Shown here: positions 1 to 64,000 of the stretch, in pieces
Layout: every line of letters starts with the position of its first letter
How positions within the stretch are numbered: position 1 is the first letter of the stretch
NCBI GenBank assembly: GCA_018093385.1
Contig: GCA_018093385.1_4808.1
From: a phage
Length of the DNA: 64,000 nucleotides
Strand: one strand, 5' to 3'
Translations under genes and position numbers: made by a program
The notes under the pieces: model-generated
Databases searched by the model: none
Seen by the model: only the letters and a program-made list of their open reading frames with translations
What the model was told of the DNA's origin: nothing

Positions 1-83
1 AAAAAAACAATTAACTCCATTTTGAATTAATTTAAATTAATTTTTTTCTACATCCTCATACTTATACTAAACTTATATTTATA

Positions 84-140
84 CGTATCATCCGTAAGAT
101 ATAAGTAAAAACAAAGACTTGCGGCAATACGGATGATACG
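84..140. repeat. 13-bp perfect inverted repeat CGTATCATCCGTA (84-96) / TACGGATGATACG (128-140) with 31-bp spacer, preceded by an AT-rich tract (1-83); copy A of an iteron-like element
   Basis: Read directly; same arms and spacing recur at 16034-16089. Confidence 0.8.
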
Positions 141-315
141 TCACGATACGCTTCAACCAGCCAGCAGCGGCTAAGTCATTGATTTGCATAACAAGCGGCA
201 AAAGGGATGGATTTCTTTTATACGTATCAAACAGTACACCACGCACCACGGTCCGCAATTCTATTTGCACTATGATTTGTGTATGTTTATAGCCATAATG
301 AACATCAATCTGCAC

Positions 316-344
316 TTGAATATAATGTCCATCCATTGTATAAT
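316..344 (+). promoter_or_regulatory. sigma70-like promoter TTGAAT-N17-TATAAT upstream of TerS-like gene
   Basis: Consensus hexamers with 17-bp spacer; first 14-bp repeat sits near predicted +1. Confidence 0.5.
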
Positions 345-364
345 TCACACTATTAATTTGCACT

Positions 365-853
365 ATGGGATTTTGCACTATGAGTCAAGATTATGTAGCG
401 ATGCCTGAAGACTTTGAAGACCCGCGATTCGCAGAGCACAATCAGGCTTTATTCGATGAGTTCATTGACCTTGTTATTCAGGGCCATGACATGCGCGCAG
501 CTTTTGCACTAGTATTTGGAATGGAAGTTGCAACGGATAACTACACTGGCCAGCGAATCCTTTGCGCGCAACGCAATCCATACTACAAAATGCGCTTCAA
601 AAAGCGTATGGAAGAGATGCCACTCAAGGATTTGTGGAGCGTAAAAGGCGCAATTCACAATTTGGTTAAGCTTGTGCGTGATCCAGAAGTCGCGGCGTCA
701 GCCAAGCTTAATGCGATTCGTGAACTGAATATCATCTACGGCATCACGATGATTGACGAAAACGGTAACAGCAAGATGGGCCGTTCTATGGACGATTTCT
801 ACAAGGATTTTGGAGAGGCGGCCAAAGAAGGAGAGCAATTCTCCCGCCACTAG
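365..853 (+). CDS. Terminase small subunit-like DNA-binding protein (putative); start may be ATG 380
   Basis: HTH-like N-region and C-terminal AASAKLNAIRELNIIYGI resembling the conserved TerS segment; embedded in repeat array. Confidence 0.45.
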   Translation: MGFCTMSQDYVAMPEDFEDPRFAEHNQALFDEFIDLVIQGHDMRAAFALVFGMEVATDNYTGQRILCAQRNPYYKMRFKKRMEEMPLKDLWSVKGAIHNLVKLVRDPEVAASAKLNAIRELNIIYGITMIDENGNSKMGRSMDDFYKDFGEAAKEGEQFSRH

Positions 854-967
854 CCAATTTGCACTATGAAACGGCCCTAGAACACATTGCCTCCACTTCT
901 AGGGCCATCGGTAATACGACGGGGAAGGTTGCAACCGTAAACGCGTTAGAAAGTGTATTATTATAAG

Positions 968-1231
968 TCATCTTTTAGTCACCTTACGTAACAATTTACG
1001 ACCTTCAACCGTCCAATCGAACGATTCCACCAGCAGATTCGCACTATAACCTAAGACGATGCGCCCTTTCTCGTTATCGACCCGCCAACAAGTCTCGAAT
1101 AGCATTCGATTTGCACTATTAACTATTGCCGCAACTCGCGTAGGATAAGCGCAATTTGCACTATGGTCGTAAAGGGATAAGGTGCGACCACTTCCGATGG
1201 ACAACGTAGCGATGAGAATGAGCGTGTTCAT
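968..1231 (-). CDS. Hypothetical protein (weak; overlaps repeat array)
   Basis: 87-aa ORF, modest SD. Confidence 0.3.
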   Translation of the reverse strand: MNTLILIATLSIGSGRTLSLYDHSANCAYPTRVAAIVNSANRMLFETCWRVDNEKGRIVLGYSANLLVESFDWTVEGRKLLRKVTKR

Positions 1232-1281
1232 AAGCCACCAATTTGCACTATGAAAAGCGACCCCGAAGGGCCGCCATTCGA

Positions 1282-1908
1282 TTAGATAATCTGGAAGGTG
1301 TAGGACTTGTTGCCGAACTCGAAGTTCAAGCGTCCAGCTTCTTTAAGCTTCATGCGGAAGCGAATATGCTTGCTATCCGGTAAGCCCAGCGCGGCGAACG
1401 CTACGCGGACCGATTTGAACTCTCCTACACCCTCGACCATAACGCCGTTACGGGTGAGACGCTTTTGCGCCACTTCCTTATTATCCCAACTTTTTGCAAT
1501 ACCTTCGCTATTCGAACGGCGATGGGAAGGAGTGCCATTTTGCACTACGCAATTTGCACTATCGTTCAGGCCGCTTTTAACGAAGGCTTCATACTCTTCG
1601 TCGGTCATCGCATCGAGTTCTTCCTGAGTCGGCTCGGCCTTTTTAACGACCGCACGCGCCTTATGCGTTTTTACATCGCTGGACACTTCCTCGCGCGGCT
1701 TCGCGTCGGGAATGGGCGATTCGTTGGACGGCTCATCGAGCGCGTTTAAGGACTCGATTAACGCGATTACGCGAGTCTCGGCGGTCCGGCGGTCCGCAAA
1801 CTTCTTAATCGGTTTTGAGCCGGAATTTGCATTATAGAATGCAACGAGGTCGACGGTCTTAGTTGCGATAACGTCGCCGCTAGTCGAGAAACGATTTAAG
1901 CTAACCAT
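1282..1908 (-). CDS. Hypothetical protein
   Basis: 208-aa ORF with AGGAG SD 6 bp upstream of ATG. Confidence 0.55.
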   Translation of the reverse strand: MVSLNRFSTSGDVIATKTVDLVAFYNANSGSKPIKKFADRRTAETRVIALIESLNALDEPSNESPIPDAKPREEVSSDVKTHKARAVVKKAEPTQEELDAMTDEEYEAFVKSGLNDSANCVVQNGTPSHRRSNSEGIAKSWDNKEVAQKRLTRNGVMVEGVGEFKSVRVAFAALGLPDSKHIRFRMKLKEAGRLNFEFGNKSYTFQII

Positions 1909-1988
1909 AATAAACTCCTATTTGTTAGGGCGCTAGGCGCGAAAGAATTTTATTAAAGCGCCGCGCACGACGCTCTAAAAATCCTCTC

Positions 1989-2273
1989 TTACGCTTCGAC
2001 GAGGGAGAAGGTCTCAAATTCTTCTTCGCCCATAACGAGTAAGATATTACCGATTTCGACCGCTTCGAAGAAATATCCGTTAACGTTTACTTCGAAGGCT
2101 TCGCGGTCCGATTCCGGTAACGCCGCGTAAAGTTTAAAAGCCTCGGCGACCGTTACCCCACCAGCCTCGATAGTTTGGTCTACGTTCGCGGCGTAGACTT
2201 CGGATAAAATTTGTTTTACGCCGTAGTTCTCGACGATAGCGTTACGGATAGAAGAAACGTTAAGAATAGCCAT
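1989..2273 (-). CDS. Small hypothetical protein, paralog family member 1 of 3
   Basis: 94 aa, AGGAG SD; related to 2499-2801 and 2909-3199 products. Confidence 0.55.
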   Translation of the reverse strand: MAILNVSSIRNAIVENYGVKQILSEVYAANVDQTIEAGGVTVAEAFKLYAALPESDREAFEVNVNGYFFEAVEIGNILLVMGEEEFETFSLVEA

Positions 2274-2342
2274 TTTAAACTCCTAGTTCTCGACGGGCGT
2301 TAACGACCTATTCGTTAACTCATCCCGTCCCGATATGAGTAC

Positions 2343-2370
2343 ATTATAATATAGTGTAGAAAAAAGTAAA
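2343..2370 (-). promoter_or_regulatory. Promoter TTTACT-N16-TATAAT driving 1989-2273
   Basis: Shares core aaaagtgctttact...tacact...tataatgt with the promoter at 2813-2841. Confidence 0.5.
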
Positions 2371-2414
2371 GCACTTTTTCGATAAAAATGAGATAAATTA
2401 TTTTATCTTTTTTC

Positions 2415-2442
2415 TTTACTTCTTCATACACTCGCGTATACT
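2415..2442 (+). promoter_or_regulatory. Promoter TTTACT-N16-TATACT driving 2499-2801
   Basis: Same promoter family as 2343-2370 and 2813-2841. Confidence 0.5.
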
Positions 2443-2498
2443 TGTTTATATCGAGACGGGCGATGGCCCTTCCTTCTACTAGCATCGGGAGTTTTATT

Positions 2499-2801
2499 AT
2501 GACCACTTTAATCTCTTCTATCCTTACTTACGACGAAGACCGTTTAACCGTTCGCTCTCTTATCGCCGCCGTTAACGCGGAACTAGAATCCACCATTATT
2601 AAGGTCCGCGCGGTCGCTTTCGTCGGCCTTTCCTTCGACGATATTAAGTACGCCGAACGTAGCGCCATCCGCTTCGCGAAGACCGACGACGAAGCCGTTA
2701 CCCTTATCGAGACGGTTACGCCGCGCGGCGAAGCGTTAATTATCGTCGAGTATATCGACGTAGAAGGCGATAAGGCTTATAAATATTTTATTGCAGAATA
2801 A
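2499..2801 (+). CDS. Small hypothetical protein, paralog family member 2
   Basis: 100 aa from internal ATG with GGGAG SD; ORF track gives a longer 2442 start. Confidence 0.5.
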   Translation: MTTLISSILTYDEDRLTVRSLIAAVNAELESTIIKVRAVAFVGLSFDDIKYAERSAIRFAKTDDEAVTLIETVTPRGEALIIVEYIDVEGDKAYKYFIAE

Positions 2802-2812
2802 CGAAAAAGTGC

Positions 2813-2841
2813 TTTACTTCTTCGTACACTAAGACTATAAT
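2813..2841 (+). promoter_or_regulatory. Promoter TTTACT-N17-TATAAT driving 2909-3199
   Basis: Consensus hexamers; third member of repeated promoter family. Confidence 0.55.
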
Positions 2842-2908
2842 GTTTTATATCGAGAGGGGATGAGGTAGCGAATAGGTCGCTACCCGCCCGACCAACTAGG
2901 AGATTATT

Positions 2909-3199
2909 ATGATTACTTTAGCCGCTATCCGTTCCGCTCGCGTCGAGACTTCCGAAAACTCTAACGTATTTGGCGAAACCTTAGAGAGCGTTTATCTCTC
3001 TAACGTAGACGCAACTATCGAACCTATTTATGAGCCGATCAACTTCCTCGACCTTTACAAGTATCGCGACGAGGACATCGTATCATCCCGCGTAACGATT
3101 AACGGCTTCGTCTATACGATTACCGAAATCGGCGGCGAATATCTCGCTGTACCGCAACTCGGCGGCGAAGTAACTTATTTTAAAATTGTCTCCTTATAA
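2909..3199 (+). CDS. Small hypothetical protein, paralog family member 3
   Basis: 96 aa, AGGAG SD. Confidence 0.55.
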   Translation: MITLAAIRSARVETSENSNVFGETLESVYLSNVDATIEPIYEPINFLDLYKYRDEDIVSSRVTINGFVYTITEIGGEYLAVPQLGGEVTYFKIVSL

Positions 3200-3219
3200 T
3201 ATCCTTCCGTTACTAATAG

Positions 3220-3244
3220 GCCGCGCTTAGTCGCGGCTTTTCTT
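3220..3244 (+). terminator. Rho-independent terminator (GCCGCG-loop-CGCGGC followed by TTTTCTT)
   Basis: GC stem plus T-run directly after stop of 2909-3199. Confidence 0.6.
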
Positions 3245-3895
3245 CGTCCCTATCTCGATGCGCTTCTCCGCGAAAACTCCTTTATCCTTCCCTTCGTCGT
3301 CGCATAATCTTCGTCGAGATGCTCCTTAGTTCGCATAACAGGTATTACGTTAAATGGAGAACATCGCGTAAGTCCTTGTTTTATATAGACACCTATATCG
3401 GACCGTTAAGGCGGGTCGCGTAAGTCGTTGTTTTATAAAGGTGCAAAACTTTCCCTTCGTTCCGAACTAAAACGAGAAATATGCCGACCCTTCGCCCGAA
3501 AATAGTACGCATGCGAAATTACACGCATCTAGAATAATCCCCACCGATATTATACTACACGCAATCATTCGCTTTCGAATCATTATGCTTCATATTATTG
3601 TGTATCGAATCATTCGCTTTCGAATTGTAACGCTGGAAACTGTAACGGCGATTGATTATTGCGTTCGTGTGGTTTTTATGGCATGGGTCTTTTGGTGCGT
3701 TTTGGTACTTGATGAAATTTGCAGTACACTAATCAAAATACGACACATTTGGTCCACTAACTTTTCAAGAAAAAGTCCTGGACAGTACCGTACTATTTTG
3801 TGCCCACAGTAAATTTGCAGTACACTCCTGCGCGGCAGGCAAAAGAAAGGGCCGCCACAGCGACCCACGATTCACGGTTAAATCAGCAACACCCA

Positions 3896-4291
3896 CTATT
3901 CGCTCTTATGGGCATCACCAAAGCCATCCGCAATCTGGCTGATCAATGATTCAATGGACACAGTTTTACCAATTGATCGAGCGGTAATAGCAAGCATATT
4001 ATCAATCAAACCATGATTGGATGCATATGGTCCAGGTTTTGAATCATCTTCAGGACAACCAAAAAGCTGGTCGCGCAAACTTTCGAGAGAACGCTCAATA
4101 TTTTCCAGCTTCTCTTCTAAATCAGATTGGCGACGTAAAACCCATGTTAAGTCTCGGTTGCCGACTTCCAACCCATCAGAATCGCAAGCTGGAACGTCAA
4201 TTTTGATGCTGCCACCAAAGGCCATTCCGCTGCCTTTAGTATATGTGTTGTGAATAGAATCATTCTTATTTGACATATCATTACCTTTCAT
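3896..4291 (-). CDS. Hypothetical protein (start may be second ATG at 4276)
   Basis: 131-aa ORF. Confidence 0.45.
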   Translation of the reverse strand: MKGNDMSNKNDSIHNTYTKGSGMAFGGSIKIDVPACDSDGLEVGNRDLTWVLRRQSDLEEKLENIERSLESLRDQLFGCPEDDSKPGPYASNHGLIDNMLAITARSIGKTVSIESLISQIADGFGDAHKSE

Positions 4292-4349
4292 GAGGGTGAT
4301 TAACTTGAATTATAATAAAGCCGCATGGCGCGGCATTCAAATCGATTTA

Positions 4350-4598
4350 TTAATTGTGACGATTTGATTCATCAATCGATACCAATTGTGCAGGGTCGCC
4401 GGATACCGTTGCGCCGACGATACCCATCTGAGAGAAAAATTCTGAATAGACTTCTTTCCAGTACTTGCGCGCTGCTTCCTGGGCTTGACCTTTGCGCTTG
4501 AAGCTTTTGCCTTGAAAGATGAAACGGTCACTTGTCGCGCGATACTCCACCACGCCTTCCAGCCATTGTAAGAATGCTACTGATTCATTTTGATTCAT
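4350..4598 (-). CDS. Hypothetical protein
   Basis: Internal ATG with GAGGT SD; longer ORF-track version overlaps upstream gene. Confidence 0.4.
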   Translation of the reverse strand: MNQNESVAFLQWLEGVVEYRATSDRFIFQGKSFKRKGQAQEAARKYWKEVYSEFFSQMGIVGATVSGDPAQLVSIDESNRHN

Positions 4599-4605
4599 GT
4601 TAACC

Positions 4606-4998
4606 TCAAAGGTCCAAGAAAAATTTAAGCCAGCTTTCCGCAATCTCGCGGCCAGTAGCCAATCGGTCTGTCTTTTCCATAGGTCTGCACACGCCACAGG
4701 GTAATCCTTTCTGTAGGCGTGTACTATTGCCAATTTTTACCCAAACTTGGCCAGCTTGGTCGACATAAGCTTGGCAACCCATGATTTCGAGTCGTTGTAG
4801 ACACTGGCGAATCGTTTTCAGCTTCTCACCGGACCGGATAGAGCGCGGTCGCGACCGCTGACCGTTTTTATTCACTGTACGCTTGGCGACCGGAATATCA
4901 TTGGTGCGCTGCGGCTTGGGTCGGTAATAAGCCTCTTCGCCAGGAGTCGCACCTGGCGTCAGTTCACGCTTAAGCGCCTTTTCAATGTCTATGATCAT
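4606..4998 (-). CDS. Hypothetical basic protein
   Basis: 130-aa ORF, Arg/Lys-rich N-half. Confidence 0.45.
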   Translation of the reverse strand: MIIDIEKALKRELTPGATPGEEAYYRPKPQRTNDIPVAKRTVNKNGQRSRPRSIRSGEKLKTIRQCLQRLEIMGCQAYVDQAGQVWVKIGNSTRLQKGLPCGVCRPMEKTDRLATGREIAESWLKFFLDL

Positions 4999-5092
4999 AA
5001 TTTATGCCGCAGCAGCATGAATTATTGCGTAAACAATTCCTAACAGGGCGACAACGCAAATCGTGCCCCAAAATGCAAAGCGCCGTGCCTCT

Positions 5093-5299
5093 TTATCCAT
5101 TGTCCACTGCTCCAATATCCGTTAAGAACTCGTGCAAAGCACCTTTCTTGTTGAGTTTTTGCATAGTCTTGATATCATCAAGTGATATACTTTGATCGCT
5201 TTGCTGTTTATCAATGCAAACAAGACTGCCTTTGGCCTTGATGGTCATGCCTTTGGCTTCGATACTTTTTACAAAATCTGACAACACTTTAATTTCCAT
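5093..5299 (-). CDS. Hypothetical protein
   Basis: 68 aa, GGAGAAGG SD. Confidence 0.45.
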   Translation of the reverse strand: MEIKVLSDFVKSIEAKGMTIKAKGSLVCIDKQQSDQSISLDDIKTMQKLNKKGALHEFLTDIGAVDNG

Positions 5300-5579
5300 T
5301 AGAGCCTTCTCCGCTGTTAATGTTGTCCAGAATCAAGGTCGGAATTTCATCTTGAGTCCTGACTTTGTAATGAGAAGGCATCTTGCTTTCTAACAATGCC
5401 TGTTCGGCTTCTCCCTTTGTCTCAAAGAGCGGGATGCACCAATCAACTGCGTTGCCATGTTCATTGCCTGTAACGGCTTTCAAAAAGACAAGGCGTTTGT
5501 CTGCAGGGTCGATGCCGCAAATTAAGTATTTTGGAAGAGCCTTTGCTTTCTGAGCCTTATCAACATCTTCAAATTTCAT
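5289..5579 (-). CDS. Hypothetical protein
   Basis: 96 aa, GAGGTG SD. Confidence 0.5.
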   Translation of the reverse strand: MKFEDVDKAQKAKALPKYLICGIDPADKRLVFLKAVTGNEHGNAVDWCIPLFETKGEAEQALLESKMPSHYKVRTQDEIPTLILDNINSGEGSNGN

Positions 5580-5660
5580 AAATCACCTCACTTGTTAACG
5601 TATAATGAGTATAACTTAATTGCGCATAAAGTAAAGGCGCTTTTCAGCGCCTTGAGTGAA

Positions 5661-7994
5661 TTATTTCGCTGATTTCAGCGCGGCTATCTCTGCCTCTAGT
5701 GATTCAACCTTTTTCATCAACTCCTGCACCACGTGCATCGTGTCAAGAAGCATTGGAGTTGTGTCTAGTTGTTTTTGTTCAACCTCTACGCCTTCGCTCG
5801 GATAGAATTTCACCGTTTTTACATACAACGGGTCAATAATCTCTGCTTGTTGAGCGATGACACCCCTTCTTACCCTTTCCTTTTCATCATTGTTGTAAAT
5901 AAATGTCACATATTCCAACGATGAAAGGTTGCTCCATGCTTTTTCAACCGTTCCTGGCTGTATGTCATGCTTCAAATTCTCATCAGAGATGGCATTCTTT
6001 TGAAGAGTATAAAAGCTATCTGATCCAAGAATTGATACAGAGAAAAACACATCATGAGAGTTAGGCTGTATGTTCATCCTTGTCTGGTACTGCGCATTAT
6101 CATCTCCAACGACGAGCCAAGTGCCCTGCGCAAAACTTCCGTTATTGTTGTGGATCAAACCGTGGTGAAGCGTTGTGGCATAACCTGTATCAACCTGTTG
6201 ACCGCCGCTAAAAAGACTGTTGAAAGCATAGTTTTGACCCATTGACTGTCTCACCGTTGCATAGGTGCCGATTCTTGTTCCAGTCTCACTCCAAGACATT
6301 AAGCTTCCATATCTCGCGGCGAATCTGTCGCTGCTAAGAGTTCCTGCATCATCAAATGCAAGGTCTTTAGTCACCCCTTTTGTTTTATTGTACACAGACA
6401 GTATTGCATAATAAAATCCATCCATGTATGCATCGCATCGCAATCCGGCATCAGCTTCAACAACAGTACCAATTTTGTATTGTGCCCTTACTTGCCCTGA
6501 AGACCCCTTAACCCCAGAGCCTGGTCGAACAGAATCCGCATTGATAACTGACCATTGCGTATTCGCGGCAACAAAGCCACCAGATGCACGAATCACCCAA
6601 ACACCGACAAAGTTGCGCGGCACGATTTCAGCCGCTGATCTTCCGTATACAGGGCTTGATCGAGAAGCGTCAAAGTTTGTTTGTATGAATCTTGAACCAG
6701 AACCTGCTGCTGCTGGAGAGTCCCCAGAAGTGATCGACTGAAAAGCGCCATTAGTCGCCACCTGACTTGGCGCAGAAGCCAACGTGACCATTGTGCGCGG
6801 CGCGGAGTAAGTTATATTTGGTGCACCTGACTCAGAAACGACTCCATTTGATGATGGATTGCCTCCATCACCTCGACCGAACAGGGCCTGAATAGAACCC
6901 GTCTGCACGCCGTTTCGGTCCGGCACACGAAATGTTGTCGTTCCGTTACCTAAAGAGTATTTACCGCGTTTCGCTGGGTCCGCTAACCAATCTGCATCTG
7001 CAATAGGTGAAAGCATTTGCGCATACGCCCAAAGTTCAGGCCAGTCAGCGCGGTTTAACAACTGCCCATCAGCAACGACTTCATACGGTTGAATATAAGC
7101 ACGGCTGTCGCGTAAGTGGAAGTCACCGACGCCATAGTTCATAACGCCGTTCATACTTGGTCCAACGGTGCCTGTGTTTACTAAGTTCTCAACCCAACGC
7201 TTGGTCGCGGCATCATGATCGTTTACTGGGTCACCAGCAAGCGGTGTTGCACCTTGTGGACGAATATTCAACCATGCTTGCGCATTGTCGGCTGACCCTG
7301 TGCCGCCCATAGAAGTCGGAACGATGTTTTGATCAGCGACTGTGCCAAATCCAAAAGCGGACTTCATACCCTGAATGGTAGTTTGGCCTGTGCCGCCGTT
7401 GGCGACTGGGATTATGCTTGACTCGGAATAAATCATGACCCAAGGAGACCACGTGCTATTTTGAGCGTTGAATCTTCTTTGGTAAGTATTGTTAATGGAA
7501 TATGATGTGTATTTTTGAATGCAACTTTCGGTCGATACTCCTGTTTGCAACACCTCTAAGACTCCTGCTTGTTCAACAGGATAGTTCAATCCAAAAGAGG
7601 CGGCGCCATCAGAGTTCTGATAATATTGCCCAAACCAGCTGCCGGTAAGAGCATTAAGATTCATGCCGGAAGGAACAGTGCCAAAATTTCGCAAGGTATT
7701 GGTCAAAGTCGCAGCAGTTGTTCGAATGGAAAGCATGTCACCAGCCGCCCATGCACGCGCTGCAGTTCCTTCCTGCGCACGCTGCACGGTTAGCACGTTT
7801 CCAACTACGGCTGTTACTGTGACGATTTCAAATTGGAGGCCTGTTGCAGCGTCGACGATTGTCGCCACTACACGCTCGTTCGCGGCCAAGGTCGGAAAGC
7901 CCGACCCTGAGCGGATTGTGATTGTGGTGTCTGAAGTCGTCGTTGGCTGGGCAAGCGCGACCTCAAAGTTGTTTTTGAATATTAGCCTTGGCAT
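5661..7994 (-). CDS. Tail fibre/tailspike protein with C-terminal intramolecular chaperone (peptidase S74-like) domain
   Basis: C-terminus LKHDIQP...GVIAQQAEIIDP...coiled-coil tail matches the self-cleaving chaperone module; Gly/Ser/Thr-rich body. Confidence 0.7.
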   Translation of the reverse strand: MPRLIFKNNFEVALAQPTTTSDTTITIRSGSGFPTLAANERVVATIVDAATGLQFEIVTVTAVVGNVLTVQRAQEGTAARAWAAGDMLSIRTTAATLTNTLRNFGTVPSGMNLNALTGSWFGQYYQNSDGAASFGLNYPVEQAGVLEVLQTGVSTESCIQKYTSYSINNTYQRRFNAQNSTWSPWVMIYSESSIIPVANGGTGQTTIQGMKSAFGFGTVADQNIVPTSMGGTGSADNAQAWLNIRPQGATPLAGDPVNDHDAATKRWVENLVNTGTVGPSMNGVMNYGVGDFHLRDSRAYIQPYEVVADGQLLNRADWPELWAYAQMLSPIADADWLADPAKRGKYSLGNGTTTFRVPDRNGVQTGSIQALFGRGDGGNPSSNGVVSESGAPNITYSAPRTMVTLASAPSQVATNGAFQSITSGDSPAAAGSGSRFIQTNFDASRSSPVYGRSAAEIVPRNFVGVWVIRASGGFVAANTQWSVINADSVRPGSGVKGSSGQVRAQYKIGTVVEADAGLRCDAYMDGFYYAILSVYNKTKGVTKDLAFDDAGTLSSDRFAARYGSLMSWSETGTRIGTYATVRQSMGQNYAFNSLFSGGQQVDTGYATTLHHGLIHNNNGSFAQGTWLVVGDDNAQYQTRMNIQPNSHDVFFSVSILGSDSFYTLQKNAISDENLKHDIQPGTVEKAWSNLSSLEYVTFIYNNDEKERVRRGVIAQQAEIIDPLYVKTVKFYPSEGVEVEQKQLDTTPMLLDTMHVVQELMKKVESLEAEIAALKSAK

Positions 7995-8032
7995 TTTACG
8001 GTCCTCGTTTTGTCGACAACCGTATTATAACC

Positions 8033-8374
8033 TTAATTTCTTTTGAGAGGAATATGACGGTGGCTGCCATTATTTGGTTTAATAATGAGCATAAAAACGA
8101 TTAGAAAGATGATGGCTGATATACTTAATTCAATCAGCGCGGCTTGAGATATAGATTGATCTTCATGATACTGCTTTTGCATTTCTGCTTTCTTCTGAGC
8201 GCAAACTTCAGGTGATATGTAATCGCCTTTTGAGTTGCCATAATAAATTTCGCCATTCTCAGAAATAAGCCTGCCGCAAATATCCGTTTCAGCCTGTGCG
8301 CTTGACATCATAATAACAGTTCCGATGATAGCGGCGATAGTCCAGATTAACAGTTGTGATAAAGTGTTGTTCAT
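8033..8374 (-). CDS. Secreted/membrane-anchored small protein
   Basis: Start MNNTLSQLLIWTIAAIIGTVIMMSSAQA with AGAGG SD; C-terminal hydrophobic segment. Confidence 0.5.
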   Translation of the reverse strand: MNNTLSQLLIWTIAAIIGTVIMMSSAQAETDICGRLISENGEIYYGNSKGDYISPEVCAQKKAEMQKQYHEDQSISQAALIELSISAIIFLIVFMLIIKPNNGSHRHIPLKRN

Positions 8375-8570
8375 AATAACCTCTTTAAATTCCCTTCCCA
8401 TTTCGGGAAGGGTGATAATTATTTTACGCGAAAGAATAGGCGCGTGCCACACAGCGAGTCCCAACGGCCCTCACCATCCCATATCGACCCAACACCAGCA
8501 GCGATTGGGCCAGCAGAATTGGCGGAATTGGCCCAGGCAAGACGTTTCAACTTCCAACTGCACCATCGAT

Positions 8571-8804
8571 TCACAGTTCATCTCCAGATTGCAAAATAAG
8601 ACCCGCATAGAGGATTGCCAAAGCCAAAGGTGCACCACCACCAGCCTCTCTATTCTCTTTGATTTGAAGAGTATCCTTAAGGAATTGCAACTGAACGTTG
8701 AATTCATTTTCAATTCCAAGAACTCCAGCCAATTCTTTTACAGAATCTGCATATGCCTTGTCTAGCAATTCTTTTGGTACTGTTAAAGTCAATTCATTTG
8801 CCAT
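8571..8804 (-). CDS. Hypothetical protein
   Basis: Internal ATG with GGAG SD. Confidence 0.4.
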   Translation of the reverse strand: MANELTLTVPKELLDKAYADSVKELAGVLGIENEFNVQLQFLKDTLQIKENREAGGGAPLALAILYAGLILQSGDEL

Positions 8805-9015
8805 TTTCTTTCCACTCCACAAATGTGCTGCCGCTTGTTTCTCTATTTAGCAGGTATCTGCCGCGCATTCCATGAAGGCTGAATTCAACCGTCGATGGAT
8901 TAGATTTTGAAAGCCATATAGGCTGCCCGTCGAATGGACCGCCTACGCATGTATATTTCGCTTTTGGCTCACTCCTTTTGGGCTGTTTTGCCCGCTCTTT
9001 TATTGATAGTCTCAT
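8794..9015 (-). CDS. Hypothetical protein
   Basis: 73 aa, AGGTG SD. Confidence 0.45.
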   Translation of the reverse strand: MRLSIKERAKQPKRSEPKAKYTCVGGPFDGQPIWLSKSNPSTVEFSLHGMRGRYLLNRETSGSTFVEWKENGK

Positions 9016-9230
9016 CAGTCTTCACCTTGAGATTCCAGACAAGTAAGGACAAGCCACGTCATCGGAAGAATCAAAACCAGAGAAATGAGGGACCAGATAG
9101 ACCAGCACAAGATGACAGACTTGAATGTGTGAACGTCGCCAAACGCAGCAGTAAAACAGAATCCCATTACAAATGCAATAGCTGTGGAATGGTTATCTAT
9201 GGCTTTGATGGCACGGTCGATGAGTTTCAT
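9015..9230 (-). CDS. Small two-TM membrane protein (holin-like topology, function unproven)
   Basis: 71 aa, GGAGGT SD, two hydrophobic helices. Confidence 0.5.
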   Translation of the reverse strand: MKLIDRAIKAIDNHSTAIAFVMGFCFTAAFGDVHTFKSVILCWSIWSLISLVLILPMTWLVLTCLESQGED

Positions 9231-9256
9231 ATTACCTCCGGTTTTGAGTTAATATG

Positions 9257-9285
9257 ATTATAACGCAGACTTTCAGAAAGGCAAA
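9257..9285 (-). promoter_or_regulatory. Promoter TTTGCC-N17-TATAAT for the 9230-to-3896 minus-strand gene set
   Basis: Hexamers with 17-bp spacer in divergent intergenic region. Confidence 0.5.
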
Positions 9286-9377
9286 CTTTTTGTGAATTTT
9301 AATCAAAAAAATGGCCAGAAAAAATCTGGCCGAAAGATCACCCTTTATCCACTACTAAGCTGGAATCATAATTTTAC

Positions 9378-9407
9378 TTGATATAGCTTGTACAAGCAAA
9401 CTATAAT
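9378..9407 (+). promoter_or_regulatory. Promoter TTGATA-N18-TATAAT upstream of large terminase
   Basis: Near-consensus hexamers; implies terminase start may be ATG 9441. Confidence 0.45.
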
Positions 9408-10868
9408 ATGAATAAAATATTAACACATAATTGGAAATTCATGTACCAGTTGAATCCTGCTTTAAAAGAAGTCTGGAAGACAAAAGCGCGATACAAAGTG
9501 ATATACGGCGGTCGTGCATCTTCCAAATCGCACGATGCCGCTGGTTTTGCTATTTATTTGGCGGCAAACTTCAAATTAAAATTCCTTTGCGTTCGACAAT
9601 TCCAGAACAAGATTTCTGAATCTGTATATACTCTATTAAAAGACAAAATAGAGATTTCTGATTTTAAAGATGAGTTCAATTTATTAAAGAACTCTATCGA
9701 ACACAAAAGAACTAAATCTGAATTTCTATTTTATGGTATCGCACGTAACGTTGATGAAATCAAATCAACAGAAGGCGTTGATGTTCTTTGGCTGGAAGAA
9801 GCGCACGCGCTTACTGAAGAACAGTGGGACATTATTGAGCCGACAATACGTAAAGAAGGGTCCGAAATATGGATCATCTTTAACCCTGATGAAGAGGCCG
9901 ATTTCGTATATCAAAACTTTGTTATGCGACCGCCGAAGAATGCCATTGTTAAAAAGATAAACTGGCAAGACAATCCATTTTTGTCGCAAACGATGCTGGA
10001 CGTTATTGCAGGCATGTACGAGCGTGACCCGAAAAAGGCAGAGCACGTTTATGGCGGCGTGCCGAAGACTGGCGGCGACAAATCTGTAATCAACCGCGCA
10101 TTCGTTAAGGCCGCGCTTAATCTACACAAGCACCCCACGCTGGGCTGGAGTTTGTCAGGGTCTAACCGTATAGGCTTTGACGTAGCGGACGATGGCGACG
10201 ACCTTAACGCCACTGCATTCGTCACAGGAAACGTATTGCGCGGCATCAAGACGTGGGAAGGCCTGGAAGATGAATTGTTGAAATCGGCAAGCGGAGTTTG
10301 GAAAGATGCGCTTACATTCGGCGCTTCCATAACTTATGACGCCATCGGTGTCGGCGCTTTTGCTGGTTCAAAATTTGATGAACTAAACGAGTATGCAATA
10401 CATGAAAATCCATCATTTCCAAGAATCGAATTTAATGCGTTCAACGCGCAAGGGTCTGTTGATGATCCTGATGACGTTTTTCTTGAATTACCACACGTTG
10501 AAATACTCAATAAAGACCATTTCGCAAACATAAAAGCGCAAAAATGGACTGAAATTGCAGAGAGATTCAGAAAGACATACGAATATGCAACTGGGCAAGC
10601 CGTATATCCGACTGATGAATTGATTTCAATCGACACCGATGGTATACCGGAACTTGGGATTCCAGCTTGGACTACTGAAGAGATTGAGACGTTTCTTTTT
10701 GAGATGTCAGCGCCGCGCAAGGATACATCTGTTCTTGGTAAGTTCAAAGTTGAATCTAAAAAGGACATGGCAAAGCGCGGAGTCAAATCACCTAACAAAG
10801 CGGACGCAGCAATCATGGCATTGATGAAACCAATCGTTGCAGCATCCGGCTTCTTCTCTAACCTTTAA
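9408..10868 (+). CDS. terL: Terminase large subunit
   Basis: Walker A-like YGGRASSKS, Walker B VLWLEEAH, nuclease-type C-half; canonical position before portal. Confidence 0.85.
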   Translation: MNKILTHNWKFMYQLNPALKEVWKTKARYKVIYGGRASSKSHDAAGFAIYLAANFKLKFLCVRQFQNKISESVYTLLKDKIEISDFKDEFNLLKNSIEHKRTKSEFLFYGIARNVDEIKSTEGVDVLWLEEAHALTEEQWDIIEPTIRKEGSEIWIIFNPDEEADFVYQNFVMRPPKNAIVKKINWQDNPFLSQTMLDVIAGMYERDPKKAEHVYGGVPKTGGDKSVINRAFVKAALNLHKHPTLGWSLSGSNRIGFDVADDGDDLNATAFVTGNVLRGIKTWEGLEDELLKSASGVWKDALTFGASITYDAIGVGAFAGSKFDELNEYAIHENPSFPRIEFNAFNAQGSVDDPDDVFLELPHVEILNKDHFANIKAQKWTEIAERFRKTYEYATGQAVYPTDELISIDTDGIPELGIPAWTTEEIETFLFEMSAPRKDTSVLGKFKVESKKDMAKRGVKSPNKADAAIMALMKPIVAASGFFSNL

Positions 10869-10871
10869 CAA

Positions 10872-11111
10872 TTAAAGCATTCCGTGCTGAAGGTCTAGTT
10901 TTCTTGCAGCAAATGACCTGGCACGGAATCGCTTACCCGCTCTTACTGCCTGCCGAATCTTCTTTTGCATACACTTACGGTCAAAATCGTTGCGGTCAAC
11001 GGCTTCGAGCAAATCCCGACGCAAAGCACCTAGTGTCGCCTTTTCGGATACTTCTATGCCCAGCGCGGCTGCAACGTCTTTCAAAACATCGAGTTCGGTT
11101 AATGTTCTCAT
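10872..11111 (-). CDS. Small hypothetical protein, basic C-terminus; second gene of inserted 2-gene unit
   Basis: 79 aa, AGGGG SD, ATGA overlap with upstream gene. Confidence 0.5.
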   Translation of the reverse strand: MRTLTELDVLKDVAAALGIEVSEKATLGALRRDLLEAVDRNDFDRKCMQKKIRQAVRAGKRFRARSFAARKLDLQHGML

Positions 11112-11524
11112 TTGATAATCCCCTTGATGTCTGATTCAGCCATAAAAATGGGAGTGCCGTTTCCAGGAACGATTGAGCGGGTAATTTTGTCAAACAGATC
11201 GCCTTCCTCGACATGAATCTTGTAAAAGAGATTCTTGGAGTTCGAAGGGCACAAACCGATGAATTTGCCGATGCCGCGCACGCATTCATCTTCAAAGTAT
11301 ACCGTTTCACCTTCGAGAGATTCGATGCTCTGGACAGGGTATACTTTACGACCCATAAGCCATTCGTCAAGCGTCGCCTGCAACACGTTTCGCGAATCTA
11401 AAATCCATGGGTCAATTTTCGCATCAGGGTATCGCGCGGCTGTCGCCTTTGCCAATTCTTCATATTCGCAGACGTTGACAACTTCGCCTTCGTGGATAAC
11501 TACAAATACAATTGTTGTGCTCAT
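11108..11524 (-). CDS. Hypothetical protein; first gene of inserted 2-gene unit
   Basis: 138 aa, strong AAAGGAG SD. Confidence 0.55.
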   Translation of the reverse strand: MSTTIVFVVIHEGEVVNVCEYEELAKATAARYPDAKIDPWILDSRNVLQATLDEWLMGRKVYPVQSIESLEGETVYFEDECVRGIGKFIGLCPSNSKNLFYKIHVEEGDLFDKITRSIVPGNGTPIFMAESDIKGIIK

Positions 11525-11552
11525 TTCAATCTCCTTTCATTTGGTTAAATAA

Positions 11553-11580
11553 AATATAACTCAAAATGATACAAAAGCAA
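11553..11580 (-). promoter_or_regulatory. Promoter TTGCTT-N16-TATATT for the inserted unit
   Basis: Read on minus strand in AT-rich intergenic region. Confidence 0.45.
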
Positions 11581-11619
11581 AATATTTTATGAACTATTTA
11601 TGATAACCATACATATCAT

Positions 11620-11648
11620 TTGCTTACAAACACATGAATATTTATAAT
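11620..11648 (+). promoter_or_regulatory. Promoter TTGCTT-N17-TATAAT upstream of portal
   Basis: Hexamers with 17-bp spacer, followed by AGGTGG SD. Confidence 0.5.
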
Positions 11649-11685
11649 ATAGATTGATTCCCTTTCACTGTCAGGTGGCGTTACA

Positions 11686-14061
11686 ATGAAAATTCTTGGC
11701 ATAAAACTCTGGGAGAAGACGCAACCAGAAGCCGAACCAGCGGAGATGCCGCCAGGCGACCCATTGGCACCGTTTGAACGCCTTGAAAGGCGCGGCAGCG
11801 GTCAACGCTGGGAAAAGACTGAAAGCAATCGACCGACCTTTAAAACGGTTGATGACTTCCCTTTATATGAGCCTGATATCAACGGGGACGGCGTTGCAAT
11901 CATCAAAGGTCGCTCAGTAGATTCAGCAACCGTATCCAAAAAAGTTATGGATAATGCCTTAAAGAACATCAGTTCAGAAGGGCAGGTGAATCCATACACA
12001 GTGCCTATTCAGTTGCAAAACTGGTACTTGTCGCAGTCATTCATCGGCTATCAAGCTTGCGCCATCATCGCGCAGCACTGGCTGGTGAACAAGGCTTGTT
12101 CCATGGTAGGTCGCGATGCGGTCCGTAAAGGCTGGGAAGTCAAATCCAGTTCTGAGTCGGAATTGTCAGTACAGGCCAGCGAACGCCTAAAGCAAATTGA
12201 TAAAGAATTTAATATCAAAGAGCACTTAGTTGAAGCCGAACGATTCAAGAATATTTTTGGCATCCGCGTCATCATATTTGATGTGCGCAGTGATGACCCA
12301 GAATATTATAGTAAACCTTTTAACATCGATGGTGTGACAAAAGGGTCTTATAAGGGAATCATTCAGGTTGACCCTTATTGGATGATGCCATTCTTGACGT
12401 CTGAAAACACTGCAGACCCTGCGTCACAGCATTTCTATGATCCAGAATACTGGGTTATCAGCGGACAGCGTTATCATCGCAGCCACCTAATCATCTTGCG
12501 CAACGATGAGCCAGCTGATATTCTCAAGCCGACTTATATCTACGGCGGCATTCCTCTGACTCAGCAGATTTATGAACGTATCTATGCCGCTGAACGTACC
12601 GCTAACGAAGCGCCATTGCTGGCGATGTCTAAGCGTACAACCACGCTGCGGACCGACGTTGACAAGGCGATTGCCAATGAGCGGTCGTTTGCCGAACGTC
12701 TGATGATGTGGATTAAGTACCGCGACAACTATGCGGTAAAAGTGCTTGGTCAGAAAGAAGAGATGGACCAGTTTGACATCAACTTGTCAGACTTCGACAG
12801 CATCATCATGAACCAGTACCAGCTGGTGGCTGCAATCGCAAAAGTGCCGTCGACGAAGCTATTAGGGACGTCACCTAAAGGCTTTAACGCCACTGGTGAG
12901 TTCGAGATGGTCAGCTATCACGAAGAATTGGAAACTTGTCAGCAGCACGATTTGACGAAGATTCTGGACCGTCACTATAAAATCCTTTTGAAATCTGAAG
13001 GTGTTGAAGTCGACGTTAAAGTGGCATGGGAGCCAGTTGGTTCACTTACTGCTACTCAGCTTGCAGAGATTAACGACAAACGAGCGAATACTGGTAAGAC
13101 TCTCATTGATGCTGGCGTCATCTCCCCTGATGAAGAGCGCGACCGCATCAAGGACGACAAAAACAGCGGCTACAACCGTTTGCCAGAAGATACAGCAGAA
13201 GAAACCCCAGGGATGTCTCCAGAGAATATGGCATTGCTTGGCAAGTCTGCTGGTGAAGTTCTGCAAGGTAAAGCCGATATTGAACAGGCCAAAGCTGATG
13301 TCGTCAAGATGGGCGGCCAGTTCTATAGTGAGACTGGTATCATGCCGGAAGGTGCCGCGCGCGGTGAGTTGGCAGAAAACCCTGACAGGGCGCCAGTTGA
13401 GATCAACATGGATGATACCGATGACGAATCAAGCCATCAGGTTGATGTCCTAACGCAACTGAAAGAAGGTCTGGAGGGTATTGCTGACTATTACCTTAAA
13501 GAAGGTCAGGATGTGGATTTTGACCCTCAAAAAGACGCAAGGTCTGTGCAGCCGTCTACCCTTCCAAGCGTAAAAGGCAATGTAGTCAACTTGCGCCACA
13601 ATGTAGGGAAGATGGATGCCTCATCGCTGCCTAAGATGAAGTTGCACGGGATGATTCTTGGTATTGAGAATCCTCGCAACAGCATTCGCAGGGGCAACAG
13701 CCTTGATGGTGAATGGGCAGTTAAGATGCCGCACCATTACGGATTTATCAAAGGCACCAAGGGCGCTGATGGTGATGAAGTCGACTGCTTTGTTGGACCA
13801 AATATGAAGTCGCCTAAAGTATTCATCATTAACCAAAATGATAATTATTCTGGCGAATTTGATGAACACAAGTGTATGCTTGGATTTGATTCAGCAGAAG
13901 AAGCGAAAGAAGCTTATCAAGCATCATTTGGTAACGGTTGGAATGGATTTGACTCAATCCACGAATTGGATGTAAACTCATTCAAGGAGTGGTTGAAGGG
14001 TGATTGCTCTCAAGCATATGGAGCACTCAATAATCCTACTAATTCACCGAAGCAAGGTTGA
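11686..14061 (+). CDS. Portal protein with C-terminal inorganic-pyrophosphatase-like segment
   Basis: 791 aa between terL and Mu-F-like gene; C-terminus has HYGFIKGT...DGDEVDC...AEEAKEAYQASF. Confidence 0.65.
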   Translation: MKILGIKLWEKTQPEAEPAEMPPGDPLAPFERLERRGSGQRWEKTESNRPTFKTVDDFPLYEPDINGDGVAIIKGRSVDSATVSKKVMDNALKNISSEGQVNPYTVPIQLQNWYLSQSFIGYQACAIIAQHWLVNKACSMVGRDAVRKGWEVKSSSESELSVQASERLKQIDKEFNIKEHLVEAERFKNIFGIRVIIFDVRSDDPEYYSKPFNIDGVTKGSYKGIIQVDPYWMMPFLTSENTADPASQHFYDPEYWVISGQRYHRSHLIILRNDEPADILKPTYIYGGIPLTQQIYERIYAAERTANEAPLLAMSKRTTTLRTDVDKAIANERSFAERLMMWIKYRDNYAVKVLGQKEEMDQFDINLSDFDSIIMNQYQLVAAIAKVPSTKLLGTSPKGFNATGEFEMVSYHEELETCQQHDLTKILDRHYKILLKSEGVEVDVKVAWEPVGSLTATQLAEINDKRANTGKTLIDAGVISPDEERDRIKDDKNSGYNRLPEDTAEETPGMSPENMALLGKSAGEVLQGKADIEQAKADVVKMGGQFYSETGIMPEGAARGELAENPDRAPVEINMDDTDDESSHQVDVLTQLKEGLEGIADYYLKEGQDVDFDPQKDARSVQPSTLPSVKGNVVNLRHNVGKMDASSLPKMKLHGMILGIENPRNSIRRGNSLDGEWAVKMPHHYGFIKGTKGADGDEVDCFVGPNMKSPKVFIINQNDNYSGEFDEHKCMLGFDSAEEAKEAYQASFGNGWNGFDSIHELDVNSFKEWLKGDCSQAYGALNNPTNSPKQG

Positions 14062-14062
14062 T

Positions 14063-14914
14063 ATGGCTTTTAAAGCTTCGAAAAAACGTGAACGTCGCTC
14101 GCCCGATAGAATCGGGCGCGGCAGTCCGATAATCCCATCCAACGCTATTGCGATGGCCTATCGTCGTGAGATGAAAGGTCTTTGCTATGCGATGATTGAC
14201 GACTATCAAGCAGGAATTGCTGAGTGGCTTGAAAAGAAGCAGGTTAAAAAGTTCTTTGCGCAAGACTCTGCTGATTCAACTTTTCAGACCTTGATGAAGC
14301 GACTGCAACTGAAATGGGCAAAAGCTTTCGCCCGTGTCGGGTCAAAGATTGCCGCAGATTTCATCAAGTCAGTTGAAAAGGGTGCCACTTCTGCTACATT
14401 TGCAAGTCTTAAATCTGCAGGAATAGAAGCGCCAAAAGCCACATATAATAAATTCGTTGAGAACACTCTTAAAACAAGCGAGACGTTCAACACGACTTTA
14501 GTGACTAAGGTTGGCGAAGATATTCACAACAGGGTGTACGAAGCGGTGATGCTTTCGCTTACTTCGCCAGACCCAGCGCAACAAGGCACGTCCGGCATTC
14601 AGGCGGCATTAAGGAATGTAAAACACTTCTCTGCAAAACGCGTAGACCTTATTGCAAAAGACCAAACAAGCAAACTTTATTGCGTATTAAGTGATGAAAG
14701 GATGCGACAGAATGGCGTTGAGGAATTTGAGTGGGCGCATTCAGGAGCAGGAAAAGAGCCGCGAATATCGCATGAGCACGTCGACGGAATGAGATTTAAA
14801 CTTGATGACAAGCGCCTATGGGAAGTTGGCGGCGAATTGAAGTTCAAAAAGGGTGACATCGGTCCTCCTGGATGGGCGATACACTGCAAGTGCAGAAAAA
14901 TACCAATTATCTGA
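14063..14914 (+). CDS. Head morphogenesis protein (Mu gpF / SPP1 gp7-like)
   Basis: Position after portal; Cys/His-containing C-terminal region. Confidence 0.5.
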   Translation: MAFKASKKRERRSPDRIGRGSPIIPSNAIAMAYRREMKGLCYAMIDDYQAGIAEWLEKKQVKKFFAQDSADSTFQTLMKRLQLKWAKAFARVGSKIAADFIKSVEKGATSATFASLKSAGIEAPKATYNKFVENTLKTSETFNTTLVTKVGEDIHNRVYEAVMLSLTSPDPAQQGTSGIQAALRNVKHFSAKRVDLIAKDQTSKLYCVLSDERMRQNGVEEFEWAHSGAGKEPRISHEHVDGMRFKLDDKRLWEVGGELKFKKGDIGPPGWAIHCKCRKIPII

Positions 14915-14921
14915 GGTCATT

Positions 14922-15842
14922 ATGACGATACCAATCAACACATTCCCTCTATCTGGACAAACTCCAGTCTTGCCTGCGGTGTATGCTAATGGCTTGGCAA
15001 TTGTCTCAGAATTCACTTCTGATAAAAACTTGATTGTTCCACTGAGCCCGCCGCTTGCATCAGGGTATAACTCAGTAGGCCAATTCTTTATGATTGGCAA
15101 TGATGGCGATTCGACCAGCAAGCCTAATCTGACATTGTCTGTACCTAAGATGGACATCACAGACGTTCAAACTGGCTTGACTGCATCAACAATCACCATT
15201 GCTTTTGGAGAAGCGGTGATTATAGGAATGGAGTCTGGAGGGTCCAAGAATGCTGTCGCCGTTAAGGTAGTCAAATCCAGCGACAACCAATACACGTTAC
15301 CAGCTGCGACGGCTTCCGTTCTCGGCGGCGTCAAAATAGGAAGCGGAATAAGCGTCGCAGGTGACGGTACAATTAGCGTCACTCAATACTCATTGCCGAT
15401 TGCGTCAGCATCTACTTTAGGCGGCGTAAAGGTCGGTACAACTCTATCAATTGATGGTTCCGGTGTGCTTAACGCAGCGGAAAGCACCGTCCAGAATGCC
15501 ACGAACAGTGTTAGCAATCCTCCAACCACTTTGGTTAATCTGGCAACCTTAAACCTTCCTGCAGGAAAGTGGCTTGTGACGGCAAGTCAGTTGACTGTCG
15601 CGACAGCAGGAATTCAAGCGAACACCGGAATTACAGCCAAATTGTCAACAAGCGATTCAGATATTACGGATGATGCATTTACGATGTCAGCTGGCATTCG
15701 GGCTGCAGGTCGTTTCGGCGGCAATATTCCAACAAAGATAATTACTCTTGCCGCGCCTGGCGATGTGTATCTAAACTATCAATGCACAGATGCGTTGACA
15801 TCTACCGTTTACGGACAGATCACCGCAATCAAGCTGAACTAA
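14922..15842 (+). CDS. Structural protein with internal tandem Gly-rich repeat
   Basis: GAGGT SD; repeated LGGVK(I/V)G...(D)G(T/S)(I/G)...segments. Confidence 0.5.
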   Translation: MTIPINTFPLSGQTPVLPAVYANGLAIVSEFTSDKNLIVPLSPPLASGYNSVGQFFMIGNDGDSTSKPNLTLSVPKMDITDVQTGLTASTITIAFGEAVIIGMESGGSKNAVAVKVVKSSDNQYTLPAATASVLGGVKIGSGISVAGDGTISVTQYSLPIASASTLGGVKVGTTLSIDGSGVLNAAESTVQNATNSVSNPPTTLVNLATLNLPAGKWLVTASQLTVATAGIQANTGITAKLSTSDSDITDDAFTMSAGIRAAGRFGGNIPTKIITLAAPGDVYLNYQCTDALTSTVYGQITAIKLN

Positions 15843-15852
15843 AGAGGAAGTT

Positions 15853-15990
15853 ATGCAAAAGATTATTCAGTCACGTTATGTTAAAGTGCGAAATATTAAT
15901 TGCAACTCTTTGCTTTCTTGGAAATGGGCTGTTTACGACTCGATGTTAATTGGCGTTTTAGTTGCAGGAGTGCTATTTAATATTCACTGA
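15853..15990 (+). CDS. Small membrane peptide (45 aa, one TM)
   Basis: Strong AAGAGGA SD 6 bp before ATG; below ORF-track length cutoff. Confidence 0.4.
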   Translation: MQKIIQSRYVKVRNINCNSLLSWKWAVYDSMLIGVLVAGVLFNIH

Positions 15991-16020
15991 ATTCATCGGC
16001 AAAGGATTGCCGCGAGTTTT

Positions 16021-16300
16021 ATACGTATAATGACGTATCATCCGTATCAAGTAAGTTGTTGTTTTCAAAAGAATCTTACGGATGATACGGATGATACGCA
16101 TTGCCGCCGTACTATATAGGAATTCAAATAAATTAATTTAAAATTATATATCTAATTTAATTTTATTTTTTTATAAACTCTTATATATGAAAAGTATCCG
16201 TATCATCCGTATCATCCGTAGCACACCAGTGATAGCGCGGCTTATACACCGATACGGATAAAAATACGCCTCATTTTATCCGTATCATCCGTATCACACT
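16021..16300. repeat. Iteron-like element copy B: inverted repeat CGTATCATCCGTA (16034-16046) / TACGGATGATACG (16077-16089), AT-rich core (16100-16190), direct ATCCGTATC repeats (16195-16221, 16278-16295)
   Basis: Read directly; identical arms and spacing to 84-140. Confidence 0.8.
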
Positions 16301-16352
16301 AATAAAGGCGCGGCTATATCGGTCGTTATACATATTCAAACCATAATTATTG

Positions 16353-16382
16353 TTTGCCTAAGTTTTTTTCATTAGATATAAT
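16353..16382 (+). promoter_or_regulatory. Promoter TTTGCC-N18-TATAAT upstream of scaffold/capsid genes
   Basis: Hexamers followed by GAGGGTGG SD. Confidence 0.45.
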
Positions 16383-16411
16383 ACACAATACTTATTTGAG
16401 GGTGGATGCGA

Positions 16412-17824
16412 ATGCAAACGGCACGCGAAATTGACAAAAATGGATTCTTGACGATTATGGGTTGTCCAATTTCGTCATTTGGCATTTTTGATTATTCTGC
16501 TGGTCAAGTTGGTCTTGATGGTGATCCGAATCGCATCGTAAAAGTCTATCGCCCTGAGTCAGCGGTGAAAGACCCCGAAGCGATAGATTCATTCAAAAAT
16601 ATCCCTTTCATCGACAATCACGAAATGCTTTCTGGATTTGAAGGTGATGAGGATAACACAGCACCCGAAGAGTATGGAGTTGATGGCGTTCTGACTGGCA
16701 ATGTTTATTATGACAAGCCATGGATGCGCGGCGACCTTAAAGTGTTTAGCCGTCGTCTGAAGAAGGCCATTGATTCTGGAAAGGTTGACTTGTCTTTGGG
16801 CTATGACTGTGAATTCATCATACAGTCTGGAGAGTTTGACGGGCAGCCGTATGAAGTGGTGCAGACAACTCTTCGCGGCAACCACATTGCTCTCGTGGAC
16901 GTTGGTCGAGTACCAGGTGCACGGGTGCTGGATGGTCGTTGCTTTGACCATCTTTGTTTGACGACTGTAACACCATCCAACGAGGATTTAGACATGCCAA
17001 AACCGTTAAAAGGTAAAGCGCGTGATAATGCTGTTGAACAGCTGAAATCACTGATCCCTGCGCTCGAACAATTTCTGAATGAAGAGAGTACTGAAGCTGC
17101 TCATCAGGACGAAGTTGAAGTGAAAGCAGAAGAGAAGGACTCAACCGAAAATCGTGAAGAAGTAATGGTTGATCCAGAAGTCAAGGCAGAAGCAGAAGAA
17201 ACCCCAGAAGGTGAAGAGAAGTTTGAAGTTGAAACTGAATCTCACGCCAGCGGCGAACTTCCGCAATTGATCAGCCAAATCGAAGCACTTATTGCAAAAC
17301 TGAAAGGTGGCGCGGTAGGTGATGAAGAAGAAGTTGAAGCCGAAGTCAAAGACGAAGAAGTTGAAGTCAAGGCTGAAGATGTATCACCTTGCGACAAAGC
17401 TGAAGATGTGGTTAGCGGCCTGCAAAACAGCAACGTAAAGGGGGCTTCGGTCGAAAAAGATGACAAACCGACAAAAGCGGCGAAAGCGTCGCCAGGTCCA
17501 GCAAAAGGGGAACACTCAATGGCATCTGATTCAGCAGTTGCTGCTTTCTACGCTGATTCTGCTCGTAAGAATAGCCTCTACCAGCGCCTGTCTAAAGTTG
17601 TTGGTGCCTTTGATCATGCAACTATGGACTCCAAGTCCGTAGCGAAATATGGCGCTAAAAAGTTAGGCTTGAAGTGCGTTGATGGTGCTGAGTTTGACGT
17701 GGTGGATAATTATCTGCGCGGCGTTGAGCACGGTCAGAAACAGCGTGTAGTCGCAAAACAAAAGGCCGCTGCGGATTCTGCAGCAACTGACGAAGCATTT
17801 GAAGCTTGGTTGAAAGGGGAATAA
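16412..17824 (+). CDS. Scaffolding/prohead maturation protein (acidic repeat-rich)
   Basis: Glu-rich EVEAEVKDEEVEVKAE repeats; immediately upstream of capsid gene; ORF-track start 16406. Confidence 0.55.
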   Translation: MQTAREIDKNGFLTIMGCPISSFGIFDYSAGQVGLDGDPNRIVKVYRPESAVKDPEAIDSFKNIPFIDNHEMLSGFEGDEDNTAPEEYGVDGVLTGNVYYDKPWMRGDLKVFSRRLKKAIDSGKVDLSLGYDCEFIIQSGEFDGQPYEVVQTTLRGNHIALVDVGRVPGARVLDGRCFDHLCLTTVTPSNEDLDMPKPLKGKARDNAVEQLKSLIPALEQFLNEESTEAAHQDEVEVKAEEKDSTENREEVMVDPEVKAEAEETPEGEEKFEVETESHASGELPQLISQIEALIAKLKGGAVGDEEEVEAEVKDEEVEVKAEDVSPCDKAEDVVSGLQNSNVKGASVEKDDKPTKAAKASPGPAKGEHSMASDSAVAAFYADSARKNSLYQRLSKVVGAFDHATMDSKSVAKYGAKKLGLKCVDGAEFDVVDNYLRGVEHGQKQRVVAKQKAAADSAATDEAFEAWLKGE

Positions 17825-17826
17825 AC

Positions 17827-18444
17827 ATGACTTTCCAAACTAGTGTAGGCCGTCAATATACAACTGGCTTTCCTGGCGACATCGTTCGCGACGGCCCACA
17901 GCGTGGGAAGCCAGGCCGAATCGTTAGCGCCAACGACGGTGCAAACGTAAACGCCATCAGCCGTGTGTTTGGTTTTAAAGCTGACGTATCATTAATGGGT
18001 ACTGGCCAAACCAAAACCTTGGGCGCGCAGGACTTTGAAGTTGAACTGGGCGGCACCAATTACTATGGCATCCTTGGCAACAGCAAGCGTTACGCTCTGT
18101 ATGGCAACTCTACTGGTCCTTTGGGCGCCAGCATGGTTCTGCCTCAATATAGCGAAGGCGAGTTCTACGATATGTGCACGGGCCTCGTAGTTGAAGTATT
18201 CAACCCAAGCACCAGTCCGCAGACGCTGAACTACGGCGACCTGCTCGCTTATGTACCTAAAGGCATTTCCAGCGGTAACAACCCGAACAACTTGCCTATC
18301 GGTGCAATTATCGCCTACACTGGCTCACTGCCAACTGGCATGGTTGCCATTCCAGGCGGTATCGTGATTGACCCGACTGCTATTGCCCTTTCCGGCCCAA
18401 GCGTCCAGTCTTCCACTTATACCATTGTACAATTGACTCGTTAA
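17827..18444 (+). CDS. Head structural protein (Gly-rich; decoration or capsid-associated)
   Basis: Internal ATG with AAGGGG SD. Confidence 0.45.
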   Translation: MTFQTSVGRQYTTGFPGDIVRDGPQRGKPGRIVSANDGANVNAISRVFGFKADVSLMGTGQTKTLGAQDFEVELGGTNYYGILGNSKRYALYGNSTGPLGASMVLPQYSEGEFYDMCTGLVVEVFNPSTSPQTLNYGDLLAYVPKGISSGNNPNNLPIGAIIAYTGSLPTGMVAIPGGIVIDPTAIALSGPSVQSSTYTIVQLTR

Positions 18445-18458
18445 TAGGCAGGTGAATA

Positions 18459-19598
18459 ATGACTCGCATTAGCCAAACACACTCTCGCCTCCCAGCGAGC
18501 AAGGTGCGCCCTTTTGATATGCAATCCGTCACTGACGCGGCTGTTTCCCAGCTTGCTCGTATCGGTATTGTGTTTGATTCCGCGATTGTGCGTGATCAAA
18601 TTGAGCACTTAAACCGTGCAGGCGCTTTTCGCGTAGGTGACGCCGCGTTTACTGCGCCGCAGACTACTCCGTCAATCCCGACCCCGTTGCAATTCCTGCA
18701 GCAATGGCTGCCTGGCTTCGTCAAAATCATGACCGCTGCTCGTAAAATCGACGAGCTGGTTGGTATTGATACCGTTGGTCAGTGGGAAGATGCGGAAATC
18801 GTTCAGGGTATCGTTGAACCAGCTGGCACCGCAGTTGAATATGGTGATTTCACCTCTATTCCTCTGGCAAGCTGGAACGTAAACTTTGAACGTCGTTCTA
18901 TCGTTCGTGGCGAAATGGGCATGGCAGTTGGTATGCTGGAAGAAGGCCGCGCGTCTGCTATGCGTCTGAACTCCGCAGAAACCAAGCGCCAGCAGGCTGC
19001 TGTATCTCTGGAAATCATGCGTAACGCAATCGGCTTCTATGGTTGGTACAACGGGAACAACCGCACATTCGGCTTCCTGAATGATCCAAACCTGCCAGCA
19101 GCGATGACTTCCCACACCACTTCCGGCTGGGCTACTGCGACTTTCCAACAGGTAACTGCAGACATCCGTTTGATGGTTCGTCAAATTCGTGTGAACTCTC
19201 AGGACCAGATTGATCCAGAGAAAGTTGACATGACTCTGGCGCTGCCGACTAACTCTATCGATTGGCTGTCCAACACCACTGACTTCGGTATTTCTGTACG
19301 TGACTGGATCACCCAGACTTATCCGAAGATGAAGATCAAATCTGCACCGGAACTCAACGGCGCACTTGGCAGTGACCCGACTTTCTTGAACGTGGCATAC
19401 CTGTACGCTGATCACATCGATTCCTCAATTGATGGTTCAAGCGATGATGGTTCCGTATTCAGTCAGCTGGTTCAAACCAAGTTCATGACTCTGGGCGTTG
19501 AAAAGCGTGCTAAGAGCTACGTTGAAGACTACGCAAACGCAACAGCAGGCGTTCTGCTCAAGCGTCCGTTCGCAGTCGTCCGTATGACTGGTATTTAA
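18459..19598 (+). CDS. Major capsid protein (putative)
   Basis: 379 aa, AGGTGA SD, follows scaffold, followed by hairpin. Confidence 0.6.
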
Positions 19599-19623
19599 TT
19601 GCTGTGATTACACAGTAAAACAC

Positions 19624-19653
19624 ATGGGGCGTGGTCGAAAGGCTTCGCCCCAT
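19624..19653 (+). terminator. Terminator-like hairpin after capsid gene (ATGGGGCG-loop-CGCCCCAT), no clear T-run
   Basis: 8-bp GC-rich stem. Confidence 0.4.
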
Positions 19654-19713
19654 ATCAATAGACCTCAAGGGCTGTAGGGGCTTATCTGAGGCTTATATAA
19701 ATAGGACTACAAA

Positions 19714-20178
19714 ATGTCAAAATACATCGTTTCAACTATGTCTATGTCAGTTAACTACACTTTCTATACGGAAGTGAAAGAAAACCCGAATGCAAAAGCT
19801 GGTTCAGGCGCTCTTCCAAATATTCGCAAACAGATTCTAATCAAAGGCGGCGCTGGTCTTACTTCAGCAACTTCCGGCTTTGGTGAAATGGCAAAAGGCG
19901 CTGACGGTGCACCTTTGTGGACTCCTGAAGGAATCGTCACCGTTGTAAGCGATGCAGATTTTGAGCATCTGAAAGATCATCACGTGTTTAAGCAGCATCT
20001 TGAAAAAGGTTTGGTGAAAGTCGTAAATCACGACATTGTTGGCAATCACAAAGCCGTCGCCAAAGAAGTTCGCAGCATGTCAGACGACCCGTTTGCGCCT
20101 ATGACGCGCGAAACTGCTGACAAGCGCATCAAGGTAAAATTGAGCGGCGACCAAGAAGATGATTTATTCCGCGTTTAA
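19714..20178 (+). CDS. Hypothetical head/neck structural protein
   Basis: 154 aa in structural block. Confidence 0.45.
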   Translation: MSKYIVSTMSMSVNYTFYTEVKENPNAKAGSGALPNIRKQILIKGGAGLTSATSGFGEMAKGADGAPLWTPEGIVTVVSDADFEHLKDHHVFKQHLEKGLVKVVNHDIVGNHKAVAKEVRSMSDDPFAPMTRETADKRIKVKLSGDQEDDLFRV

Positions 20179-20183
20179 ATAAG

Positions 20184-20648
20184 GTGAATGCCATGTCATT
20201 AGATTACGAAAAGTTCAGAATTAAATTTCCACAGTTTGCTGATCAGGTTAAATTCCCTGACACAACACTTCAAGTATTCTATGACATGGCATGTGAATTT
20301 ATTGAATCACAAGACAGTCCTTGTCGTGTTTTAAATGGCAGTAAATTGGAGCTGGCATTGGAATATATGACGGCTCATCTTTTATGCATAGCCGCAGACC
20401 AACAAGTGTCTGTGTCTTCTGGTGACGGAGTTGAACAAGGCGGCTTCGTGACTGGCGCAACAATTGGTGACATCACAGTGAACAAAGTCGCGCCGCCTGC
20501 GAGTGATGGCTGGGAATACTGGTTATCAAGCACTCCATATGGCATGGCGCTGTGGGCGCTTCTTCAAGCACTGGCCGTTGGCGGCTTGTCATTCGGCGGT
20601 CTTCCAGAGCGTGAAGGATTCCGTAAAATTGGTGGGGTATTCTGGTGA
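20184..20648 (+). CDS. Head-tail connector/adaptor-like protein (putative)
   Basis: Position; AGGTG SD. Confidence 0.4.
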   Translation: MNAMSLDYEKFRIKFPQFADQVKFPDTTLQVFYDMACEFIESQDSPCRVLNGSKLELALEYMTAHLLCIAADQQVSVSSGDGVEQGGFVTGATIGDITVNKVAPPASDGWEYWLSSTPYGMALWALLQALAVGGLSFGGLPEREGFRKIGGVFW

Positions 20649-21031
20649 GGATTCCTGGCGTAAACTTATATCGAGTTGCGACAAAGGTTATCGGTCGCCA
20701 ACCGATTCAATATTACATGTACAAGGGGCGCACCCTTGATAAGATGCGCAACTATGTCACTACATATGAAGAACCAATCACCTTACTTGCTTCGGTGCAG
20801 GCTGTACTTCGAAACCAATACGTTGAGCTTGGTTTAGAGCTTCAAAAGAACTATGTCAAAATCTGGGTGGACAAAGACATTGTTGACCTTGACCGCGACG
20901 CTTCCGGCGACTATTTTGTGTTTGGTGGCAAAACGTACAAGATGGAAGATGAAACGACATGGTTTGACCAAGATGGTTGGACGTCTTGCCTTGCCGTGGA
21001 AGTAAAACAAAGCTTTCCAGTGTCTACTTGA
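20645..21031 (+). CDS. Hypothetical structural protein (GTG start)
   Basis: Overlaps previous stop. Confidence 0.4.
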   Translation: MRIPGVNLYRVATKVIGRQPIQYYMYKGRTLDKMRNYVTTYEEPITLLASVQAVLRNQYVELGLELQKNYVKIWVDKDIVDLDRDASGDYFVFGGKTYKMEDETTWFDQDGWTSCLAVEVKQSFPVST

Positions 21032-21038
21032 GGTGTAT

Positions 21039-21614
21039 ATGACAGATGTCGACCTGATTGACATGCTGGCAACGCGAATTGAAGAAGGTCTGTCGGCGTA
21101 TAGTCGTGCAGACCTTTCTGCTGTTCCGGTCCAGAAAAAATACCAACCGACTCAACAGGGAATTCCGACTGGTGATCAGATTTGGTTTAACCTTTTATTC
21201 TCAGTCCCATTCGGTTGGTCAATGAGAAAGAATGAATTTGTCAATGATGAATCTCAATTCGTTAATGGCAAATTTAAAGATATTGAAGATCAGATATACG
21301 CAACACGTTTTCAAATTAGCGGCTTATTCCCAGAAGTCCCTGGCAATCCAGAAAAGCCTACGGCTAATGACGTTTTGACTTATTTGGCAAGATTCATAAC
21401 CCACAAGGCTAATTTAAGGGATTGGTTTAAAAAGCATCAGGCTTCAGTATATAGAGTCGACATGAACAACAATGAAAAGTTCTATGACGACATGTCGCAG
21501 TTTGAATCATTCCCTTCTTTTGATTTGGTAATCCTTCACAGAAACGCAATTTCAATTGACACGCCTGCTGTTGCAAGAGCTGTTAATAACGATTTAGGCG
21601 ATATTCCGGTGTGA
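21039..21614 (+). CDS. Hypothetical neck/tail completion protein
   Basis: GAGGTG SD; alternative GTG start 21033. Confidence 0.45.
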   Translation: MTDVDLIDMLATRIEEGLSAYSRADLSAVPVQKKYQPTQQGIPTGDQIWFNLLFSVPFGWSMRKNEFVNDESQFVNGKFKDIEDQIYATRFQISGLFPEVPGNPEKPTANDVLTYLARFITHKANLRDWFKKHQASVYRVDMNNNEKFYDDMSQFESFPSFDLVILHRNAISIDTPAVARAVNNDLGDIPV

Positions 21615-21615
21615 T

Positions 21616-22101
21616 ATGACAAAATCAAAAATGATAGAAAAACAGATAAAGGCGCTTCAATCAATGAAGGGTCTTACTGTTGAGGCAGGATGGTTCGACT
21701 CTACCAGATACCCTTCAGAAACTGGTGGAGAAGGTATTCTGGTGTCAGAAGTTGCGCGGCTTAATGAGTTTGGTCACATAGCCGTTTTGAACTTTGGACA
21801 AGGACCAGTCAGGGTAGAAGTTCCACCCAGACCATTCATGAGATACGCCTATGAATTATTCGTTAGTGAGCGCAGTGAAATAGAGAATAAAATTGCTAAA
21901 AAGATTTTTTCCGGTAAAATAGACGCTAGACAGGCATTGGGTCAAATTGGGCTTGCGATGGAAGCAAAGATTGTCGAATCAATTAAAAACGGACCGTGGC
22001 AGCCAAACGCCAGATATACTGTACGTGTGAAGGGATTCGACAAACCTTTGATTCACACCAGCCTCATGTGGCAATCTGTCAGCAGCCAAGTCATTAAATA
22101 A
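21616..22101 (+). CDS. Hypothetical tail completion protein
   Basis: 161 aa, coupled start. Confidence 0.45.
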   Translation: MTKSKMIEKQIKALQSMKGLTVEAGWFDSTRYPSETGGEGILVSEVARLNEFGHIAVLNFGQGPVRVEVPPRPFMRYAYELFVSERSEIENKIAKKIFSGKIDARQALGQIGLAMEAKIVESIKNGPWQPNARYTVRVKGFDKPLIHTSLMWQSVSSQVIK

Positions 22102-22113
22102 GAGGACACCGAC

Positions 22114-23652
22114 GTGATCAGTCAATCTCGTTATATTAAAATTGTATCAGGGGTCGGAGCAGGCGCGGCTGTTGCAGTTCGCAAACTGTCGCTTCGCATC
22201 ATGACTTCCAATACAGTTCTGCCGCCAGGCATTGTAGCAGAATTTTCAACTGCTGATGCCGTTGGATCATATTTTGGTTTTTCTTCCGAAGAATACAAGC
22301 GCGCAGCACTGTATTTTGGATTCATCAGCAAGCAAATCAACTCGCCTGATTCAATCAGCTTTTCTCGCGTTGTATCCACGGCGATTCCTGCAATGGTTAT
22401 CGGCGACACTGAGCCTAAAACGCTTGCTACTTTCCAGGCATTCACTGGCGCTATCTTAAGCATCACTTATGACGGCACAGACTACCTGACTGACGCCATC
22501 AACCTTTCAGCGGCAACAAGTCTTGCCAACGTAGCGGAACTCTTGGAAACGGCAATCAACACCAAGTTTGCAGCAGAAGGTGGCACGTCGGTGCCTGCAC
22601 TTGCTGATGCGGAAGTGTATTGGAATGCCAACACCCAGCAGTTCACTTTGGAAGCCGCTCCGTCGACCGCTGGTGCTGGAAACCTTTCGATTAACGTCAC
22701 AGGTCAACCGACAGACCCATCTCAGGCGCTTGGTTGGACGACTACTGGCACCGTTACGGTTGCTGGACAGGGTGTAGCAAGTCCGGTAGAAGCCATCGCG
22801 GCATCTGTGGAGATTTCCAACAACTTTGGCTCATTCCTTTTCGCTGGAGCAGACCGAACGCTGGAAGAAATCACAGCCGTTGCAGCTTGGACTCACTCGC
22901 AGAACAACATGTACATGTATCTGTTCTCGACTGCATTCGCCAACATCGGCTCATACTATACCGCGTTGAAAGGTTACTCAGGCGTTGGTATGATGATCCG
23001 TGCAACTAACCTCGCGAATGATTACATCGACCAGGCACCTGCTGAAATTCTTGCGGCGACAAACTATAACACTGTAAATGCAACTCAAAACTATATGTAT
23101 TATCAGTTTGAAACGCGAAATGTAACCGTATCGACTGATTCACGCGCAGATACTGCTGATCAAAACCGTGCAAACTATATCGGTGCGACTCAGCAAGCTG
23201 GTCAAACTCTCGCGTTCTTCCAGCGTGGTGTTCTGATGGGCGGGTCTACCGCAGCAGTTGACATGAACACTTATGCCAACGAGATGTGGCTTAAATCTGC
23301 TATCACTTCTCAGCTGTTCAGCATGTTCTTGAATCTTGGTCGCGTGCCTGCAAACGAAGAAGGCAAAGCGACTGTCCAAGCCATGATTCAAGTTGCTGTT
23401 GACAATGCGAAGGTTAACGGCACCATCTCTGTCGGTAAGGCGCTGACGGAAATTCAGAAACAGTACATCACGCAAACCTCCGGTGACAACACTGCTTGGC
23501 GGCAGGTTGAGACTATCGGTTATTGGTTGACTGTCGATTTTGACACTGAAACCACTTCCGATAACCGCACCGAATACTATGCAACATACACGCTAATCTA
23601 CTCTAAAGATGATGCTGTGCGTCGCGTTGAAGGTCGTGACGTTCTTATTTAA
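22114..23652 (+). CDS. Tail sheath-like protein (putative; GTG start)
   Basis: 512 aa, AGAGGA SD, directly upstream of tube-like gene. Confidence 0.45.
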   Translation: MISQSRYIKIVSGVGAGAAVAVRKLSLRIMTSNTVLPPGIVAEFSTADAVGSYFGFSSEEYKRAALYFGFISKQINSPDSISFSRVVSTAIPAMVIGDTEPKTLATFQAFTGAILSITYDGTDYLTDAINLSAATSLANVAELLETAINTKFAAEGGTSVPALADAEVYWNANTQQFTLEAAPSTAGAGNLSINVTGQPTDPSQALGWTTTGTVTVAGQGVASPVEAIAASVEISNNFGSFLFAGADRTLEEITAVAAWTHSQNNMYMYLFSTAFANIGSYYTALKGYSGVGMMIRATNLANDYIDQAPAEILAATNYNTVNATQNYMYYQFETRNVTVSTDSRADTADQNRANYIGATQQAGQTLAFFQRGVLMGGSTAAVDMNTYANEMWLKSAITSQLFSMFLNLGRVPANEEGKATVQAMIQVAVDNAKVNGTISVGKALTEIQKQYITQTSGDNTAWRQVETIGYWLTVDFDTETTSDNRTEYYATYTLIYSKDDAVRRVEGRDVLI

Positions 23653-23699
23653 ATAATTGCCGCCGTAACTGGCGGCCATCTCTCTGAGAGGAATCTGTA

Positions 23700-24167
23700 A
23701 TGATTAACGTTTCCGGTTTTGGCGCTTCGATTCGTTTGGTAGCATCAAACACTTTTCCTAATGGTGTGACACTTTCTGATTTTGCAGATGATGCTGATCC
23801 GATTGACGCGCCGGACCTGCAAATCTCTGAGGCTGCAATGGGCCTTAACGGTGACTTAGTAGTGTGGAACCGTGCAAACCCGCTTGAAGTAGGTGTGAAC
23901 ATCATCCCTACTTCTGAAAGTGATGTCAACTTGGACGTTCTTGCAGCTGCAAACCGCGTAGGCAAGCGCAAGAACTCCGCAAAAGATGTGATCACACTTG
24001 TGCTGACTTATCCTTCTGGAATGGTTATCACGCTAAACAAAGGCACCTTGACAACTGGTTCCGTAATTCCTGGCATCCAGTCTCAAGGTCGTGTGAAAAC
24101 ACGTCAATATCGCTTCAAGTTTGAGAACGTAGTCAAAACTGGCGTGAGCAACCAAGAGATTTTATAA
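23700..24167 (+). CDS. Tail tube-like protein, paralog 1
   Basis: Homologous to 25118-25615 product (MINVSGFGASIRLVA vs MVNISGFGTSIRIVAL; shared LITYPxG). Confidence 0.5.
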   Translation: MINVSGFGASIRLVASNTFPNGVTLSDFADDADPIDAPDLQISEAAMGLNGDLVVWNRANPLEVGVNIIPTSESDVNLDVLAAANRVGKRKNSAKDVITLVLTYPSGMVITLNKGTLTTGSVIPGIQSQGRVKTRQYRFKFENVVKTGVSNQEIL

Positions 24168-24496
24168 TGTATCAAATACCACTTGACAGCGTACCTAACC
24201 AGAATATCAGCTTTAACGTTGACGGTGCATATTGGCAGTTGCACATTTTTGCCGCTATCGAGCACATGTGTGCCGACGTATATCGCAATGGTGAACTTTT
24301 GATTCAAGGGGTGCGCTGTTTTGGTGGTATCCCAATGGTGCCTTATAAGTATCTCATGATTGGGTACGGTAATTTCATTTTCGACAGCGTACCTGATTAT
24401 GAAAGTTTTAACTCTGGCGGCTGTAATCTATATTACATGTCAGAATCTGAGTTGGCTGAATTCCAGGCCACTGCTGAAGCGGAGTTTGCAATTTGA
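24167..24496 (+). CDS. Hypothetical tail protein
   Basis: 109 aa. Confidence 0.4.
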   Translation: MYQIPLDSVPNQNISFNVDGAYWQLHIFAAIEHMCADVYRNGELLIQGVRCFGGIPMVPYKYLMIGYGNFIFDSVPDYESFNSGGCNLYYMSESELAEFQATAEAEFAI

Positions 24497-24849
24497 CAAC
24501 TCTAACCATTGAAGTGAACGAAAATAATGACCTTTTTCTACCTGATGGAAGAAACTTAAATATTCTTTCAGGAGAAAAAGCGATGGTGCAAGTAATCAAG
24601 GCCGCGCATCAGATGCGACTTGGTGAAGACTTGTACGATATAGAAAACGGGGTCGATTATTTGGGGACCGTTTTCAAGTCGCCCGTTGACGAAGACGGTG
24701 CGCGAAAGTCGATTGCAGATGCTATTCTGAAGAAAGCAGACGTTGCCGGAATCGACTCATTGACTGTCACCATCCAAAACGGTATCCTTGGATTCACTGC
24801 AGAAGTGGTGACTATTTATGGCGAACGTATAAAGGTGAGTAATCAATAA
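24493..24849 (+). CDS. Hypothetical tail protein (TTG start)
   Basis: 118 aa. Confidence 0.35.
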   Translation: MTTLTIEVNENNDLFLPDGRNLNILSGEKAMVQVIKAAHQMRLGEDLYDIENGVDYLGTVFKSPVDEDGARKSIADAILKKADVAGIDSLTVTIQNGILGFTAEVVTIYGERIKVSNQ

Positions 24850-25115
24850 TGGCACAAGTAATTCATTTTGCAAATGGCGTCATGAAATTTGGCGAAAAAT
24901 TTGAAGACGCATCAGAGCTGTTTAATAAGAAGGTTGAGCCTGTTACAGAAATCAAAGAGCAGGTCGAAGAAAAGTCCGTTGAACAAAAACTCGATTTTGA
25001 TTCCATGAGCGTTTCAGAATTGAAGTCTTACGCCAAAGAAAATGGCATCGACATCAAGGGTCTTTCTTATAAGGATGAAATTCTTGCTGCAGTTAAATCT
25101 GCATCTGCGGAGTAA
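24849..25115 (+). CDS. Small protein with C-terminal HeH/Rho-N-like motif
   Basis: MSVSELKSYAKENGIDIKGLSYKDEILAAV. Confidence 0.45.
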   Translation: MAQVIHFANGVMKFGEKFEDASELFNKKVEPVTEIKEQVEEKSVEQKLDFDSMSVSELKSYAKENGIDIKGLSYKDEILAAVKSASAE

Positions 25116-25117
25116 AC

Positions 25118-25615
25118 ATGGTCAATATTAGTGGATTTGGCACAAGCATTAGAATTGTCGCTCTTCAATCTTTTCCTGTTGGGCTGAATATCAGTTCTTT
25201 GTCTGATGACCAGGATTCGCTAATTATTGAGGAAGTTGAATCAGTAGGTTATCAACTTACTTATGACGGCGGCATTTGCATATACGACAAAGCCGCCGTC
25301 GTTCGCGTATCCATTGCGGTCATTCCAAACACTGAAGATGACATAAATCTTAAGCTTTTATTATCTGCCCGTAAAGGTGGATTCAAGTGGTTGCCAATTC
25401 AGGATGTGACATCGATGCTCATTACATATCCTGACGGTGGAAGGGTGGCATTCTCTAACGGAACGATAATCAGCGGTCCGCTTGGTGACTCCATAGAGCA
25501 ATCAGGCCGTCGCAAGACAAACCGATACACATTTGTGTTTGCCAGCTACGGTGGCGCACAGAGCACGTCTCAAGTTGCCAAGGGCGTGGTGCAGAGCATA
25601 TTGGGGTCCATTTAA
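25118..25615 (+). CDS. Tail tube-like protein, paralog 2
   Basis: Homologous to 23700-24167 product. Confidence 0.5.
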   Translation: MVNISGFGTSIRIVALQSFPVGLNISSLSDDQDSLIIEEVESVGYQLTYDGGICIYDKAAVVRVSIAVIPNTEDDINLKLLLSARKGGFKWLPIQDVTSMLITYPDGGRVAFSNGTIISGPLGDSIEQSGRRKTNRYTFVFASYGGAQSTSQVAKGVVQSILGSI

Positions 25616-26148
25616 TGGCTATCGATTTACTGTCATATAGTCTATCAAACAGAAGCTTCACGATAAAGAGCTTCAACCTTGGAGAAGTATCCACGCTTGG
25701 ATGGGCCATAGTCAACGTCAAAATAAGACTCCAAGCGAAGATATTCAAAAACCAAAGGGAAGACGGCAGCTATATTGTCGATGGCAGAGTAAAGATGCCG
25801 CGAATACTCACTGTCACCGTGATAGCTCAGACGAAAAGCGCATCAGATGCAATAGCTAAGATGTTGCAAAACAGGTCGACTATATACACAATTAATTCCC
25901 GTGGTTTAATATTCGAACGTATGGTGCTGCAAAATAACAACTTCAGCCAGGACGCTGACAATATAACGTCTCAGCCCATACAATTGGTCTTCCATGAGAT
26001 ATTAACACAGCAGGATGTGTCTATTCAAACAGCGCAGGCAGGCGACTCAACAGTAATAGAGCGCGGCATTGCATACATAAAAGAAACTTCTGCCAGCGTC
26101 ACTGGCGTCGCTACAAAGGTGATGAATGGTATCAAGGGGATGTTCTGA
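25615..26148 (+). CDS. Hypothetical tail protein
   Basis: 177 aa. Confidence 0.4.
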   Translation: MAIDLLSYSLSNRSFTIKSFNLGEVSTLGWAIVNVKIRLQAKIFKNQREDGSYIVDGRVKMPRILTVTVIAQTKSASDAIAKMLQNRSTIYTINSRGLIFERMVLQNNNFSQDADNITSQPIQLVFHEILTQQDVSIQTAQAGDSTVIERGIAYIKETSASVTGVATKVMNGIKGMF

Positions 26149-26708
26149 TGGACTTCGTTTCGATTCTGCTTTCTGGTCAATCTTTGACCATAACGAATGA
26201 GTCAACAGGTCTTCCTGTCTGGACAAGGCTTTCACCTGTTTCTGCAGAAATAACATCCCCAGCAGAAACAACTCAATTCCCTCTTGCTGGTACAGCCATG
26301 CAGGTTGTCGAAGTATCAAGCACGTCATCAGTAAGCAATTTACAGGCTGCAAAGGTTGTAATGCCAGCCCATATGGCGTTAAACGTAATTTGCAATGACC
26401 AGTCTACAATTGAAAATATCATAAATTCATTTGATGATGACGAAGTCACATTTTCAATAACTTCACGAAGCATCATTGCCAGTAAAATGTCGATGTCCGA
26501 CGTTGAAATAACCCAGTCAGAAGAAAACTTGAATGGAGTCTCAATAGTAATAACCTTCGAGCAAACGTCATTTAGCATTCAAGGAAGCTTCGACCCTAAA
26601 CAATCTGCAGACGAATCATCAAATGGTGTTGCTATTAAAGAACCAGTCAGTTTGACTACAACTGTGAGTTCGTTATATAATAAAATAAAATCAACAGTAG
26701 GAATATAA
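26148..26708 (+). CDS. Hypothetical tail protein
   Basis: 186 aa. Confidence 0.4.
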   Translation: MDFVSILLSGQSLTITNESTGLPVWTRLSPVSAEITSPAETTQFPLAGTAMQVVEVSSTSSVSNLQAAKVVMPAHMALNVICNDQSTIENIINSFDDDEVTFSITSRSIIASKMSMSDVEITQSEENLNGVSIVITFEQTSFSIQGSFDPKQSADESSNGVAIKEPVSLTTTVSSLYNKIKSTVGI

Positions 26709-26709
26709 A

Positions 26710-27126
26710 ATGAAGATCACCAACAAACAAACTGGTCGTACAGTAGAAATTAAAATCAGCAAAATGACTGCGATGGAAGGATGGAATATTCAGCGTCGCT
26801 TTGTCGAATTTGCAATGTCGAAAGACCCTGCGTTCCGTTCAGAGTATACGATGGAAGTGTTGAGCTTCGCAAAAGTCGAGCTTGATGTGGGCCAAGAAAT
26901 CCCATTAAGCACTGGTGCACTAATTGACAACCATCTTGGTGACTGGGAAAACCTTAAAGAAGTCTTCGAAGCAGTCCTCATGGAGAACGGTATAAACCCA
27001 GATACTCACGCCGAGCGTGAAGGCTACTGGGAACAAGCTGGCGGCGAAATGGCTGCAGCATTCATCGGCGAATCGATGCGATTAATCGCGCCATTCCTCA
27101 GCGGCGAGACTCCAAACAAGGGGTAA
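26710..27126 (+). CDS. Tail assembly chaperone (putative, by position)
   Basis: 138 aa directly upstream of tape measure gene. Confidence 0.4.
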   Translation: MKITNKQTGRTVEIKISKMTAMEGWNIQRRFVEFAMSKDPAFRSEYTMEVLSFAKVELDVGQEIPLSTGALIDNHLGDWENLKEVFEAVLMENGINPDTHAEREGYWEQAGGEMAAAFIGESMRLIAPFLSGETPNKG

Positions 27127-27129
27127 ACT

Positions 27130-29310
27130 GTGTCTGACTCATTAGAAAAATTTGTGCTTCAATATACGGTGGACTTGAAAGAGTCCATCAATCGTCTTGA
27201 GCAATTGCAAGATAAAGTTGATCAGACAAACAAAAAGGCGAAATCCGCTGGAAAAGATTTCTCTGGAGCATTCAAAGATGTTTTTGGCGAGCTAAAGCCG
27301 CTTACTGGTGAGCTAGGGTCAATTGACGGAATACTTGCGCGGCTGACATATCGTTTTGCCGCGCTTGTTCCTGTGGTAGCAGGATTGGCTGTCGTCGTCA
27401 AATCCATCGTTGATGTTCGAAAAGAATACGAAGCGCAAAGAAAGCTTGGTTTTGAAGCCGGACTGTCTCCAATGGGTGTCGAACAACTACAACGACAGTT
27501 GAATGAAAGTTCAGGTGGCATCCTTGGCGCACAGGGGTCGCGCGATTTAATCAGCAAAGCTTCTAATCTGGCATTCAATGCATACACCAACCCCGATGTG
27601 ATGAACAAGGACAACTTGTTGTTGAACAAGATGGGGACAAGTCCTTTCAACAGTAACGGCGGCATCAAAGACACGAATCAGCTGCTTGATGAAATTGGAA
27701 CAAAGCTGAGAAGTGTTAATGAGCAAACCGCTCGTGCCATTGGTGCTTTGGCAGGATTCACGGCTGATGAAGTCCGCGCCCTTCGTGAGCGCAACCAGTC
27801 TGTGAAAGAAAGCACCCGTATAAGCGACGAAGAAACCGCGAAGCTGCAAAGACAGCAAGCTGCTCTTGAGACTATACGAAATAGTATGGGGCAAATTCAA
27901 GAAGATTGGCGGCGTATTGAGTTGGTAATTGGTGAAAATGTCATGCCTGCATTCTCGACTCTTGTCAGCAAAACTGCTGATACAGTCGAAGGATTCCAGA
28001 TGATGTTTCAGAGAATGTCTGACGGATGGAGCGAATTTGTCGACAACTTCATCGCTGACTTGAAACATCCGTTTGACAAGCAGGCCGCTGTCAACGAACG
28101 TCACGAAAGAGCGGTTGACCGATGGATCACCCAAATGGCTGATGGCGATGTTAAACGCCAAAGGAATCAAGAACAGAACGCTGCTGAACAACGTTCTGCA
28201 CAGGCTCTTTTTACTCGTGATATAAATCTTTTTTCAAGTGCTGTGTCAACCTTTGCTGGCGTGATTGATGAGCGTCAAGCTTGGGCGGCATGGGCAGGTG
28301 AAATCGGGCGCAGCGCAGGGCAATCCGCGATGCCTGGAACACCAGCATTGAATACTGGCGCGACCGTAGGGAATAATCTTGGGTCAGGGAATCCGACAGC
28401 ATATGACTCAATATATGAGGAAGCTTCAAAACGCTATGGCATACCTGTAGCGATGATGAAGGCTGTAACTGAAGTCGAATCTGGATTCAATCCAAATGCT
28501 GTGAGCGGAGCAGGCGCGACTGGTTTGATGCAAATCATGCCTTCTAACTTCAAGGGTCTTGGAATAACAGATGGTAATGATCCTCGACAAAACATTATGG
28601 GCGGCGCTCAACTTTTGAAAGAGTATCTTAACGCCGCCAACGGCGATTGGAATCTTGCGCTGACGATGTATCACGGCGGCTACGACCGAAGCGGCTGGGG
28701 CAAGAACACACGCGCGTATCCTGGAAAGGTGATGGCCGCTCTCGACCGACAATCCAATGGCGAGTATGCCACGGCAGCGCCGCAAGGTGCACCAGTTACT
28801 CCAGTACTTAGCGGTAGCGGAGCGGAAGCGCCAAAGGGCCGTTATGCACCAGTACAAGGTCAATCGCGCCAAACGGTGCAATACAGGCAATTGCAAGAAG
28901 CCATTGCAGGATACCTGAACGTACCAGTTGAGCAGTTGATGCAGGGACAAGTCAACAAAGGTGATATTGACTTTGCTCAAACTTACCTTAAGCTTGGCAC
29001 GCAAAGGGATTATATTAAAAACATGCAACTGGCTTCAACTCCAGGTGTAAGACCGAACATTCAAGCCGAAGCTATGAAAAACGCTCGTCTTGCTGCATTC
29101 CAACTTGAAGCATTTCAGAAATACGGCGGCGACCTTTCCGCGAATAGTCGACCTGGTGGGCGTGATATTACTATGGGTCAGAAAAACGTTGTCATCAACG
29201 TCAACGGCGCTCAAGACCCACGCAGCACGGCATTCGAAACGAAACGAGTGCTTGAACAAGATGATATAAACGACATAAACAACCTTACTGCTACACCTTT
29301 GAAGTGGTGA
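27130..29310 (+). CDS. Tail tape measure protein with lytic transglycosylase (SLT) domain (GTG start)
   Basis: Coiled-coil-rich N-half; SLT motif TEVESGFNPNAVSGAGATGLMQIMPSNF. Confidence 0.75.
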   Translation: MSDSLEKFVLQYTVDLKESINRLEQLQDKVDQTNKKAKSAGKDFSGAFKDVFGELKPLTGELGSIDGILARLTYRFAALVPVVAGLAVVVKSIVDVRKEYEAQRKLGFEAGLSPMGVEQLQRQLNESSGGILGAQGSRDLISKASNLAFNAYTNPDVMNKDNLLLNKMGTSPFNSNGGIKDTNQLLDEIGTKLRSVNEQTARAIGALAGFTADEVRALRERNQSVKESTRISDEETAKLQRQQAALETIRNSMGQIQEDWRRIELVIGENVMPAFSTLVSKTADTVEGFQMMFQRMSDGWSEFVDNFIADLKHPFDKQAAVNERHERAVDRWITQMADGDVKRQRNQEQNAAEQRSAQALFTRDINLFSSAVSTFAGVIDERQAWAAWAGEIGRSAGQSAMPGTPALNTGATVGNNLGSGNPTAYDSIYEEASKRYGIPVAMMKAVTEVESGFNPNAVSGAGATGLMQIMPSNFKGLGITDGNDPRQNIMGGAQLLKEYLNAANGDWNLALTMYHGGYDRSGWGKNTRAYPGKVMAALDRQSNGEYATAAPQGAPVTPVLSGSGAEAPKGRYAPVQGQSRQTVQYRQLQEAIAGYLNVPVEQLMQGQVNKGDIDFAQTYLKLGTQRDYIKNMQLASTPGVRPNIQAEAMKNARLAAFQLEAFQKYGGDLSANSRPGGRDITMGQKNVVINVNGAQDPRSTAFETKRVLEQDDINDINNLTATPLKW

Positions 29311-29314
29311 TAAT

Positions 29315-30187
29315 TTGAAAAAGAGAATCCTTAAAGTCACCTTATCTATGCCGGATGGCACAAGCCAAGTGCTTGATGAAGGATTGATGCTTAGATGCCG
29401 AATCAAAAAGGCAGCACTTTCCGTGCAAAATAAGGCCACAATCGAAGTCGCAGGATTGACAGGGTACTTGAGAGAGTACCTGCTTTCCAACTTCACCGCA
29501 TTCAACAAACGTCTGCGTGATCAAGGCCAATTGGCGGCGAATTATGTCAACGTAACAATTGAAGCTGGATATAGAGAAGGCAACGTTGTTAGTAGCAACT
29601 TAGTCTACAAGGGGCAAGTCACAACGGTCGAGATAACAGCGCCGCCGCCGAACATCGTCATACGCATCACTTGCTACACCAACCAGATAAACAGGACTAA
29701 GTTTATCACTCAAGCTGCACCGTCAAACCCAACATTCAAAGAGTTTGTGGAGTGGTCGGCAAAGCAAATGGATATTGATACTGTTATATGCGATACTTCG
29801 ATTAACAATCAGCGCCTTGTTAACCCAGGCCGCACAACATATGTTGCAGCCGCCTTGCTGCTTGAGATTCAGAACTATCAAAGGAACTCTATTGCGGCAT
29901 ATATCGATGATGATACGCTCATCGTCAAGGATAAAGACAAAATTCTGAATCCAGAACAGATAACGGTGATTGAGGAATTTGTCGGAATACCGATGTGGAA
30001 CGAGTGGGGCGCTGACTTCACTTGCATGTATAACGCGGATTTGAAGCTTGCCCAAGGTGTGAAATTCAAATCAGTCTTAAACCCAAGCTTGAACGACACC
30101 ACATTTGTCATCATGCAACTTGAATATGATTTAGCAAGTCGTGATGATATATTTACGGTGACGGGCGGCGTTGCACCATCGGCCTGA
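29315..30187 (+). CDS. Distal tail/baseplate hub protein (putative; TTG start)
   Basis: Position after tape measure. Confidence 0.35.
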   Translation: MKKRILKVTLSMPDGTSQVLDEGLMLRCRIKKAALSVQNKATIEVAGLTGYLREYLLSNFTAFNKRLRDQGQLAANYVNVTIEAGYREGNVVSSNLVYKGQVTTVEITAPPPNIVIRITCYTNQINRTKFITQAAPSNPTFKEFVEWSAKQMDIDTVICDTSINNQRLVNPGRTTYVAAALLLEIQNYQRNSIAAYIDDDTLIVKDKDKILNPEQITVIEEFVGIPMWNEWGADFTCMYNADLKLAQGVKFKSVLNPSLNDTTFVIMQLEYDLASRDDIFTVTGGVAPSA

Positions 30188-30189
30188 AT

Positions 30190-30711
30190 ATGAGAAAGAA
30201 TAAAGTAATTGAGCTGTTTGGAGTTACTTATGAAATACACCAATTCAGCGCAATAGACGCGTTTGAAATGGTTGATGCGATAAGCATATTAACTCCACTT
30301 GAATTATTAAGTGAATGTCATGTTATTAAATATGACGGAACTAAAGTCAGATTAAACTCTGAGAAGGCCATCAGTGAAGAAGTGAAAAGTGTGCCAAATC
30401 ACTTGCCGCCCAACCTTGTATTGAAAGTTCTAATGGAAGCGGTAAAGAAGCACAATTTTGGATTCCTCAGTGATTGGAAAGGCACTAAGATTCCAAATAG
30501 ATTCTTGGCTGACGTCCCGACCGTAGAGCCTAATTATCTTGAGCCGATGGTTGCAAGCCTAATAAACAATGGTCTTGCTTCGTTAAAAGAATTGGAAGAA
30601 TATTATTCATTGCGTGATGCATTCGCTATGTTTGATGGACTAATAGCAAAATCACTTAATGAAGCCTACTCAAACGAAGCTGCCATTAAAGAATCAAAGT
30701 CAAATCGCTAA
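30190..30711 (+). CDS. Hypothetical tail protein
   Basis: 173 aa. Confidence 0.4.
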   Translation: MRKNKVIELFGVTYEIHQFSAIDAFEMVDAISILTPLELLSECHVIKYDGTKVRLNSEKAISEEVKSVPNHLPPNLVLKVLMEAVKKHNFGFLSDWKGTKIPNRFLADVPTVEPNYLEPMVASLINNGLASLKELEEYYSLRDAFAMFDGLIAKSLNEAYSNEAAIKESKSNR

Positions 30712-30715
30712 AATA

Positions 30716-30744
30716 TTGCTTATAGACTCCTTATAGATTATAAT
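30716..30744 (+). promoter_or_regulatory. Internal promoter TTGCTT-N17-TATAAT before baseplate genes
   Basis: Hexamers followed by AGGAG SD. Confidence 0.4.
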
Positions 30745-30768
30745 TTGTTGATCAGATATAAGGAGTCT

Positions 30769-31497
30769 ATGATGGCAGAGAAGTTAACTCAACTTACAAG
30801 CCCCAACCAAACTGACAAATCAAGTATGTTTGCCGCGCTGCAGGGAATGCTGGACCGTGGCAAGTATACCACTGACGGCATGATTCCTGCACAAGTAATA
30901 TCTTATGACCGCAAACAGAATTTAGCAGTCATAAAGCCTGTTATTCATTTCGTAAGTCTTGATGATAAACCAGTGGAGCGTCAACCTCTGGTGTCAATTC
31001 CTGTATTGGCAATCGGCGGCGGCGGCTTTGTAATCAACTTTCCTTTGAAAGAAGGTGATTTGGGCTGGATATTCGCTGGCGACCGCGAGTTGTCGACATT
31101 CCTTGAAGAATTGAAGCCGACCGCGCCCACCAATGGTCGCGCGAAAACTTTCGCTGATGGACTGTTCATACCGGATGTATTTCGAAAATACACCATAAGC
31201 GGAGAGGATGCAGGCTCAATGGTAATTCAGTCCCTCAGCGGCGCTGTACGAATTGCATTAAGTGATGACTCGATAAACATAACCGCATCAGCTGGGGTAA
31301 ACGTGAAAACACCAATCACCACTATCGACCAACAACTGATAGTGAATGGAAAGGCAACATTCAATGGTGGTATAGAAGGGAAAGAAGGAACGACGGCAAC
31401 GCTTCCGACTGGCACCACAATCGGCGGCACAAATGTATCCACTCACGGGCACATAGGTAACGGACCTGGAAACAGAACTGGGGATATGATAGAATGA
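30769..31497 (+). CDS. Baseplate spike/assembly protein (gpV-like, putative)
   Basis: OB-fold-like N-region; start at ATG after AGGAG (ORF track 30745). Confidence 0.45.
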   Translation: MMAEKLTQLTSPNQTDKSSMFAALQGMLDRGKYTTDGMIPAQVISYDRKQNLAVIKPVIHFVSLDDKPVERQPLVSIPVLAIGGGGFVINFPLKEGDLGWIFAGDRELSTFLEELKPTAPTNGRAKTFADGLFIPDVFRKYTISGEDAGSMVIQSLSGAVRIALSDDSINITASAGVNVKTPITTIDQQLIVNGKATFNGGIEGKEGTTATLPTGTTIGGTNVSTHGHIGNGPGNRTGDMIE

Positions 31498-32765
31498 GTG
31501 CACAATATTCTTACATAGTAAGCACTGGTGTAATAACCATCGACACAGCCGATTTGCTGGCTGACGTTCAAAGTGAATGGATTGAGTCATTAGGGGTCGG
31601 GCTTGACGTTGATGCATCGACACCGCAAGGCACCCTAATCGCGACAGAGACTTTGGCAAGAACTTCAGTCATGAAGAACAACGCCGAGCTGGGAAGTCTC
31701 ATCAACCCTAATTATTCATATGGCGTATACCTTGATGCCATCGCGGCATTGCTTGGTATTGAGCGAACGAAAAACATCAGCACGATGTTGAAAGGAATTA
31801 CCGCAGAAGGAACGCCGCTGTTGGAAATTCCTGCTGGAAGTTTGCTGACGGATTCAAACGGCACATACTGGTATGTTCTTGAAGACGTTCAAATCACTTC
31901 GACTGGCAAGACAAGCAACATGACTCTTGCATCAAAAGATTATGGCTCATTTACTGTTGCCCCTGATGAAGAGTTTACAGTGGTGCAAGGTTATGACGTC
32001 ATCGGATGGTCAAGAACGTATTCAACATCATCAACGACGACTGTGCCAGGGACGCAATACATGGGCGACGGAGCGTTAAAGGCCGCACGCGTTAAGCGTC
32101 TTTACCAGCAGGGCATTGCATCGCTTGGTGCCATTCGCGCTCGCGCCATGTCTGTCGACGGCGTGGAATCTGTGATGGTCGTGGAGAACGACACGGGATT
32201 GCCTGGAACGGTACGCGGCATCACCTTTTCAACGCCTAACGGTGTTTGGGTGTGCGCAAGCGGAACTTTCGATAAGCAAGTTTTTGCTGAGACCATTTTC
32301 AAAGCGAAAATGGGCGGCCAGCCGTGGGACTTTGGTGCTGACAACCAGGGCAATCCAGTCAACTCTCCTGATGGAATAGAAGTTGTCGACGAAGAATCAC
32401 AACTGTCTTATTTTGTGAAGTTCAACACTGCAGTAATATATGACTTGTATGTCGATATTACTGTTTCAAGAGGCACCGCAACCGCCGATGCGGAATCTAT
32501 TATTGCCGCTGTGTTGAATTACGGCAATGGCAATTTTAACGGTGAGCAAGGGTATACAGTAGGTCAATCTCAATCTTCTTTTGAAATTGCTTCAGCAGTG
32601 TCTTGCGAGTATCCAGGCTTGTATATTAAAGATTGCAAAATTGCAGCAGTTAAAAGCGGACAGGCAGCGCCAAATTATCCATCCGATTACGGCAGCGAGT
32701 GGATTGCAAATCCTTGGGATAAGGCGAATACTATGCGCGGCTTCATCAACGTTAAATTTGTGTGA
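31494..32765 (+). CDS. Baseplate J-like protein (putative)
   Basis: 423 aa, position. Confidence 0.45.
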   Translation: MSAQYSYIVSTGVITIDTADLLADVQSEWIESLGVGLDVDASTPQGTLIATETLARTSVMKNNAELGSLINPNYSYGVYLDAIAALLGIERTKNISTMLKGITAEGTPLLEIPAGSLLTDSNGTYWYVLEDVQITSTGKTSNMTLASKDYGSFTVAPDEEFTVVQGYDVIGWSRTYSTSSTTTVPGTQYMGDGALKAARVKRLYQQGIASLGAIRARAMSVDGVESVMVVENDTGLPGTVRGITFSTPNGVWVCASGTFDKQVFAETIFKAKMGGQPWDFGADNQGNPVNSPDGIEVVDEESQLSYFVKFNTAVIYDLYVDITVSRGTATADAESIIAAVLNYGNGNFNGEQGYTVGQSQSSFEIASAVSCEYPGLYIKDCKIAAVKSGQAAPNYPSDYGSEWIANPWDKANTMRGFINVKFV

Positions 32766-32771
32766 GGAACT

Positions 32772-35510
32772 ATGCAAAAGTTTGACACAAACCTGTTGCA
32801 AAACCTTAAGTGGATGCAGAACAATGCACCAAACATTACGTCTTTGGTGCAAAAGAAAAGTGACTGGTATGAAAGATACCAAGATCAGTTTTGGGCTGAC
32901 TGGTACAATAACATTTTTAACATTGACACTTGTGATGCAATGGGCATTTATATTTGGTGCGACATTCTTTGCATACCAAGAGACTTTGTGGACTTAAGCA
33001 ATTATGAGCACAACTGGGCGTTTGGACCGACGCGCGACAACTTTGAAGGTGCGGACAACATCGGCGGCAACTTCTTTGGTGCTGGCGGGAAGGTTGTCAA
33101 GAATATCGAAGAAGCGCGCATACTTCTTAAGCTTCGTTATCTGACGCTTACAAGTGATGGCCGCATCGAAAGTATCAACCGCATGCTTAAGTGGATTTTC
33201 AACCGTGGAGAGGCTTGGGATTACTCTTCATCACGCTACGCATATGTGACCGACAATACTCAAGGCGCGGTGTCTTCGTCTGAATCAACCAATGGCTCAT
33301 TCCTTCTGTACGACTGGCAAGGGTCAACTGAGATTCAGCATGATTATAAGCAGATACTTTTAAGCCATGGCAACAACGCCGGACTGACCATCAGCGGAGT
33401 GTCAGGCACCGTGTCACGGATGGCGCACCCAGATTGGTACTCATGGGGAAATGGTTCCGGCACAGGGCTTGTCGGCGGCGACACCAGACAGTATGGTGGG
33501 CCTGATTACTATGGGCAGTTGTGTGGTGATTACCCAGGCGAGGCCATAGAGAATTTTGCCAACGCAGTAAGGGTCATCAAGACGGCTTCAAGCGGTGAGC
33601 CTGTGTATTCTTTGGCCAATAATCCAAGTGCCAAATCAATTTCGCTTCCTTCGCAGGCTGGCGTCAACGTTTGCTATAGCTTCTACATAAAGGTGCTTTC
33701 TGAAAACGTCGCTTCTGTTTCTGTTACAGAGAATAGTGATGCATCGAGTAATGGAAAGCTGTTTGACCCCGTCACTGGCCAGTTCAACTTGGACCCGTCA
33801 TTGAGCTATTTCATCAAAGGCAAATTCGATGGAGTAAGAAGGGAATCAAACCGTGGTGGCATAAAAGCAATTGGCGGCGATTGGTATCGAATCTGGATTG
33901 TAGAGCAGACGGCAACCGCTGCTTCTGGAGTAAGTACCAGCTTTTCAATAGAGTTGAAGGCGACTGCCGCTGGATCAACTCAAACTCGTGAATTGCCTGA
34001 AGGGTCTGATGCTCTTTTGTTTGGATACTCGATTTGCGTCTGCGACCCTGTTCAGAATCCAAATGGACCTGAGCCTTATTTTTATGGAACGCAAAACCCT
34101 CCTTCTGACGGAACAGCAATCCTGTCTGTAACGGCGGGAACACTCAATAACATCTCCTGTGCAAACGGACCGCTGACGACAAGAAACGGTGTAGTTGGCG
34201 AGTCATTCATGCAACCTGGCTCATCACTTGCATACTCTGGCTCAATCGGCGGCCACCCGTACCCAGGGAACGCCACGCTGATTGCAGAGACTGATGGAAT
34301 CAGACGCTCATGGAACGTTAGCAGGCTGGATGGAGTACCGCCGCCGCCGACCGCCGACTATTACATGGAATACGTCATCGGACCTTATTTCGCCAACAAC
34401 CTGTCTGACAACTTTAAGACGCTAGTTGGTGACAGGAATGAAGGATTCTTGCCAGCAAATGCCGGAATACGCTGGCAGCTTTACCAAGAAGTCGCAGACT
34501 TATCTGATATTGATTTGACTGTCAGCGACATAACAGACACGCGCGTAGGATTTGAAACGGAAGGTGTTGCGTGGATTAACACTGACGGTATCATCAGAGT
34601 TGGCGGCATCAACGAGTGGCCGCTGAACAACTTCAACGGTGTGATACGCCAGCTTGAATCTTTGAAAGGTGTAAACCAGGTCGTCGACGGCGCGCTTGTC
34701 AACGACTATTCAATCTCAAAAGCATCAAGAGATGACTTTGGTCGTGAAATACCACGCGCGGCAATCACTAACTATTGGCGCTACACACAGCCAAATGACG
34801 GTACATCTTTTGGCAATATCATTGAGGATGGCGCAAACACTGTCACAGCGACGCCAATCAGCGGTGTGCCCAACCAGTTCCCATCATTCAAGCTTTCCGC
34901 TACAATAGGGACTGTGCCAACGTCCGGTTATGCACGCGCTGTACTTGCTACTAAATACACTGGCACCCTGACTGGCCCTTTGTCATTTATCGCAATAGTC
35001 AAAAACAACACGGTTAACGGTCAAAAACTTTTTGTAACTGTACCGGATGGGATGGGTGGCTATATCCCTAAATTCTACAACATAGGCGCAGGTGATTTGC
35101 AACGTATCGAAATTGACCTTGCCGCTGAGATTGTTGAAGGCGCTACCTGGGATGGATCAACAGGCGGCATCAGCATCGGTTTGATATCAGGGAAAGACTT
35201 GCCGACCGAAGTTGGTACGACTCTTGAACTTGATATTTTAAGCTTGATGCTTGTGTCTGGTAGTACGATGAATGCGCTTGCAATTTCAACAAGCGAAGAT
35301 TTCGCAAAGAAAACTGCGACTTCTATATACATCAAAAACCCAGGATCACTTGCCACTGGAGTTCAATTGATTGCTTCTAATGGTGATGTTGTAGCAACAG
35401 TAAACTTTCCGAGAAGTGCTGCTGGCGGTTATGTTTCAAGCATGAACATAACTGACTTAACTGGTGATTGGGCATCGACCCTTTTATCAAAAATTAAATA
35501 CATCGTGTAG
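32772..35510 (+). CDS. Large tail/baseplate protein, putative host-specificity component
   Basis: 912 aa, Gly/Ser/Thr/Asn-rich. Confidence 0.5.
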   Translation: MQKFDTNLLQNLKWMQNNAPNITSLVQKKSDWYERYQDQFWADWYNNIFNIDTCDAMGIYIWCDILCIPRDFVDLSNYEHNWAFGPTRDNFEGADNIGGNFFGAGGKVVKNIEEARILLKLRYLTLTSDGRIESINRMLKWIFNRGEAWDYSSSRYAYVTDNTQGAVSSSESTNGSFLLYDWQGSTEIQHDYKQILLSHGNNAGLTISGVSGTVSRMAHPDWYSWGNGSGTGLVGGDTRQYGGPDYYGQLCGDYPGEAIENFANAVRVIKTASSGEPVYSLANNPSAKSISLPSQAGVNVCYSFYIKVLSENVASVSVTENSDASSNGKLFDPVTGQFNLDPSLSYFIKGKFDGVRRESNRGGIKAIGGDWYRIWIVEQTATAASGVSTSFSIELKATAAGSTQTRELPEGSDALLFGYSICVCDPVQNPNGPEPYFYGTQNPPSDGTAILSVTAGTLNNISCANGPLTTRNGVVGESFMQPGSSLAYSGSIGGHPYPGNATLIAETDGIRRSWNVSRLDGVPPPPTADYYMEYVIGPYFANNLSDNFKTLVGDRNEGFLPANAGIRWQLYQEVADLSDIDLTVSDITDTRVGFETEGVAWINTDGIIRVGGINEWPLNNFNGVIRQLESLKGVNQVVDGALVNDYSISKASRDDFGREIPRAAITNYWRYTQPNDGTSFGNIIEDGANTVTATPISGVPNQFPSFKLSATIGTVPTSGYARAVLATKYTGTLTGPLSFIAIVKNNTVNGQKLFVTVPDGMGGYIPKFYNIGAGDLQRIEIDLAAEIVEGATWDGSTGGISIGLISGKDLPTEVGTTLELDILSLMLVSGSTMNALAISTSEDFAKKTATSIYIKNPGSLATGVQLIASNGDVVATVNFPRSAAGGYVSSMNITDLTGDWASTLLSKIKYIV

Positions 35511-35520
35511 AGGAACGGCA

Positions 35521-37308
35521 ATGCCAACACTTATTAACAGACCTTTCGCGCAAAGCGGTGATGTATCCGTGGTGCCGGATGCAAGTCCAAGCGGTTATGT
35601 GAACTTCCAGCGCGGCTACACCCCTGACTATGCACTTGCGCTAGAAGCCGGAAACGTAGCCGCGAAAGCAGTTGAACGTGAGTCGATGAACTGGTTGCTG
35701 AATCTGATCACCGACAACCTTATGTTCATACAGGACCACGGCGCTCAACAGTATTTCTCGTCTGACTTGAAGCCAGATGGATACCCGAAAAATGCCATCG
35801 TTGTCAGCAACTCTGGCACCCCTTCAGCGCCTGAATGGCGCATTTTCCAGAGTGTGGTAGACGGCAACACCAGCGCAGTCCCAGCTAACGGCGAAACGGA
35901 ATCTTGGCAGGAATTGACGCTGCCTAGCGAAGCGAGAAAATATATTCCTATGCCTGCTGGCGGCGATGCGCAAAACCCGTATTTTGTTCGCGGACTGATT
36001 TCAAACTTTGTGGACTTTGATAATATCACGACTTCCACAACTATTGTCATTCAATCTGATGCCGTTGCCGCTCTCTGCTCTAACATCCCGAATGCGGTTG
36101 GTGCGACGAAGGTTGCAGGACGTCTCCAGGTTTGCGCTTGGCAGGTTGATGCGCAGACTTTCGCCCTGCAACAATACACGTCAATGAACGGATATGTTTT
36201 CACCCGCTCTTATACGTCTGGTGCTTGGAGTGCTTGGATTCAAAATGCAACTGTTCAAGACGTGCAAATCGGCACGCCGAATCTTGCATCAGGTAAAGGC
36301 GCACAAGATATAATCCTTACCGTTCCGGCAGGTTATGCATGGCCGCCGTCAGCAGGTAGTCGCCTGACAATTGTCAATGATGTAACGACTACCGGACCTG
36401 TTACCGTGACCATTGGTGCAAACAAAGTTGCAGTCCTTGGATTCGACGGCGGCGAGCTGCCAGCAGGGTCCATCGTCGGCCTTCTTCCTTTTACTATTAT
36501 TTATGACGGCACCGTTTGGCGTCTTCTTCAAGCATTCGGCGCGGCGCAAATCGGTGTCGATGCTAGTGAGCCGCAACAGTTTGTTACAAAGCGCCAACTC
36601 GATGCTTTGGCCGCGAAGTTGATCACTATGGGTGATGTGTTCGAAGTCGGTGAGACTCGATTCTTGACTAATGGCACCAACCCAAATACTAAACTGGGCG
36701 CTTACGGTCAGGTATGGACCAGATTGCCTGATAACATGGTCATCAGGACGTCTGGCACGGCAAGAAACGGTCTTGACACTGGAGGTGCAGACTCTGTTAC
36801 TCTTACTGCCGCCATGCTTCCTCTGCACAATCACAGCGTTAACATAACTACGCGACAAAGTGGTCCATGGTCCAATACCACTGGAGACGCAGGCAACCAT
36901 AACCACACAGGCGATACCAGTCAAAACGGTGCTCACGTGCACGGAATGGATTCGGCAGGCAACCACCACCATGACAGTAGCTGGGGTGAGGCGAATACGA
37001 ATGATGCGCGGTATGGCGTGTATGATGGGACGCACAACAACTTCGGAAGTCGAAAGGGCGGCGACTGGGACAACTATAAATACAACACCTCAACTAACGG
37101 CAACCACGTTCACAATATTCAATCTTCTGGGTCACACACTCATGGGTTGAATATAAATTACGCTGGCAATCACAGCCATGGATATACCCTCCCCGCTCAC
37201 ACTCACGATGTGGTCGGTAACACTGGCGATGCAGGGCAGTCCGTCCCAACGGCTGTTTCAACTCTGCCGCGATATGTCGTCTTGAACGGCTGGTACAGAA
37301 GCGCATAA
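35521..37308 (+). CDS. Tail fibre protein with C-terminal His-x-His repeat region
   Basis: HNHSV, NHNHTGD, HVHG, NHHHD, HVHN, HTHG, NHSHG, HTHD repeats; start after GAGGAA SD. Confidence 0.65.
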   Translation: MPTLINRPFAQSGDVSVVPDASPSGYVNFQRGYTPDYALALEAGNVAAKAVERESMNWLLNLITDNLMFIQDHGAQQYFSSDLKPDGYPKNAIVVSNSGTPSAPEWRIFQSVVDGNTSAVPANGETESWQELTLPSEARKYIPMPAGGDAQNPYFVRGLISNFVDFDNITTSTTIVIQSDAVAALCSNIPNAVGATKVAGRLQVCAWQVDAQTFALQQYTSMNGYVFTRSYTSGAWSAWIQNATVQDVQIGTPNLASGKGAQDIILTVPAGYAWPPSAGSRLTIVNDVTTTGPVTVTIGANKVAVLGFDGGELPAGSIVGLLPFTIIYDGTVWRLLQAFGAAQIGVDASEPQQFVTKRQLDALAAKLITMGDVFEVGETRFLTNGTNPNTKLGAYGQVWTRLPDNMVIRTSGTARNGLDTGGADSVTLTAAMLPLHNHSVNITTRQSGPWSNTTGDAGNHNHTGDTSQNGAHVHGMDSAGNHHHDSSWGEANTNDARYGVYDGTHNNFGSRKGGDWDNYKYNTSTNGNHVHNIQSSGSHTHGLNINYAGNHSHGYTLPAHTHDVVGNTGDAGQSVPTAVSTLPRYVVLNGWYRSA

Positions 37309-37316
37309 GGTGATTT

Positions 37317-37961
37317 ATGATTAATGCAAACGTAATATCTAAAGGGACCGGATGCAGCATGGATGTTGCTGAAAAATGGGTCGACCCCTTCAAGCAGGCT
37401 TGTGAGCACTACGGAATCAAAAGCAAGAATGCCATCGCGGCGCTGCTTGCAAACGTAGGAGTGGAAACAGGCAGTCTGAAGACCTTTGTGGAAAACCTGA
37501 ATTATTCCGCTCAAGGTCTTGCTAATACGTGGCCTAGCCGTTACAGCGCCAGCGGTCGTTTCGGTGGCGCACCAAACTCCTTGGCATTGTCGATTGCCCG
37601 TAAACCAATGGAAATCGCCAATAATACATATGCAAACCGAATGGGAAATGGTTCGGTAGCATCTGGCGACGGTTGGAAGTACCGTGGCCGTGGTGCCATT
37701 CAGCTGACTGGAAAGGACAACTATGCAGAGTATTCAAAGCAATCAGGGTATGACGCATTGAATAACCCTGACATTTTGACTGAGCCGAAATACATTGCTG
37801 ACAGCGCGGCATGGTTCTTCAAGAACAGCGGTTGCATTCCACTTGCCGATGCGGGCGCATTTGATTCGACCGTGAAGCGGATTAACGGGGCCGCGCCAAA
37901 TACGGCTAACCATGGGGATTTGCGACGGAAGCGTTACAAGGGAGCACTAGCAGTTATGTAA
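37317..37961 (+). CDS. Endolysin, glycoside hydrolase family 19-like
   Basis: GWKYRGRGAIQLTGKDNY resembles the GH19 core; AAGGTGA SD. Confidence 0.65.
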   Translation: MINANVISKGTGCSMDVAEKWVDPFKQACEHYGIKSKNAIAALLANVGVETGSLKTFVENLNYSAQGLANTWPSRYSASGRFGGAPNSLALSIARKPMEIANNTYANRMGNGSVASGDGWKYRGRGAIQLTGKDNYAEYSKQSGYDALNNPDILTEPKYIADSAAWFFKNSGCIPLADAGAFDSTVKRINGAAPNTANHGDLRRKRYKGALAVM

Positions 37962-37962
37962 G

Positions 37963-37993
37963 AAAAAGGCCCATATGGGCCTTTGTTTATTTT
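37963..37993. terminator. Bidirectional rho-independent terminator (AAAGGCCC-ATAT-GGGCCTTT, T-run after)
   Basis: Perfect palindrome between convergent genes. Confidence 0.75.
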
Positions 37994-38217
37994 ACGGCTT
38001 CAACCTGGACGGGCGGCGCGGAACTTGTATCAATGTCTGGCAAGTCGAAGTAATACCCCGCCATGCCAATCACGCCAACAATCGCGGCCCGTGCCACCTT
38101 GTTGCTAATTGACTCCCCAATAAGCTTTACCAACAGGGACAAGATTTGAGACGTCAAAGCCTTTTTCAGCCTTTTGTTTTCTTCCAAATCTTTCTGCATA
38201 ACTACCACCCATGTCAA
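37987..38217 (-). CDS. Small hypothetical protein with short hydrophobic segment
   Basis: 76 aa. Confidence 0.4.
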   Translation of the reverse strand: MTWVVVMQKDLEENKRLKKALTSQILSLLVKLIGESISNKVARAAIVGVIGMAGYYFDLPDIDTSSAPPVQVEAVK

Positions 38218-38756
38218 CGCACATCCTGTGTCTTAACATTACCTGAAGCATCTCTTAAGGGCAGTGGATAGTAGGCCATTTGGTAGTCTGATACGCCTTC
38301 AACATGATAAAACACGATTACGTCTTTGCTGTTGATGAGCATGTTAACGACATCTGATTTATCTTCTGGAGTGAGTATGAGTGCGCCGCCTGTCCTGCTG
38401 TCTACTGCAACAGGGTATGTCTTGTCGACAAGGCCGCTGTCCAATGTATTATACCTGACAACGATTTCAGGGGCATCAACTTTTGCAATTGACATTCCGA
38501 ACACAAACGACACGACTTGGCGACCGCGATCATTCATTACGCACATCTTTTCCTTGTCAAACCTTTCCTTTATCACATCGTATTTGTTCCAGCAAAATTC
38601 GAACGATTGACCGTTGTTAAAATATCTCGTTAACACTTTGGCATTACTATTTGGCGGCGTAAACATACTTTCAGCCGCTGCACTTTTGGTGAAGAACAAA
38701 ACTGTCAGCATAGCCATGATGATGATCAAAACGATCTTTAAATTTTTCGATTTCAT
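38214..38756 (-). CDS. Secreted protein (signal peptide)
   Basis: Lys-rich start then hydrophobic core ending AAA; AAAGGTG SD. Confidence 0.5.
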   Translation of the reverse strand: MKSKNLKIVLIIIMAMLTVLFFTKSAAAESMFTPPNSNAKVLTRYFNNGQSFEFCWNKYDVIKERFDKEKMCVMNDRGRQVVSFVFGMSIAKVDAPEIVVRYNTLDSGLVDKTYPVAVDSRTGGALILTPEDKSDVVNMLINSKDVIVFYHVEGVSDYQMAYYPLPLRDASGNVKTQDVR

Positions 38757-38832
38757 TATAATTCACCTTTTGATTACGAATATTAATAGTATAGGCCGAA
38801 GGTTTTGAAAGTAAATAAGGCGAAAGGTAAAT

Positions 38833-38860
38833 AAAAGAAAAGCCGGAGATTTCCGGCTTT
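38833..38860 (-). terminator. Rho-independent terminator after ligase gene (GCCGGA-GATT-TCCGGC, U-run on minus strand)
   Basis: Stem plus A-run on plus strand. Confidence 0.65.
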
Positions 38861-38932
38861 ATGTATACACTGTATGTTAAATTCTATAAAACGACGCGAT
38901 AGATTATCCGCACCAATTATTTATCTAGTGTC

Positions 38933-39910
38933 TTAAAAATACTCCATATCGGTAATATCACGGAAGCATTTATACAAAGCAGAGCGCGGCACATCAACAA
39001 TGCCAAAGTTAAAGAATTTATACGTTAGATATTTATCGCGATAGTTCTCGCGATTCTCCCAAAGCATTTTTCTCTCTGCCATAGGCATTGAACCAGCGGA
39101 TACGCGGAAAGGAATCATCTCACCTTTTTCATCCACATATTTTGGATTGACGACTACGAATGAGCCAAGGTGTCCTTTCGCAACTAAACCTTCAGCCTCT
39201 TTTGAACGCTTGGTGCGACCCAATTCGTCAATGAATGCTTCGTTGTTGTTCTCCATCATCTCAACGAAGTCTATGATCAATCCTTCTTCATCGGTCCACG
39301 GCTTGTCCTTCCACACATCACGTGACTTCGGCGTCGCGCGGCCATGCTTGTATTTGCCCGTCCAAGACTTGCCATACAAGCCTTCATATCCAAGCTGGTC
39401 TGCTTCGATTTGCATCGCCGCGTACTGTTCCATATTTTCGATGTTTCGATATTCGAGAGCGCGAAGGAATGGGCGTCGACCATGGTTGATGAGATGTTGA
39501 TTAACTTCAGCAACTCTAGCTCGATAGTTTGCATAACGCTTTTCAAAAGGCAGATCAGGTTCGCTAAAGTCATCAAACACCCACCATGTAAAGTTAGTGA
39601 TTGCATCAGTGTTCATGCATGCAGTATAGGCCTGTTGCATGACGTTCTTGTCATTTGGATTGCCGTCGATTAGCTCTCCATCAAGTCCGTGAATTAATTC
39701 ACCCAAGAAGAGGAACTCTTTTTTGATTTGAATGTTGCGCAGCGCCATGCCGGACGTGCCCATTGGCAAGTTGTCATACGCCATTGCGCGTATGCCATCG
39801 ACCTTGAATGACAATCCGCAAGGCAGCGGCACGTCTTCGCCGCGCTCGATTATTTGCTTACGCTGGCAACCCTTCATTGGTTTTAATGCTTTGATTTCTC
39901 CTGCCATCAC
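38933..39910 (-). CDS. ATP-dependent DNA ligase
   Basis: Nucleotidyltransferase motif I KVDGIR; AAGGAG SD. Confidence 0.7.
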   Translation of the reverse strand: MMAGEIKALKPMKGCQRKQIIERGEDVPLPCGLSFKVDGIRAMAYDNLPMGTSGMALRNIQIKKEFLFLGELIHGLDGELIDGNPNDKNVMQQAYTACMNTDAITNFTWWVFDDFSEPDLPFEKRYANYRARVAEVNQHLINHGRRPFLRALEYRNIENMEQYAAMQIEADQLGYEGLYGKSWTGKYKHGRATPKSRDVWKDKPWTDEEGLIIDFVEMMENNNEAFIDELGRTKRSKEAEGLVAKGHLGSFVVVNPKYVDEKGEMIPFRVSAGSMPMAERKMLWENRENYRDKYLTYKFFNFGIVDVPRSALYKCFRDITDMEYF

Positions 39911-40500
39911 TCAAACTCCTTATTCATCACTTGTTCCAGCGCATAGGCGTAAGCCTGATCAGTCGATTTGATAAACGTGCCGTTGTACATGACGCCTTTG
40001 CGGTCTTTGATGTCTTCGTAGGCAGCTTGCGCACAGTCGGATAAGCGAAGGCCATAATCATGAGCTACGCCGGAAAGGTAATCGACTGCGGCCATGATGG
40101 TGACGTCAATATCCATGGTTTGATTCTTGGCAATAGCATCACCAAGTCGTCCAAGGGTCTTTGCCAGGCGAAGGATAAATGAATGAGGGTGAGCGCCTTT
40201 ATCAGCGCAACCGCCGCCATTAATGTTTTCGATTTCAGCACCGTTTTGCGCTGCCAGGATGGTCAACACGACAAGGCAATCGCCAATGTCGTCCTTAATT
40301 GCGGCTTGCAAGTCACAGATGGCCTGCTCTGTATATCCAATTTCGGGGTCGAAGAACACAAGGTCATGGAGTTGATCAACGTGGTCGGTCAACTCCCCAA
40401 ACTCGCTGATAAGCTTCGGGTATTGGTCCTTAAGGTCGCAACCTTGGATGATGTTACGGTCAGAAGCCCACTGGCGAATGTTTGCATAAATCTGGTTCAT
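39907..40500 (-). CDS. MazG-like nucleoside triphosphate pyrophosphohydrolase (putative)
   Basis: EFGELTDHV...DIGDCLVVLTILA and RLAKTLGRLGD segments resemble MazG helices. Confidence 0.45.
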   Translation of the reverse strand: MNQIYANIRQWASDRNIIQGCDLKDQYPKLISEFGELTDHVDQLHDLVFFDPEIGYTEQAICDLQAAIKDDIGDCLVVLTILAAQNGAEIENINGGGCADKGAHPHSFILRLAKTLGRLGDAIAKNQTMDIDVTIMAAVDYLSGVAHDYGLRLSDCAQAAYEDIKDRKGVMYNGTFIKSTDQAYAYALEQVMNKEFE

Positions 40501-41015
40501 TTATTTTCCTTTGATGCATTGAATTGATCGATTTTTATTTTAGCCTGATTATAAGTATCAATCAAGCTATTAACTTTCTCTTTTAATCGGCTTGTTTCTG
40601 CGGCGAACTGAACAAGAAATCTGACATCTCCTTCTGATAGTCCACAGTTTCCTTCTGGGATAGAGAGGCGTCCAGTGGTCGCAGAGTCGGGCATACTCCT
40701 GAGTAACTCACGGGAGCAGCTGAGTTGCGCGCGCAGCTTGATATTCCCAGACTTGTAACGAGCAATAGTGTCATCAGCAACCAGTTGCGCTTCCTGGCGA
40801 CCTTTCTCATATGCCGATGCCGATTCAACCTGTAAAGATGCAATTTGCTCTTCGAGTGCATTTATCTTGTCCTTACGCTCATTCAGCGATGTCAGATATT
40901 GGTTATCCTTGGCCAGTGATGCGTTGGTTTGCTGCAGGTCTTCAACGTATGATCCAGCGGCAAACGCGCCAACAAGGGCCAGAATCTTCAGGAGCGGTAC
41001 AATTCTTTCTATCAT
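40497..41015 (-). CDS. Rz: i-spanin (Rz-like)
   Basis: N-terminal TM, coiled-coil body, C-terminal resemblance to lambda Rz. Confidence 0.6.
   Translation of the reverse strand: MIERIVPLLKILALVGAFAAGSYVEDLQQTNASLAKDNQYLTSLNERKDKINALEEQIASLQVESASAYEKGRQEAQLVADDTIARYKSGNIKLRAQLSCSRELLRSMPDSATTGRLSIPEGNCGLSEGDVRFLVQFAAETSRLKEKVNSLIDTYNQAKIKIDQFNASKENK
40583..40861 (-). CDS. Rz1: o-spanin (Rz1-like lipoprotein) embedded in +1 frame inside Rz; start uncertain (40861, 40810 or 40774)
   Basis: Basic n-region, hydrophobic LLMTLLLVTSLGI, lipobox-like ISSC, Pro-containing mature part with second Cys. Confidence 0.5.
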   Translation of the reverse strand: MHSKSKLHLYRLNRHRHMRKVARKRNWLLMTLLLVTSLGISSCARNSAAPVSYSGVCPTLRPLDASLSQKETVDYQKEMSDFLFSSPQKQAD

Positions 41016-41024
41016 GATGCACCA

Positions 41025-41056
41025 GATAAATAAAAGGCCGCCAATCGGCAGCCTTG
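41025..41056 (-). terminator. Rho-independent terminator (imperfect GC stem plus U-run on minus strand)
   Basis: AAGGCTGCC-loop-GGCGGCCTT then TTTATTTAT on minus strand. Confidence 0.5.
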
Positions 41057-41072
41057 TTGATTTGATTGTCGA

Positions 41073-41933
41073 TTAAAACTCTTCTGCGTCGGCAGGAGTT
41101 TCATTGACAGGACCAGCGGCACCGCTTGCTTCTTCCTGCTTGCTGCGGTCGATGTTAACGTTGCCGCCCACTACGTCATTGTGGAATGCCTTGGCGACTT
41201 CGTACAGACCTTTGTCCTGCACCAGACCTTCCAGCTCAAACTTCAGAACGGACCAGGTGTTGCCGTCTTTGGACTGGGATGCAGTACCCATGCGAACGAT
41301 GTTCATAAAGGTCGGCGGCGTTTTCAAACCTTGCGGAGTTTGAACTTTCTTCTGCTGCAGCGCGGTCATCAGCATACGAGACGGCTTGATCATCGAAGAA
41401 GTCAAAGACAGCATGGCGCTGCCAAATTCACCCGTTTCTTCGTTCAACAGAATCACGAAGTGGTTACGTGTATCTGCATAGTAAGGAGATTTCTTCTCGT
41501 GCACTTTGCCGTTTTCGTCCGGCACAAATACCTTACCGTTGATCTCAACAGCGCGGCCTGCCGCGACTTCTGCATCAACGTGCTCTTTGGTGAATTCACC
41601 TTTAAAGCCTTTGTCGTCGGACTCGCGACCGCCCCAAAGAATGAAGGTACGTTTGAATGCGCAAGGGATGATCTGCACGCCTTTCTTACCGTCATACAAC
41701 TCACCAGTAACGGTGTTGTAAAGCATGCCAGCTTTTGCGCCAGGAACGTGTTTTGGATCATCTTCGTCGACCATAGGAGACATCTTCTGCAGTACGACGA
41801 TAAAAGGAATGGCATATGCATCGGCATCGGCACCTTCAAAACCAGCGCCAAAATCGGTCATGTCGACAAAATCAGCCATAGCGGACATCTGGGTGTTTTT
41901 CACTGCAACTTCGGTAGTTTCTTTCTTAGACAT
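41073..41933 (-). CDS. Putative ssDNA-binding/recombination protein with acidic C-terminal tail
   Basis: C-terminus ETPADAEEF (acidic, terminal Phe, as in SSB and T7 gp2.5 tails); replication-module context. Confidence 0.35.
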   Translation of the reverse strand: MSKKETTEVAVKNTQMSAMADFVDMTDFGAGFEGADADAYAIPFIVVLQKMSPMVDEDDPKHVPGAKAGMLYNTVTGELYDGKKGVQIIPCAFKRTFILWGGRESDDKGFKGEFTKEHVDAEVAAGRAVEINGKVFVPDENGKVHEKKSPYYADTRNHFVILLNEETGEFGSAMLSLTSSMIKPSRMLMTALQQKKVQTPQGLKTPPTFMNIVRMGTASQSKDGNTWSVLKFELEGLVQDKGLYEVAKAFHNDVVGGNVNIDRSKQEEASGAAGPVNETPADAEEF

Positions 41934-41992
41934 TTGATATTTTCCTATAGTATCAAGTTTCGTGGCAACCTGATTTCAAGATAAAGGTTAAA

Positions 41993-42550
41993 TTACTTTT
42001 TGCTTTTAGGCAAGGTTATTTTAGCTTCTTTGTATTCAAAAACGCTAATATCTTCACTAACTGGATTGCCTGCTTCCAGCTGTTCTTTTACAAATGACTT
42101 CAGTGTAGCAGAATGAACGCCTTGTTTCAATGTGGCTTCAACACCATCTTCACGCAGCGCGGCAACAATCTCTTGCGCCTGTTCGATTTCTTCGCGACCG
42201 AACTCAGCCGTGACGCTGGACTTGATCAGGCCGCCGTAACCGTTGTTGACAAGCCAATCGAAAACTTTTAATTCGTTTTCTTTCTTGATCGAAGCATTCA
42301 CCTTGGACTCGACCTTGATTTTGGTCTTGTCCTCAAGCTTGATCTCAGACACGCCAAGCTCATCCATAACGCCAGGAAGCAGAACAGTTTTGATTTCACT
42401 GATTCGCTGCTTTTGCATATCAGCTTCATCTTCAAGCTCTGTCAAAGCTTCTTGGCGTTCTGCCAGTTCAGATACTAAGCGCGCAAGGCGCTCTTGAATG
42501 CTCTCAGGAGCGACCTGCGGCAAATCATCTTCCCAATTAATATTGCTCAT
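41993..42550 (-). CDS. Hypothetical coiled-coil protein
   Basis: 185 aa, GAAGG SD. Confidence 0.45.
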   Translation of the reverse strand: MSNINWEDDLPQVAPESIQERLARLVSELAERQEALTELEDEADMQKQRISEIKTVLLPGVMDELGVSEIKLEDKTKIKVESKVNASIKKENELKVFDWLVNNGYGGLIKSSVTAEFGREEIEQAQEIVAALREDGVEATLKQGVHSATLKSFVKEQLEAGNPVSEDISVFEYKEAKITLPKSKK

Positions 42551-42810
42551 ATTTTACCTTCTTGCATTAGCCCTTCAACACGGGTCATTTGATAACGTTC
42601 AGGTTTCCAAGCCGCCAAAGCCTTCTCAGCGCCTTTCAAGGTTTTATATGCCTTGATGCCAGGCATAATAACGGTATTCACCCCAGCACCGTTGCCATAA
42701 TCAAACTCTTTAACAACGCGGAACATCCCGTCAATTTCTTTGACCAAAAGACGTTTGAAAGCGATTGCGCCAGTAGCTTCATTTTTGTAACGTTCAAGGA
42801 TGCGTACCAT
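42547..42810 (-). CDS. Hypothetical protein
   Basis: 87 aa, GAGGA SD. Confidence 0.45.
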   Translation of the reverse strand: MVRILERYKNEATGAIAFKRLLVKEIDGMFRVVKEFDYGNGAGVNTVIMPGIKAYKTLKGAEKALAAWKPERYQMTRVEGLMQEGKI

Positions 42811-42842
42811 TTTGTATTCCTCTGTTTCGTTTCGATGAAGTA

Positions 42843-42871
42843 ATTATGACTCATCTTCCGTGACAAGTCAA
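42843..42871 (-). promoter_or_regulatory. Promoter TTGACT-N17-CATAAT; shares about 30 bp with the promoter at 49676-49704
   Basis: ttcgtttcgatga(a/g)gtaa(t/a)tat(g/a)actcatc present at both sites. Confidence 0.45.
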
Positions 42872-42884
42872 ATTATTTTTGATA

Positions 42885-44408
42885 TTAATTCATCTTTTTG
42901 CCGTCGAGGATGTGATCAGCAAGCATAGATTTCATGCTCAGTGAACGCTGAATTTCTTCGTCGATGGTATCAACACCAATAAAATCAACATACAGCACGC
43001 TTGATTTGGTGCCGATGCGGTGATTTCGGTCTTCGGATTGTTTGCGCAACTCGTTGTCATAGTTGCAAGAATAATAGATTGCCAAGTCGGCGGCGGTAAG
43101 CGTGATTCCGATGCCTGCCGCTGCAGCGTGACAAACCAAGACTTGCGTTCCACCGTTCTCGACTGTGTTTTTCTGGAAGTCATCAATCAAGAACTCGCGC
43201 TGCTCTTTTGATGTTTCACCGTTGTACACACCAGTGACCACGCCTTCAGACTCAAGCCAATCCTTAATCTGGTTCATCTCTTCCTTAAAGATGGCCCACA
43301 CAATGAATTTGCGCTCTGGGTCGTCTTCCAGCACCCCTTCCACATAGTCCTTAAAGGCCGTGAATCGTGGGTTGTCTTCCATGTAGACCATCTCATCATA
43401 CACCTTAACAAAGCCTGATGTCACCTGCTTCATCTTAGTGCGAGATGCGATCATCTCAAACTTAACGTTTTCTTCTTCGCCTTTGTACTCCATCAGATAG
43501 TTGTACTCATTCTTGAGTTCATCGTAAACATCGCGTTGTTTAGGCGACAACTCGAAGTCAATAAACTTGTACACCTTCTCTGGAAGGTCCGGCAAGTATT
43601 CCGCTTTTGTCGCACGAAAATAGTGCGGTTCCATCAGCCGGATAAGCTTGTCAAGGTTCTTGTACATCGGTCGGCCAAACTGGTCTTTGCGCGGCACTTG
43701 CGGAATCCCATAGCCATTGCCGCCGATTTTCTTGAGAATGGCCTGCATCTCTGGGTCGTGCGCTTCAAGTAGCACTGTGAATTCAGAGTTGAATGCACGG
43801 AACGATTTGGTGCCAAGCAAGCCAGCTTCAAGGAAGTGGTATTGCATGTAAATATCAGCAGGCGAGCGTGGCAGCGGCGTACCAGAAAGGATTCGACGGG
43901 CCTTTGCCAGCCGTCCCAATTCCACAACCTTGATGGAGCGTTTGGCTGTGTTATTTTTGATACGCGTCGATTCATCAATGATCATCAAACAGCGGTATTT
44001 CTTCAAGACCGACTCAATGTGTTGATAACCGACTGGTGTGTTGACGGTGTCAATGTTGAATGAGAAGATGCGCGCAGGCACTTCGCCTTCAGGGTAGTGA
44101 TCAGCAAACATCTTCTCCCAAAGCGCCTTGCCCTTTTTAGTCTTCATCTTGTCATTGCCGCGCCAGTAATGACCAATCCATTTAATGGAAAGGTGCTCTG
44201 GTGCTTCACGACGAATCCAGTTTGAGTGTACACCGTTAGGAGCGATTACAACCATGGCATCAAACGCGCCAGCAGTGAAATGCTTTTCAAACTCTGCCAA
44301 AGCAGTCCAGGTTTTGCCAAGACCCTGTTCCATGAAATAGGCAAAGTATTTTCTGCGGCCTGCTTTATCAAGCGCCAATAATTGGTGGCGCATTCCTTGT
44401 GTTTTCAT
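42885..44408 (-). CDS. SNF2-family helicase
   Basis: GLGKT Walker A, DEST Walker B-like, helicase C-region. Confidence 0.8.
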   Translation of the reverse strand: MKTQGMRHQLLALDKAGRRKYFAYFMEQGLGKTWTALAEFEKHFTAGAFDAMVVIAPNGVHSNWIRREAPEHLSIKWIGHYWRGNDKMKTKKGKALWEKMFADHYPEGEVPARIFSFNIDTVNTPVGYQHIESVLKKYRCLMIIDESTRIKNNTAKRSIKVVELGRLAKARRILSGTPLPRSPADIYMQYHFLEAGLLGTKSFRAFNSEFTVLLEAHDPEMQAILKKIGGNGYGIPQVPRKDQFGRPMYKNLDKLIRLMEPHYFRATKAEYLPDLPEKVYKFIDFELSPKQRDVYDELKNEYNYLMEYKGEEENVKFEMIASRTKMKQVTSGFVKVYDEMVYMEDNPRFTAFKDYVEGVLEDDPERKFIVWAIFKEEMNQIKDWLESEGVVTGVYNGETSKEQREFLIDDFQKNTVENGGTQVLVCHAAAAGIGITLTAADLAIYYSCNYDNELRKQSEDRNHRIGTKSSVLYVDFIGVDTIDEEIQRSLSMKSMLADHILDGKKMN

Positions 44409-44827
44409 TACAATTCCTCTAAATACTTGATGATGTGATGAATAGTTCCCTTCACGATTATCTCACGTTGAACGTCTGCAGTATTATAACGCTTTAATTC
44501 AATAGAAGGGTGGACTAAATAAAACATCTTCTCAGAATCAACCTTAAGCAGAACAAATGATGGGTATTTCCAATCATTCCACGAAGAAAGAAAGCTGCAT
44601 TGGCCTTTCTCAAATGCATTTCTGAAAGGTGCAGTGGTGGCCCTTGCAGGCCACGATTCAAAGAACTTCATTTCAAGCCAAAAGCCGCGCCCTTTCCGGT
44701 TGGTGCCGATTACGTCCGGCACGCCATCGCCCGTCATTGACTCGATTCGTTGAAGCTTCAATACCGATTCTGAATGCTTCTTCAAAGGCACGAATATGTA
44801 TTTCTGCTCACGGTTATTTGTTGCCAT
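44408..44827 (-). CDS. VRR-NUC domain nuclease
   Basis: GVPD...LEMK PD-(D/E)xK-type motif; adjacent to SNF2 helicase. Confidence 0.6.
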   Translation of the reverse strand: MATNNREQKYIFVPLKKHSESVLKLQRIESMTGDGVPDVIGTNRKGRGFWLEMKFFESWPARATTAPFRNAFEKGQCSFLSSWNDWKYPSFVLLKVDSEKMFYLVHPSIELKRYNTADVQREIIVKGTIHHIIKYLEEL

Positions 44828-47711
44828 CTGGATACACCTGTTTGATCACGTCAACGATGAACATATCAATGCCTTCAAGCTTGCGACCTTTCATCAGGAA
44901 GAATGCGCCGTTCCCGACGTTTTCAGCGATGTACTTCCCGTACTTCTGGAACTTCTCTGGACGAATCCTGAAGCGCATTGGCGAGTCGGTCGAGTCGTCT
45001 TTGCACATAAGGTCGATGAACTGAGTCTCAAGCTTGTTCCCGTACTGGTCAAACTCTGCGTAGCGGCCATCAGCTTGAAGACCCTTTTTAAGCTTGCCGT
45101 GCTTTGTATAGATGCCGCGCTCAAGTCGTTTACGGATGCGTGTTGCTTCGTTCTCGTCCGCAAGCACTTTCTTTGTCAACTTGCCGATTACTATTGCGCG
45201 CTCGTCATCACCGACTTCCTTCATCTGGCGTATTGAAGCGCCGGACGTCACACCAATCAGATACGGGTCATTATACGCCCAGCCGAACTTTGTGTGCATC
45301 TCTGTAAGGTCGCCGTATTTTACTTCAGCATTGGCCAATGCGTCCTTTTGCTTCTGCGTTAAGGTTCCGGCTTCACGCGCTTCGATATACTTCATCGCTT
45401 TCACCATGCCGTACCCTTTCGCATTCATGATGCCGCCGATTAGCTTTCCGTTCGCGATGGTCCAGTTCATTGAAGAGTGATCAGGGTCGATTGGCACATA
45501 ATCCACACCTTCCTTCGCAAGTTCACGTAATATCGCAATCGTCTGGTCTTCGTCCTTAGCAGCGCGTAAGCAGGCTGCGGCAAATTCCAACGGGTAGTGT
45601 CGCTTAAGCCACAAGGTCCAGTAGGTCACGACCGCGTATGACACGGAGTGTGACTTGTTAAAGCCCCATGACCCGAACGTGGCCATCGCTTGCCAAAGCT
45701 TTCTTGCATCCGCTTCCGGTACGCCGTTATTGATTGCGCCTGCAACAAAGTCCTCGCCAAGCTTGTTAAAGTATTCTTCACCCTTACGGCCTGACATCGC
45801 CTTACGCACAGCTGACGTTTTCGCCCAGTCAAATGAACCAATCTCTTTAACCACGGCCATGATTTGCTCTTGGTAAAGAAACACGCCGTAAGTCTCTTTC
45901 AAGTACGGCTCAAGCTGCGGCACGTCGTACTCAATCGGCGCACGTCCTGCCGCGCGTTCAATGTATTTCTGGGCCATACCGGATGACAACGGGCCAGGTC
46001 GACCCAAAGCTGTCAGGTTGTCGATTTTGTTAAAGTTGTCGACGTGCACAAAGTTTGTTACTGAGCGTACAGCATCACCTTCAAACTGGAAGATGCCTGA
46101 CATCTTGTTTTCGTTAAGAATGTCAAGGACGCTTTGATCATCAAGTTTGATTCCGTAGAGCGTTTCAGCATCAATAACGCCTGTATCAGAAATAATGCCG
46201 AGAGTACGAAGGCCCAGCGCATCAAGCTTCAAAAGGTTGAGGTATTCACTGTCAGGCTTATCGATTTGCGCAATCCCTTCTGCAGTTACAGTACAGTAAT
46301 CAGAGATTGGGTCATTACACACAATGATGCCCGCTGCGTGAACACCTGTGTGAGACGGGTGAATCTCAAGGTCACCCATGCAACGCGCGGCGTCAGGATA
46401 TTTCGCCACGAACTCTTGGCCCGTGGTCGTTGTTGCAAAGGTATCCTCCAGGCCGTGACCATAACGGGCGTCACCGGATGAGTATTCAAGCAATGCGTTT
46501 TTAATGTTGGCCGTTTCGTGGTATCCAATGTTGAACTTCTTACCAACCTGCGCCATTACTGAGTTGGCCTTAAGAGTGTTGATGTTGCCAAGCTTCGCAA
46601 CGTTCATTTCGCCGTATTTCTCTTTAAGATAATCAAACACCATATAGCGTTTGGTATCTTCAAAGTCGATGTCGATGTCAGGAAGGTCGGCGCGGCTTAC
46701 GTCGATGAATCGGGCAAACAGCAGCTTATACGGGATTGGGTCCACTTCCGTGATGCCGAGGCAATAGCAAACAAGTGAACCGGCCGATGAGCCGCGAGCA
46801 GGACCGACGAGCATTTTTGTTTTTGCGAATCGTACAAGGTCCGCTACTACCAGAAAGTATGAGTCGAAATCTTTCAGCTGAATCTGGTGAATTTCTTCGT
46901 TGAAGCGGTCCTCGTATTCCTGAGTCCATTCTTTGATGTGACCTGCTTTTAGACGGTACTCCATGCCCTCGCGAGCAAGCTTTACCATGTCACCAGCAAG
47001 TTGAATAATCGGTGCCTTACGCAATTTCAGGTCAAGTCCGACTATGCCGTTTGCTATGTCAACAGCATTGGCCGTTGCCTGATTGAGCTCGTCTTCAGTC
47101 AAGATGCCTTTAAGCTGTTTGCGCAAGTCTTCCGAGTCAACGATGCAGTGCGGCTTGACCGTGTCGCGCACTTCCCAAGCATAAGCGAAGTCAACGTGCT
47201 CAGGAGAAGGCATGTGATTGTATCCGGTTAAAACCAGCGGCCTTCCGTTGCTGCGGTGAGCCAACACCTGGCGCTTAGCCAAAAGGAACGACGATGGGTT
47301 GACGTCTATATAGTCGTAGTCCTCTGGCCGCAGCAGCTCCACGGCACCGCCACAGAATTTAACGACGCCATCAAGCGCACCGAACTCTGCACGGGTAAGC
47401 CCACCGCGCTGCGTTGAAAGTGTTGTAGCGTTGTAAAAAGATTTTAAGTCAAGGGCCAATATCCAAGCCTTCGGTTTGAATCCCTTTTTAGGGTCCGCAT
47501 CAGGGTCGATGATTGGAATCTCCATTCCAAACATAGGCTTAATATCATTTTTCTGGCATTCCTTTTCCCAGCGAACGTGACCCCATGTGTTGTTATCAAC
47601 TAATGCCGCGACTTCGCAGCCCAACTCTTTGAGCCGTGCTATAATTTCAGGATGCCGTCCATAAACTTCTTTGAACGTGTAACCGCTGCGAACTCTCAAT
47701 TGTGGAAACAT
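44814..47711 (-). CDS. dnaE: DNA polymerase III alpha subunit-like replicative polymerase (DnaE-like, PHP domain)
   Basis: 965 aa; PHP-like N-terminus, DIDIDFED segment, polymerase core. Confidence 0.75.
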   Translation of the reverse strand: MFPQLRVRSGYTFKEVYGRHPEIIARLKELGCEVAALVDNNTWGHVRWEKECQKNDIKPMFGMEIPIIDPDADPKKGFKPKAWILALDLKSFYNATTLSTQRGGLTRAEFGALDGVVKFCGGAVELLRPEDYDYIDVNPSSFLLAKRQVLAHRSNGRPLVLTGYNHMPSPEHVDFAYAWEVRDTVKPHCIVDSEDLRKQLKGILTEDELNQATANAVDIANGIVGLDLKLRKAPIIQLAGDMVKLAREGMEYRLKAGHIKEWTQEYEDRFNEEIHQIQLKDFDSYFLVVADLVRFAKTKMLVGPARGSSAGSLVCYCLGITEVDPIPYKLLFARFIDVSRADLPDIDIDFEDTKRYMVFDYLKEKYGEMNVAKLGNINTLKANSVMAQVGKKFNIGYHETANIKNALLEYSSGDARYGHGLEDTFATTTTGQEFVAKYPDAARCMGDLEIHPSHTGVHAAGIIVCNDPISDYCTVTAEGIAQIDKPDSEYLNLLKLDALGLRTLGIISDTGVIDAETLYGIKLDDQSVLDILNENKMSGIFQFEGDAVRSVTNFVHVDNFNKIDNLTALGRPGPLSSGMAQKYIERAAGRAPIEYDVPQLEPYLKETYGVFLYQEQIMAVVKEIGSFDWAKTSAVRKAMSGRKGEEYFNKLGEDFVAGAINNGVPEADARKLWQAMATFGSWGFNKSHSVSYAVVTYWTLWLKRHYPLEFAAACLRAAKDEDQTIAILRELAKEGVDYVPIDPDHSSMNWTIANGKLIGGIMNAKGYGMVKAMKYIEAREAGTLTQKQKDALANAEVKYGDLTEMHTKFGWAYNDPYLIGVTSGASIRQMKEVGDDERAIVIGKLTKKVLADENEATRIRKRLERGIYTKHGKLKKGLQADGRYAEFDQYGNKLETQFIDLMCKDDSTDSPMRFRIRPEKFQKYGKYIAENVGNGAFFLMKGRKLEGIDMFIVDVIKQVYPDGNK

Positions 47712-48253
47712 TATTTACTCCAGATGTCATATACGCCAATTTGTTGGCAGACTTTGTGCAGTAATATTACGTCGTCTAATGCACGGTGCTTCTGTTCATA
47801 TTTTCCGAAATATAATTCATACAGCTCTTGAAGCTTAACTCTTCGGCCAAAAATAGGCAAGGTTTGCTCAACTGTACATATGTTTATTTCTGGAAAATTA
47901 ACATCATCAAGCGTAAGTCCTTCGCGCTGTAGTGCATAATCAAGAATGTTTTTATCGAACGCATGGTTGTGCGCGATAGTTGCATCAGTCTTCTTGAAGA
48001 TTTCTTTTAGCTGCGGGACGAAATTGATGAACGGTGGATTGCACTCAAGGTCTTCATTTGTTAATCCGGTAATCTTTGTGATGATTTCTTCGATCACGAT
48101 TTCAGGATTAATTATGAATTCAAACGTTTCAAGAATCTCTTTGCCGTCTGTCAGCAAGCCTGCAAATTCAATAGGGCGCGGCTGCATTCCAAGCGGCGCT
48201 TTCGGGTGCACGGTTAATCCGGTTGTTTCGAAGTCATAAGGGAGAAATAACAC
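47711..48253 (-). CDS. DnaQ-like 3'-5' proofreading exonuclease (GTG start)
   Basis: Exo motifs YDFETTGL, HNHAFD, HRALDD; AGGAGG SD. Confidence 0.75.
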   Translation of the reverse strand: MLFLPYDFETTGLTVHPKAPLGMQPRPIEFAGLLTDGKEILETFEFIINPEIVIEEIITKITGLTNEDLECNPPFINFVPQLKEIFKKTDATIAHNHAFDKNILDYALQREGLTLDDVNFPEINICTVEQTLPIFGRRVKLQELYELYFGKYEQKHRALDDVILLHKVCQQIGVYDIWSK

Positions 48254-48263
48254 ATTGGCCTCC

Positions 48264-48292
48264 TACAAAAAGGCCGCCCATTAGGACGGCCA
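48264..48292 (-). terminator. Rho-independent terminator between the enzyme island and the exonuclease gene
   Basis: GGCCGTCC-loop-GGGCGGCC followed by TTTTTG on minus strand. Confidence 0.55.
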
Positions 48293-48307
48293 CAGATTCA
48301 CGATTCG

Positions 48308-48859
48308 TTATACAGTGTACGGAGTACCGTCTTGATTTAAGCGCACGATAAACTTCAAATCAACGCCGATGATTTCACGCGTATCAAAGATCACATAGTT
48401 GTAACGACGTTGACCAGCAATGTTCGGGTTGGTATGAGAGTCAGTTACAACTTCCTGTGCAACCTGAATACCTTCTTCGCTAAAGAACTTACGCCATTCA
48501 GCAAGTTCAGCGGCAGTCACGTGCATACCAAGGTGGCTGACCTGATTGTCATGCGCATCGATATATTCGATGTTTTCGTTAATCCAGTTGCAGCCCATTG
48601 TGTAGTCAAGGATTTCAAGCTCAAGAGGCTTACCAGCGCCGCCATCAGTACCGTTGCCAGCCTGATAGTTGAAGCGCAAGTCAGCTTCATTGGTGCAATC
48701 GTCGCGACGACCTTTAAAGTCATCAGCTTCAAATACGCGACCAGTAGCAACAACATGATCATGGAACCATTCTGTCAGGCCGATTTTAGCCAAGAAATCC
48801 TGTGCGCGCTGAGCATCTGGAATTGACAGGGCGATTTGTTCAATTTTAAAATGTGGCAT
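48308..48859 (-). CDS. VOC-fold (glyoxalase/dioxygenase-like) protein, putative
   Basis: Two beta-alpha-beta-like modules; weak motif-level call. Confidence 0.35.
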   Translation of the reverse strand: MPHFKIEQIALSIPDAQRAQDFLAKIGLTEWFHDHVVATGRVFEADDFKGRRDDCTNEADLRFNYQAGNGTDGGAGKPLELEILDYTMGCNWINENIEYIDAHDNQVSHLGMHVTAAELAEWRKFFSEEGIQVAQEVVTDSHTNPNIAGQRRYNYVIFDTREIIGVDLKFIVRLNQDGTPYTV

Positions 48860-48955
48860 TTTGTTTCCTTAATTAAATATTATTGATTAATTACTGTGTT
48901 GTCTTCGTCCTGTTTCTTTTCAGGAGCGGGTGTGACAACTTCAAATGTTCGTGAT

Positions 48956-49639
48956 TTATTTACCAAATGGAATATCAGTACCAGACATAAAGCGCCATGC
49001 GCCTGTAATTAAGATATGGCGAATGAAGTCAGCAATTACTTGCGGCTCAGTCTCCAATCCATTCATCAATGCCTTTTTCTGGTATTCAGCGGCGTATTCA
49101 GGAGTCCAGCCGCGAGTCGCGCAAACTGCATCTTCAATCTGTTTAGACATGCCAGTGCCGCGCAACTTGTTAGGACTAATAGAGAATACCGTGATGCCGT
49201 ACTTAGGCGTAAGTTCGTGAGCCATCTGCTTGCTGATCATAAGCGCAGCGGCCTTGGATGCATTATAACACAAGCTGGACGTCATAGGAATATGCGCAGC
49301 GTTGGAAACGATGTTGATCACAAAGCCTTTGTTGTCGATAAGACTTTTCAGCGCAGCCTGAGTCGTGTTAACGAAAGAGAATGCGTTGGTGTGCATAACG
49401 CGGTTAAACTCTTCATAGTTTACATCTTCAAACCAATTGTTAGAGTTGACACCAGCACAGTTGATCAAGCCTTCAACATCATATGGGCTTAAAATTTCTT
49501 TCATCTGTTTAGCATCGCGGACGTCATATCCGTATGCTGAATCGATGCCAAGCACGTTATGACCGTAAGCGCCAAGGGTGTCAAAAATAGATTTACCAAG
49601 ACCGGAATTGGAACCTGTTACAACAATTACTTTTTTCAT
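48956..49639 (-). CDS. Short-chain dehydrogenase/reductase (classical SDR)
   Basis: TGSNSGLG, NCAG, YNASK motifs. Confidence 0.7.
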   Translation of the reverse strand: MKKVIVVTGSNSGLGKSIFDTLGAYGHNVLGIDSAYGYDVRDAKQMKEILSPYDVEGLINCAGVNSNNWFEDVNYEEFNRVMHTNAFSFVNTTQAALKSLIDNKGFVINIVSNAAHIPMTSSLCYNASKAAALMISKQMAHELTPKYGITVFSISPNKLRGTGMSKQIEDAVCATRGWTPEYAAEYQKKALMNGLETEPQVIADFIRHILITGAWRFMSGTDIPFGK

Positions 49640-49660
49640 TTATTTATCCTTTTTGGACTT

Positions 49661-49704
49661 CGTTTCGATGAGGTAAATATAACTCATCGAAACGCACAAG
49701 TAAA
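49661..49704 (-). promoter_or_regulatory. Promoter TTTACT-N17-TATATT with 12-bp perfect inverted repeat (49661-49672 / 49683-49694) centred on the -10
   Basis: Read directly on minus strand upstream of SDR gene. Confidence 0.5.
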
Positions 49705-50580
49705 CTATTTATTGAAATTAATATTATGGGTGTTTACAAGACGTTCACACATGGCGCTATAAACACCATCGTCGTGTATTGAGTCTTCGTGCTTCAGGCC
49801 GCTGATTGCGAAGCGTGTAAGCTTGACAATCTTAAGCTCGAACAGATGCCACATGTGGTAGTCTTCCGGTGTTTTCAGCGTCACGCCATTAGGGAACAGT
49901 ACCTGCATAACCTGACCTACCATCACAGCGTTATCGCCATAGACAGCGTTGCGCTCACGGAAGGTCGCGGCCATCGCATCAAGAATATCGGCGGCGGTTG
50001 CTGGGCCTTGTGGTTCAACTTCAACAACTTTAGTCTCTTCTTTCCCTGTTGCGCTTGGATCAACTGCTAATTGCTGCACCATTTCACCTGCCTTGCAAAG
50101 ATTAAATGTAAAAGCGATTTTATTTTGAGCAACGGAATTATAATACAAGGCTTCATCTTGCATCGCCGCGAGTACGTCTTGTCGGTCGTCGAATACATTA
50201 ATGATTCGATAATCGCCGTGCCGCAAAGCGTGCGATAGCCATCCAGATTTCATAATAGTTGATGGACGTTTGTCGCCAGAGTCTCTCATCTTGATTGTAA
50301 ATTCATCAAAAGGGAAAACATTGTCCAGACGTTCAAAAGTCACTTGTCTGTATTTTTCTGGCCTTGCAGTCCAATATTCAACCGCCTCACCGCGAAGAGA
50401 TGCCGACTCTACTGCTGATGCAATGTGAGGATAGAACTGATCATAACCAATACCGCTGTGATAGTCATCATAGTCTGACAACGGACCTGCCACCTTGATG
50501 CGGTCTAAGCGCCAACGGTCATCAAACAGCGTTCCGTCAAGGTCGAATACGTTTAAGATTTCGCTGTTTTTAATGCTCAT
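49705..50580 (-). CDS. HAD-superfamily phosphatase-like protein with uncharacterised C-terminal domain
   Basis: HAD motif I DLDGTL near N-terminus. Confidence 0.5.
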   Translation of the reverse strand: MSIKNSEILNVFDLDGTLFDDRWRLDRIKVAGPLSDYDDYHSGIGYDQFYPHIASAVESASLRGEAVEYWTARPEKYRQVTFERLDNVFPFDEFTIKMRDSGDKRPSTIMKSGWLSHALRHGDYRIINVFDDRQDVLAAMQDEALYYNSVAQNKIAFTFNLCKAGEMVQQLAVDPSATGKEETKVVEVEPQGPATAADILDAMAATFRERNAVYGDNAVMVGQVMQVLFPNGVTLKTPEDYHMWHLFELKIVKLTRFAISGLKHEDSIHDDGVYSAMCERLVNTHNINFNK

Positions 50581-51380
50581 CCTTTTGATACTCCATCTTT
50601 AGCAACTGGATTGTTGGTGATTGGCATTGCACTCCAAAACTGGATGCGCAACTCTTCTTGCTGTGCCGTGGTATCCATCCAATCACGATACCAAGGGCAA
50701 TGGGCTTTGCCATGACGAGGAAACGCGCACTTACCCATACCGATGCACTGGGGCTGTAGTAAAGGATTGGCCCACGGGTGCACCTTAAGGACTTCCGCAA
50801 CCATTGCACGGAATACTTCTTGATACTCGCCTTGAGTACGCGTGCACAAGCGGTTAGAGGCCATTTGTTGCAGAGTGCGCAAGTTGAACTTTGCCATGAT
50901 ATGCGTTTGCATATTAGAAGGCAACACGGCACGTGCATCTTGAATCTCTGCGCCAGCCGCGCGAAGTTCTTGGTATAGGGCGTCAATGGTTGCCATTGCA
51001 TCATCCCATTTCTCTGCCAGTTCAGCAGCCTTCTCGTCATGACGAGTCCATCCCTTTGGATCATCCTCTGGGTAAGTAAATTTGGCAGGACGAATCGCAT
51101 CAAATGCTGACGACTCCTGAGCGCGGCTTGTGCGTTCTTGATATGCACCTGTGCGTGTGCGCACCATCTGATGAGTCATATTCTTTGATACATCAGTGAT
51201 GTCAAAGATATAGTCCACAAAGTCAAAAGGCGACTTGATTGTATCAAGCATGTAGCGCCAGTGCTCTTGCTTCTCTGATTCTGTCATCTCAGAGACTGGC
51301 TTACCAGTCATGCGCGTGTTCTTTGTTTCCAGCAAAAGGTCAAGTGCATCTTGGGTGTATCGAATTAATTCAACTTTCAT
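50577..51380 (-). CDS. thyX: Flavin-dependent thymidylate synthase (ThyX-like)
   Basis: VRTRTGAYQERTSR resembles the ThyX RHR...S...R signature. Confidence 0.55.
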   Translation of the reverse strand: MKVELIRYTQDALDLLLETKNTRMTGKPVSEMTESEKQEHWRYMLDTIKSPFDFVDYIFDITDVSKNMTHQMVRTRTGAYQERTSRAQESSAFDAIRPAKFTYPEDDPKGWTRHDEKAAELAEKWDDAMATIDALYQELRAAGAEIQDARAVLPSNMQTHIMAKFNLRTLQQMASNRLCTRTQGEYQEVFRAMVAEVLKVHPWANPLLQPQCIGMGKCAFPRHGKAHCPWYRDWMDTTAQQEELRIQFWSAMPITNNPVAKDGVSKG

Positions 51381-51393
51381 TTTAATTATCCTA

Positions 51394-51840
51394 TTAACGG
51401 TAATTCACTAGTTGCTGATCACCAGAGAAGGTGCAATGATAAACGAATTGTGCGTTATAAAGCAACTGAAAACTTTTCTTTGGTTCATTATTAGAACTCA
51501 TTGATGTAAAGATTTCTGCACCAGAACGGTTTTCACCAATCAGGTTAATAAAGCCGCCAGTTGAACGAGGCTGAACGAAAGTGAAACGCTGCATCCACGG
51601 AGTCCGGTTGGCACCTTTTCCGGTGAATCCCTGAATCTGAATATTCAGACCTTCTTGCTCGTTCACACCGATGTAAGTGGTAATTGTTGCGCCAGTCGTC
51701 GCTGCGGTCTTGCCGTCCATCGCTTCGCAATCGTAAACAGCGATTGAATCGGAAGTACGGACAGCGGCTTCAGTCGCTTCCATATACATGGTTCCGAGAA
51801 TAGCAGTCGCGGCAAGCGCGATTCCAGTGATGCGTTTCAT
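51394..51840 (-). CDS. Secreted protein of unknown function
   Basis: Signal peptide MKRITGIALAATAILGTMYMEATEAA; AGAGGAAA SD. Confidence 0.5.
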   Translation of the reverse strand: MKRITGIALAATAILGTMYMEATEAAVRTSDSIAVYDCEAMDGKTAATTGATITTYIGVNEQEGLNIQIQGFTGKGANRTPWMQRFTFVQPRSTGGFINLIGENRSGAEIFTSMSSNNEPKKSFQLLYNAQFVYHCTFSGDQQLVNYR

Positions 51841-51858
51841 TTTCGTTTCCTCTATGAG

Positions 51859-51905
51859 TTCTGCTTCAATGATTAAAGTATACGCCCATTGAAGCAGAAA
51901 GCAAA
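51859..51905 (-). promoter_or_regulatory. Promoter TTTGCT-N17-TATACT with 13-bp perfect inverted repeat (51859-51871 / 51887-51899) flanking the -10
   Basis: Read directly; same architecture as 49661-49704. Confidence 0.5.
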
Positions 51906-52901
51906 TTATTTATTAGCAATATAAGCAAATTTTTGATAGTTATTTGCTTTGATGAGTTTTTCAACTTCAGCAAGGTCATGAGCGACGTCATCAAGCAAAA
52001 TGTTTCGCCAAGTAGCGAATCGACCGACACTAAATACGTTCAAATCCATAGTCAACTGGAGCAGTAAGGCGTGGCGCAAGTCTTTCGGAATGTCGACAAT
52101 TTTGCCATACTTCTGGTCAACCTTTTCAACTTCTTCCAAAGAGATGTCATTCCATGAAAGACCAAAAGCGGTAAGAACTTCATCCACTTCTGCACGCAGC
52201 TTCATGTCGCGATAACGGGTAATGCCGCCAGCGGCTTCAACTGCTGCCGCGCTGACGCTTACCAATGGAATTGTTTCAATGATCAGCGTGTCACCAGTGA
52301 TTGATGCGCGGTAAGTCCTTACAGAATAGTCAGGGAAGTAAATTGTTTGATAAAGTTCACACTTGCGCTTAATCTTAAAACGATAAACGCGAATATTTGC
52401 CTTATCAAACGAGAAGTCGAGCTTTTGATCAATACCAGCAAGCTTCATCATGACTGGCAGCGGCGATGTGTTGATGATTGGCGTCTCGCTATAGCCGCAA
52501 AGCGTGTCGACCGGAGTATTAAAGAATATACGGTCACCCAGTTTATCGACAAGTTGATCATAAAAGTCATCCGGCGCTATGTAGCGCGTAGCAGTTTGAA
52601 GCTTCATGATTGAGCGGCTGCCAAACTGGTTGGTGACTTTCATAGAGTACATATTGGCAAGGTTAATCGGGCAGTGGCCGTGATAGTAGTTGCCACGAAA
52701 ATACACAGCCTTATCGACTGTCACGGCCTTAAAGGGGATTCCGGTAATACGGCTTACTTCTTCGCCGCGAAATCGTAGCAGCGCCTTGTGCTGCGCGACG
52801 CGTTCGCCTGCTTCGTACACAATAGAGTTCGGAAAGTGACAAGCCGTGATAAGTCCTGCCAGTCCGCCGCCGATAATCATTACAGGTTGTTTCATGTTCA
52901 T
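51906..52901 (-). CDS. FAD/NAD(P)-binding oxidoreductase (UDP-galactopyranose mutase / amine-oxidase-like fold, putative)
   Basis: N-terminal Rossmann IIGGGLAGL; C-terminal GRFATWRNILLDDV resembles the family tail. Confidence 0.5.
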   Translation of the reverse strand: MNMKQPVMIIGGGLAGLITACHFPNSIVYEAGERVAQHKALLRFRGEEVSRITGIPFKAVTVDKAVYFRGNYYHGHCPINLANMYSMKVTNQFGSRSIMKLQTATRYIAPDDFYDQLVDKLGDRIFFNTPVDTLCGYSETPIINTSPLPVMMKLAGIDQKLDFSFDKANIRVYRFKIKRKCELYQTIYFPDYSVRTYRASITGDTLIIETIPLVSVSAAAVEAAGGITRYRDMKLRAEVDEVLTAFGLSWNDISLEEVEKVDQKYGKIVDIPKDLRHALLLQLTMDLNVFSVGRFATWRNILLDDVAHDLAEVEKLIKANNYQKFAYIANK

Positions 52902-52978
52902 TTGTCCTTTGTGGGTGATATGATAAGTATAATAGCTAAATTATCTTACAGCAACAAGTCATTTTATTTAGTACAGAC

Positions 52979-53006
52979 GAAAAAAGACCCACAACTAGTG
53001 TGGGTC
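52979..53006 (-). terminator. Rho-independent terminator (GACCCACA-loop-TGTGGGTC, U6 on minus strand)
   Basis: Perfect 8-bp stem and AAAAAA on plus strand. Confidence 0.7.
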
Positions 53007-53034
53007 AATTACCGCTACATAACCGTCCTAGAGG

Positions 53035-53877
53035 TTATTCTGCTTGATCGTCGTGCTCTTCGGCATCTGCTTCGGATTCAACATCGATGAACTCGATGTG
53101 GCCCATCTCTTCCAGTTTGCTCAGGTAAGAGCGAACTGAAGCGCCAAACAGCTGATCTTTAACTTTTTCACCCAGCTCGTCGATAGACTGCGGCTGACCG
53201 ATTTCACCTTCTTTGATCGCAGCCAGTACGCGACCACGGGTGGAATGTTCTTGCGGCTGGCTCAGGCCGTTTCCGGTGTAAACAAAGTGAGTTGCTTTAG
53301 CGCGACGCTGACCATTAGCTTTCTTGGCGGCTTTACGCTCTGCAATCGCTTTGCGACGCTCTTCAGCTTCTTTCTTACGCTGTTCTTTCTGTTGTTCTGC
53401 AGCTTCTTTCGCCGCGATCTTAGCAGCTTCACGCTCTGCCTTGCGTTTCGCTTTCGCTTCTTCTTTAGCCTTTTCTTTTTCGGCTTTCGCTTCTGCACGG
53501 GCCTGATCACGTTCAGCCTTTTTCGCCGCAGCTTGTTCAGCTTTCAGGCGCTTGGCTTCTTCTTTCGCCTTTGCCTTTTCAATTTCTTTAGCGGCTTTAG
53601 CGGCTTCACGCTCTGCCTTCTTAGCAGCAGCCTTTTCAGCACGCTCTGCAGCCTTCTTAGCGGCTTCTTCAGCACGCTTCTGAGCCTTCTCGTCAGCAGC
53701 CTGCTTGCGTTTCAGCGCAGCTTCTTCACGCTTGGCTTGTTTTTCCTGCTCACGCTTCTGGCGTTTTTCTTCGGCTTCTTTCTTTTTAGCCAGGCGTTTT
53801 TCTTCAGCCACGCGACGACGTTCTGCTGCGGCTGCTTGTTTTTCTTCTTTAGATAATACTTTGATTGCTTCGGCCAT
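53035..53877 (-). CDS. Lys/Ala/Glu-rich low-complexity protein with globular C-terminal domain
   Basis: About 190 aa of KAE repeats then about 85 aa of normal composition; ATG 53877 has AAGGA SD (ORF track 53883 is GTG). Confidence 0.5.
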   Translation of the reverse strand: MAEAIKVLSKEEKQAAAAERRRVAEEKRLAKKKEAEEKRQKREQEKQAKREEAALKRKQAADEKAQKRAEEAAKKAAERAEKAAAKKAEREAAKAAKEIEKAKAKEEAKRLKAEQAAAKKAERDQARAEAKAEKEKAKEEAKAKRKAEREAAKIAAKEAAEQQKEQRKKEAEERRKAIAERKAAKKANGQRRAKATHFVYTGNGLSQPQEHSTRGRVLAAIKEGEIGQPQSIDELGEKVKDQLFGASVRSYLSKLEEMGHIEFIDVESEADAEEHDDQAE

Positions 53878-54036
53878 ATTCACAGTCCTTAAATAAATTA
53901 GTTTATTTTATATTCCCCGTTTGGGATAACTTAATTATGCCTTCAGTCGCCGCCAGTAGCAACTAAAAACTATGGCGGCAATGCCACTTTAATTAAACTG
54001 ATTTTCAGTTTTATTTTTCGTAAATTTACGTCAACA

Positions 54037-55221
54037 TTAACGCGCTTTCAAATCACGGTACACGGTCAGATTCTTCTTAGCACGGGTGATAGCGGTGTAC
54101 ATCATCTTGGAGTACGGAACGCCGCGCAAGATTTCTTCCAGCACGCACACATTGTCCCACTCGCTGCCTTGCGATTTGTGCACCGTGATGACATAGCCAT
54201 AATCCATCCCGCCAACAGCGCGTTGGGCCTCTTTGCGCACTTCCTGATCAGTAGAGAAGGAAAGAGGATTAATCTTAACCTTTATATCTTTGCCATCGGT
54301 AAGCGAGCGCAAATTGACATACATGATTTCATTGGACTCGTCTTCGTCCCTTTCAAAGTCCGGCACTGGCTCATAGCTAATAACAATCCCTTGCTCGCCA
54401 TTACAGAATCCTGGCCCGTGCTGGTTGAAGGTGCAAATAACTTTCTCGCCGATTCCTGGCATTGGCGTTATACGTCCGCTCACTTGCCGTAATAATGAAT
54501 TCCATTTATCTTTGGTGCTATTATAGGAGCAAATAATTTGATCATCTTCGCCCATGAATTTCTTCAATGCAGTAACGCGCGGCGATTCTGCCAATACTTT
54601 GACGTCATCGTATTCACGCGGAGGAAGGCGGTTGCCTTGGCGCACGAAGAAGGAGGCGCGGATTATATTGGACTCTTTCCCTTGCCGCATGATTTCTGTT
54701 AACAGTACGTCAACGGCTTCTTCGGTAAAGTAGGCGGCGGCTTTTACCGGAGGGACTTGTCCAATGTCGCCTAATGCCAGCACAGGGATGCGGTGATCAA
54801 GAAGGCGCTCTGTGTCCCACTCGCCAACCATCGACGCTTCATCGAGTACAACAAGGTGCGGCCTTTCGTCCAGTTTTGACTTTCTCGAAAAGATTGGCTC
54901 ATTGTCGTCATTTACGCCGCGCACGTTATAGATGAACTGGTGAAGGGTCTTAGCGCCACGACAGCCTTTTTGCTTTAATCGGCTTGCAGCCTTTCCGGTC
55001 GGCGCAATATAGATAGCGCCGTACTCACCGACACAGCGGCGCACAATCTCGCGAGCAATAGAGGTTTTACCAGTCCCTGCATAGCCAGCGATGAAAAACA
55101 CGCGCTTCGTCGTTTTACCGTCCTGCAATCGCTTGTACCATGCAACGGCTTTCTCGATGGCGTCGATTTGTTGCGCGTTAAACTGAATCACTGGCTCATC
55201 ATTAAATTCTGGAATGTTCAT
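54037..55221 (-). CDS. SF1B helicase (Dda/RecD-like)
   Basis: Walker A GYAGTGKT, Walker B VVLDEASM, GDIGQVPP, TVHKSQGSEWD. Confidence 0.8.
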   Translation of the reverse strand: MNIPEFNDEPVIQFNAQQIDAIEKAVAWYKRLQDGKTTKRVFFIAGYAGTGKTSIAREIVRRCVGEYGAIYIAPTGKAASRLKQKGCRGAKTLHQFIYNVRGVNDDNEPIFSRKSKLDERPHLVVLDEASMVGEWDTERLLDHRIPVLALGDIGQVPPVKAAAYFTEEAVDVLLTEIMRQGKESNIIRASFFVRQGNRLPPREYDDVKVLAESPRVTALKKFMGEDDQIICSYNSTKDKWNSLLRQVSGRITPMPGIGEKVICTFNQHGPGFCNGEQGIVISYEPVPDFERDEDESNEIMYVNLRSLTDGKDIKVKINPLSFSTDQEVRKEAQRAVGGMDYGYVITVHKSQGSEWDNVCVLEEILRGVPYSKMMYTAITRAKKNLTVYRDLKAR

Positions 55222-55547
55222 TATAACTCCACTACGCTTTCAAGGTCCAGATATACTGGAATAAAATGGCAATCTTCTTTTCGTTCAAACATCTCACCAT
55301 CAACATGGCTGAAGAAAACAGTTGTGTTTGGTATCTTCCATCCTTTCTCGTCGCGCACTAAGTACGCCATGGATTCAACAGGGATGTACAGCGATACCGG
55401 ATTTGCGGCAAAAATAAATTTGATTCTGTCTGGTTGACCCAGGAATCGCATGATTGTCAGGCTTGAATTCAATCTTGTATTAAGGAAGGACTCAACGATT
55501 CCGACGTGTGTTGCACGTTCGCGTTGCTTCGTCTCTTTTTCGTTCAT
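55221..55547 (-). CDS. Hypothetical protein
   Basis: 108 aa, ATGA-coupled to helicase. Confidence 0.45.
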   Translation of the reverse strand: MNEKETKQRERATHVGIVESFLNTRLNSSLTIMRFLGQPDRIKFIFAANPVSLYIPVESMAYLVRDEKGWKIPNTTVFFSHVDGEMFERKEDCHFIPVYLDLESVVEL

Positions 55548-55585
55548 TTCAGGCGACCTTTGTTAGTGCGGAAATATTTTCTGAT

Positions 55586-55614
55586 AGTATAATTGCAGAT
55601 ATAGTATAAAGCAA
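55586..55614 (-). promoter_or_regulatory. Promoter TTGCTT-N17-TATACT
   Basis: Divergent intergenic region. Confidence 0.45.
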
Positions 55615-55650
55615 AGTAAATCGAAATTGTGAACTAAATGGTAAATATTG

Positions 55651-55678
55651 TTGACTTTGTATCACTCAATATTATACT
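55651..55678 (+). promoter_or_regulatory. Promoter TTGACT-N16-TATACT upstream of primase-polymerase gene
   Basis: Hexamers followed by AAGGAAAG SD. Confidence 0.5.
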
Positions 55679-55707
55679 GCAGGTATTGATCACCGAAGGA
55701 AAGAAAG

Positions 55708-56790
55708 ATGGCTAGTTTAAGAGAAGAAGCAAAAATAATTGAAGAGTTTTTAACAGAACTCCAAAGAGGCATCCCAGAAGATGAGCGCGTCATGACGGTG
55801 TTTGCTCCTGAAGCAACGGTGCAGACTGATGAGCGCGGCAAGAAGATCAACAGCAGCTTCTGGCCTAAGCCTTGGAAGTTGGGCAAGCCGCTCATGCAGC
55901 ACCAAAACGGCTATGCGTGCATCAGTTCAATGCGTAAGGCTCCCAACCCAAAGACGGGTGAGATGCGATACTGGCGTACAGAGTCAGCCTTTGGTCACGG
56001 CATGGCGATGATGGTCGACGACATCGGTCACGGTAAAGGGTCCAAAGGCGATTTAGATTTGGAATTCTTTTTTGAGCGACTGAAGCCGACTGTCATCGTC
56101 GAGACTTCACCGAACAATCACCAGCTTTGGTACTTCTTTAAAGAACCGATTGACCATCTTATTCAGTTCAAAGCGTTCCTTGGGTCTTTCGTTAACATGG
56201 TACTCAAGAAGGGCGGCGACAACACGATTAAAGACGTAACGCGCGTGGGTCGTGTTCCTGGGTGCATCAACAACAAGCGTGTGACTCACGACGGCCCCTA
56301 TAAATATGTCGATGAGAACGGCGACCCGTTCCGCTGCCGACTTGTCCATGCAGACTACTCATTGCGCTACACCATCGAAGACATTTGTCAGGCATTTGGC
56401 TTTCACGTCGTCATGCCGCAAAAGCGTGAAATTCAAATTGACGTTGATGAATACAAATACGACGCTGTTTGGTATAAGATAGCCCAGCAAATCCTTGCGC
56501 GCAATAAGATGGGCGAGGGGTCTGATGGCGATGTTGTTGAAAACATGTCGGGCAAGTGCCGCATCATCTGTCCTTGGGGTGAAGAGCATACCAACGGCGA
56601 CCCGTATGGCGCTTACTTTCGCGGCCCTATCCCTGGTGCAGAACATGAGTTTGTGTTCGGTTGCGCTCACGACTGTCACCGGAAAGGGGAAGGCAAGAAA
56701 GGTTGGACTGCTTTTGTTGAAGCAATCGTCATGCCTTATATTGAGAATCAACTTGACATGATAAATCGTCGTGCAGGTGGCATAAAATAG
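55708..56790 (+). CDS. Primase-polymerase (archaeo-eukaryotic primase-like) with Cys/His-rich C-terminal region
   Basis: Motifs MVDDIG, SPNNHQLWYFF, RVPGCINNK; C-terminal CPWGEEH...CAHDCH. Confidence 0.6.
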   Translation: MASLREEAKIIEEFLTELQRGIPEDERVMTVFAPEATVQTDERGKKINSSFWPKPWKLGKPLMQHQNGYACISSMRKAPNPKTGEMRYWRTESAFGHGMAMMVDDIGHGKGSKGDLDLEFFFERLKPTVIVETSPNNHQLWYFFKEPIDHLIQFKAFLGSFVNMVLKKGGDNTIKDVTRVGRVPGCINNKRVTHDGPYKYVDENGDPFRCRLVHADYSLRYTIEDICQAFGFHVVMPQKREIQIDVDEYKYDAVWYKIAQQILARNKMGEGSDGDVVENMSGKCRIICPWGEEHTNGDPYGAYFRGPIPGAEHEFVFGCAHDCHRKGEGKKGWTAFVEAIVMPYIENQLDMINRRAGGIK

Positions 56791-56848
56791 TTTGCTTTTA
56801 TTTTCATAGCAACTATAATCATTTTATGAACTGAAGCAGAGGTGATTC

Positions 56849-56995
56849 ATGCAAAGCGAAGAATTGAACATCGAGGTTGAATGTCTGTTAAAGTCGTTAG
56901 AACCTAAACCAGCAGAGCTTCCGACCCTTCAAGGCGTCATGGCTCACCATCAAGCGGCTGCGGCCAAACACTACTCTGAATTTGTTAAGGAATAA
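56849..56995 (+). CDS. Small hypothetical protein (48 aa)
   Basis: GAGGTG SD; below ORF-track cutoff. Confidence 0.35.
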   Translation: MQSEELNIEVECLLKSLEPKPAELPTLQGVMAHHQAAAAKHYSEFVKE

Positions 56996-56998
56996 AAG

Positions 56999-57289
56999 AT
57001 GAACGAACCAAAAATGATGACCGTTGAAGAAGCGCAAAAGCTTCGTGTTGAAAACGAGCTTAAGCTTGTCAACCAGATTCTCCCCTTGTTTGCAGGATAC
57101 GCAGTGGAGGAAGTTGTTGGTGCAATCCTTAACGTATCCACGCATGTAGCTATGAATCTTCAGGCCGAGCGATTCAACACGCTGCTGACTATTAAAGACC
57201 TTACAGTCAGTGCAACGTTCACAGTTGAGCCAGTCAATTTTGACGAAGCTTCAGCCGCGATTCAACAGCAAAGAGATCAAGAGGTGTAG
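56999..57289 (+). CDS. Hypothetical protein
   Basis: 96 aa, AAGGA SD. Confidence 0.5.
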   Translation: MNEPKMMTVEEAQKLRVENELKLVNQILPLFAGYAVEEVVGAILNVSTHVAMNLQAERFNTLLTIKDLTVSATFTVEPVNFDEASAAIQQQRDQEV

Positions 57290-57290
57290 C

Positions 57291-57554
57291 ATGGGTGCTT
57301 TCCGTAACGAGTTCATCTGGAACGTTACCAGCAATCTCTCGACTTGTCCTAACTGTGCGAGCGATGTTATCAAGGTGCGGCAGCATCGCAACGCGGAGGA
57401 AGGTGCCTGGGAAGATGGCGACCTTGTAGAGTGCCAGTGCTGCTCTCATGAAGGTGTTGTGGAACTTCACGCTGGCGAAGGTTGTCCACCAGCAGAACGT
57501 ACAGCACGCGTTGAATGGGATGCAACAGACTCCATTGGTGATCCTCAACAGTAA
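57291..57554 (+). CDS. Small zinc-ribbon protein
   Basis: CPNC ... CQCC pairs; AGAGGTG SD. Confidence 0.45.
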   Translation: MGAFRNEFIWNVTSNLSTCPNCASDVIKVRQHRNAEEGAWEDGDLVECQCCSHEGVVELHAGEGCPPAERTARVEWDATDSIGDPQQ

Positions 57555-57673
57555 ATTTAGGTATAGATACTTATGAAAGCCGTAAAGAAATACACATTAA
57601 TCATTTCCCTTGTCATCATCCTGGGGCTATTATATGTATTGGATATGGCATATTATTTGGCAGGGGTGAGTGG

Positions 57674-57964
57674 ATGAATATTGTAATTCTTTATGGTGAA
57701 AATATCAGCGATGACGACATCGAAGTTGCCGTTGATGTTTACGGTATCGATGAGGTGAAACGTGTTGAAGAAATTAGTGGCGCAAATCTCAATGAGATTG
57801 TCAAAGAGGCTGGCTGTCCTTCGGAAGAGATTCTGGTGGTTACTAACGATGACCTGTCTTCTATGGATCATTTGCGCCGCATCTTCACCGATTGCCAATA
57901 CCTTCATGCTGTTCAATCAGTAAACAAATTGAGAAAGGCATACGCCAACCAATTTCCTTGCTGA
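57674..57964 (+). CDS. Hypothetical protein
   Basis: 96 aa. Confidence 0.45.
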   Translation: MNIVILYGENISDDDIEVAVDVYGIDEVKRVEEISGANLNEIVKEAGCPSEEILVVTNDDLSSMDHLRRIFTDCQYLHAVQSVNKLRKAYANQFPC

Positions 57965-58015
57965 TAGTTCACCAGTTATATTGCTTTAAATTGAGTTTTA
58001 CTATATTAATATACA

Positions 58016-58040
58016 ACGCCAGATTTCTGGCGTTTATTTA
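58016..58040 (+). terminator. Rho-independent terminator (ACGCCAG-ATTT-CTGGCGT, T-rich tail)
   Basis: 7-bp stem plus TTTATTT. Confidence 0.6.
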
Positions 58041-58100
58041 CCGCACCCTGAAAGGATATATCCATGCAACAATATAACAAAGCCGTATCAGGAGGATTAA

Positions 58101-59771
58101 ATGTCAATTAATAATGACAATCTTCCAGAGGATACAGGTGATGAATTTGGTGCAATCTTTGACGAAATTCAAGATGCAGGCGTTTCGGAAGAAATGCAGG
58201 CAGCAGAGCAGCAAGGCACCAGAGCTAAAATCAGCCTTCAACATAAAGCTGTTGAAAAAGATTCAGAGCGCATGGAATGCTACGGTGAAGAAGACTTGGT
58301 TGAAAGAGCACGCTTGCTCGCCTCACTTCAGGTAATCAAGTTCCCTCACTACAAGCCTACCAAAGATGACTTCGTTCTACAGGCAGACCGGACGAGTGAC
58401 ATGAACCGTTATGCGGTGTTCGACGCGTTGTTTGATAAGGGAAGTGGCGTCGTTCCATTCCCTCACAAAGATACTTTTCGTGGGCGCTTAGTCGACCATC
58501 GCGGCGAAACATTCACCGACCGTACTTTGGAAGTCACAGAGATAGTTGCCGCTGTCGACGCAGCAGGATTGTCCAACCCAAACTCACGTCAGGTCGCTCA
58601 ATCCTATAAGGAATGGGCCATGCGTTATCAGCGCGACGACCTGATGGACTTCTTCTACAAGAAGCTGCCTGAATGGGACGGTACTGCGCGCATCGAGAAA
58701 TACCTTATCGAGCTATTCCGACCGTTCGATACAGAGTTAAACCGACAAATCGGTGTGTATTTTTGGCTATCGCTCTACAACCGCCTGACCAACCCTGGCT
58801 GTCAAGCGCCAATCTCCATCGCGCTCATCGGCGGCCAGAATGCAGGGAAGAGTTATTTTAGCAAGCTGCTTTGCGAAGCTATTATGAACGACCGCCACGC
58901 AACACCGATTCCGTTGAACTTAGCCGCGCAAAACTTCAACCCGTTCTTGCGAGCTATTACGGGTCGCTCAATTATCGCGAACGTTGGCGAGATGACAGGC
59001 TTTAAAAAGGCCGACATCGAAAACATGAAAGCATTCCTGACTAAGACGGAAGATGACCTGGACTTCAAATTTGAAGATACGCAGGTTAAACCACGCCAGT
59101 GGATTGCTATCATGGACGGCAACGAATACGCAGGCATGCAGCGTGATGACACGGGCAACCGTCGTGTGTACCCTATCTTTGTTGGCCAACTCGCCGACAA
59201 GGACGGGCAACCGAACTGGTCGAAAGATTTCCAAGCTGACCTTTCCACTTTGAAAGAAGACGTTTGGCAGTTGATGGCTGAGTGCGCTGCATGGATGGAG
59301 AAGCACGGCGAAGCAGGTTACAATGCATTTGTTGGTGAAACATCTCGCATGCTTACTGAGTTTAGTAAGAACGAAATGGAACGTGCGCGCGGCGTTATTC
59401 GTGATGAGATGGTGGACAACGACCTTGTTGAAGTCGTCATCACCGCGCCTTATGACCGACATCACAGCGGACGCTGGCACATCACCAGTGGTGCTATTGC
59501 TATGGGATTCAGAGCGAAGTGTGGCAAGTCGCCTTTCTCTCGTACCCTTGCGCCGCACATGTCGAAGCTTGGTTTTGAGCCTGCAACCTATCGCAACCAG
59601 CGCGGGTACTTTACGCCGCTGATTAAGAATGAAGCAGGAGAATACATTTCTGATTTGATGACCATCTTAGCGTATCTTATCCGCGATGAGTCTGACCCTG
59701 AAGATATTGAATTCTTGAAGAAGGTTATTGAGCGTAAACGTTCTTTGGGAAGAGATAAGGATGAATTCTGA
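58101..59771 (+). CDS. VirE-like P-loop NTPase (primase-associated helicase-like)
   Basis: Walker A LIGGQNAGKS; GGAGG SD; follows primase-polymerase gene. Confidence 0.55.
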   Translation: MSINNDNLPEDTGDEFGAIFDEIQDAGVSEEMQAAEQQGTRAKISLQHKAVEKDSERMECYGEEDLVERARLLASLQVIKFPHYKPTKDDFVLQADRTSDMNRYAVFDALFDKGSGVVPFPHKDTFRGRLVDHRGETFTDRTLEVTEIVAAVDAAGLSNPNSRQVAQSYKEWAMRYQRDDLMDFFYKKLPEWDGTARIEKYLIELFRPFDTELNRQIGVYFWLSLYNRLTNPGCQAPISIALIGGQNAGKSYFSKLLCEAIMNDRHATPIPLNLAAQNFNPFLRAITGRSIIANVGEMTGFKKADIENMKAFLTKTEDDLDFKFEDTQVKPRQWIAIMDGNEYAGMQRDDTGNRRVYPIFVGQLADKDGQPNWSKDFQADLSTLKEDVWQLMAECAAWMEKHGEAGYNAFVGETSRMLTEFSKNEMERARGVIRDEMVDNDLVEVVITAPYDRHHSGRWHITSGAIAMGFRAKCGKSPFSRTLAPHMSKLGFEPATYRNQRGYFTPLIKNEAGEYISDLMTILAYLIRDESDPEDIEFLKKVIERKRSLGRDKDEF

Positions 59772-60418
59772 TGAATAAAGCAATCAACATCGCTAAATTC
59801 TTTCAACATCTTGGTGAACTGAACAAAGAAAGTGACGTTCACGGCGAAGAAATGAACCGAATGATCTCAACCGTGTTGCGCGGCTTTGGTTATGATAAGG
59901 ACTCAATCACTTGCAAGCGCACAAAGCTTGTCGATGAGTCTTATCTTTACTACGTAGAGCTGCGCATTGGGAAAGATGTGATGATCATTGACCCTAAACT
60001 GGAAGGGGCGCACTGTTTTGGCGCTCACCCTCGTGCGAGTGAATTCAAGGGTCGCGGTCGCAACCGAATCCAGAAGCTTGATGATGCAGGCGACTTGAAC
60101 ATTGCAATGTTCCTCAAAGAGTTCCTTGCTCTTCCAAAGGTTGCATCATCCACGGGCCGCGATGACCCTTGCAAGATTGGCTTCAGAACTAAAGATTTGC
60201 GCAATGCGCTACGCAAGAAGGGATTTGTGCCTTCTTATGACAACGTCGCCGCGCTGATGGCTTCAATGGAGGAAGCTGAAGCGATGGACAAGGTGCGCGG
60301 CTATTTCCTGAATACAGGCTTCACCATGTATGAATGGCACACGAAGGGATTGACTGTCGCCGACTTCATCTATTCATTAGAGCAGAAGTATGTACGCAAT
60401 ATGCAGGCCACAGGATAA
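59771..60418 (+). CDS. Hypothetical protein
   Basis: 215 aa, overlapping start. Confidence 0.5.
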   Translation: MNKAINIAKFFQHLGELNKESDVHGEEMNRMISTVLRGFGYDKDSITCKRTKLVDESYLYYVELRIGKDVMIIDPKLEGAHCFGAHPRASEFKGRGRNRIQKLDDAGDLNIAMFLKEFLALPKVASSTGRDDPCKIGFRTKDLRNALRKKGFVPSYDNVAALMASMEEAEAMDKVRGYFLNTGFTMYEWHTKGLTVADFIYSLEQKYVRNMQATG

Positions 60419-60457
60419 TCATCATCAAAATATTTGCTTTTCTGACGAGGTGATATT

Positions 60458-60682
60458 ATGATTAATTTAGACAGGATTGAGTTAGCACTTAGTACCTTAA
60501 TCAAATATTACCAGTTTGCTTTTAAGGCTAGTTTGTTCGGCTTGTTCAATCCTCATCAAGCAGCAAAGGCGCGAAGCAATGCTAACCGCCTGCGCTGTAC
60601 TGGTATAGTTATCCACGACCGGATATTGACAGAGGGTAGATTCAGCCATGAATACACAAGGGAGAATAACAAAGCAACGTAG
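60458..60682 (+). CDS. Hypothetical protein
   Basis: 74 aa, GAGGTG SD. Confidence 0.45.
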   Translation: MINLDRIELALSTLIKYYQFAFKASLFGLFNPHQAAKARSNANRLRCTGIVIHDRILTEGRFSHEYTRENNKAT

Positions 60683-60857
60683 GGCTTTACAAGTCCTCAT
60701 CCACTACCTGTCACGCCTTTATCCAACGGCGCACGAGCAGAATCCATCAACGGGTCACCTGTTTAAGCGCCGTAACCTTTCATTGAAGACATTCGCTTTA
60801 ATCCAATACGACCGCTACCTGGACGGGCGCTACTGCGGCCCGAAGGACTCGCTATGA
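60648..60857 (+). CDS. Hypothetical basic protein (weak)
   Basis: 69 aa, overlaps upstream gene by 35 nt. Confidence 0.3.
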   Translation: MNTQGRITKQRRALQVLIHYLSRLYPTAHEQNPSTGHLFKRRNLSLKTFALIQYDRYLDGRYCGPKDSL

Positions 60858-61132
60858 TTACTACATACAAAGTGTTCTTTGTCAAGTGCACATCATCTAT
60901 TGATGACCAATTTACTGCTGGTAAAAACTATTGCGTGATTTCCAATCCAAATATCGATATAATCTTGAACGATTATGACATCTATGAACCTATGCCAGCG
61001 ACTGCGTTTGAGGTCGTCGGTCATGTGCGACTCAAGACCAATGTCGAAAATATGCACGACCCGTTGTTTAAGAAGCACATTAAGAATGCCATGCAAGACT
61101 TCTGCGCGGCAATGTTTAAATATTATAAGTGA
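60854..61132 (+). CDS. Hypothetical protein
   Basis: 92 aa, AAGGA SD. Confidence 0.45.
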   Translation: MITTYKVFFVKCTSSIDDQFTAGKNYCVISNPNIDIILNDYDIYEPMPATAFEVVGHVRLKTNVENMHDPLFKKHIKNAMQDFCAAMFKYYK

Positions 61133-61140
61133 GTTGAAGA

Positions 61141-61361
61141 TGAGCAAGAAAACCCTTAAGGCTGGCGACCGTATCCGTTGGGTGTCAGGACAGCACATGC
61201 GTGCGGGCACCATCCTTGAGCTGGATGAATACCTTACCGATTCTCGCGGTCGCAATCATTACCGTGTAAGAATCGATACAGTAAAAGAAGATGACAAGTC
61301 AATGGTTGGTGAAGTGGTCATCGTTACTCCACGTCAAATTAAGGCGGCTTGTGAAGCATGA
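61141..61361 (+). CDS. Hypothetical protein
   Basis: Internal ATG of ORF 60975-61361. Confidence 0.4.
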
Positions 61362-61513
61362 ATAAATATCAATTTAGCGATAATAAAATCAGTAAGGCGG
61401 ATGCAATCAAGCAGCTTCGTCGCGTACTTGAAGCCAGCGGCCATACGAAAGAGCGTGCACGCGTCCTAGCCAAAGAACATTATAAACGTTTTGTGTCACA
61501 AATCAGAGGTTAA
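61358..61513 (+). CDS. Small hypothetical protein (51 aa)
   Basis: ATGA-coupled; below ORF-track cutoff. Confidence 0.35.
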   Translation: MNKYQFSDNKISKADAIKQLRRVLEASGHTKERARVLAKEHYKRFVSQIRG

Positions 61514-61515
61514 TT

Positions 61516-62010
61516 ATGATCATCCATCGCCCTTTAATGTTAAAGAAAGAAGAAGCTAAAGAAATTTTACACGCATTGAGACGTGCAGAAGCAGATGTTA
61601 AACTTCGCGTAAAGGTAAGAGGCTTCATTATGAAGCAGTTCGAAAGTGATGATGTTGACTATGCCATTGATGAATTGCTGAAGCGCAACGTCAAGGGTGC
61701 AACAAGACCTATTTACCATCAATCTCGTTGCGTACAAGCTCCTATCAAGACTTATGTTGATAAAAAGCCGCGCCTTAAGCCTGTTCCGGCTGATAAAATA
61801 GAAGTCGGTGATGTTATCGTCTGCGTCTATTACGGCAGTCAGATTTTCAATGCTGTTGTAGTAAGACGATACAGTATAAACGGCTGCCAATACATGGAAG
61901 TGACAAACGCAAAGAAAGAACCTGGCAGCTTGAACGTGGCTTACGCATTAAGGGAATTCAACAGTCCTTCTTGCACTCTTTATAAGGTACTCGACCATGG
62001 CTCATGTTAA
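61516..62010 (+). CDS. Hypothetical protein
   Basis: 164 aa. Confidence 0.5.
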   Translation: MIIHRPLMLKKEEAKEILHALRRAEADVKLRVKVRGFIMKQFESDDVDYAIDELLKRNVKGATRPIYHQSRCVQAPIKTYVDKKPRLKPVPADKIEVGDVIVCVYYGSQIFNAVVVRRYSINGCQYMEVTNAKKEPGSLNVAYALREFNSPSCTLYKVLDHGSC

Positions 62011-62344
62011 AGACGAAGTGTTGTTTGGCGCAGAGATTAAGAAACGTGTCAGAGAAATGGCAGGAGAAGAAAGAGTGAAGTCGCTGCGAAAAGGTTTTGA
62101 TCACATCAACGGCGTATCCGGCACGAAGGAGATGGGCGTGTTGGTAAAAGACATTCGCATTGGCGATGTCATGGTCATCGACCGACAAGCGCGCGTCGTT
62201 ATCCAGGTACAACCGAACGATGATGAAGGATGTGTCCTATTGAAGCTGAAGAAACTTTCATCCAGCCCAGCGAAAGCCGTGATCAAGAAGGTATGGCCCG
62301 AAGGATTACGCAAACTCATCCGTCGACCCGTGGAGAATGTATGA
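61997..62344 (+). CDS. Hypothetical protein
   Basis: 115 aa. Confidence 0.45.
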   Translation: MAHVKDEVLFGAEIKKRVREMAGEERVKSLRKGFDHINGVSGTKEMGVLVKDIRIGDVMVIDRQARVVIQVQPNDDEGCVLLKLKKLSSSPAKAVIKKVWPEGLRKLIRRPVENV

Positions 62345-62580
62345 TGGAAGATTATATCAACGCTATGTATATGGCATTCTATGTCGTGCAACTTCCGAAT
62401 GGCGCGGTATTCTATGGCGAGTATACCTTTGACGTTCAATATGACGTTTCAGAGCGTACAGTGTTAACAAGGGAGTTGATTTCTGACCTTAAGGACGACA
62501 TCAAACGCGTCGCGCGGCAGCAGTTCAATTTGGATGACACCGTCATCGTTCGAATTACCGGAATAACAGAGGTGCAGTGA
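62341..62580 (+). CDS. Hypothetical protein
   Basis: ATGA-coupled internal start of ORF 62230-62580. Confidence 0.4.
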   Translation: MMEDYINAMYMAFYVVQLPNGAVFYGEYTFDVQYDVSERTVLTRELISDLKDDIKRVARQQFNLDDTVIVRITGITEVQ

Positions 62581-62909
62581 TGACCCGTGATCAGATACTC
62601 GCCGCGCATGAGCGTGGATTAATAAAAGAAGTGTGGAAGAAGGCCAATGCTTTTGCTGATTCTTATTACTTCTTAAAGAAGTGCATAAAAGAAAATGCAA
62701 GAATGGGCAACACAGTATTGACTTTTAATCTTCTGTCTTATGGCGAAAAGCTTAATGCAATATATGCTTGTCGACTAGCCAGCATGAAGTTCGATAGAGG
62801 AAATTACGGAGAGTTGACCATCTATCGATTCTCTCACCGGACGGGTGATACAAAGATAACAAGGACGCGTGACCAGATAGAGATTGACCTACTCCACTAT
62901 GTAAAATGA
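62577..62909 (+). CDS. Hypothetical protein
   Basis: 110 aa, ATGA-coupled. Confidence 0.45.
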   Translation: MMTRDQILAAHERGLIKEVWKKANAFADSYYFLKKCIKENARMGNTVLTFNLLSYGEKLNAIYACRLASMKFDRGNYGELTIYRFSHRTGDTKITRTRDQIEIDLLHYVK

Positions 62910-62994
62910 ATATCAAAAAGGTGAGCTAAATGCTTGCCTTTTCTTTTATCAATACTTATACTCTTTTCATCAAGACTAACAAGTGAGGTGAATT

Positions 62995-63312
62995 ATGATT
63001 TACTTAGGAATGGACGAGGGTGCTTACAAAGACCTTTCAAGGGTGCCAAACGTTAAGTTGGACACAGCTGTACACATCAAGCCTTGGCCAATCGCCCACC
63101 CAGACGTTGTTGTCCCAGTCGCTCCTGGCACGCGTTACGTGGCCATTGATGACGACGGAGTCATTCACTGTTATTCGGAAAAACCAAAGTATATAGAGCA
63201 ATATCACGGTTGGTTTTTGGACGAGCGTGCAATGGCGCGTTACTGCGGCGAAGTCGGTCTGGAAGGCTGGAGCTTCGAGGCTAGTGAATCGTGTGTCGAG
63301 GTGCAATTATGA
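62995..63312 (+). CDS. Hypothetical protein
   Basis: 105 aa, GAGGTG SD. Confidence 0.5.
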   Translation: MIYLGMDEGAYKDLSRVPNVKLDTAVHIKPWPIAHPDVVVPVAPGTRYVAIDDDGVIHCYSEKPKYIEQYHGWFLDERAMARYCGEVGLEGWSFEASESCVEVQL

Positions 63313-63527
63313 ACGCCGCGCTGGGTAAGTTGCCATTCAATAAGCGTAATGAGTTGCGCATGGTATCGCGCTTTCAACAAACGCATTTATCACTAATCAA
63401 GATTGCAAACAAGGCATACTCTCTAAATTGTCCTGAAGAAGAATGGAAAGAATTGAATGAGCGTCGTAAACAATTACAACATGCTGCATTCAAGCTGCAG
63501 CAATATGCTATGGAGTATGCAAAATGA
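63309..63527 (+). CDS. Hypothetical protein
   Basis: Internal ATG with GAGGTG SD. Confidence 0.4.
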   Translation: MNAALGKLPFNKRNELRMVSRFQQTHLSLIKIANKAYSLNCPEEEWKELNERRKQLQHAAFKLQQYAMEYAK

Positions 63528-63808
63528 AGATGCAAAGATGTCCCCATTGCTTGTCCACGATGCGGCTTACTGCTGAAGAATATTTACATCACGTTAACGT
63601 TTGTGATGCTAATCCTGAAAACTCGACACGTTACTATTATCATTATCATGCGGAAGCAGAAGACGGCTCAGGCGCAACAGGCATCGTCACTACGAAAGAA
63701 ATGGTGATCACAAAAAAGGCGTATGAAAGCCTGCTGGATACAATCAAGGAAGTGTCTGGCAAAGAAATAGTCTGCATTAAATCTTTATCTTTCTTGCACG
63801 AGGTGTGA
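63524..63808 (+). CDS. Small Cys/His zinc-binding-like protein, paralog 1
   Basis: N-terminus MKMQRCPHC...HHVNVCDANPENS. Confidence 0.45.
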   Translation: MKMQRCPHCLSTMRLTAEEYLHHVNVCDANPENSTRYYYHYHAEAEDGSGATGIVTTKEMVITKKAYESLLDTIKEVSGKEIVCIKSLSFLHEV

Positions 63809-63809
63809 A

Positions 63810-64000
63810 ATGAGAATGAAGCGTTGCCCTTACTGCCACGATGTGATGCACCTTCCACACGAAGAGTTTGTGCAGCACATGACTAACTGTGATAAGAATC
63901 CTAATAGCGAAAGCCAACTTGAAGAAAGAATGTTCTTGGTGTCATTCAAAGCTTCTGCTTATGAAGTGCAACGTTCTTACGGCGCACCAAGTACGATTTA
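63810..64000 (+). CDS. Small Cys/His zinc-binding-like protein, paralog 2 (3' partial at window edge)
   Basis: N-terminus MRMKRCPYC...QHMTNCDKNPNSE parallels previous gene; GAGGTG SD. Confidence 0.4.
   Translation, partial: MRMKRCPYCHDVMHLPHEEFVQHMTNCDKNPNSESQLEERMFLVSFKASAYEVQRSYGAPSTI

Follow-up and report, generated by a model that had tools for sequence, protein, structure and literature searches.

Genes and Signals at the Fibre Locus

The stretch of DNA analyzed here (64,000 nt, hereafter the window) is a Wifcevirus genome, from a genus of phages that infect E. coli. On its minus strand, the ORF list contains a complete coding sequence of 777 codons (5661..7994) for a lateral, "T-shaped," tail fibre with a computed mass of 83.5 kDa. 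The gene starts with ATG, ends with a stop codon at 5661-5663, is served by a ribosome-binding site GAGGA at 8006-8002 and has an unremarkable GC content. PHROG 6921 ("tail fiber protein") covers the whole product (E = 2e-200), and one NCBI protein is 100% identical to it. Directly 3' of the stop codon, a consensus scan and the sequence itself point to a terminator-like hairpin (5634..5653, minus strand), and a terminator is annotated at the equivalent place in phage WFC.

The fibre gene belongs to a leftward cluster of small, unannotated ORFs that adjoins terL. Its upstream neighbor, 38 nt away, is a 113-aa ORF (8033..8374, minus strand) whose sequence displays a signal peptide and, at the C-terminus, a transmembrane helix; the counterpart in phage 4M-7 is annotated "transmembrane domain and signal peptide." This ORF is 92-100% identical at the nucleotide level among relatives, matches no family in PHROGs or Pfam, and is probably co-transcribed with the fibre gene. 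A candidate sigma-70-like promoter for the leftward cluster, including the fibre gene, lies at 9257..9284 on the minus strand (TTGCCT, 16-nt spacer, TATAAT; 10 of 12 consensus matches). It is a consensus match only, from a scan in which 23 matches were found for 16.6 +/- 4.4 expected from shuffled sequence, barely above expectation. On the opposite strand, ~1.4 kb from the fibre gene and divergent from it, terL (9408..10868, plus strand; PHROG 3717 and PHROG 2) is transcribed away from the fibre cluster; it is 64% identical to terL of the Pbunavirus PB1.

A first-pass annotation, made from the sequence alone, had placed the fibre gene between a "TerS-like" gene and terL. Beyond the 3' end of the fibre gene, the small ORFs (3896-4291, 4350-4733, 4606-4998, 5093-5299, and 5289-5579) gave no match to a terminase small subunit in PHROGs or in Pfam at E <= 1, nor to any other annotated family of these two collections. 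Thus, the "TerS-like" label is unsupported. No tRNA genes were found in the window.

As that annotation had noted, the fibre gene stands apart from the tail module and on the other strand; the distance is ~27 kb. The module ends, again as described there, with a second, conserved tail fibre (35521..37308, plus strand; PHROG 5717 and 4900), followed by an endolysin gene (37317-37961). At its N-terminus, the second fibre resembles 9b45_2, a Pbunavirus fibre, and PB1 gp46, and eight HxH motifs are found between aa 436 and 562. It is present at full length with 87-99% nucleotide identity in 29 of 29 relatives, its final 20% being unmatched in one of them. The preceding gene encodes a 912-aa baseplate wedge/triplex protein (32772..35510, plus strand) with ~340-400 residues that are absent from its 500-aa Pbunavirus homologues; this protein may be the docking site for the extra fibre.

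Domain Organization of the Fibre

Seven segments can be delineated along the chain. The N-terminal anchor domain (aa 1-100; 7695..7994, minus strand, as are all segments) is 92-99% identical in all relatives and is homologous to aa 1-97 of PDB 8jov_1. It would attach the fibre to the baseplate. It is followed by a pyocin-knob-type domain with a linker (aa 101-215; 7350..7694). The knob region (aa 102-221) matches the R1/R2 pyocin fibres 6ct8, 6cl6, and 6cl5 both in sequence (E ~1e-8) and in fold, in line with the name given to the relatives' fibres at NCBI, "pyocin knob domain-containing S74 family peptidase." This segment is moderately variable, with 59-96% identity among relatives, the closest being TH35.

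The next three segments form the first receptor-binding domain (RBD1). Its conserved core, putatively Gp12/"Collar"-like (aa 216-394; 6813..7349), is 80-98% identical within the genus, holds most of the invariant columns of an alignment of 31 homologues, and is ~80% identical to residues 522-876 of LtfA from phage DT57C. A Pfam Collar match at aa 345-362 stays below the cut-off (E = 0.067); the same holds for the matches in 21 of the 31 homologues, the best of which reaches 0.0025. The RBD1 region is 95-96% identical to that of the Bas99 fibre, on which the published Gp12-like assignment (Collar, SSF88874) is based; our own model is unconfident there. The core is interrupted by a hypervariable insert of 48 aa (aa 395-442; 6669..6812), recognized by identity comparison among relatives: it is 94-100% identical to those of Bas98/99/100/101, FEC19, and CWP003, whereas its identity to the inserts of all other fibres is 13-44%. 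Conserved closing strands follow (aa 443-480; 6555..6668), with invariant columns from A443 to T479.

The distal tip, RBD2 (aa 481-669; 5988..6554), is called "T5-like" in the literature, where it is also stated to be undetectable from sequence (PMC11990801). Its identity is 96-97% with Bas98/100/101 and drops to 62-63% with TH35 and kaset and to 16-21% with all remaining fibres; outside the genus, the nearest match is the Tequintavirus fp01 (74%). The chain ends with an intramolecular chaperone of the Peptidase_S74 type (aa 670-777, 12.3 kDa; 5664..5987), identified by Pfam, fold and profile comparisons.

An AlphaFold2 model of the full-length monomer, computed from the 31-sequence alignment, is poor overall (mean pLDDT 50.9); only the knob (pLDDT 72-85), part of RBD2, and the chaperone (aa 670-777, pLDDT 63-86) are confidently modeled. 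Residues 490-655 of RBD2 are beta-rich (pLDDT 50-77), and a fold search with the monomer model returned no match to T5 pb1. The T shape and the Gp12-like and T5-like folds proposed for RBD1 and RBD2 are those of published multimer predictions, carried over by orthology.

The C-Terminal Chaperone

Residues 670-722 match the Pfam family Peptidase_S74 (PF13884) at E = 6.1e-10; the score of 39.7 bits exceeds the cut-off (22), and the match recurs in all 31 homologues. The domain search that the first-pass annotation had proposed thus bears out its identification of a 777-aa fibre with a C-terminal chaperone of the self-cleaving type. The motif SDENLK (670-675), with which the domain begins, carries the predicted catalytic pair, a serine (Ser670, codon 5985-5987) and, five residues on, a lysine (Lys675, codon 5970-5972), that are invariant in the 31 homologues and in 18 Wifcevirus fibres. 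With Foldseek, the top matches of the chaperone are 7dc3 (the MyRF ICA domain, E = 2e-4) and 3gw6 (an endosialidase chaperone, E = 1.6e-3), and a profile search likewise retrieves 7dc3, together with 6f45 and 3gud. Cleavage is predicted to occur before Ser670. In vB_Eco4M-7, a phage carrying a C-terminal HiBiT tag on gp27, the orthologue of the fibre, was viable and gave the strongest signal (PMC11074155). A tag that is tolerated and highly luminescent at this end indirectly supports autoproteolytic release.

Conservation of the Locus and Origin of the Gene

From the position of the gene, the first-pass annotation had suggested a separately acquired host-range cassette, and it had itself named the same gene at the same place in all relatives as the first half of what would speak against this. 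In all 17 Wifcevirus relatives examined, an orthologue is found at the same position, in the same orientation and between the same flanking genes. Hence, the placement is not a mark of separate acquisition by the window phage.

The comparison with Pbunavirus PB1 extends this picture. Genes for terL, the portal, the baseplate, a fibre and the endolysin are syntenic, and the order of terL and of the tail-module genes is common to both. Over the PB1 genome compared (all except 40-52 kb), including the syntenic region, there is no homologue of the 5661-7994 fibre; the gene was therefore added at some point in the lineage. In a tblastn search with the N-terminus, no Pbunavirus appears among the matches listed, and Pseudomonas is absent from the ten commonest genera. 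The same locus in all relatives and the absence from Pbunavirus together show that the fibre gene was gained once, by the ancestor of the genus, and not by the window phage. At the borders of the gene, a search for flanking direct or inverted repeats gave only chance-level matches of 14-17 nt, and no integrase, homing endonuclease or mobile-element signature was found flanking it. What stands of the earlier proposal is that the gene is a variable host-range determinant. Its distal modules are horizontally exchanged, and it is an addition to the lineage.

Mosaicism Within the Fibre Gene

Between flanks of 92-100% identity, nucleotide identity collapses inside the fibre gene, where conservation is confined to the anchor (aa 1-100) and the RBD1 core. 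Comparison of the alleles indicates that the knob, the 48-aa RBD1 insert and the unit made of RBD2 and chaperone reassort independently of one another. The exchanged units are segments lying within the gene, between conserved homology arms, and not the whole gene as a cassette. Modules are shared with phages of other morphotypes: aa 216-561 are ~80% identical to LtfA of the siphophage DT57C, and the distal 270 residues have 74% identity with the Tequintavirus fp01 and 58% with phiEco32-like podophages.

The window allele is itself recombinant: TH35 is nearest in the anchor and knob, Bas98/Bas100 in RBD1, RBD2, and the chaperone. At the protein level, the fibre is 93-94% identical to those of Bas98/100/101 and 69% identical to that of Bas99. 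The knob is 96% identical to TH35 vs. 76-80% to Bas98/100/101. At the nucleotide level, the gene is 85-88% identical to the Bas98/100/101 genes, for a genome backbone at 96-97%.

Receptor-Binding Modules and O-Serotype

The dependence of Bas98-101 on the O16 O-antigen was shown experimentally (PMC11990801), as was that of vB_Eco4M-7 on the O157 antigen (PMC11074155). Among 18 Wifcevirus fibres, those of the four phages that were isolated on O157 hosts (FEC19, vB_Eco4M-7, Ro157lw, and ECML-117) all have one RBD2 family in common, whose four members are 63-82% identical to one another and at most 23% identical to the others. The same four phages carry four different RBD1 inserts. Conversely, the four O16-dependent BASEL phages all carry one RBD1 insert (94-100% identical) and two unrelated RBD2 types. 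It is conceivable, if rather doubtful, that RBD1 and RBD2 are independent specificity slots that can be read from sequence. If the RBD2 family reads O157 and the RBD1 insert reads O16, FEC19 would be bispecific. If the two-slot reading is true, the window phage would read O16 and, via its Bas98-type RBD2, a second glycan. On present grounds, the receptor of the window phage is predicted to be an O16-type O-antigen.

Humolli et al. could not tell which RBD matters (PMC11990801), and the association of RBD types with O-serotypes provides a cheap hypothesis on the question left open there. As a discovery, the fibre gene carries little weight; its practical value lies in annotation and in host-range prediction. 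The segment map, with its anchor, knob, RBD1 insert, and RBD2-plus-chaperone units joined at conserved junctions, among them those at aa ~394/443 and ~480, also provides breakpoints for host-range engineering in a group of phages reported to replicate very fast.

Nature and Function of the Fibre

Taken together, the data make it very probable that the product of 5661-7994 is the lateral fibre with which a Wifcevirus myophage binds its receptor, a variable protein whose gene was acquired once by the genus ancestor and has diversified by module swaps. Three chains would fold into the fibre, nucleated by the C-terminal chaperone (aa 670-777), which would then remove itself by means of the Ser670/Lys675 dyad. 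By homology, the mature fibre would consist of aa 1-669, ~71 kDa per chain. The anchor (aa 1-100) presumably plugs the fibre into the baseplate, and the distal part would display the pyocin-type knob, the Gp12/Collar-like RBD1 with its hypervariable insert and the terminal RBD2. These distal modules may bind surface glycans, chiefly O-antigen. Once this first contact is made, the second fibre (35521-37308), which has a needle tip rich in HxH motifs, probably comes into play. Host range would have evolved since then by homologous recombination in which the knob, the RBD1 insert, and the RBD2-chaperone unit are swapped independently, from module donors that may include T5-like siphophages and phiEco32-like podophages.

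A recent and separate acquisition of a host-range cassette by the window phage, the odd position of the gene then marking the insertion site, could account for a gene set apart from the tail module and on the other strand, for a fibre body far more divergent than its flanks and for parts whose nearest relatives are in phages of other families. It is, however, largely refuted by synteny, position, orientation and flanking genes being the same in 17 of 17 relatives. Moreover, throughout the genus the first 100 aa keep 92-99% identity, flanking repeats, integrase and homing endonuclease were not detected, and GC content is unremarkable. Such an acquisition is therefore very improbable. It may also be asked whether the product is an enzymatic tailspike or depolymerase, for instance an endosialidase, that degrades capsule or O-antigen rather than only binding it. 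The S74 chaperone domain was first defined in endosialidases, the SP13 orthologue is annotated "endo-N-acetylneuraminidase," and the receptors of the relatives are O-antigens. Nevertheless, the chaperone domain alone matches endosialidase proteins. No depolymerase domain was detected in Pfam (E <= 1), NCBIfam, PDB sequence and profile, or Foldseek searches of the fibre. NCBIfam gave no match of any kind, and the body showed no sialidase, pectate-lyase/beta-helix or other hydrolase match in Pfam (E <= 1), PDB sequence and profile, or fold searches. The depolymerase fold that the first-pass annotation had considered for the body was thus not recovered. In addition, the body shares homology with fibres that have no enzymatic role, DT57C LtfA and those of pyocins; these are classed as lacking enzymatic properties (PMC11990801). 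An enzymatic function is accordingly highly unlikely.

Finally, the genomic context could suggest a product acting outside the virion, in or on the infected cell, for instance by blocking receptors for superinfection exclusion or as a released decoy. The gene is part of a leftward cluster of small unannotated, probably early genes with a sigma-70-like promoter candidate, and it directly follows a conserved secreted or membrane ORF. However, promoter matches are little above the shuffled expectation (23 vs. 16.6 +/- 4.4), and the genus-conserved N-terminus is homologous to a fibre anchor solved in situ on a virion (8jov, 18 chains). Furthermore, variation in the distal modules tracks the O-serotype of the host, as it would in an adsorption organelle, and the literature treats the product as a receptor-binding fibre (PMC11990801). 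A non-virion role thus has only a minute probability, and the lateral receptor-binding fibre remains the preferred reading.

Comparison With Known Systems

The sole solved homologue of the anchor is a podophage protein. By tblastn of the aligned fragment, PDB 8jov_1, from an entry with 18 chains, was identified as the tail fibre of the Ralstonia podophage GP4. This fibre (8JOV chain 1) resembles that of the window at both ends, with a homologous anchor at the N-terminus (aa 1-97) and a segment like the chaperone at the C-terminus, but it has 439 aa, belongs to a podovirus tail and has an unrelated middle part. The knob is that of R-type pyocin fibres (6CL5, 6CL6, and 6CT8). These, however, carry a "foot" at their end and depend on a separate chaperone, whereas the knob of the window fibre is proximal to two further binding domains. 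As for the chaperone, those of endosialidases and T5 pb1 (PF13884; 3GW6) and the MyRF ICA domain (7DC3) are like it in their Ser-x4-Lys dyad, C-terminal position, size (~108 aa) and fold. In the endosialidase system, a sialidase is chaperoned, here it is a fibre tip, and autocleavage is here a prediction.

The whole distal two-thirds of the fibre is homologous to DT57C LtfA (PDB 8HQZ chain d), with a profile alignment of aa 220-776 to LtfA 526-1074, a stretch for which 8HQZ shows no resolved structure. A chaperone with the Ser/Lys motif is common to LtfA, the fp01 fibre, and the window fibre. The lateral fibres of DT57C are essential on O-antigen-producing strains. The N-terminal parts differ: LtfA has a coiled coil and a lasso that the LtfC ring holds at the tail tip of a siphovirus, whereas the window fibre has a GP4-type anchor for a myovirus baseplate. 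LtfA also bears a second protein, LtfB, as a branch, in contrast with the window fibre.

Within the genus, the "T-shaped" fibre was described as an N-terminal anchor, a Gp12-like RBD1, a T5-like RBD2 and a chaperone (Humolli et al., 2025, PLoS Biol; PMC11990801). Fibre mosaicism and the pair of one variable and one conserved fibre were already described there for Wifcevirus (PMC11990801). Thus, the fibre gene, its chaperone, the dual-RBD architecture, the mosaicism and the second conserved fibre are already known, having been published for the genus in 2025. The closest system is "Gp114" of ManiWeber/Bas99 (locus_tag Bas99_0109), as well as its equivalents in Bas98/100/101: an orthologue that shares the locus, the length of 777 aa and the order of domains. 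Compared with the fibres of Bas98/100/101, that of the window differs in its allele combination, with a TH35-type knob, and not in kind.

The fibre gene and its surroundings

The window covers the left 64 kb of an E. coli myophage of Wifcevirus type. Over positions 1-25000, identity to SP13, vB_Eco4M-7, WFC, WFH, Bas98, Bas101 and others is 91-97%, and the start of the window coincides with that of the linear WFH, WFC and Mansfield records. The fibre gene occupies 5661..7994 on the minus strand, as proposed in the first-pass annotation, and encodes 777 aa from an ATG start codon. The start codon is preceded, at a distance of 8-12 nt, by a GAGGA ribosome-binding site. A GC-rich hairpin of 8 bp, trailed by a T-rich stretch, starts 8 nt 3' of the stop codon, and PHROG 6921 ('tail fiber protein') aligns with the whole protein (E=2e-200). 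On the plus strand, terL is found at 9408-10868. The tail module extends from about 21 to 37 kb, with the sheath (22114-23652) followed by a 'lytic tail protein' with a transglycosylase (27130-29310), then by hub and wedge proteins. A second fibre (35521-37308, plus strand, 595 aa) does close this module, as had been claimed, with the endolysin next to it.

Among the small ORFs at 3896-5579, which have no match to any annotated family, a terminase small subunit match is absent; the 'TerS-like' neighbour previously assigned there is therefore unsupported. One of these ORFs, just 3' of the fibre gene (5093-5299, minus strand, 68 aa), belongs to phrog_5649 (function unknown). The segment around it (5000-5300) can be aligned only in WFH, FEC19, Bas99 and Ro157lw among 13 relatives, and variability across 4250-5500 generally exceeds that of the remaining left arm. 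On the other side, 38 nt 5' of the fibre gene, a 113-aa ORF (8033-8374, minus strand) combines an N-terminal signal peptide (…SSAQA/ETD) with a C-terminal transmembrane helix. It shows 92-100% nucleotide identity in all relatives but carries no annotation in WFH, and PHROG and Pfam gave no family match; that it acts in fibre biology or superinfection exclusion is speculation. A perfect TATAAT (8029-8024) separates it from the fibre start. The start of terL differs by record, giving 486 aa in the window, 4M-7, Ro157lw and ECML-117, and 475 aa in WFH, WFC, SP13, FEC19 and Mansfield. The longer start directly adjoins a strong sigma-70-like match (TTGATA, 18-nt spacer, TATAAT, 11/12) that ends at 9407; this speaks for the shorter ORF, or else for a leaderless transcript.

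Domain organization of the fibre

The N-terminal anchor (aa 1-100; 92-99% identity across the genus) is homologous to residues 1-97 of PDB 8jov chain 1, identified as the tail fibre of Ralstonia podophage GP4, whose 18 chains we read as six trimers. It is followed by a pyocin-type knob (aa 101-215), matched in sequence and fold by R1/R2 pyocin fibres, which is the part of the monomer model with the highest confidence (mean pLDDT of the model, 50.9). The first predicted receptor-binding domain, RBD1 (aa 216-480), contains most of the invariant columns and gives a weak, sub-threshold signal for Pfam 'Collar' (T4 gp12 type); it is split by a hypervariable insert (aa 395-442). The second, RBD2 (aa 481-669), is beta-rich and highly variable.

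The claimed C-terminal chaperone region was recovered by domain search (Pfam Peptidase_S74 at aa 670-722, E=6.1e-10, 39.7 bits for a cut-off of 22 bits). This domain (aa 670-777) begins with SDENLK, and a fold search pairs it with the MyRF ICA domain and with 3GW6, an endosialidase chaperone. Neither Ser670 nor Lys675 varies across 31 diverse homologues or across the 18 Wifcevirus orthologues. The endosialidase and T5 pb1 chaperones provide the basis for expecting cleavage just before Ser670, and this predicted cut should yield a mature chain of 71 kDa and a fragment of 12 kDa (computed masses). A depolymerase fold in the fibre body, a check suggested in the first-pass annotation, was found by none of the Pfam, PDB sequence, profile or fold searches. 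The SP13 orthologue (L005 3501-5810) is labelled 'endo-N-acetylneuraminidase' in the public record; this label stems from the chaperone domain, the sole part in common with endosialidases.

Wifcevirus phages are known to carry two fibres, a conserved one in the tail locus with a T4 gp37-like HxH tip and a 'T-shaped' one built from a baseplate anchor at the N-terminus, then a Gp12-like RBD1 followed by a T5-like RBD2, and an intramolecular chaperone at the C-terminus (Humolli et al. 2025, PMC11990801). The T shape and the Gp12- and T5-like folds rest on published AlphaFold-Multimer models (PMC11990801). Since this study describes precisely the present situation, the finding on the fibre gene is already known. 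The ManiWeber (Bas99) 'Gp114' of that study (PMC11990801) corresponds to GenBank locus_tag Bas99_0109 (L009 3501-5834), Bas99_0114 being a 71-aa ORF. In vB_Eco4M-7, the orthologue gp27 tolerates a C-terminal tag, which gave the brightest signal (PMC11074155), as would be expected if the tagged chaperone is released.

A locus fixed in Wifcevirus

The position of the fibre gene, far from the tail module, had been taken to suggest a separately acquired host-range cassette. The locus was compared in 17 relatives (WFH, WFC, Bas98-101, TH35, TH32, SP13, 4M-7, FEC19, Ro157lw, ECML-117, Mansfield, kaset, CWP003 and ECO71P1). An orthologue of 763-790 aa, with the N-terminus MPRLIF..., is found on the same strand in 17/17; the flanking small genes are identical in kind in every annotated record, and terL lies about 1.4 kb away wherever the compared stretch extends that far. 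Presence of one gene at one locus in all relatives had been given as part of what would refute the cassette idea; as regards position, this is what was observed, and it argues against separate acquisition by the window phage. The cassette idea is partly supported: the gene probably determines host range and its modules are exchanged horizontally, but the locus itself is fixed genus-wide.

Pbunavirus is the sister group of Wifcevirus (PMC11990801). Pseudomonas phage PB1, a Pbunavirus compared outside its 40-52 kb region, matches the window colinearly in terL (64% identical), portal, wedge, the N-terminus of the conserved fibre and endolysin; a homologue of the present fibre is absent, and only small genes stand left of terL. 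Using tblastn with the N-terminal 215 aa of the fibre, Pbunavirus is absent among the matches listed and Pseudomonas is not among the ten commonest genera. Presence in all 17 relatives and absence from PB1 thus indicate that the gene was added at the root of Wifcevirus, not by the window phage. No repeats or mobile-element genes were found flanking it.

The tail-module fibre is 87-99% identical in nucleotides over its full length in 29/29 relatives, except for the last fifth in one. Eight HxH motifs lie in its tip, and at the N-terminus it matches a Pbunavirus fibre of solved structure. The adjacent baseplate wedge or 'triplex' protein (DUF2612; 32772-35510, plus strand) has 912 aa, whereas the solved Pbunavirus homologues (E217 gp45, 8env; 9b45 gp46) have 500-504 aa. 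Only aa 1-573 align with PB1 gp45, leaving about 340-400 extra residues; this protein is a candidate for the platform on which the added fibre, lacking in Pbunavirus, would dock. The portal or 'minor head protein' (11686-14061, plus strand, 791 aa) has an extra module of about 125 aa joined to its C-terminus (aa 650-775), shared with virion proteins of very large size, DarB-like antirestriction proteins and some PHROGs annotated as endolysins.

Exchange within the fibre gene

Sequence comparisons show that the moving units are segments within the fibre gene rather than the gene as a whole. Both flanks and the ~240 nt at the 5' end of the gene have 92-100% nucleotide identity to relatives; further inside, identity drops to 83-91% in the best-matching relatives and, for most, is too low to be detected. 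The closest phage-database match reaches only 88% (nucleotides). Among the best 120 of 886 protein matches, identity is 56-100% and most come from contigs near 68 kb; one NCBI protein, labelled Escherichia coli and encoded on a 68,615-bp contig, reaches 100%. The window is therefore likely to derive from the complete genome of a virulent phage within a bacterial assembly, as a contaminant or in a carrier state, rather than from a phage entry. Segment-wise protein identities show independent reassortment: SP13 and kaset share 95% in the RBD1 insert and 21% in RBD2, TH35 and kaset 96% in RBD2 and 19% in the insert, and TH32 and ECO71P1 98% in RBD2 and 26% in the insert. The chaperone mostly goes together with RBD2. 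The allele in the window is a recombinant too, its knob being nearest to TH35 (96%, versus 76-80% to Bas98/100/101) and its RBD1, RBD2 and chaperone to Bas98/100/101 (96-99%).

Host recognition and comparison with other phages

Bas98-101, from the BASEL collection, depend totally on O16-type O-antigen (PMC11990801), and vB_Eco4M-7 needs the O157 antigen (PMC11074155); Humolli et al. could not tell which RBD matters (PMC11990801). Here, 4/4 phages of O157 hosts have one RBD2 family in common and four different RBD1 inserts, 4/4 O16-dependent BASEL phages have one insert in common and two unrelated RBD2 types, and the 'O16' insert and the 'O157' RBD2 are found together in FEC19. This pattern suggests that RBD1 and RBD2 may be separate specificity slots, within the substantial limits set by a small sample, shared ancestry and labels taken solely from isolation hosts. 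The idea is worth a plating test, and is not a discovery.

Alongside the domain composition, catalytic dyad, synteny, mosaicism and cross-family homology observed here, and the O-antigen dependence shown by others in close relatives (PMC11990801, PMC11074155), the following mechanism can be proposed. The chaperone would assist trimerisation of the fibre and then cleave itself, and the anchor would attach the fibre to the baseplate. Binding of a glycan by RBD1 and/or RBD2 would be the first, host-range-defining step, the conserved tail-module fibre acting downstream. Modules may be swapped by homologous recombination, with the conserved anchor-coding 5' end, the RBD1 core, the strands of aa 443-480 and the 3' flank as putative arms.

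The homology extends to other phage families. The lateral tail fibre LtfA of DT57C, a T5-like siphophage, is about 80% identical to fibre aa 216-561, and its residues 526-1074 are covered by the fibre-family profile. The Tequintavirus fp01 shows 81% nucleotide identity over 960 nt and 74% amino acid identity over the distal 270 aa of the fibre, and phiEco32-like podophages reach up to 58% amino acid identity.

Follow-up and report, generated by a model that had tools for sequence, protein, structure and literature searches.

Why should a phage portal protein end in what resembles an enzyme? The question is raised by one gene in a 64,000-nt stretch of phage DNA (contig GCA_018093385.1_4808.1 of assembly GCA_018093385.1; hereafter the window). 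An earlier note on this DNA had seen in the last part of the 791-residue portal the motif HYGFIKGT...DGDEVDC, which it likened to the signature of family I inorganic pyrophosphatases, and had left open whether the segment was a degenerate domain or a separate gene joined by a sequencing error. The fusion of a pyrophosphatase-related domain to the portal C-terminus is real in this E. coli Wifcevirus phage. It is also already known, given a computational description from 2017, a Pfam family of its own and its presence in hundreds of related phages. The gene sits in a terminase/portal/MuF/protease/capsid module, with the following parts and neighbours.

9408-10868, plus strand: terminase large subunit (PF04466, E 3e-37; same annotation in relatives), the upstream member of the packaging/head module.
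11686-14061, plus strand: portal-InPase fusion gene, a 791-aa ORF, TGA stop included; it has Pfam portal and InPase domains, and PHROG 4660 spans its full length.
12049-13089, plus strand: portal core domain (Phage_portal_3/DUF1073, residues 122-468; PF06381, E 4.4e-88), to which the segment modelled in E217 gp19 (PDB 8fvh) aligns.
13219-13332, plus strand: long C-terminal helix (about residues 512-549), at positions 42-79 of an AlphaFold model of residues 471-791.
13333-13629, plus strand: tether, acidic and varying in length (about residues 550-648), with one conserved amphipathic helix inside (residues 585-600, from AlphaFold and comparison).
13630-13998, plus strand: InPase domain (PF18823, residues 649-771), related to family I inorganic pyrophosphatase but trimmed.
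13768-13788, plus strand: DGDEVDC, predicted metal-binding signature (residues 695-701, with D695, D697 and D700), aligning to E. coli Ppa D65-G-D67-P-V-D70.
13999-14061, plus strand: unstructured C-terminal tail (pLDDT <50) and stop codon; the DNA holds the ribosome-binding region of the next gene.
14063-14914, plus strand: MuF-like head morphogenesis protein (PF04233, E 4e-7; PHROG 324, E 3.5e-67), directly downstream of the portal gene.
16406-17824, plus strand: DUF2213 head maturation protease (PF09979, E 5e-35; PHROG 3778, E 1e-172), annotated as maturation protease in relatives.

Over its full length the protein is homologous to the Pa193 gp19 portal (PDB 9b41; E 7e-251), and E217 gp19 (PDB 8fvh) is likewise a homologue (E 3.5e-189). 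Both structures are portal dodecamers. Wifcevirus genes annotated as portal or 'minor head protein' are 92-98% identical to the window gene in nucleotide sequence. The two Pbunavirus proteins share with ours the portal core, the barrel helix, the tether, the InPase domain and the order of the head-module genes, at about 53% overall identity, but their tether is unlike in length and sequence. The portal-MuF gene order is also found in PB1, MyoSmar, FoX6 and Pluto. By sequence alignment, the long helix at residues 512-549 is the counterpart of the barrel helix that extends into the head in the portals of E217 and Pa193.

Is the C-terminal part truly related to pyrophosphatases? The HMM and fold comparisons that the earlier note had proposed bear this out. 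PF18823 matches residues 649-771 with 156.6 bits (E 4.3e-46; profile positions 12-135 of 135) against a curated gathering score of 26.8 bits. The limits of this match place the start of the domain at 13630, about 60 nt upstream of the 13690 first proposed, and its end at 13998. The motif lies where it had been placed, HYGFIKGT beginning at residue 684 (nt 13735). DGDEVDC is the single match, in six frames of the whole window, to D-[SGDN]-D-[PE]-[LIVMF]-D-[LIVMGAC], which we take to be the PROSITE pyrophosphatase signature; 0.02 matches were expected from shuffles.

Profile and structure comparisons point the same way. When an 18-sequence InPase profile was searched against the PDB, it returned inorganic pyrophosphatases only, the phage portal itself aside. 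A comparison of InPase with pyrophosphatase by hhalign gave a probability of 92.8% (E 4e-7) over the YG..T...DGD.VD core, with a pyrophosphatase profile that is shallow, since its homologue set was >82% identical; only 24-27 core residues align reliably to E. coli Ppa. The classical family model, PF00719, stays below its cut-off of 23.5 bits (18.2 bits with the full protein, 20.8 bits with the C-terminal fragment), the alignment covering residues 679-703 only. The domain has the pyrophosphatase fold (an OB-like beta-barrel with two helices), and its best PDB fold match is a family I pyrophosphatase, at TM-scores against pyrophosphatases of only 0.27-0.48. Between the strands of IEN and HYGFI, the AlphaFold model keeps a hairpin, made of model strands 39-44 and 47-52. 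As had been noticed, the domain is shorter than a complete pyrophosphatase (about 125 residues vs. about 175 in E. coli Ppa). In sum, the last ~140 residues of the portal are a genuine InPase domain, a shortened and divergent branch of the family I pyrophosphatase superfamily, and this branch is typical of the 'polyvalent' virion proteins of phages.

The domain is not degenerate, as had been suspected it might be. Conservation among 174 diverse InPase domains reaches 95% or more at ten positions (E661, R668, Y685, D695, D700, Q717, D726, E727, K729 and Y744), and all ten residues are present here. The set conserved at 91-99% in the same domains also takes in G670, W677, G686, D697, G704, G733 and A740, again all found in the window protein. 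At the predicted metal site, conservation is 98% for D695, 91% for D697 and 99% for D700. The active site of E. coli Ppa consists of about 14 residues (E20, K29, E31, R43, Y51, Y55, D65, D67, D70, D97, D102, K104, Y141 and K142). Of these, Y55, D65, D67 and D70 align reliably to the window domain. Going by secondary structure and order in the sequence, plausible conserved counterparts are E661 for E20, R668 for R43 or K29, D726 for D102, K729 for K104 and Y744 for Y141. No conserved counterpart was identified for E31 and K142, and the D97-equivalent position is variable. As the counterparts of these three are not evident, the site for the leaving group could be different, and the substrate could be something other than pyrophosphate. 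The portal-fused copies also do without the N-terminal motif PTEAQKEAGNYKKGH, which is conserved in most other InPase members. The common ground with E. coli Ppa (PF00719) is the core YG(Y/F)I..T...DGD.(V/L)D with its three metal-binding aspartates. Ppa is about 50 residues longer. The InPase domain of the window, with its predicted activity, forms part of a structural virion protein. We think it most likely that the domain is a metal-dependent phosphoanhydride hydrolase.

A second likeness had been drawn earlier between AEEAKEAYQASF of the portal and AEAAKAEIVASF of Ppa. The sequence is present (residues 737-748, nt 13894-13929), but its equivalence to the C-terminal helix of Ppa finds no support. 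The topology is against it: in the AlphaFold model, the helix that holds AEEAKEAYQASF is the one that comes first after the D726-K729 strand. A relaxed hhalign run puts Ppa 'AEIVASFERA' opposite 'DVNSFKEW' instead, at low confidence. The likeness is probably a chance resemblance between helices.

The concern that a frameshift in sequencing or assembly had merged a separate gene with the portal, or that the motif matched by chance, has nothing in its favour beyond having been raised, and the comparative data already refute it. The portal gene is covered 100% in each of 29 related, independent phage records; all eight Wifcevirus genes checked are intact ORFs of 2376 nt; and dN/dS in the InPase domain, in the portal frame, is 0.022 among these eight. 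The segment is under strong purifying selection. The fusion is common to five genera, with PB1-like Pseudomonas, Serratia, Xanthomonas and Luteibacter phages keeping it, and the gp19 sequence of the PDB entry (765 aa) contains it. Adding the Pfam E-value of 4e-46 and the lack of a conserved internal start (ATG 13612), we give an artefact practically no chance. Between genera it is the InPase domain that is conserved and not the tether, where indels and low conservation prevail except in a helix of the form LLxxLxxxLxxIxD. AlphaFold predicts that the tether is disordered, with pLDDT <50 at residues 549-563 and 611-640 and the helix 585-600 between them.

The earlier note knew of no portal with such an extension; the literature does. 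Iyer, Burroughs, Anand, de Souza and Aravind (2017, J Bacteriol 199:e00245-17; PMC5512222) defined the InPase domain and named its portal fusions (BcepF1.124). The window protein agrees with their polyvalent InPase (PF18823) in the family-invariant residues, in its location in a virion protein and in the fusion to a portal. The polyvalent proteins, however, are giants of 2-15 domains, whereas ours is a minimal two-domain combination of portal and InPase. A pyrophosphatase domain is also flagged in the GenBank annotations of Serratia phage MyoSmar and Luteibacter phage Pluto. With the domain family, the Pfam model and the portal fusion all published in 2017, our analysis adds little as discovery. 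Our literature search for biochemical or genetic work on InPase domains or portal-borne pyrophosphatases found nothing beyond Iyer et al. (2017).

Where would the domain be in the virion? In the cryo-EM structures of E217 and Pa193 gp19, residues 94/97-528 are modelled, with the barrel pointing into the capsid, and residues 529-765 have no density. By analogy, the C-terminus of the window portal would also point into the capsid, and a virion would then carry 12 InPase domains in its head, held on flexible tethers of about 100 residues beyond the portal barrel. The word 'pyrophosphatase' is used in neither structure paper. Some 240 C-terminal portal residues are thus unexplained by two high-resolution virion structures, which leave the enzyme-like domain unmentioned. 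In PB1-like virions (SCUT-S1), mass spectrometry recovered the portal homologue with 44 peptides and 59% coverage, peptide positions not being given. A domain still on the portal would be unable to get into the cell down a tail of ~150 nm, a point against delivery unless the domain is cut free.

We think it likely that the InPase domain is packaged by way of the portal, freed by proteolysis, carried out with the DNA, and active in the new cell on pyrophosphate or a diphosphate-containing nucleotide. By this scheme, the portal fusion would package a Mg2+-dependent phosphoanhydride hydrolase into the head, and proteolysis, for which the DUF2213 head maturation protease is the candidate enzyme, would free the domain. 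It would then exit together with the DNA, and hydrolysis of pyrophosphate in the newly infected cell would pull forward the nucleotidyl-transfer reactions of the phage, transcription, replication and ligation among them; a diphosphate-containing nucleotide would be the alternative substrate. Such a release, for action at an early stage of infection, is probable. The packaging logic is supported by InPase fusions in two portal families, PF06381 and PF04860, that are unrelated, and Iyer et al. (2017) infer the same logic. The domain is also embedded in the giant polyvalent virion proteins, and it occurs as a stand-alone gene. In one relative, two InPase domains are fused to a DNA ligase of the ATP-dependent type. 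Such a ligase gives off pyrophosphate, and the fusion therefore argues for pyrophosphate as the substrate. A narrower form of the proposal appears doubtful to us: that the portal-tethered domain is cleaved in head maturation, injected, and then either breaks down an immune or alarmone signal of the host that contains pyrophosphate or makes the local pool of pyrophosphate collapse. If true, collapse of the pool would speed phage transcription and replication and could contribute to a short latent period; an unusually short one is reported for Wifcevirus phages. Either option, if true, would make the domain the first portal-borne cargo to be defined enzymatically.

Two other readings of the function deserve weighing. 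The injected domain might serve counter-defence, hydrolysing a host diphosphate-containing nucleotide (an alarmone or immune signal) and not free pyrophosphate, and so blunting defence. Iyer et al. (2017) found related InPase domains beside or fused to NUDIX, GNAT and TmrB and proposed a nucleotide-like substrate. InPase is moreover characteristic of polyvalent proteins, a group in which anti-restriction and anti-defence modules abound, and the resident immunity of E. coli K-12 strongly affects Wifcevirus phages. The classical pyrophosphate-binding residues, too, are only partly matched by conserved counterparts. The metal-binding core, however, is that of a classical pyrophosphatase, the AlphaFold model of the 123-residue domain has no visible nucleotide-binding extension, and the ligase fusion is a better fit to pyrophosphate removal. 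On balance we hold this use of the domain to be unlikely.

Alternatively, the domain may never be delivered. It would stay on the portal and work within the capsid or the cell that produces the phage, either as a local pyrophosphatase in late replication and assembly or as a plug or oligomerising module that aids formation of the portal ring or orders the packaged DNA. Family I pyrophosphatases of bacteria form oligomers, and the twelve copies on their tethers could associate with one another; the conserved amphipathic helix of the tether might dock somewhere; and the E217 portal barrel switches state with DNA content. Yet neither cryo-EM study has density for an ordered C-terminal assembly. 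Terminase-driven packaging converts ATP to ADP and phosphate, so no source of pyrophosphate is known inside the capsid. InPase is also found outside portals, in polyvalent proteins and as a gene of its own, which counts against this reading too, and the strictly conserved residues of catalytic type argue against a purely structural one. We regard retention on the portal as quite improbable.

Delivery with the DNA, the reading we prefer, has parallels. T4 Alt and the T4 internal proteins are packaged in the capsid and injected, and they carry a cleavable capsid-targeting sequence. PBECR and 2H domains fused to MuF or portal proteins follow the same logic, in which a virion module loads an enzyme into the head. 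The T4 proteins depend on the cleavable sequence for targeting, whereas in the present case the portal would itself be the carrier and would fix the copy number at 12. Twelve pyrophosphatase-like domains at the DNA exit of a virion would make a simple and tractable system for studying what phages deliver besides DNA, and one suited to the question whether hydrolysis of pyrophosphate or nucleotides is important in the opening seconds of an infection. Sequenced phages of Wifcevirus and Pbunavirus have this gene too, and some of these phages are in therapeutic use.

Some smaller features of the gene may be recorded. The ATG at 13612 was considered as an internal start for a free InPase protein and rejected: the ribosome-binding-like sequence before it is poorly spaced, and the ATG is absent in PB1. 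A minus-strand ORF (13621-13869) overlaps the InPase domain; as the signal of selection sits in the plus frame, we treat it as a mechanical ORF. Finally, the DNA of the tail is nearly invariant, with 0 variable sites at 14026-14061 and a dS of 0.04 among eight phages.

The window covers most of the genome of an Escherichia coli myophage of the genus Wifcevirus. Its portal gene matches 29 phage records over its full length at 92-98% nucleotide identity, including vB_Eco4M-7, SP13, F13, Bas98-101, Mansfield, WFC and FEC19, where it is labeled "portal protein", "minor head protein" or "hypothetical protein". The gene and the Pfam domains of its product are:

11686-14061, plus strand: portal-InPase open reading frame, 791 residues
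Residues 122-468: Phage_portal_3 (PF06381), E 4.4e-88
Residues 649-771: InPase, "Inorganic Pyrophosphatase" (PF18823), E 4.3e-46, 156.6 bits (cut-off 26.8)

PHROG 4660 spans the whole protein, so the portal plus InPase architecture is a recognized phage protein family. The classical pyrophosphatase model (PF00719) matches residues 679-703 only, at 18-21 bits, below its cut-off of 23.5.

The earlier note had proposed a pyrophosphatase-like domain on this portal, and the PF18823 match and a profile-profile comparison both uphold it. The two strings on which the proposal rested lie at residues 684-701 and 737-748. DGDEVDC agrees with the classical PROSITE pyrophosphatase signature D-[SGDN]-D-[PE]-[LIVMF]-D-[LIVMGAC] and is its only match in the six frames of the window (chance expectation 0.02). 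When a profile of 18 InPase sequences was compared with all PDB sequences, it found a homologous phage portal and otherwise inorganic pyrophosphatases only (20 distinct sequences, E 0.003 to 1.2). Against E. coli-type pyrophosphatases, profile-profile comparison reached a probability of 92.8% (E 4e-7), the confident part of the alignment being a core of 24-27 residues, M..HYG(F/Y)I.GT.GADGDEVD. Together, the signature, the PDB search and the profile-profile match argue that the domain is truly related to family I pyrophosphatase, though distant from it and shortened. The earlier observation holds, its statistics are solid, and the domain is securely assigned. The further likeness drawn between AEEAKEAYQASF and AEAAKAEIVASF of Ppa, the E. 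coli family I enzyme, is probably coincidental. In the predicted model AEEAKEAYQASF is the first helix after the D726-K729 strand, in topology the place of helix A in Ppa, and relaxed hhalign places "DVNSFKEW" opposite the Ppa C-terminal helix; AEEAKEAYQASF was thus rejected as the counterpart of that helix.

Four active-site residues pair reliably with those of the E. coli enzyme: Y685/Y55, D695/D65, D697/D67 and D700/D70. Going by chain order and predicted secondary structure rather than by superposition, E661 may correspond to E20, R668 to R43 or K29, D726 and K729 to D102 and K104, and Y744 (or position 748) to Y141. The metal-binding core looks intact. The position facing D97 in the HMMER alignment is variable across the family, and no conserved counterparts of E31 and K142 were identified in the family alignment. 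The leaving-group phosphate site may differ from the classical one, so the substrate may be something other than pyrophosphate.

It had also been considered that a frameshift or sequencing error could have joined two genes, or that the domain was degenerate. Neither idea holds. All eight Wifcevirus portal genes compared are unbroken 2376-nt reading frames, with pairwise dN/dS of 0.022 in InPase, 0.019 in the acidic tether (residues ~550-648) that precedes it and 0.007 in the portal core. The same fusion occurs in Pseudomonas phage PB1, Serratia phage MyoSmar, Xanthomonas phage FoX6 and Luteibacter phage Pluto, where the portal core and InPase are conserved and the ~100 residues between them vary in sequence and length. 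By tblastn, the InPase domain is present in 471 phage records (294 Pseudomonas, 70 Vibrio, 27 Escherichia, and others). Among 174 InPase copies, taken from representatives of diverse 50%-identity clusters, conservation is at least 95% at E661, R668, G670, W677, Y685, G686, D695, D700, G704, Q717, D726, E727, K729, G733, A740 and Y744, and 91% at D697. None of these residues is missing from the window protein, and its domain is a whole member of a separate, shorter family. The fusion is genuine, and selection maintains it. An internal start yielding a free InPase domain is poorly supported and not conserved.

The earlier note knew of no portal with such an extension, but these portals have been described before and are common. 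InPase was described as a monophyletic branch of the type I pyrophosphatases, with portal fusions stated and BcepF1.124 as an example (Iyer, Burroughs, Anand, de Souza and Aravind, J Bacteriol 2017, PMC5512222). That paper offered two possible roles: hydrolyzing a nucleotide-like substrate made as a reaction to infection, or clearing pyrophosphate, which would aid early replication and transcription. The MyoSmar GenBank record gives this portal an InterPro domain, "Inorganic pyrophosphatase family", the Pluto portal is labeled "inorganic pyrophosphatase", and several viral relatives in UniProt are "Inorganic pyrophosphatase domain-containing protein"; the top BFVD match is a Serratia phage portal. 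No biochemical or genetic work on an InPase domain came up in our literature search.

The family is very large (12,077 cluster representatives, E up to 0.001), its top matches being mostly proteins of 1,000-6,600 residues. The domain occurs as a stand-alone gene, in giant polyvalent proteins (e.g., one from a Vibrio phage that joins InPase to methyltransferase and LPD39 domains) and as a fusion to portals from two families that are not related to each other (PF06381 and PF04860). In a 742-aa metagenomic representative (P0101) it forms the C-terminus of a PF04860 HK97-type portal; since that portal is of a different family, the architecture seems to have arisen at least twice. Another representative (P0023, 767 aa) combines a LigD 3'-phosphoesterase, an ATP-dependent DNA ligase and two InPase domains, one of which also clears the PF00719 cut-off (27.9 bits). 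Because ligase adenylylation releases pyrophosphate, this fusion fits pyrophosphate removal and hints at its coupling to ligation. Most non-portal InPase domains have a conserved N-terminal motif, approximately P-T-E-A-Q-K-E-A-G-N-Y-K-K-G-H, at the equivalents of residues 636-650; the portal-fused domains have D.S.LPK.K in its place. In polyvalent proteins the motif may contribute further lysines, or a tyrosine, to substrate binding.

Cryo-EM virion structures exist for Pseudomonas phages Pa193 and E217 (PDB 9b41, 8fvh), and their portal, gp19, is homologous to the window protein over its full length (E 7e-251). The gp19 models cover residues 94/97-528 of 765, with a C-terminal barrel of helices that extends into the head. 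Residues 529-765 have no discernible density in E217 or Pa193, and the word "pyrophosphatase" is absent from both structure papers. An AlphaFold model of residues 471-791 has a long helix (512-549) equivalent to the portal barrel, low-confidence segments at 549-563 and 611-640, and a well-folded InPase domain. Mid-tether, it and the alignment place an amphipathic helix at residues 585-600 (window 13438-13485; LLxxLxxxLxxIxD, then PEG) that is kept in all five genera compared and in three metagenomic fragments (P0001-P0003), the rest of the tether being variable. This helix might serve for docking, or a cleavage site might be close to it. In PB1-like virions the portal homolog is abundant by mass spectrometry (84.5 kDa, 44 peptides, 59% coverage). 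Twelve InPase domains per virion would sit inside the capsid, flexibly tethered above the portal. As a ~100-residue tether is too short for a ~150 nm tail, delivery into the cell would need proteolytic release, for which the obvious candidate is:

16406-17824: DUF2213 head maturation protease, four genes downstream of the portal gene

On the best-supported reading, InPase would be a metal-dependent phosphoanhydride hydrolase that is packaged in the virion and probably freed, to be delivered along with the DNA. Wifcevirus phages reportedly have latent periods of only 3-5 min and are blocked by E. coli K-12 cryptic-prophage immunity (BASEL collection preprint, 10.1101/2024.09.12.612763); both traits might be related to a putative delivered pyrophosphatase-like enzyme.

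The eight Wifcevirus genes do not differ at any site in the final 36 nt (14026-14061), and in codons 772-791 (13999-14061) dS is 0.04, as against 0.2-0.5 elsewhere in the portal gene; the encoded tail has no ordered structure, nor is it conserved from genus to genus. The invariance probably reflects a region for ribosome binding and coupling that serves the MuF-like gene (ATG 14063). Another possibility is an alternative start further upstream, GTG 14000, in another frame. Other neighbors are:

10872-11111 and 11108-11524, minus strand: two small ORFs of 79 and 138 aa that overlap each other in the interval from terminase to portal gene
14922-15842: gene after the MuF-like gene, with weak head-fiber/tail-fiber repeat matches (PF11133, E 8e-7; PHROG 9625)

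The small ORFs have no match in Pfam or PHROG and are "hypothetical" in every Wifcevirus relative examined. The 14922-15842 gene is called "tail fiber protein" in Bas101, yet lies inside the head module; its product may be a capsid decoration or head fiber.

Follow-up and report, generated by a model that had tools for sequence, protein, structure and literature searches.

The short open reading frame (ORF) at positions 15853-15990 (+) of the window, by which we mean the whole 64,000-nucleotide stretch of phage DNA analyzed here, is almost certainly a real protein-coding gene, and a codon-level comparison of close relatives shows that it has evolved under purifying selection. By its motif, position and profile score, the ORF is shown to represent Wifcevirus in a small and hitherto unnamed family of peptides of 41-50 aa, the range of which, on the same comparative grounds, covers the PB1-like myophages of ~62-73 kb (Wifcevirus, Kylevirus, Myosmarvirus, Pbunavirus, Bcepfunavirus, Carpasinavirus and phage Pluto). 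What is new here is the recognition of a core family that spans several genera, shares a defined motif and always closes the portal operon. No new gene is added to the record; identical proteins have already been deposited, one of them with a transmembrane note.

The ORF and its genomic context

The window comes from a Wifcevirus-type E. coli myophage. In the region 14800-17900, the best match was Bas98 with 99.1% identity, and 29 phage records, all of them Wifcevirus-type E. coli or Shigella myophages, matched at 94-99% identity. A terminal repeat of ~3.7 kb has been described in WFC and WFH (PMC6563267). The left end of the WFC-type record is close to the start of the window, and the 45-codon ORF is located at 15790 in WFC as compared to 15853 in the window. 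The relevant features are the following.

11686-14061 (+): portal-type "minor head protein"
14000-14914 (+): Mu-F-like head-morphogenesis protein (PF04233)
14922-15842 (+): head-fibre-like protein (PF11133), from the annotated start to the TAA stop at 15840-15842
15842-15848 (+): Shine-Dalgarno-like AAGAGGA, read directly in the sequence
15853-15990 (+): gene for the 45-aa peptide, between the head-fibre-like gene and the non-coding gap; ATG at 15853-15855, 45 sense codons, TGA at 15988-15990 (ORF listing)
15910-15939 (+): codons 20-29, LLSWKWAVYD, the conserved aromatic/basic family motif ending in Asp29 (alignments)
15940-15978 (+): codons 30-42, SMLIGVLVAGVLF, uncharged hydrophobic C-terminal stretch (AlphaFold2, hydropathy, Phobius note)
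15997-16022 (+): terminator-like hairpin CGGCAA-AGGA-TTGCCG, followed by CGAGTTTTAT, a T-rich run (weak match in a consensus scan)
3' of the 45-codon ORF and 5' of the protease gene: non-coding gap of 415 bp
16406-17824 (+): DUF2213/PF09979 head protease/scaffold
3' of the protease/scaffold gene (+): cement protein and major capsid protein, the latter at 18459-19598
37317-37961: endolysin
37987-38217 (minus): 76-aa TM ORF adjoining the Wifcevirus endolysin
40497-41015: spanins

The ATG at 15853 and the 45-aa reading frame ending at 15990, as given in a preliminary description of this DNA, were confirmed by the sequence and the ORF listing, and the encoded peptide is MQKIIQSRYVKVRNINCNSLLSWKWAVYDSMLIGVLVAGVLFNIH. 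Its hydrophobic run, MLIGVLVAGVLF, comprises residues 31-42, and only NIH follows after codons 30-42. The putative ribosome-binding site AAGAGGA is also present and of good quality, and overlaps with the TAA stop codon (15840-15842) of the head-fibre-like gene; the spacer to the ATG is 4 nt (AGTT) rather than the 6 bp previously stated, a correction that is immaterial. The terminator-like hairpin begins 6 nt 3' of the TGA, and its stem is kept in the Wifcevirus relatives, the commonest change (15997 C>T) being one that would make a G-U pair. Judging from the sequence, this hairpin is likely to mark the end of a transcription unit that consists of the portal, MuF, fibre and small-ORF genes. The first 9-mer repeat, ATCCGTATC, is located at 16040, 50 nt past the stop codon, in agreement with the earlier placement of the ORF just upstream of iteron copy B. 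The cumulative GC skew of the window tracks the direction of transcription and is uninformative on an origin at 16.1 kb.

Evidence for a protein-coding gene

By a mechanical definition, the window contains 678 ORFs of at least 30 aa, and an ORF of 45 codons therefore proves nothing alone. It is this number, along with the short length of the frame, that speaks for a chance ORF, the conservation of which would only reflect an overlapping DNA signal. The codon analysis was based on an alignment of the window with 12 Wifcevirus records (13 sequences). The ORF contains 14 variable columns (10%) and is thus not frozen at the DNA level. As many as 12 of the 14 variable sites are in the third codon position (binomial P = 8e-5 for at least 12 of 14), while the remaining two are first positions of leucine codons (TTR/CTR). 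The 10 nucleotide haplotypes among these sequences translate into only three peptides, the variants being I5M in EC150 and a substitution of Leu32 in the unverified record ECP_WGS_SA1.

Altogether, 14 synonymous versus two non-synonymous changes were counted in frame, as compared to 0-8 synonymous versus 8-16 non-synonymous changes in the other five frames across 15853-15984, in which stops occur at 3-5 codon positions. An overlapping 55-aa ORF (15782-15949, +) and an antisense 42-aa ORF (15973-16101, minus) were rejected on the mostly non-synonymous changes and the stops in these other frames. No codon periodicity is seen in the gap adjoining the ORF, where the three phases contain 14, 10 and 9 variable sites. 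The Shine-Dalgarno sequence and the start codon are invariant, with no variable column at 15835-15863 in the 13 sequences. A tblastn search recovered the peptide from all 29 Wifcevirus records, with 100% identity in 27 of them. According to the preliminary description, a lack of conservation of the frame in related genomes would speak against the gene, and the opposite is observed here, both in the substitution counts and in its presence in every record.

A family HMM built without any Wifcevirus sequence matched the window ORF with 32.2 bits (E = 2e-8), and the score was 19.7 bits (E = 1.5e-4) when Kylevirus was also removed. The leave-out HMM ranked the window ORF first among the 678 window ORFs and 5000 shuffles, the best of which scored 9.0 bits. 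A chance ORF thus seems extremely improbable: synonymous sites vary freely (10% of the columns) while the peptide stays constant, and homologues with 20-40% identity are found at the same place in other genera. The leave-out HMM and the substitution counts effectively refute this reading.

A peptide family in the PB1-like myophages

Relatives of the protease encoded in the window were identified in Kylevirus (57% identity), Myosmarvirus (53-55%), Bcepfunavirus and related Burkholderia phages (49%) and ~296 Pbunavirus (PB1-like) records (44-46%), as well as in Luteibacter phage Pluto and Carpasinavirus XcP1. We read the region from the Mu-F gene to the protease gene in MyoSmar, MTx, 14-1, Kyle, PA1, Karil-Mokiny-1, BCSR52, XcP1 and Pluto, and syntenic homologues were also read on two metagenomic contigs. 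In each of the named lineages, the final gene ahead of the protease gene is a plus-strand ORF encoding 43-50 aa, and the homologues are as follows.

Kyle gp032: MQKFTTAIKPLNEGWVSEEFKTNPLLTWRWAIFDITMVTLIVIGVILKAL
MyoSmar gp080: ...KFFSWKLMVVDVVVIAAALLILH
MTx gp030
14-1 ORF20 (PP141_gp21, YP_002364329.1; phrog_5611): ...GFFSLKFAAIDLAIIGFAILMAFGR
Karil-Mokiny-1 CDS0007
BCSR52 QRE00373
PA1: homologue at the same locus, which accounts for a weak tblastn match
XcP1 and Pluto: homologous ORFs, unannotated

The members share the motif [FL][FL][ST]W[KR]W..[VI].D, after which 10-16 hydrophobic residues, none of them charged, extend to or near the C-terminus. The consensus is FFSW[KR]W.V.D, and Asp29 is the sole invariant column besides the start Met (alignments A1 and A2). 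The counterparts in 14-1, MyoSmar, MTx, Kyle, Karil-Mokiny-1 and BCSR52 are alike in length (43-50 aa), position, a Shine-Dalgarno sequence of their own and a hairpin after the stop, and have the motif FFS[WL][KR][WF]..[VI].D and a hydrophobic C-terminus in common, whereas they are 18-39% identical to the Wifcevirus peptide and have N-terminal halves that are unrelated in sequence and charge. The window peptide agrees with the rest of the family in being a 45-aa single predicted helix with the motif, the synteny and a significant profile score.

The gene has a fixed place in all of these phages, being the last gene of the portal/MuF unit, 5' of the gene for the DUF2213 (Pa193 gp24-type) protease/scaffold. 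The gene order in the window is portal-MuF-fibre-ORF, and the synteny of portal/MuF, ORF and protease is repeated in nine other lineages. The slot neighbouring the small ORF is variable across hosts, whereas the position of the ORF itself in the head module is invariant, and this fixed position spans phages of Escherichia, Pseudomonas, Burkholderia and Xanthomonas. A 68-aa gene (phrog_2423) that is absent from the window precedes the ORF in Pbunavirus and Myosmarvirus, its stop overlapping with the start of the ORF. A purine-rich, Shine-Dalgarno-like sequence precedes the homologous ORF in all other genera, and a GC-rich hairpin is located 3-14 nt past its stop in seven other lineages, which indicates that the gene closes the portal transcription unit. 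In five genera, the 420-550 bp 3' of the ORF contain an AT-rich core surrounded by ~9-bp repeats that occur in both orientations and are specific to the genus, whereas XcP1 and Pluto keep the ORF with a following gap of only ~110-145 bp.

The 14-1 peptide was found in full length in 297 records (292 Pseudomonas, four Pbunalikevirus and one other). The Pseudomonas and Pbunalikevirus counts are the same as for the protease, and the gene is therefore a core gene also in that group. The phrog_5611 profile scored the 14-1 peptide at 2e-34 and the MyoSmar peptide at 0.0066, whereas an hmmscan of the Wifcevirus peptide gave no match to phrog_5611 at E <= 1. For this reason we place the Wifcevirus peptide in the wider family and not in phrog_5611, and the link between the two is based on our own family profile and on synteny. 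The Wifcevirus peptide also had a weak match to phrog_16923 (E = 0.026).

When 1.84 billion cluster representatives were scanned exhaustively with the profile, there were 14 matches below E = 1e-3, of which 11 were proteins of 34-68 aa; the metagenomic members P0014-P0018 bear the same motif. Three matches were long, repetitive proteins that we discarded as low-complexity artefacts, namely P0012 (1448 aa, 19 stretches), P0013 (625 aa, 11 stretches) and P0019 (251 aa, 3 stretches). With the single peptide as the query, a word-indexed search covering 5.8 billion proteins recovered two near-identical clusters only, and the other genera were reached only with an alignment. One 69-kb metagenomic contig has the order portal(InPase)-MuF-ORF-440 bp gap-PF09979-cement-capsid. 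Another member is located on a Wifcevirus-like metagenomic contig with the same hairpin, repeats and promoter, and the longer reading on this contig, MQKF..., speaks for a true start at the ATG at 15853. Searches of Pfam, NCBIfam and PDB with the peptide and the family gave no usable relative; PDB matches to the ribosomal protein eS24 (E = 0.03 and 0.56) and an NCBIfam match to PsbN (E = 0.08) were treated as chance.

The portal-MuF-DUF2213 protease-capsid module is also found in two phages that are more distantly related, Yersinia P744 and Plectonema Lbo240-yong2. Both lack the small ORF and the gap, and their MuF gene directly abuts, or closely precedes, the protease gene. A head of this type can thus be built without the small ORF, and we therefore consider the gene to be an addition specific to the group of ~62-73 kb phages.

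Predicted structure and membrane anchoring

The preliminary description had proposed one hydrophobic helix, which is borne out by several predictions. AlphaFold2, run on an alignment of 12 sequences, modeled a single helix across residues 3-44, with pLDDT values of 51-54 in the N-terminal half and 82-93 over residues 21-45. The Kyte-Doolittle maximum over 15 residues is 2.3 for the Wifcevirus peptide and 1.6-3.0 across the family, and a Phobius prediction is noted for the identical protein vBEco4M7_39. Taken together, WKWAVYD and codons 30-42 form a helix of ~20 residues, a length sufficient to cross a membrane. The 10-16 residues that follow the Asp are too few for this purpose, and the membrane span must therefore take in WKWAVYD, with its Lys/Arg and Asp. 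A crude, unweighted Hessa-type sum is borderline at +2 to +5 kcal/mol in most members. The product is thus probably a single helix that is anchored in the inner membrane via its C-terminal ~20 residues, as judged from these models.

The net charge of the N-terminal part ranges from +5 to -6 across the family, and for this reason the positive-inside rule leaves the topology unfixed. Only 0-4 residues follow past the hydrophobic stretch in the family members, and hence the natural reading is a tail-anchored peptide with a cytoplasmic N-terminus. The small residues G34, A38 and G39, which are Ala or Gly in other members, suggest a putative face for helix-helix packing. The possibility of a lipoprotein anchored via Cys17 was rejected on finding no signal peptide or lipobox before the Cys.

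Is the peptide part of the virion?

In mass-spectrometry analyses of the virions of vB_Eco4M-7 and ECML-117, the proteins _36, _37, _38, _40, _41 and _42 of the former and gp34-36 and gp38-40 of the latter were detected, which correspond to the neighbouring portal, MuF, fibre-like, protease, cement and capsid proteins (PMC7048862). The product of the small gene (_39 and gp37, respectively) was not detected in the tables for these two phages (PMC7048862); the identity of _39 was checked in the record. The family profile, including the Pbunavirus members, matched no chain in the PDB, even though the E217 and Pa193 virions have been solved. For Pa193, the LC-MS data list gp20 and gp21 near the capsid genes but not gp22 and gp23 (PMC11456595), and the gene order leads us to infer that gp22 is the homologue, the numbering in the paper being different from that in RefSeq. 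A hydrophobic peptide of 5 kDa gives few tryptic peptides, and absence from these data therefore provides weak evidence that the product is not part of the finished virion.

A possible role in head assembly at the membrane

Our working model, which is tentative, is that the peptide is a tail-anchored inner-membrane accessory factor that acts at the start of head assembly. In the part of this model that is fairly likely, the peptide would be made late, together with portal and MuF, would be missing from the finished virion, and would be oriented with the N-terminus in the cytoplasm and with a Trp-Lys/Arg-Trp belt at the membrane interface. The invariant Asp would be located just inside the bilayer, and the face with G34, A38 and G39 would be available for helix-helix packing. 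More speculatively, the peptide may, for example, hold or nucleate a portal/MuF initiation complex at the membrane. We infer a role in head assembly from the constant place of the gene within the head module in phages of very different hosts, next to a slot that varies, and from a precedent in gp40 of phage T4. In T4, the portal initiator gp20 assembles on the inner membrane, aided by the viral chaperone gp40 and in contact with YidC (PMC9958956). By analogy, an accessory function for head morphogenesis at the membrane is possible, if somewhat doubtful. It is unlikely, albeit conceivable, that a tail-anchored factor tethers or nucleates portal/MuF initiation in all PB1-like myophages, with the invariant Asp contacting a partner such as YidC or the portal. 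If this were true, membrane-bound prohead initiation, which is documented mainly for T4 (gp40/gp20/YidC), would extend to a group that includes the therapeutic Pbunaviruses.

The comparison to gp40, a non-virion inner-membrane protein at the start of head assembly (PMC9958956), is proposed as a functional analogy only. The prohead-protease and scaffold system of T4 is related to that of the window phage (PMC9958956). The small T4 proteins gp67 and gp68 are encoded between the genes for the portal and the prohead protease and are absent from mature virions (PMC9958956), and resemble the Wifcevirus peptide in these respects. They are, however, soluble core components cleaved by gp21, whereas the Wifcevirus peptide has a tail like that of a membrane anchor. 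T4 gp40 is larger than the 45-aa peptide, and its gene does not adjoin the portal gene.

Other explanations for the conservation of the gene

The peptide could alternatively be a host-directed membrane effector, a small membrane effector having also been suggested in the preliminary description. It would insert in the inner membrane and modulate a conserved host membrane protein by binding to it, with proteases, insertases, signalling enzymes and defence components as examples, and the place of its gene in the head module would be incidental. PB1-like phages do encode another very small peptide with a predicted TM segment, YIP (14-1 gp11/LBL3 gp88; ~3.6 kDa), which binds the inner-membrane diguanylate cyclase YfiN by TM protein-protein contact (PMC8085984). 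The invariant intramembrane Asp and the small-residue face would fit such TM-TM recognition, and the fact that distant relatives build the same type of head without the peptide also agrees with an effector function. However, the two are not the same peptide; YIP is encoded by a different gene at another locus in the early region (PMC8085984) and is confined to Pbunavirus, whereas the present family is late, located in the head module and found in many genera. Host-takeover genes in these phages are early and have a quick turnover, but every genus has the small gene at its set place in the late head module, and all 297 Pbunavirus-type and all 29 Wifcevirus records contain it; moreover, any target would need to be shared by hosts ranging from Burkholderia to Escherichia. 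We therefore consider an effector function unlikely. Rather less probable is a prohead core peptide like T4 gp67 and gp68, which would be degraded or expelled on maturation and would have its hydrophobic tail buried in a protein bundle instead of a membrane. The relative gene position is that of T4 genes 67 and 68, the degradation of their products by gp21 accounts for their absence from virions (PMC9958956), and the Wifcevirus peptide is likewise absent from the virion data. Furthermore, an unassigned trimeric density of ~16 residues per chain has been described under the hexons of Pa193 (PMC11456595), but the internal density was mainly ascribed to gp24 by the authors (PMC11456595). A tail of 10-16 uncharged Ile, Leu, Val and Ala residues after a Trp-Lys-Trp belt is what one would expect of a membrane anchor and not of a soluble core protein, and there is no match in Pfam to any core-protein family.

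The suggestion in the preliminary description that the peptide is holin-like, considered here along with functions as an antiholin or lysis-timing peptide, finds some basis in the late expression of the gene, the single hydrophobic helix predicted for its product and the lack of an annotated holin in Bas98. Like the holins (lambda S105, S21 pinholin, T4 T and T7 gp17.5), the peptide is a small, late and predicted membrane-inserted phage protein. The C-terminal domain of holins is charged and hydrophilic, two or more TMDs or a large periplasmic domain are usual, and most holins are encoded in a lysis cassette, whereas the Wifcevirus peptide ends 0-4 residues past the hydrophobic stretch, as in the rest of the family, and has none of these characteristics. 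Holin genes can be distant from the endolysin gene, as for T7 17.5 and T4 t, but in this case the distance is ~21 kb to the endolysin gene and ~24 kb to the spanin genes, with the ORF located in the head module in all genera. Other holin candidates are also at hand, in the form of the 76-aa TM ORF beside the endolysin gene in Wifcevirus and a separate multi-TMD protein of 146 aa in the Pbunaviruses, labelled holin by some annotators. A role in lysis is thus poorly supported and in our view quite improbable. Finally, the peptide might work together with the AT-rich repeat element just downstream, for instance as a membrane tether for an origin or regulatory region, and the variable N-terminal half would then match the genus-specific repeats. 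Although the presence of such repeats in five genera and the likewise genus-specific N-terminal halves would agree with this idea, the ORF is kept in XcP1 and Pluto, where the gap is only ~110-145 bp, a segment of ~20 residues is very small for a sequence-specific binder of DNA, and the charge of the N-terminal half is negative in several members. We consider such a function very unlikely.

Significance and annotation status

The gene that we tentatively place in head assembly at the membrane is a small target that is cheap to mutate, and with it one can examine whether the membrane is the site at which the heads of these phages begin to assemble. The group includes the Pbunaviruses, which are widely used in phage therapy, as well as the newly tractable Wifcevirus isolates of the BASEL collection. 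Our findings also flag several genomes in which the gene has been missed or misnamed.

The gene is already catalogued in the public data, TM prediction included. It was previously described as unannotated, which is true only for the ORF track used at that time; most of the 29 public Wifcevirus records list the identical sequence under the name "hypothetical protein." A hypothetical CDS for the peptide is present in Bas98-101, WFC, WFH, ECML-117, Mansfield and others, and the annotated hypothetical proteins YP_009823578.1, XPK41373.1 and QFG06860.1 are 100% identical to it. For the identical protein vBEco4M7_39 of vB_Eco4M-7 (MN176217), the GenBank note reads "transmembrane domain found with Phobius." The records for FEC19 and CWP003 contain the ORF without a CDS feature.

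A repeat-rich gap downstream of the small ORF

The small ORF is followed by a non-coding gap that may be of greater interest than the ORF itself. Approximately nine copies of ATCCGTATC, in both orientations, flank an AT-rich core of 90 nt in which the GC content is only 8-12%, and a sigma-70-like promoter is located downstream of both elements. The gap resembles an origin or an array of binding sites for a DNA-binding protein specific to the phage.

15991-16405, repeat-rich gap after the small ORF
16110-16199, AT-rich core of the gap
16354-16382, sigma-70-like promoter

The arrangement of repeats and core 3' of the homologous ORF recurs in other genera, each of which has its own repeat: AACGGTTAT in PA1, TTACTTTTCG in MyoSmar/MTx, CAAATTACC in 14-1 and TAGTTACT in the Burkholderia phages. 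The counterpart gaps were located in the following homologous loci.

L017, 2030-2510
L004, 2515-2995
L018, 2025-2500
L006, 2478-3038
L019 and L021, 2080-2505

In XcP1 and Pluto, the gap after the homologous ORF is only about 110-145 bp long.

Furthermore, a degenerate second copy of the repeat element was identified at the extreme start of the window (1-240).

1-60, AT-rich run
81-96, ATACGTATCATCCGTA
126-140, AATACGGATGATACG, inverted
220, ATACGTATC

Phages WFC and WFH have a terminal repeat of about 3.7 kb (PMC6563267). Because positions 1-240 are near the left end of a WFC-type genome, the second copy is probably situated inside this terminal repeat.

Variation among the neighboring genes

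The slot between the gene for the Mu-F-like head-morphogenesis protein and the small ORF differs by lineage: Wifcevirus has a fiber gene in this position and Kyle a signal-peptide-like ORF of 46 aa. In Pbunavirus, Myosmarvirus, the Burkholderia phages and one Wifcevirus-like metagenomic contig, a conserved protein of about 50-69 aa (phrog_2423), with the pattern MPL..G.S......N...EI.AGK.PKQA.AIAY, is encoded upstream of the small ORF. Judging from gene order, it is probably the virion-detected "gp21" of Pa193. A tblastn search yielded no credible copy of it in the window.

L006, 2139-2345, phrog_2423-type small protein
L004, 2166-2375, phrog_2423-type small protein
L022, 522-704, phrog_2423-type small protein

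The head-fiber-like gene of the window (14922-15842), which matches PF11133 at 29 bits, varies far more than any other gene of the locus: 23% of its columns are variable, as compared to 4% in the protease gene. The changes are largely synonymous (199 synonymous versus 32 non-synonymous). Its product was abundant in the mass-spectrometry analysis of vB_Eco4M-7, with 73% coverage (PMC7048862). Annotators have variously labeled it tail fiber, tail connector or head fiber; PP596836 has it split into two separate CDSs, and the start annotated for it in SP13 is a shorter one.

This phage group has an unusually long portal-type "minor head protein" of 777-830 aa. In one related contig, an inorganic-pyrophosphatase-like domain (PF18823) is present at the C-terminus of this protein. 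Distant relatives without the small ORF have short portals, 466-521 aa.

11686-14061, portal gene of the window
L023, 720-3059, portal gene of a related contig

Annotation of the small-ORF family

Homologs of the small ORF were also identified in four phages where they had not been annotated.

XcP1 (L005), 2725-2856
Pluto (L020), 2243-2389
FEC19, 54549-54683
CWP003, 7808-7942

The homolog in Xanthomonas phage FoX7 (P0008) is named "putative DNA methyltransferase." This name cannot be right; the protein is a hydrophobic peptide of 43 aa.

Candidate lysis genes

No holin is listed in the annotation of Bas98. An ORF of 76 aa on the opposite strand directly adjoins the endolysin gene; it has a single hydrophobic helix (AAIVGVIGMAGYYF) and is itself adjoined by the gene for a 180-aa protein whose N-terminus is signal-peptide-like. 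Both are candidates for the missing lysis functions.

37317-37961, endolysin gene
37987-38217, minus strand, 76-aa ORF
38214-38756, minus strand, 180-aa protein

Follow-up and report, generated by a model that had tools for sequence, protein, structure and literature searches.

A paired repeat element conserved in Wifcevirus and its PB1-like relatives: candidate twin replication origins, one of them at the putative packaging cut

The P4 replication system comprises two separated sets of the same iterons, ori and crr, to which a primase-helicase binds through its C-terminal winged-helix domain. The two sets lie 4.5 kb apart, are both required for one origin and have no link to packaging. A pair of another kind is formed by the pac-like sites of T4 genes 16 and 19, where a second sequence homologous to the terminase recognition site is found a few kb off and the small terminase (TerS) has been proposed to pair the two; these sites are short, lie inside genes and have neither an AT core nor inverted repeat clusters. 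In SaPIs the origin is located directly after the rep gene, with a primase gene upstream. Its 6-12 short iterons surround an AT-rich centre, two or more per side and in opposed orientation, and are read by the C-terminal winged helix of Rep (PMC9371898). In phage SPP1, two sister origins, oriL and oriR, each combine repeats with an AT-rich unwinding element, and oriR interrupts the particle-assembly genes (PMC6316719). SPP1 pac (pacL-pacC-pacR) has binding regions flanking a central cut and is placed just upstream of the TerS gene, overlapping it and its promoters (PMC6316719).

The DNA analysed here (the window) is 64 kb long and comes from a Wifcevirus, a PB1-like myophage of E. coli. Its positions 15000-18000 show 99% identity to phage HermannAdler/Bas98, and 29 related records were found. 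Two copies of one repeat element are present, copy A at the left edge and copy B within the head genes (Table 1); large terminase is at 9408 and portal at 11686. As the first-pass annotation had proposed, copy A precedes a TerS-like gene, which its match to E217 TerS shows to be a true small terminase, and copy B precedes a promoter-like site for the head protease and capsid operon. The TerS start lies 240 bp past the site A repeats, and a promoter-like site is found ahead of it at 299-344. An ORF annotated between the repeats and TerS in relatives (Mansfield gp001, Bas98_0095) is probably not a gene, since its ATG is ACG in the window and the stretch 141-150 is a degenerate repeat unit. Imperfect tandem coding repeats also occur at 17103-17379 (GAAGTTGAAG-type, in the head protease/scaffold gene) and at 53300-53800 (in a 282-aa minus-strand gene without an assigned function).

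Table 1. Coordinates of the repeat elements, associated signals and candidate genes in the 64-kb window
Feature	Position	Strand	Description
Window start segment	1-18	+	Last 18 nt on the unique side of the concatemer junction
A-specific 18-mer, AATTAACTCC joined to ATTTTGAA (= AATTAACTCCATTTTGAA)	9-26	+	Spans the inferred cut between 18 and 19; absent from B
AT-rich core of A	19-83		Opens the direct terminal repeat; alignable to the AT core of B
Right repeat cluster of A	84-150		CGTATCATCCGTA at 84-96 (+), 31-bp spacer, reverse copy 128-140, degenerate reverse copy 141-150
TTTGCACTAT array, 12 copies (at most 1 mismatch)	264-1835	+	Beside copy A only; crosses genes on both strands
Small terminase (TerS) gene	380-853	+	phmmer E=7e-34 vs E217 TerS, PDB 7UXE
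Terminator-like hairpin and T run	15997-16022	+	Closes the upstream head-gene transcript
Left repeat cluster of B	16020-16098		Degenerate plus 1.5 forward units (16020-16049), 27-bp spacer, two reverse units (16077-16098)
Core of B	16099-16195		TATATAG-GAATTC (16113-16125) and AT tract; invariant in 7 Wifcevirus genomes
Right repeat cluster of B	16196-16296		Three forward 9-bp units (16196-16222), one reverse (16251-16259), two forward (16278-16296)
Sigma-70-like promoter, TTGCCT-17-TATAAT	16354-16382	+	Head protease, scaffold, capsid operon; invariant in relatives
Head maturation protease gene	16406-17824	+	First gene downstream of element B
RepB-type primase gene, candidate 'pri'	55708-56790	+	PF16793, E=1e-36
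VapE-like SF3 helicase gene	58101-59771	+	PF05272, E=2e-28; 556 aa

Each copy is a composite cis-element of ∼300 bp, in which two opposed clusters of 9-10-bp repeats flank an AT-rich core of ∼95-110 bp. The 9-10-bp repeat unit has the core ACGTATCAT in Wifcevirus. For the 13-mer CGTATCATCCGTA, 8 exact occurrences were counted in the window, all confined to 84-140 and 16034-16293; at up to two mismatches there were 11 matches against 0.78 expected, and 0 shuffles reached 11. The 13-bp inverted repeat that the first-pass annotation had described was recovered at both sites, at A with the arms and spacer given in Table 1 and at B with arms at 16034-16046 and 16077-16089 and a 30-bp spacer, followed by a second reverse CGTATCATCCGTA-type copy at 16086-16098. 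The direct ATCCGTATC repeats that it had placed at B are also there (16196-16222 and 16278-16295), together with an extra reverse copy at 16251-16259 that was absent from its list, and AT-rich tracts adjoin both sites as it had stated, with 6.7% G+C at 16120-16179 of B. Its figure of ∼560 bp of non-coding DNA at B stands only if the ORF 15853-15990 is ignored. This 45-codon ORF upstream of B is annotated and conserved in relatives, and if it is a gene the non-coding stretch measures 415 bp (15991-16405).

A 25-nt inverted repeat spans the AT core of B (16077-16101 vs 16196-16220), and the strong single-strand fold of this copy (z = -6.4) merely reflects the inverted repeats. A scan of the window against Rfam returned 0 matches, and a by-eye look for DnaA, IHF and MalT boxes gave no convincing match. 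The motif GCGGC(A/T) is present in all elements, mirrored about the AT core (GCCGC on the left, GCGGC on the right). Because it is common genome-wide, at 2.6 per kb, its enrichment at the elements is weak and was given no weight; GCGGC and its complement together occur 308 times (4.8 per kb), vs ∼1.3 per kb in a rough hand estimate based on base composition.

Since the window opens 18 bp before the start of the terminal repeat, only the inner half of A had been visible to the first-pass annotation. This right cluster aligns with the reverse complement of 16020-16098 (E=8e-15). The upstream half of A, which lies beyond the window edge, was read in WFC, Bas98, Mansfield and RCIP0319, where forward unit(s) and a spacer are followed by ATCTTACGGATGATACGGATGATACG, then by TATATAG and AATTAACTCC, with ATTTT directly across the putative cut. 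This half is highly variable among these relatives, yet the repeat units are kept. The resulting arrangement corresponds to that of a SaPI origin, with two sets of short repeats, at least two per side and opposed, around an AT-rich centre. At B, two reverse units and three forward units enclose a 97-bp core of 7-20% G+C, and the same layout is also present at A in the full-length junctions of relatives. The phage repeats differ from SaPI iterons in length, 9-10 bp vs 5-6 bp.

A and B are paralogues, and their likeness extends over ∼230 nt, as judged from pairwise alignment, and thus beyond the shared inverted repeat. In Bas98, 227 nt across the terminal-repeat start align with B at 69% identity (E=8e-25), and A also aligns with B in reverse orientation (E=2e-21); both orientations align because the element is quasi-palindromic. 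Within-genome comparisons of A and B gave E-values of 2e-18 in WFC, 1e-10 in MTx, 2e-10 in Kyle, 2e-31 in PaGU11 and 2e-29 in Maja. The pair therefore occurs in five genera, namely Wifcevirus, Myosmarvirus (Serratia phages MTx and KKP 3709), Pantoea phage Kyle, Pbunavirus (Pseudomonas phage PaGU11) and Bcepfunavirus (Burkholderia phage Maja), and its positions are constant across them: one copy is upstream of TerS, which begins 240-450 bp downstream of copy A in all five, and the other is upstream of the head protease. SPP1 oriR, which we take to lie between the MuF-like gene 7 and the scaffold gene 11, would match the slot of copy B. As to whether the element is conserved or mobile, a question the first-pass annotation had left to a comparison of relatives, these shared positions indicate that it is conserved. 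No element copies beyond A and B were found within the 64-kb window, and a search of a viral collection returned only three matching contigs, two of which are known Wifcevirus genomes. The repeats are real, and the pair is larger and older than the first-pass annotation could see.

While the positions are constant, the repeat unit changes with the genus (ACGTATCAT, GGTTATT, GGTAATTTGG, GATAGTTAAC). In a bit-score matrix, A vs B scored 50-126 within a genome, whereas cross-genus comparisons reached at most 34 and shuffles at most 38. The copies thus resemble each other and not their counterparts in other genera, which indicates that A and B evolve in concert, a pattern expected of sites that share a single fast-evolving reader protein. 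Within the genus, site B is 96% identical over 7 Wifcevirus genomes and contains ∼165 consecutive invariant nt, vs ∼5% divergence in the coding flanks. A relative from the Logan collection (SRR26188688_3650, 72.5 kb), with 75% identity in the helicase and 65% in TerS, retains the repeat core as well as the cut 18-mer, but its extended repeat unit is altered to ACGTATCATATCGTA. A co-variation test on two Pbunavirus subgroups was set aside: no paired changes were seen, and it has no power because the copies there are only 9-10% diverged.

A candidate reader of the repeats is the VapE-like helicase. Its AlphaFold (AF2) model, built from 30 sequences, has a pLDDT of 83.8, and its top PDB match in Foldseek is SaPI1 Rep1 bound to DNA (7PDS, E=3e-16, TM 0.5-0.6), with further matches to SaPI5 PriRep5, NrS-1 and poxvirus D5/E5. 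The predicted order of secondary-structure elements in residues 436-505 (helix-strand-helix-helix-strand-strand, H-b-H-H-b-b) suggests a winged-helix-like topology for the C-terminal domain. Among homologues, identity falls to 15-28% over the last ∼115 residues, vs 50-69% in the ATPase core. As in the SaPI Rep system, a helicase with a variable and, by prediction, winged-helix-like C-terminal domain is accompanied by a primase gene upstream, which unlike the SaPI primase is RepB-type. Copy A lies 240-250 bp past the helicase stop codon in Pbunavirus and Bcepfunavirus, which gives the pri-rep-ori order and places this copy directly after the helicase gene, as in SaPIs. Neither copy adjoins the helicase gene in the window: in Wifcevirus, copy A is ∼8.4 kb downstream of it (Bas98 coordinates), and copy B never adjoins it. 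The presence of two copies per genome, one of them at the putative packaging cut, is a further difference from SaPI origins. TerS is the other candidate; its recognition helix differs between genera and is identical in the relative with the retained repeat core. Co-variation does not separate TerS from the helicase, since both have variable putative DNA-reading parts.

The records of relatives place a genome end in copy A. Both the WFC record (72,472 bp, each end bearing a copy of the terminal repeat) and the Mansfield record begin at the base corresponding to window position 19; the Mansfield annotation gives a direct terminal repeat at 1-3673 as a PhageTerm prediction, and a terminal repeat of ∼3.7 kb has been described for WFC and WFH (Korf et al., PMC6563267). 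Transferred from these relatives, the physical left genome end, and with it the packaging cut, would fall between positions 18 and 19 of the window, inside copy A; the matching position in B is ∼16142/16143. A fixed end inside the core of copy A is found in four genera. In MTx the PhageTerm-predicted repeat begins in the region equivalent to the core of A, the Kyle record opens with bases that align to the AT core of its own copy B, and the Pbunavirus records Ab27, Ab29, E2005-C, PA11P1 and fHoPae01 begin mid-copy A. Reads of the Pbunaviruses Ab27-29 were reported to have one fixed terminus, and other Pbunavirus papers describe the genomes as headful and permuted. Neither records nor read-based reports place an end at copy B.

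At the far end of the terminal repeat, the Mansfield (PhageTerm) and WFC records put the right boundary ∼80 bp apart (3692/3693 vs 3772/3773), whereas the left boundary is identical, which hints at an imprecise, headful-like far end. The 12-mer CACTAACTTTTC, which the left end of MTx has in common with the right boundary in Wifcevirus, was dismissed as a coincidence, being a single match that finds no support in Kyle or Pbunavirus. The terminal repeat is rich in other short repeats (3364-3440, 3547-3634, 3716-3731, 3811-3826), comprising TCGCGTAAGTC.TTGTTTTATA.AG twice, AATCATTCGCTTTCGAAT twice and AAATTTGCAGTACAC twice, and a 33-nt inverted repeat (2352-2384/2799-2831) brackets the gene 2442-2801; early promoters or terminators may be represented here. 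In four genera, the stretch from copy A to TerS is C-rich and G-poor on the coding strand (PaGU11: 58230-58669), with a GC skew of -0.30 to -0.43 and CCACC-type repeats; in the Wifcevirus window this C-richness is weak (skew -0.12). A Rho-loading tract and a strand-specific replication signal are both conceivable here.

Two signals are found at copy A only. The 18-mer spanning the putative cut is invariant in 5 Wifcevirus junctions and is kept in the relative with a 75% identical helicase, whose AT tract has otherwise diverged. The TTTGCACTAT array is confined to the first 1.8 kb of the terminal repeat, with no members elsewhere in the 64 kb, and its conservation extends to WFC, Mansfield and the Logan relative; this one-way array may guide the terminase or mark the DNA end. 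Both could be terminase-specific signals, in which case the shared repeats would be available for a different role.

The comparison with SPP1 bears on both origins and packaging. Like oriL and oriR, the two copies each combine repeats with an AT-rich segment, and in SPP1, too, one such site interrupts the genes for particle assembly; the terminase, portal and MuF head modules of the two phages are related (PMC6316719). The large terminase of the Mansfield record is similar by BLASTp to that of SPP1. The SPP1 initiator gp38 and DnaB-type helicase have no kinship with the Wifcevirus proteins, the SPP1 repeats run direct rather than mirrored, and no SPP1 origin lies at pac. With SPP1 pac, the elements share binding regions (putative here) flanking a central cut, and copy A shares the location just upstream of TerS and its promoters, a location that copy B lacks (PMC6316719). 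SPP1 has a single pac with no internal twin, and Wifcevirus genomes differ from SPP1 in being reported as non-permuted, with a terminal repeat of ∼3.7 kb.

The explanation we tentatively favour is that A and B are twin SaPI-type replication origins, with a packaging cut signal embedded in A only. The first-pass annotation had read iterons beside an AT-rich tract as an origin; this remains the best-supported reading, by virtue of the layout, the SaPI-Rep-like helicase, the upstream primase and the conservation in five genera, and the interpretation as a whole is partly borne out. Under this model, A and B would be origins for a self-loading SF3 initiator helicase, as with SaPI Rep. The variable C-terminal domain of the helicase would read the repeats, two helicase rings would be loaded in head-to-head orientation, the AT core would then be melted, and the RepB-type primase would prime synthesis. 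The fixed left-end cut by the terminase would fall in the AT core of A, and copy B would stay uncut, because A alone carries the 18-mer and the one-way TTTGCACTAT array over the TerS gene. GC skew along the window shows no inflection at 16 kb, but it follows gene orientation only and is thus uninformative on origins.

Against an origin stands the position of the centre of copy A, which coincides with the genome end beside TerS, a classic pac signature, so that the shared repeats could be terminase sites. In this alternative, which we consider rather unlikely, both copies are TerS assembly sites of the pacL-pacC-pacR kind; TerS on the flanking clusters would position the large terminase at the AT core of A, and B would be an uncut TerS-binding twin that might regulate the head operon or pair with A before cutting. 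The fixed physical end at the centre of copy A in four genera, the TerS gene 240-450 bp downstream of A in every genus and a recognition helix that varies by genus and is identical where the repeat core is kept all speak for it. SPP1 adds a precedent, in which TerS binds both cut flanks, pac and the gene 1 promoters overlap, and terminase synthesis is self-repressed (PMC6316719). However, B is as conserved as A and yet has no end assigned to it, and a second functional pac 16 kb inside the genome would produce mis-phased genomes. The terminase could make do with the 18-mer and TTTGCACTAT array of A and dispense with the shared repeats, E217 TerS did not bind DNA appreciably in vitro (PMC9611059), and the adjacency to the helicase gene in two genera and the fit to the SaPI layout are left unexplained.

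The repeats could instead be operators through which a phage transcription factor times two late operons, which we regard as improbable. That one factor binds both sites, as the first-pass annotation had suggested, does fit the concerted evolution; the simple dimeric-regulator operator that it had in mind is the weakest of the three readings still live. Each copy stands 60-200 bp upstream of a sigma-70-like promoter (299-344; 16354-16382), similar TATAAT promoters occur in Kyle, Myosmarvirus and Pbunavirus, late genes with consensus promoters would have to be delayed, and the related phage 14-1 has promoters that depend on phage factors (PMC10914365). Yet other late operons (large terminase, portal, tail genes) carry no repeats, ∼10 symmetric sites around a 95-bp core of 7% G+C far exceed the needs of an operator, the CTGGG promoter core of PaGU11 copy B is not conserved in phage antinowhere, and the genome end falling in A receives no account. 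A functionless leftover of duplication, or a mobile miniature palindromic element, would agree with a quasi-palindromic element of ∼300 bp in two copies. It is hardly credible given the same two positions in five genera infecting different hosts, the co-evolution of the copies, the invariance of the core within the genus, the lack of further copies in the window and the mere three matching contigs in the viral collection.

The origin model can be extended to a single nucleoprotein module that is both origin and packaging start, an idea we put forward as speculative and more doubtful than the origin model itself. The terminase would cut the melted AT core of the active origin A, coupling replication initiation to the generation of the genome end, and perhaps to the duplication of the 3.7-kb terminal repeat; the sister origin B would sit in the head genes without a cut signal, and the module would be ancestral to the PB1-like family, including the therapeutic Pbunaviruses.

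PB1-like Pbunaviruses are among the most-used P. aeruginosa phages in personalised therapy (BASEL paper), and unusually short infection cycles have been reported for Wifceviruses. One paper put the origin inside the replication genes on the basis of GC skew. The searchable literature on Wifcevirus and Pbunavirus names neither an origin nor a pac site, and the element pair is not described in the papers found on these phages. The pair supplies testable candidates for both, bears on the conflicting reports of Pbunavirus genome ends and is relevant to the assessment of transduction risk. It also shows genome engineers which non-coding DNA to keep when rebooting or shrinking these phages. If it is true that origin and packaging cut share one site, this would represent an unusual coupling of replication to packaging.
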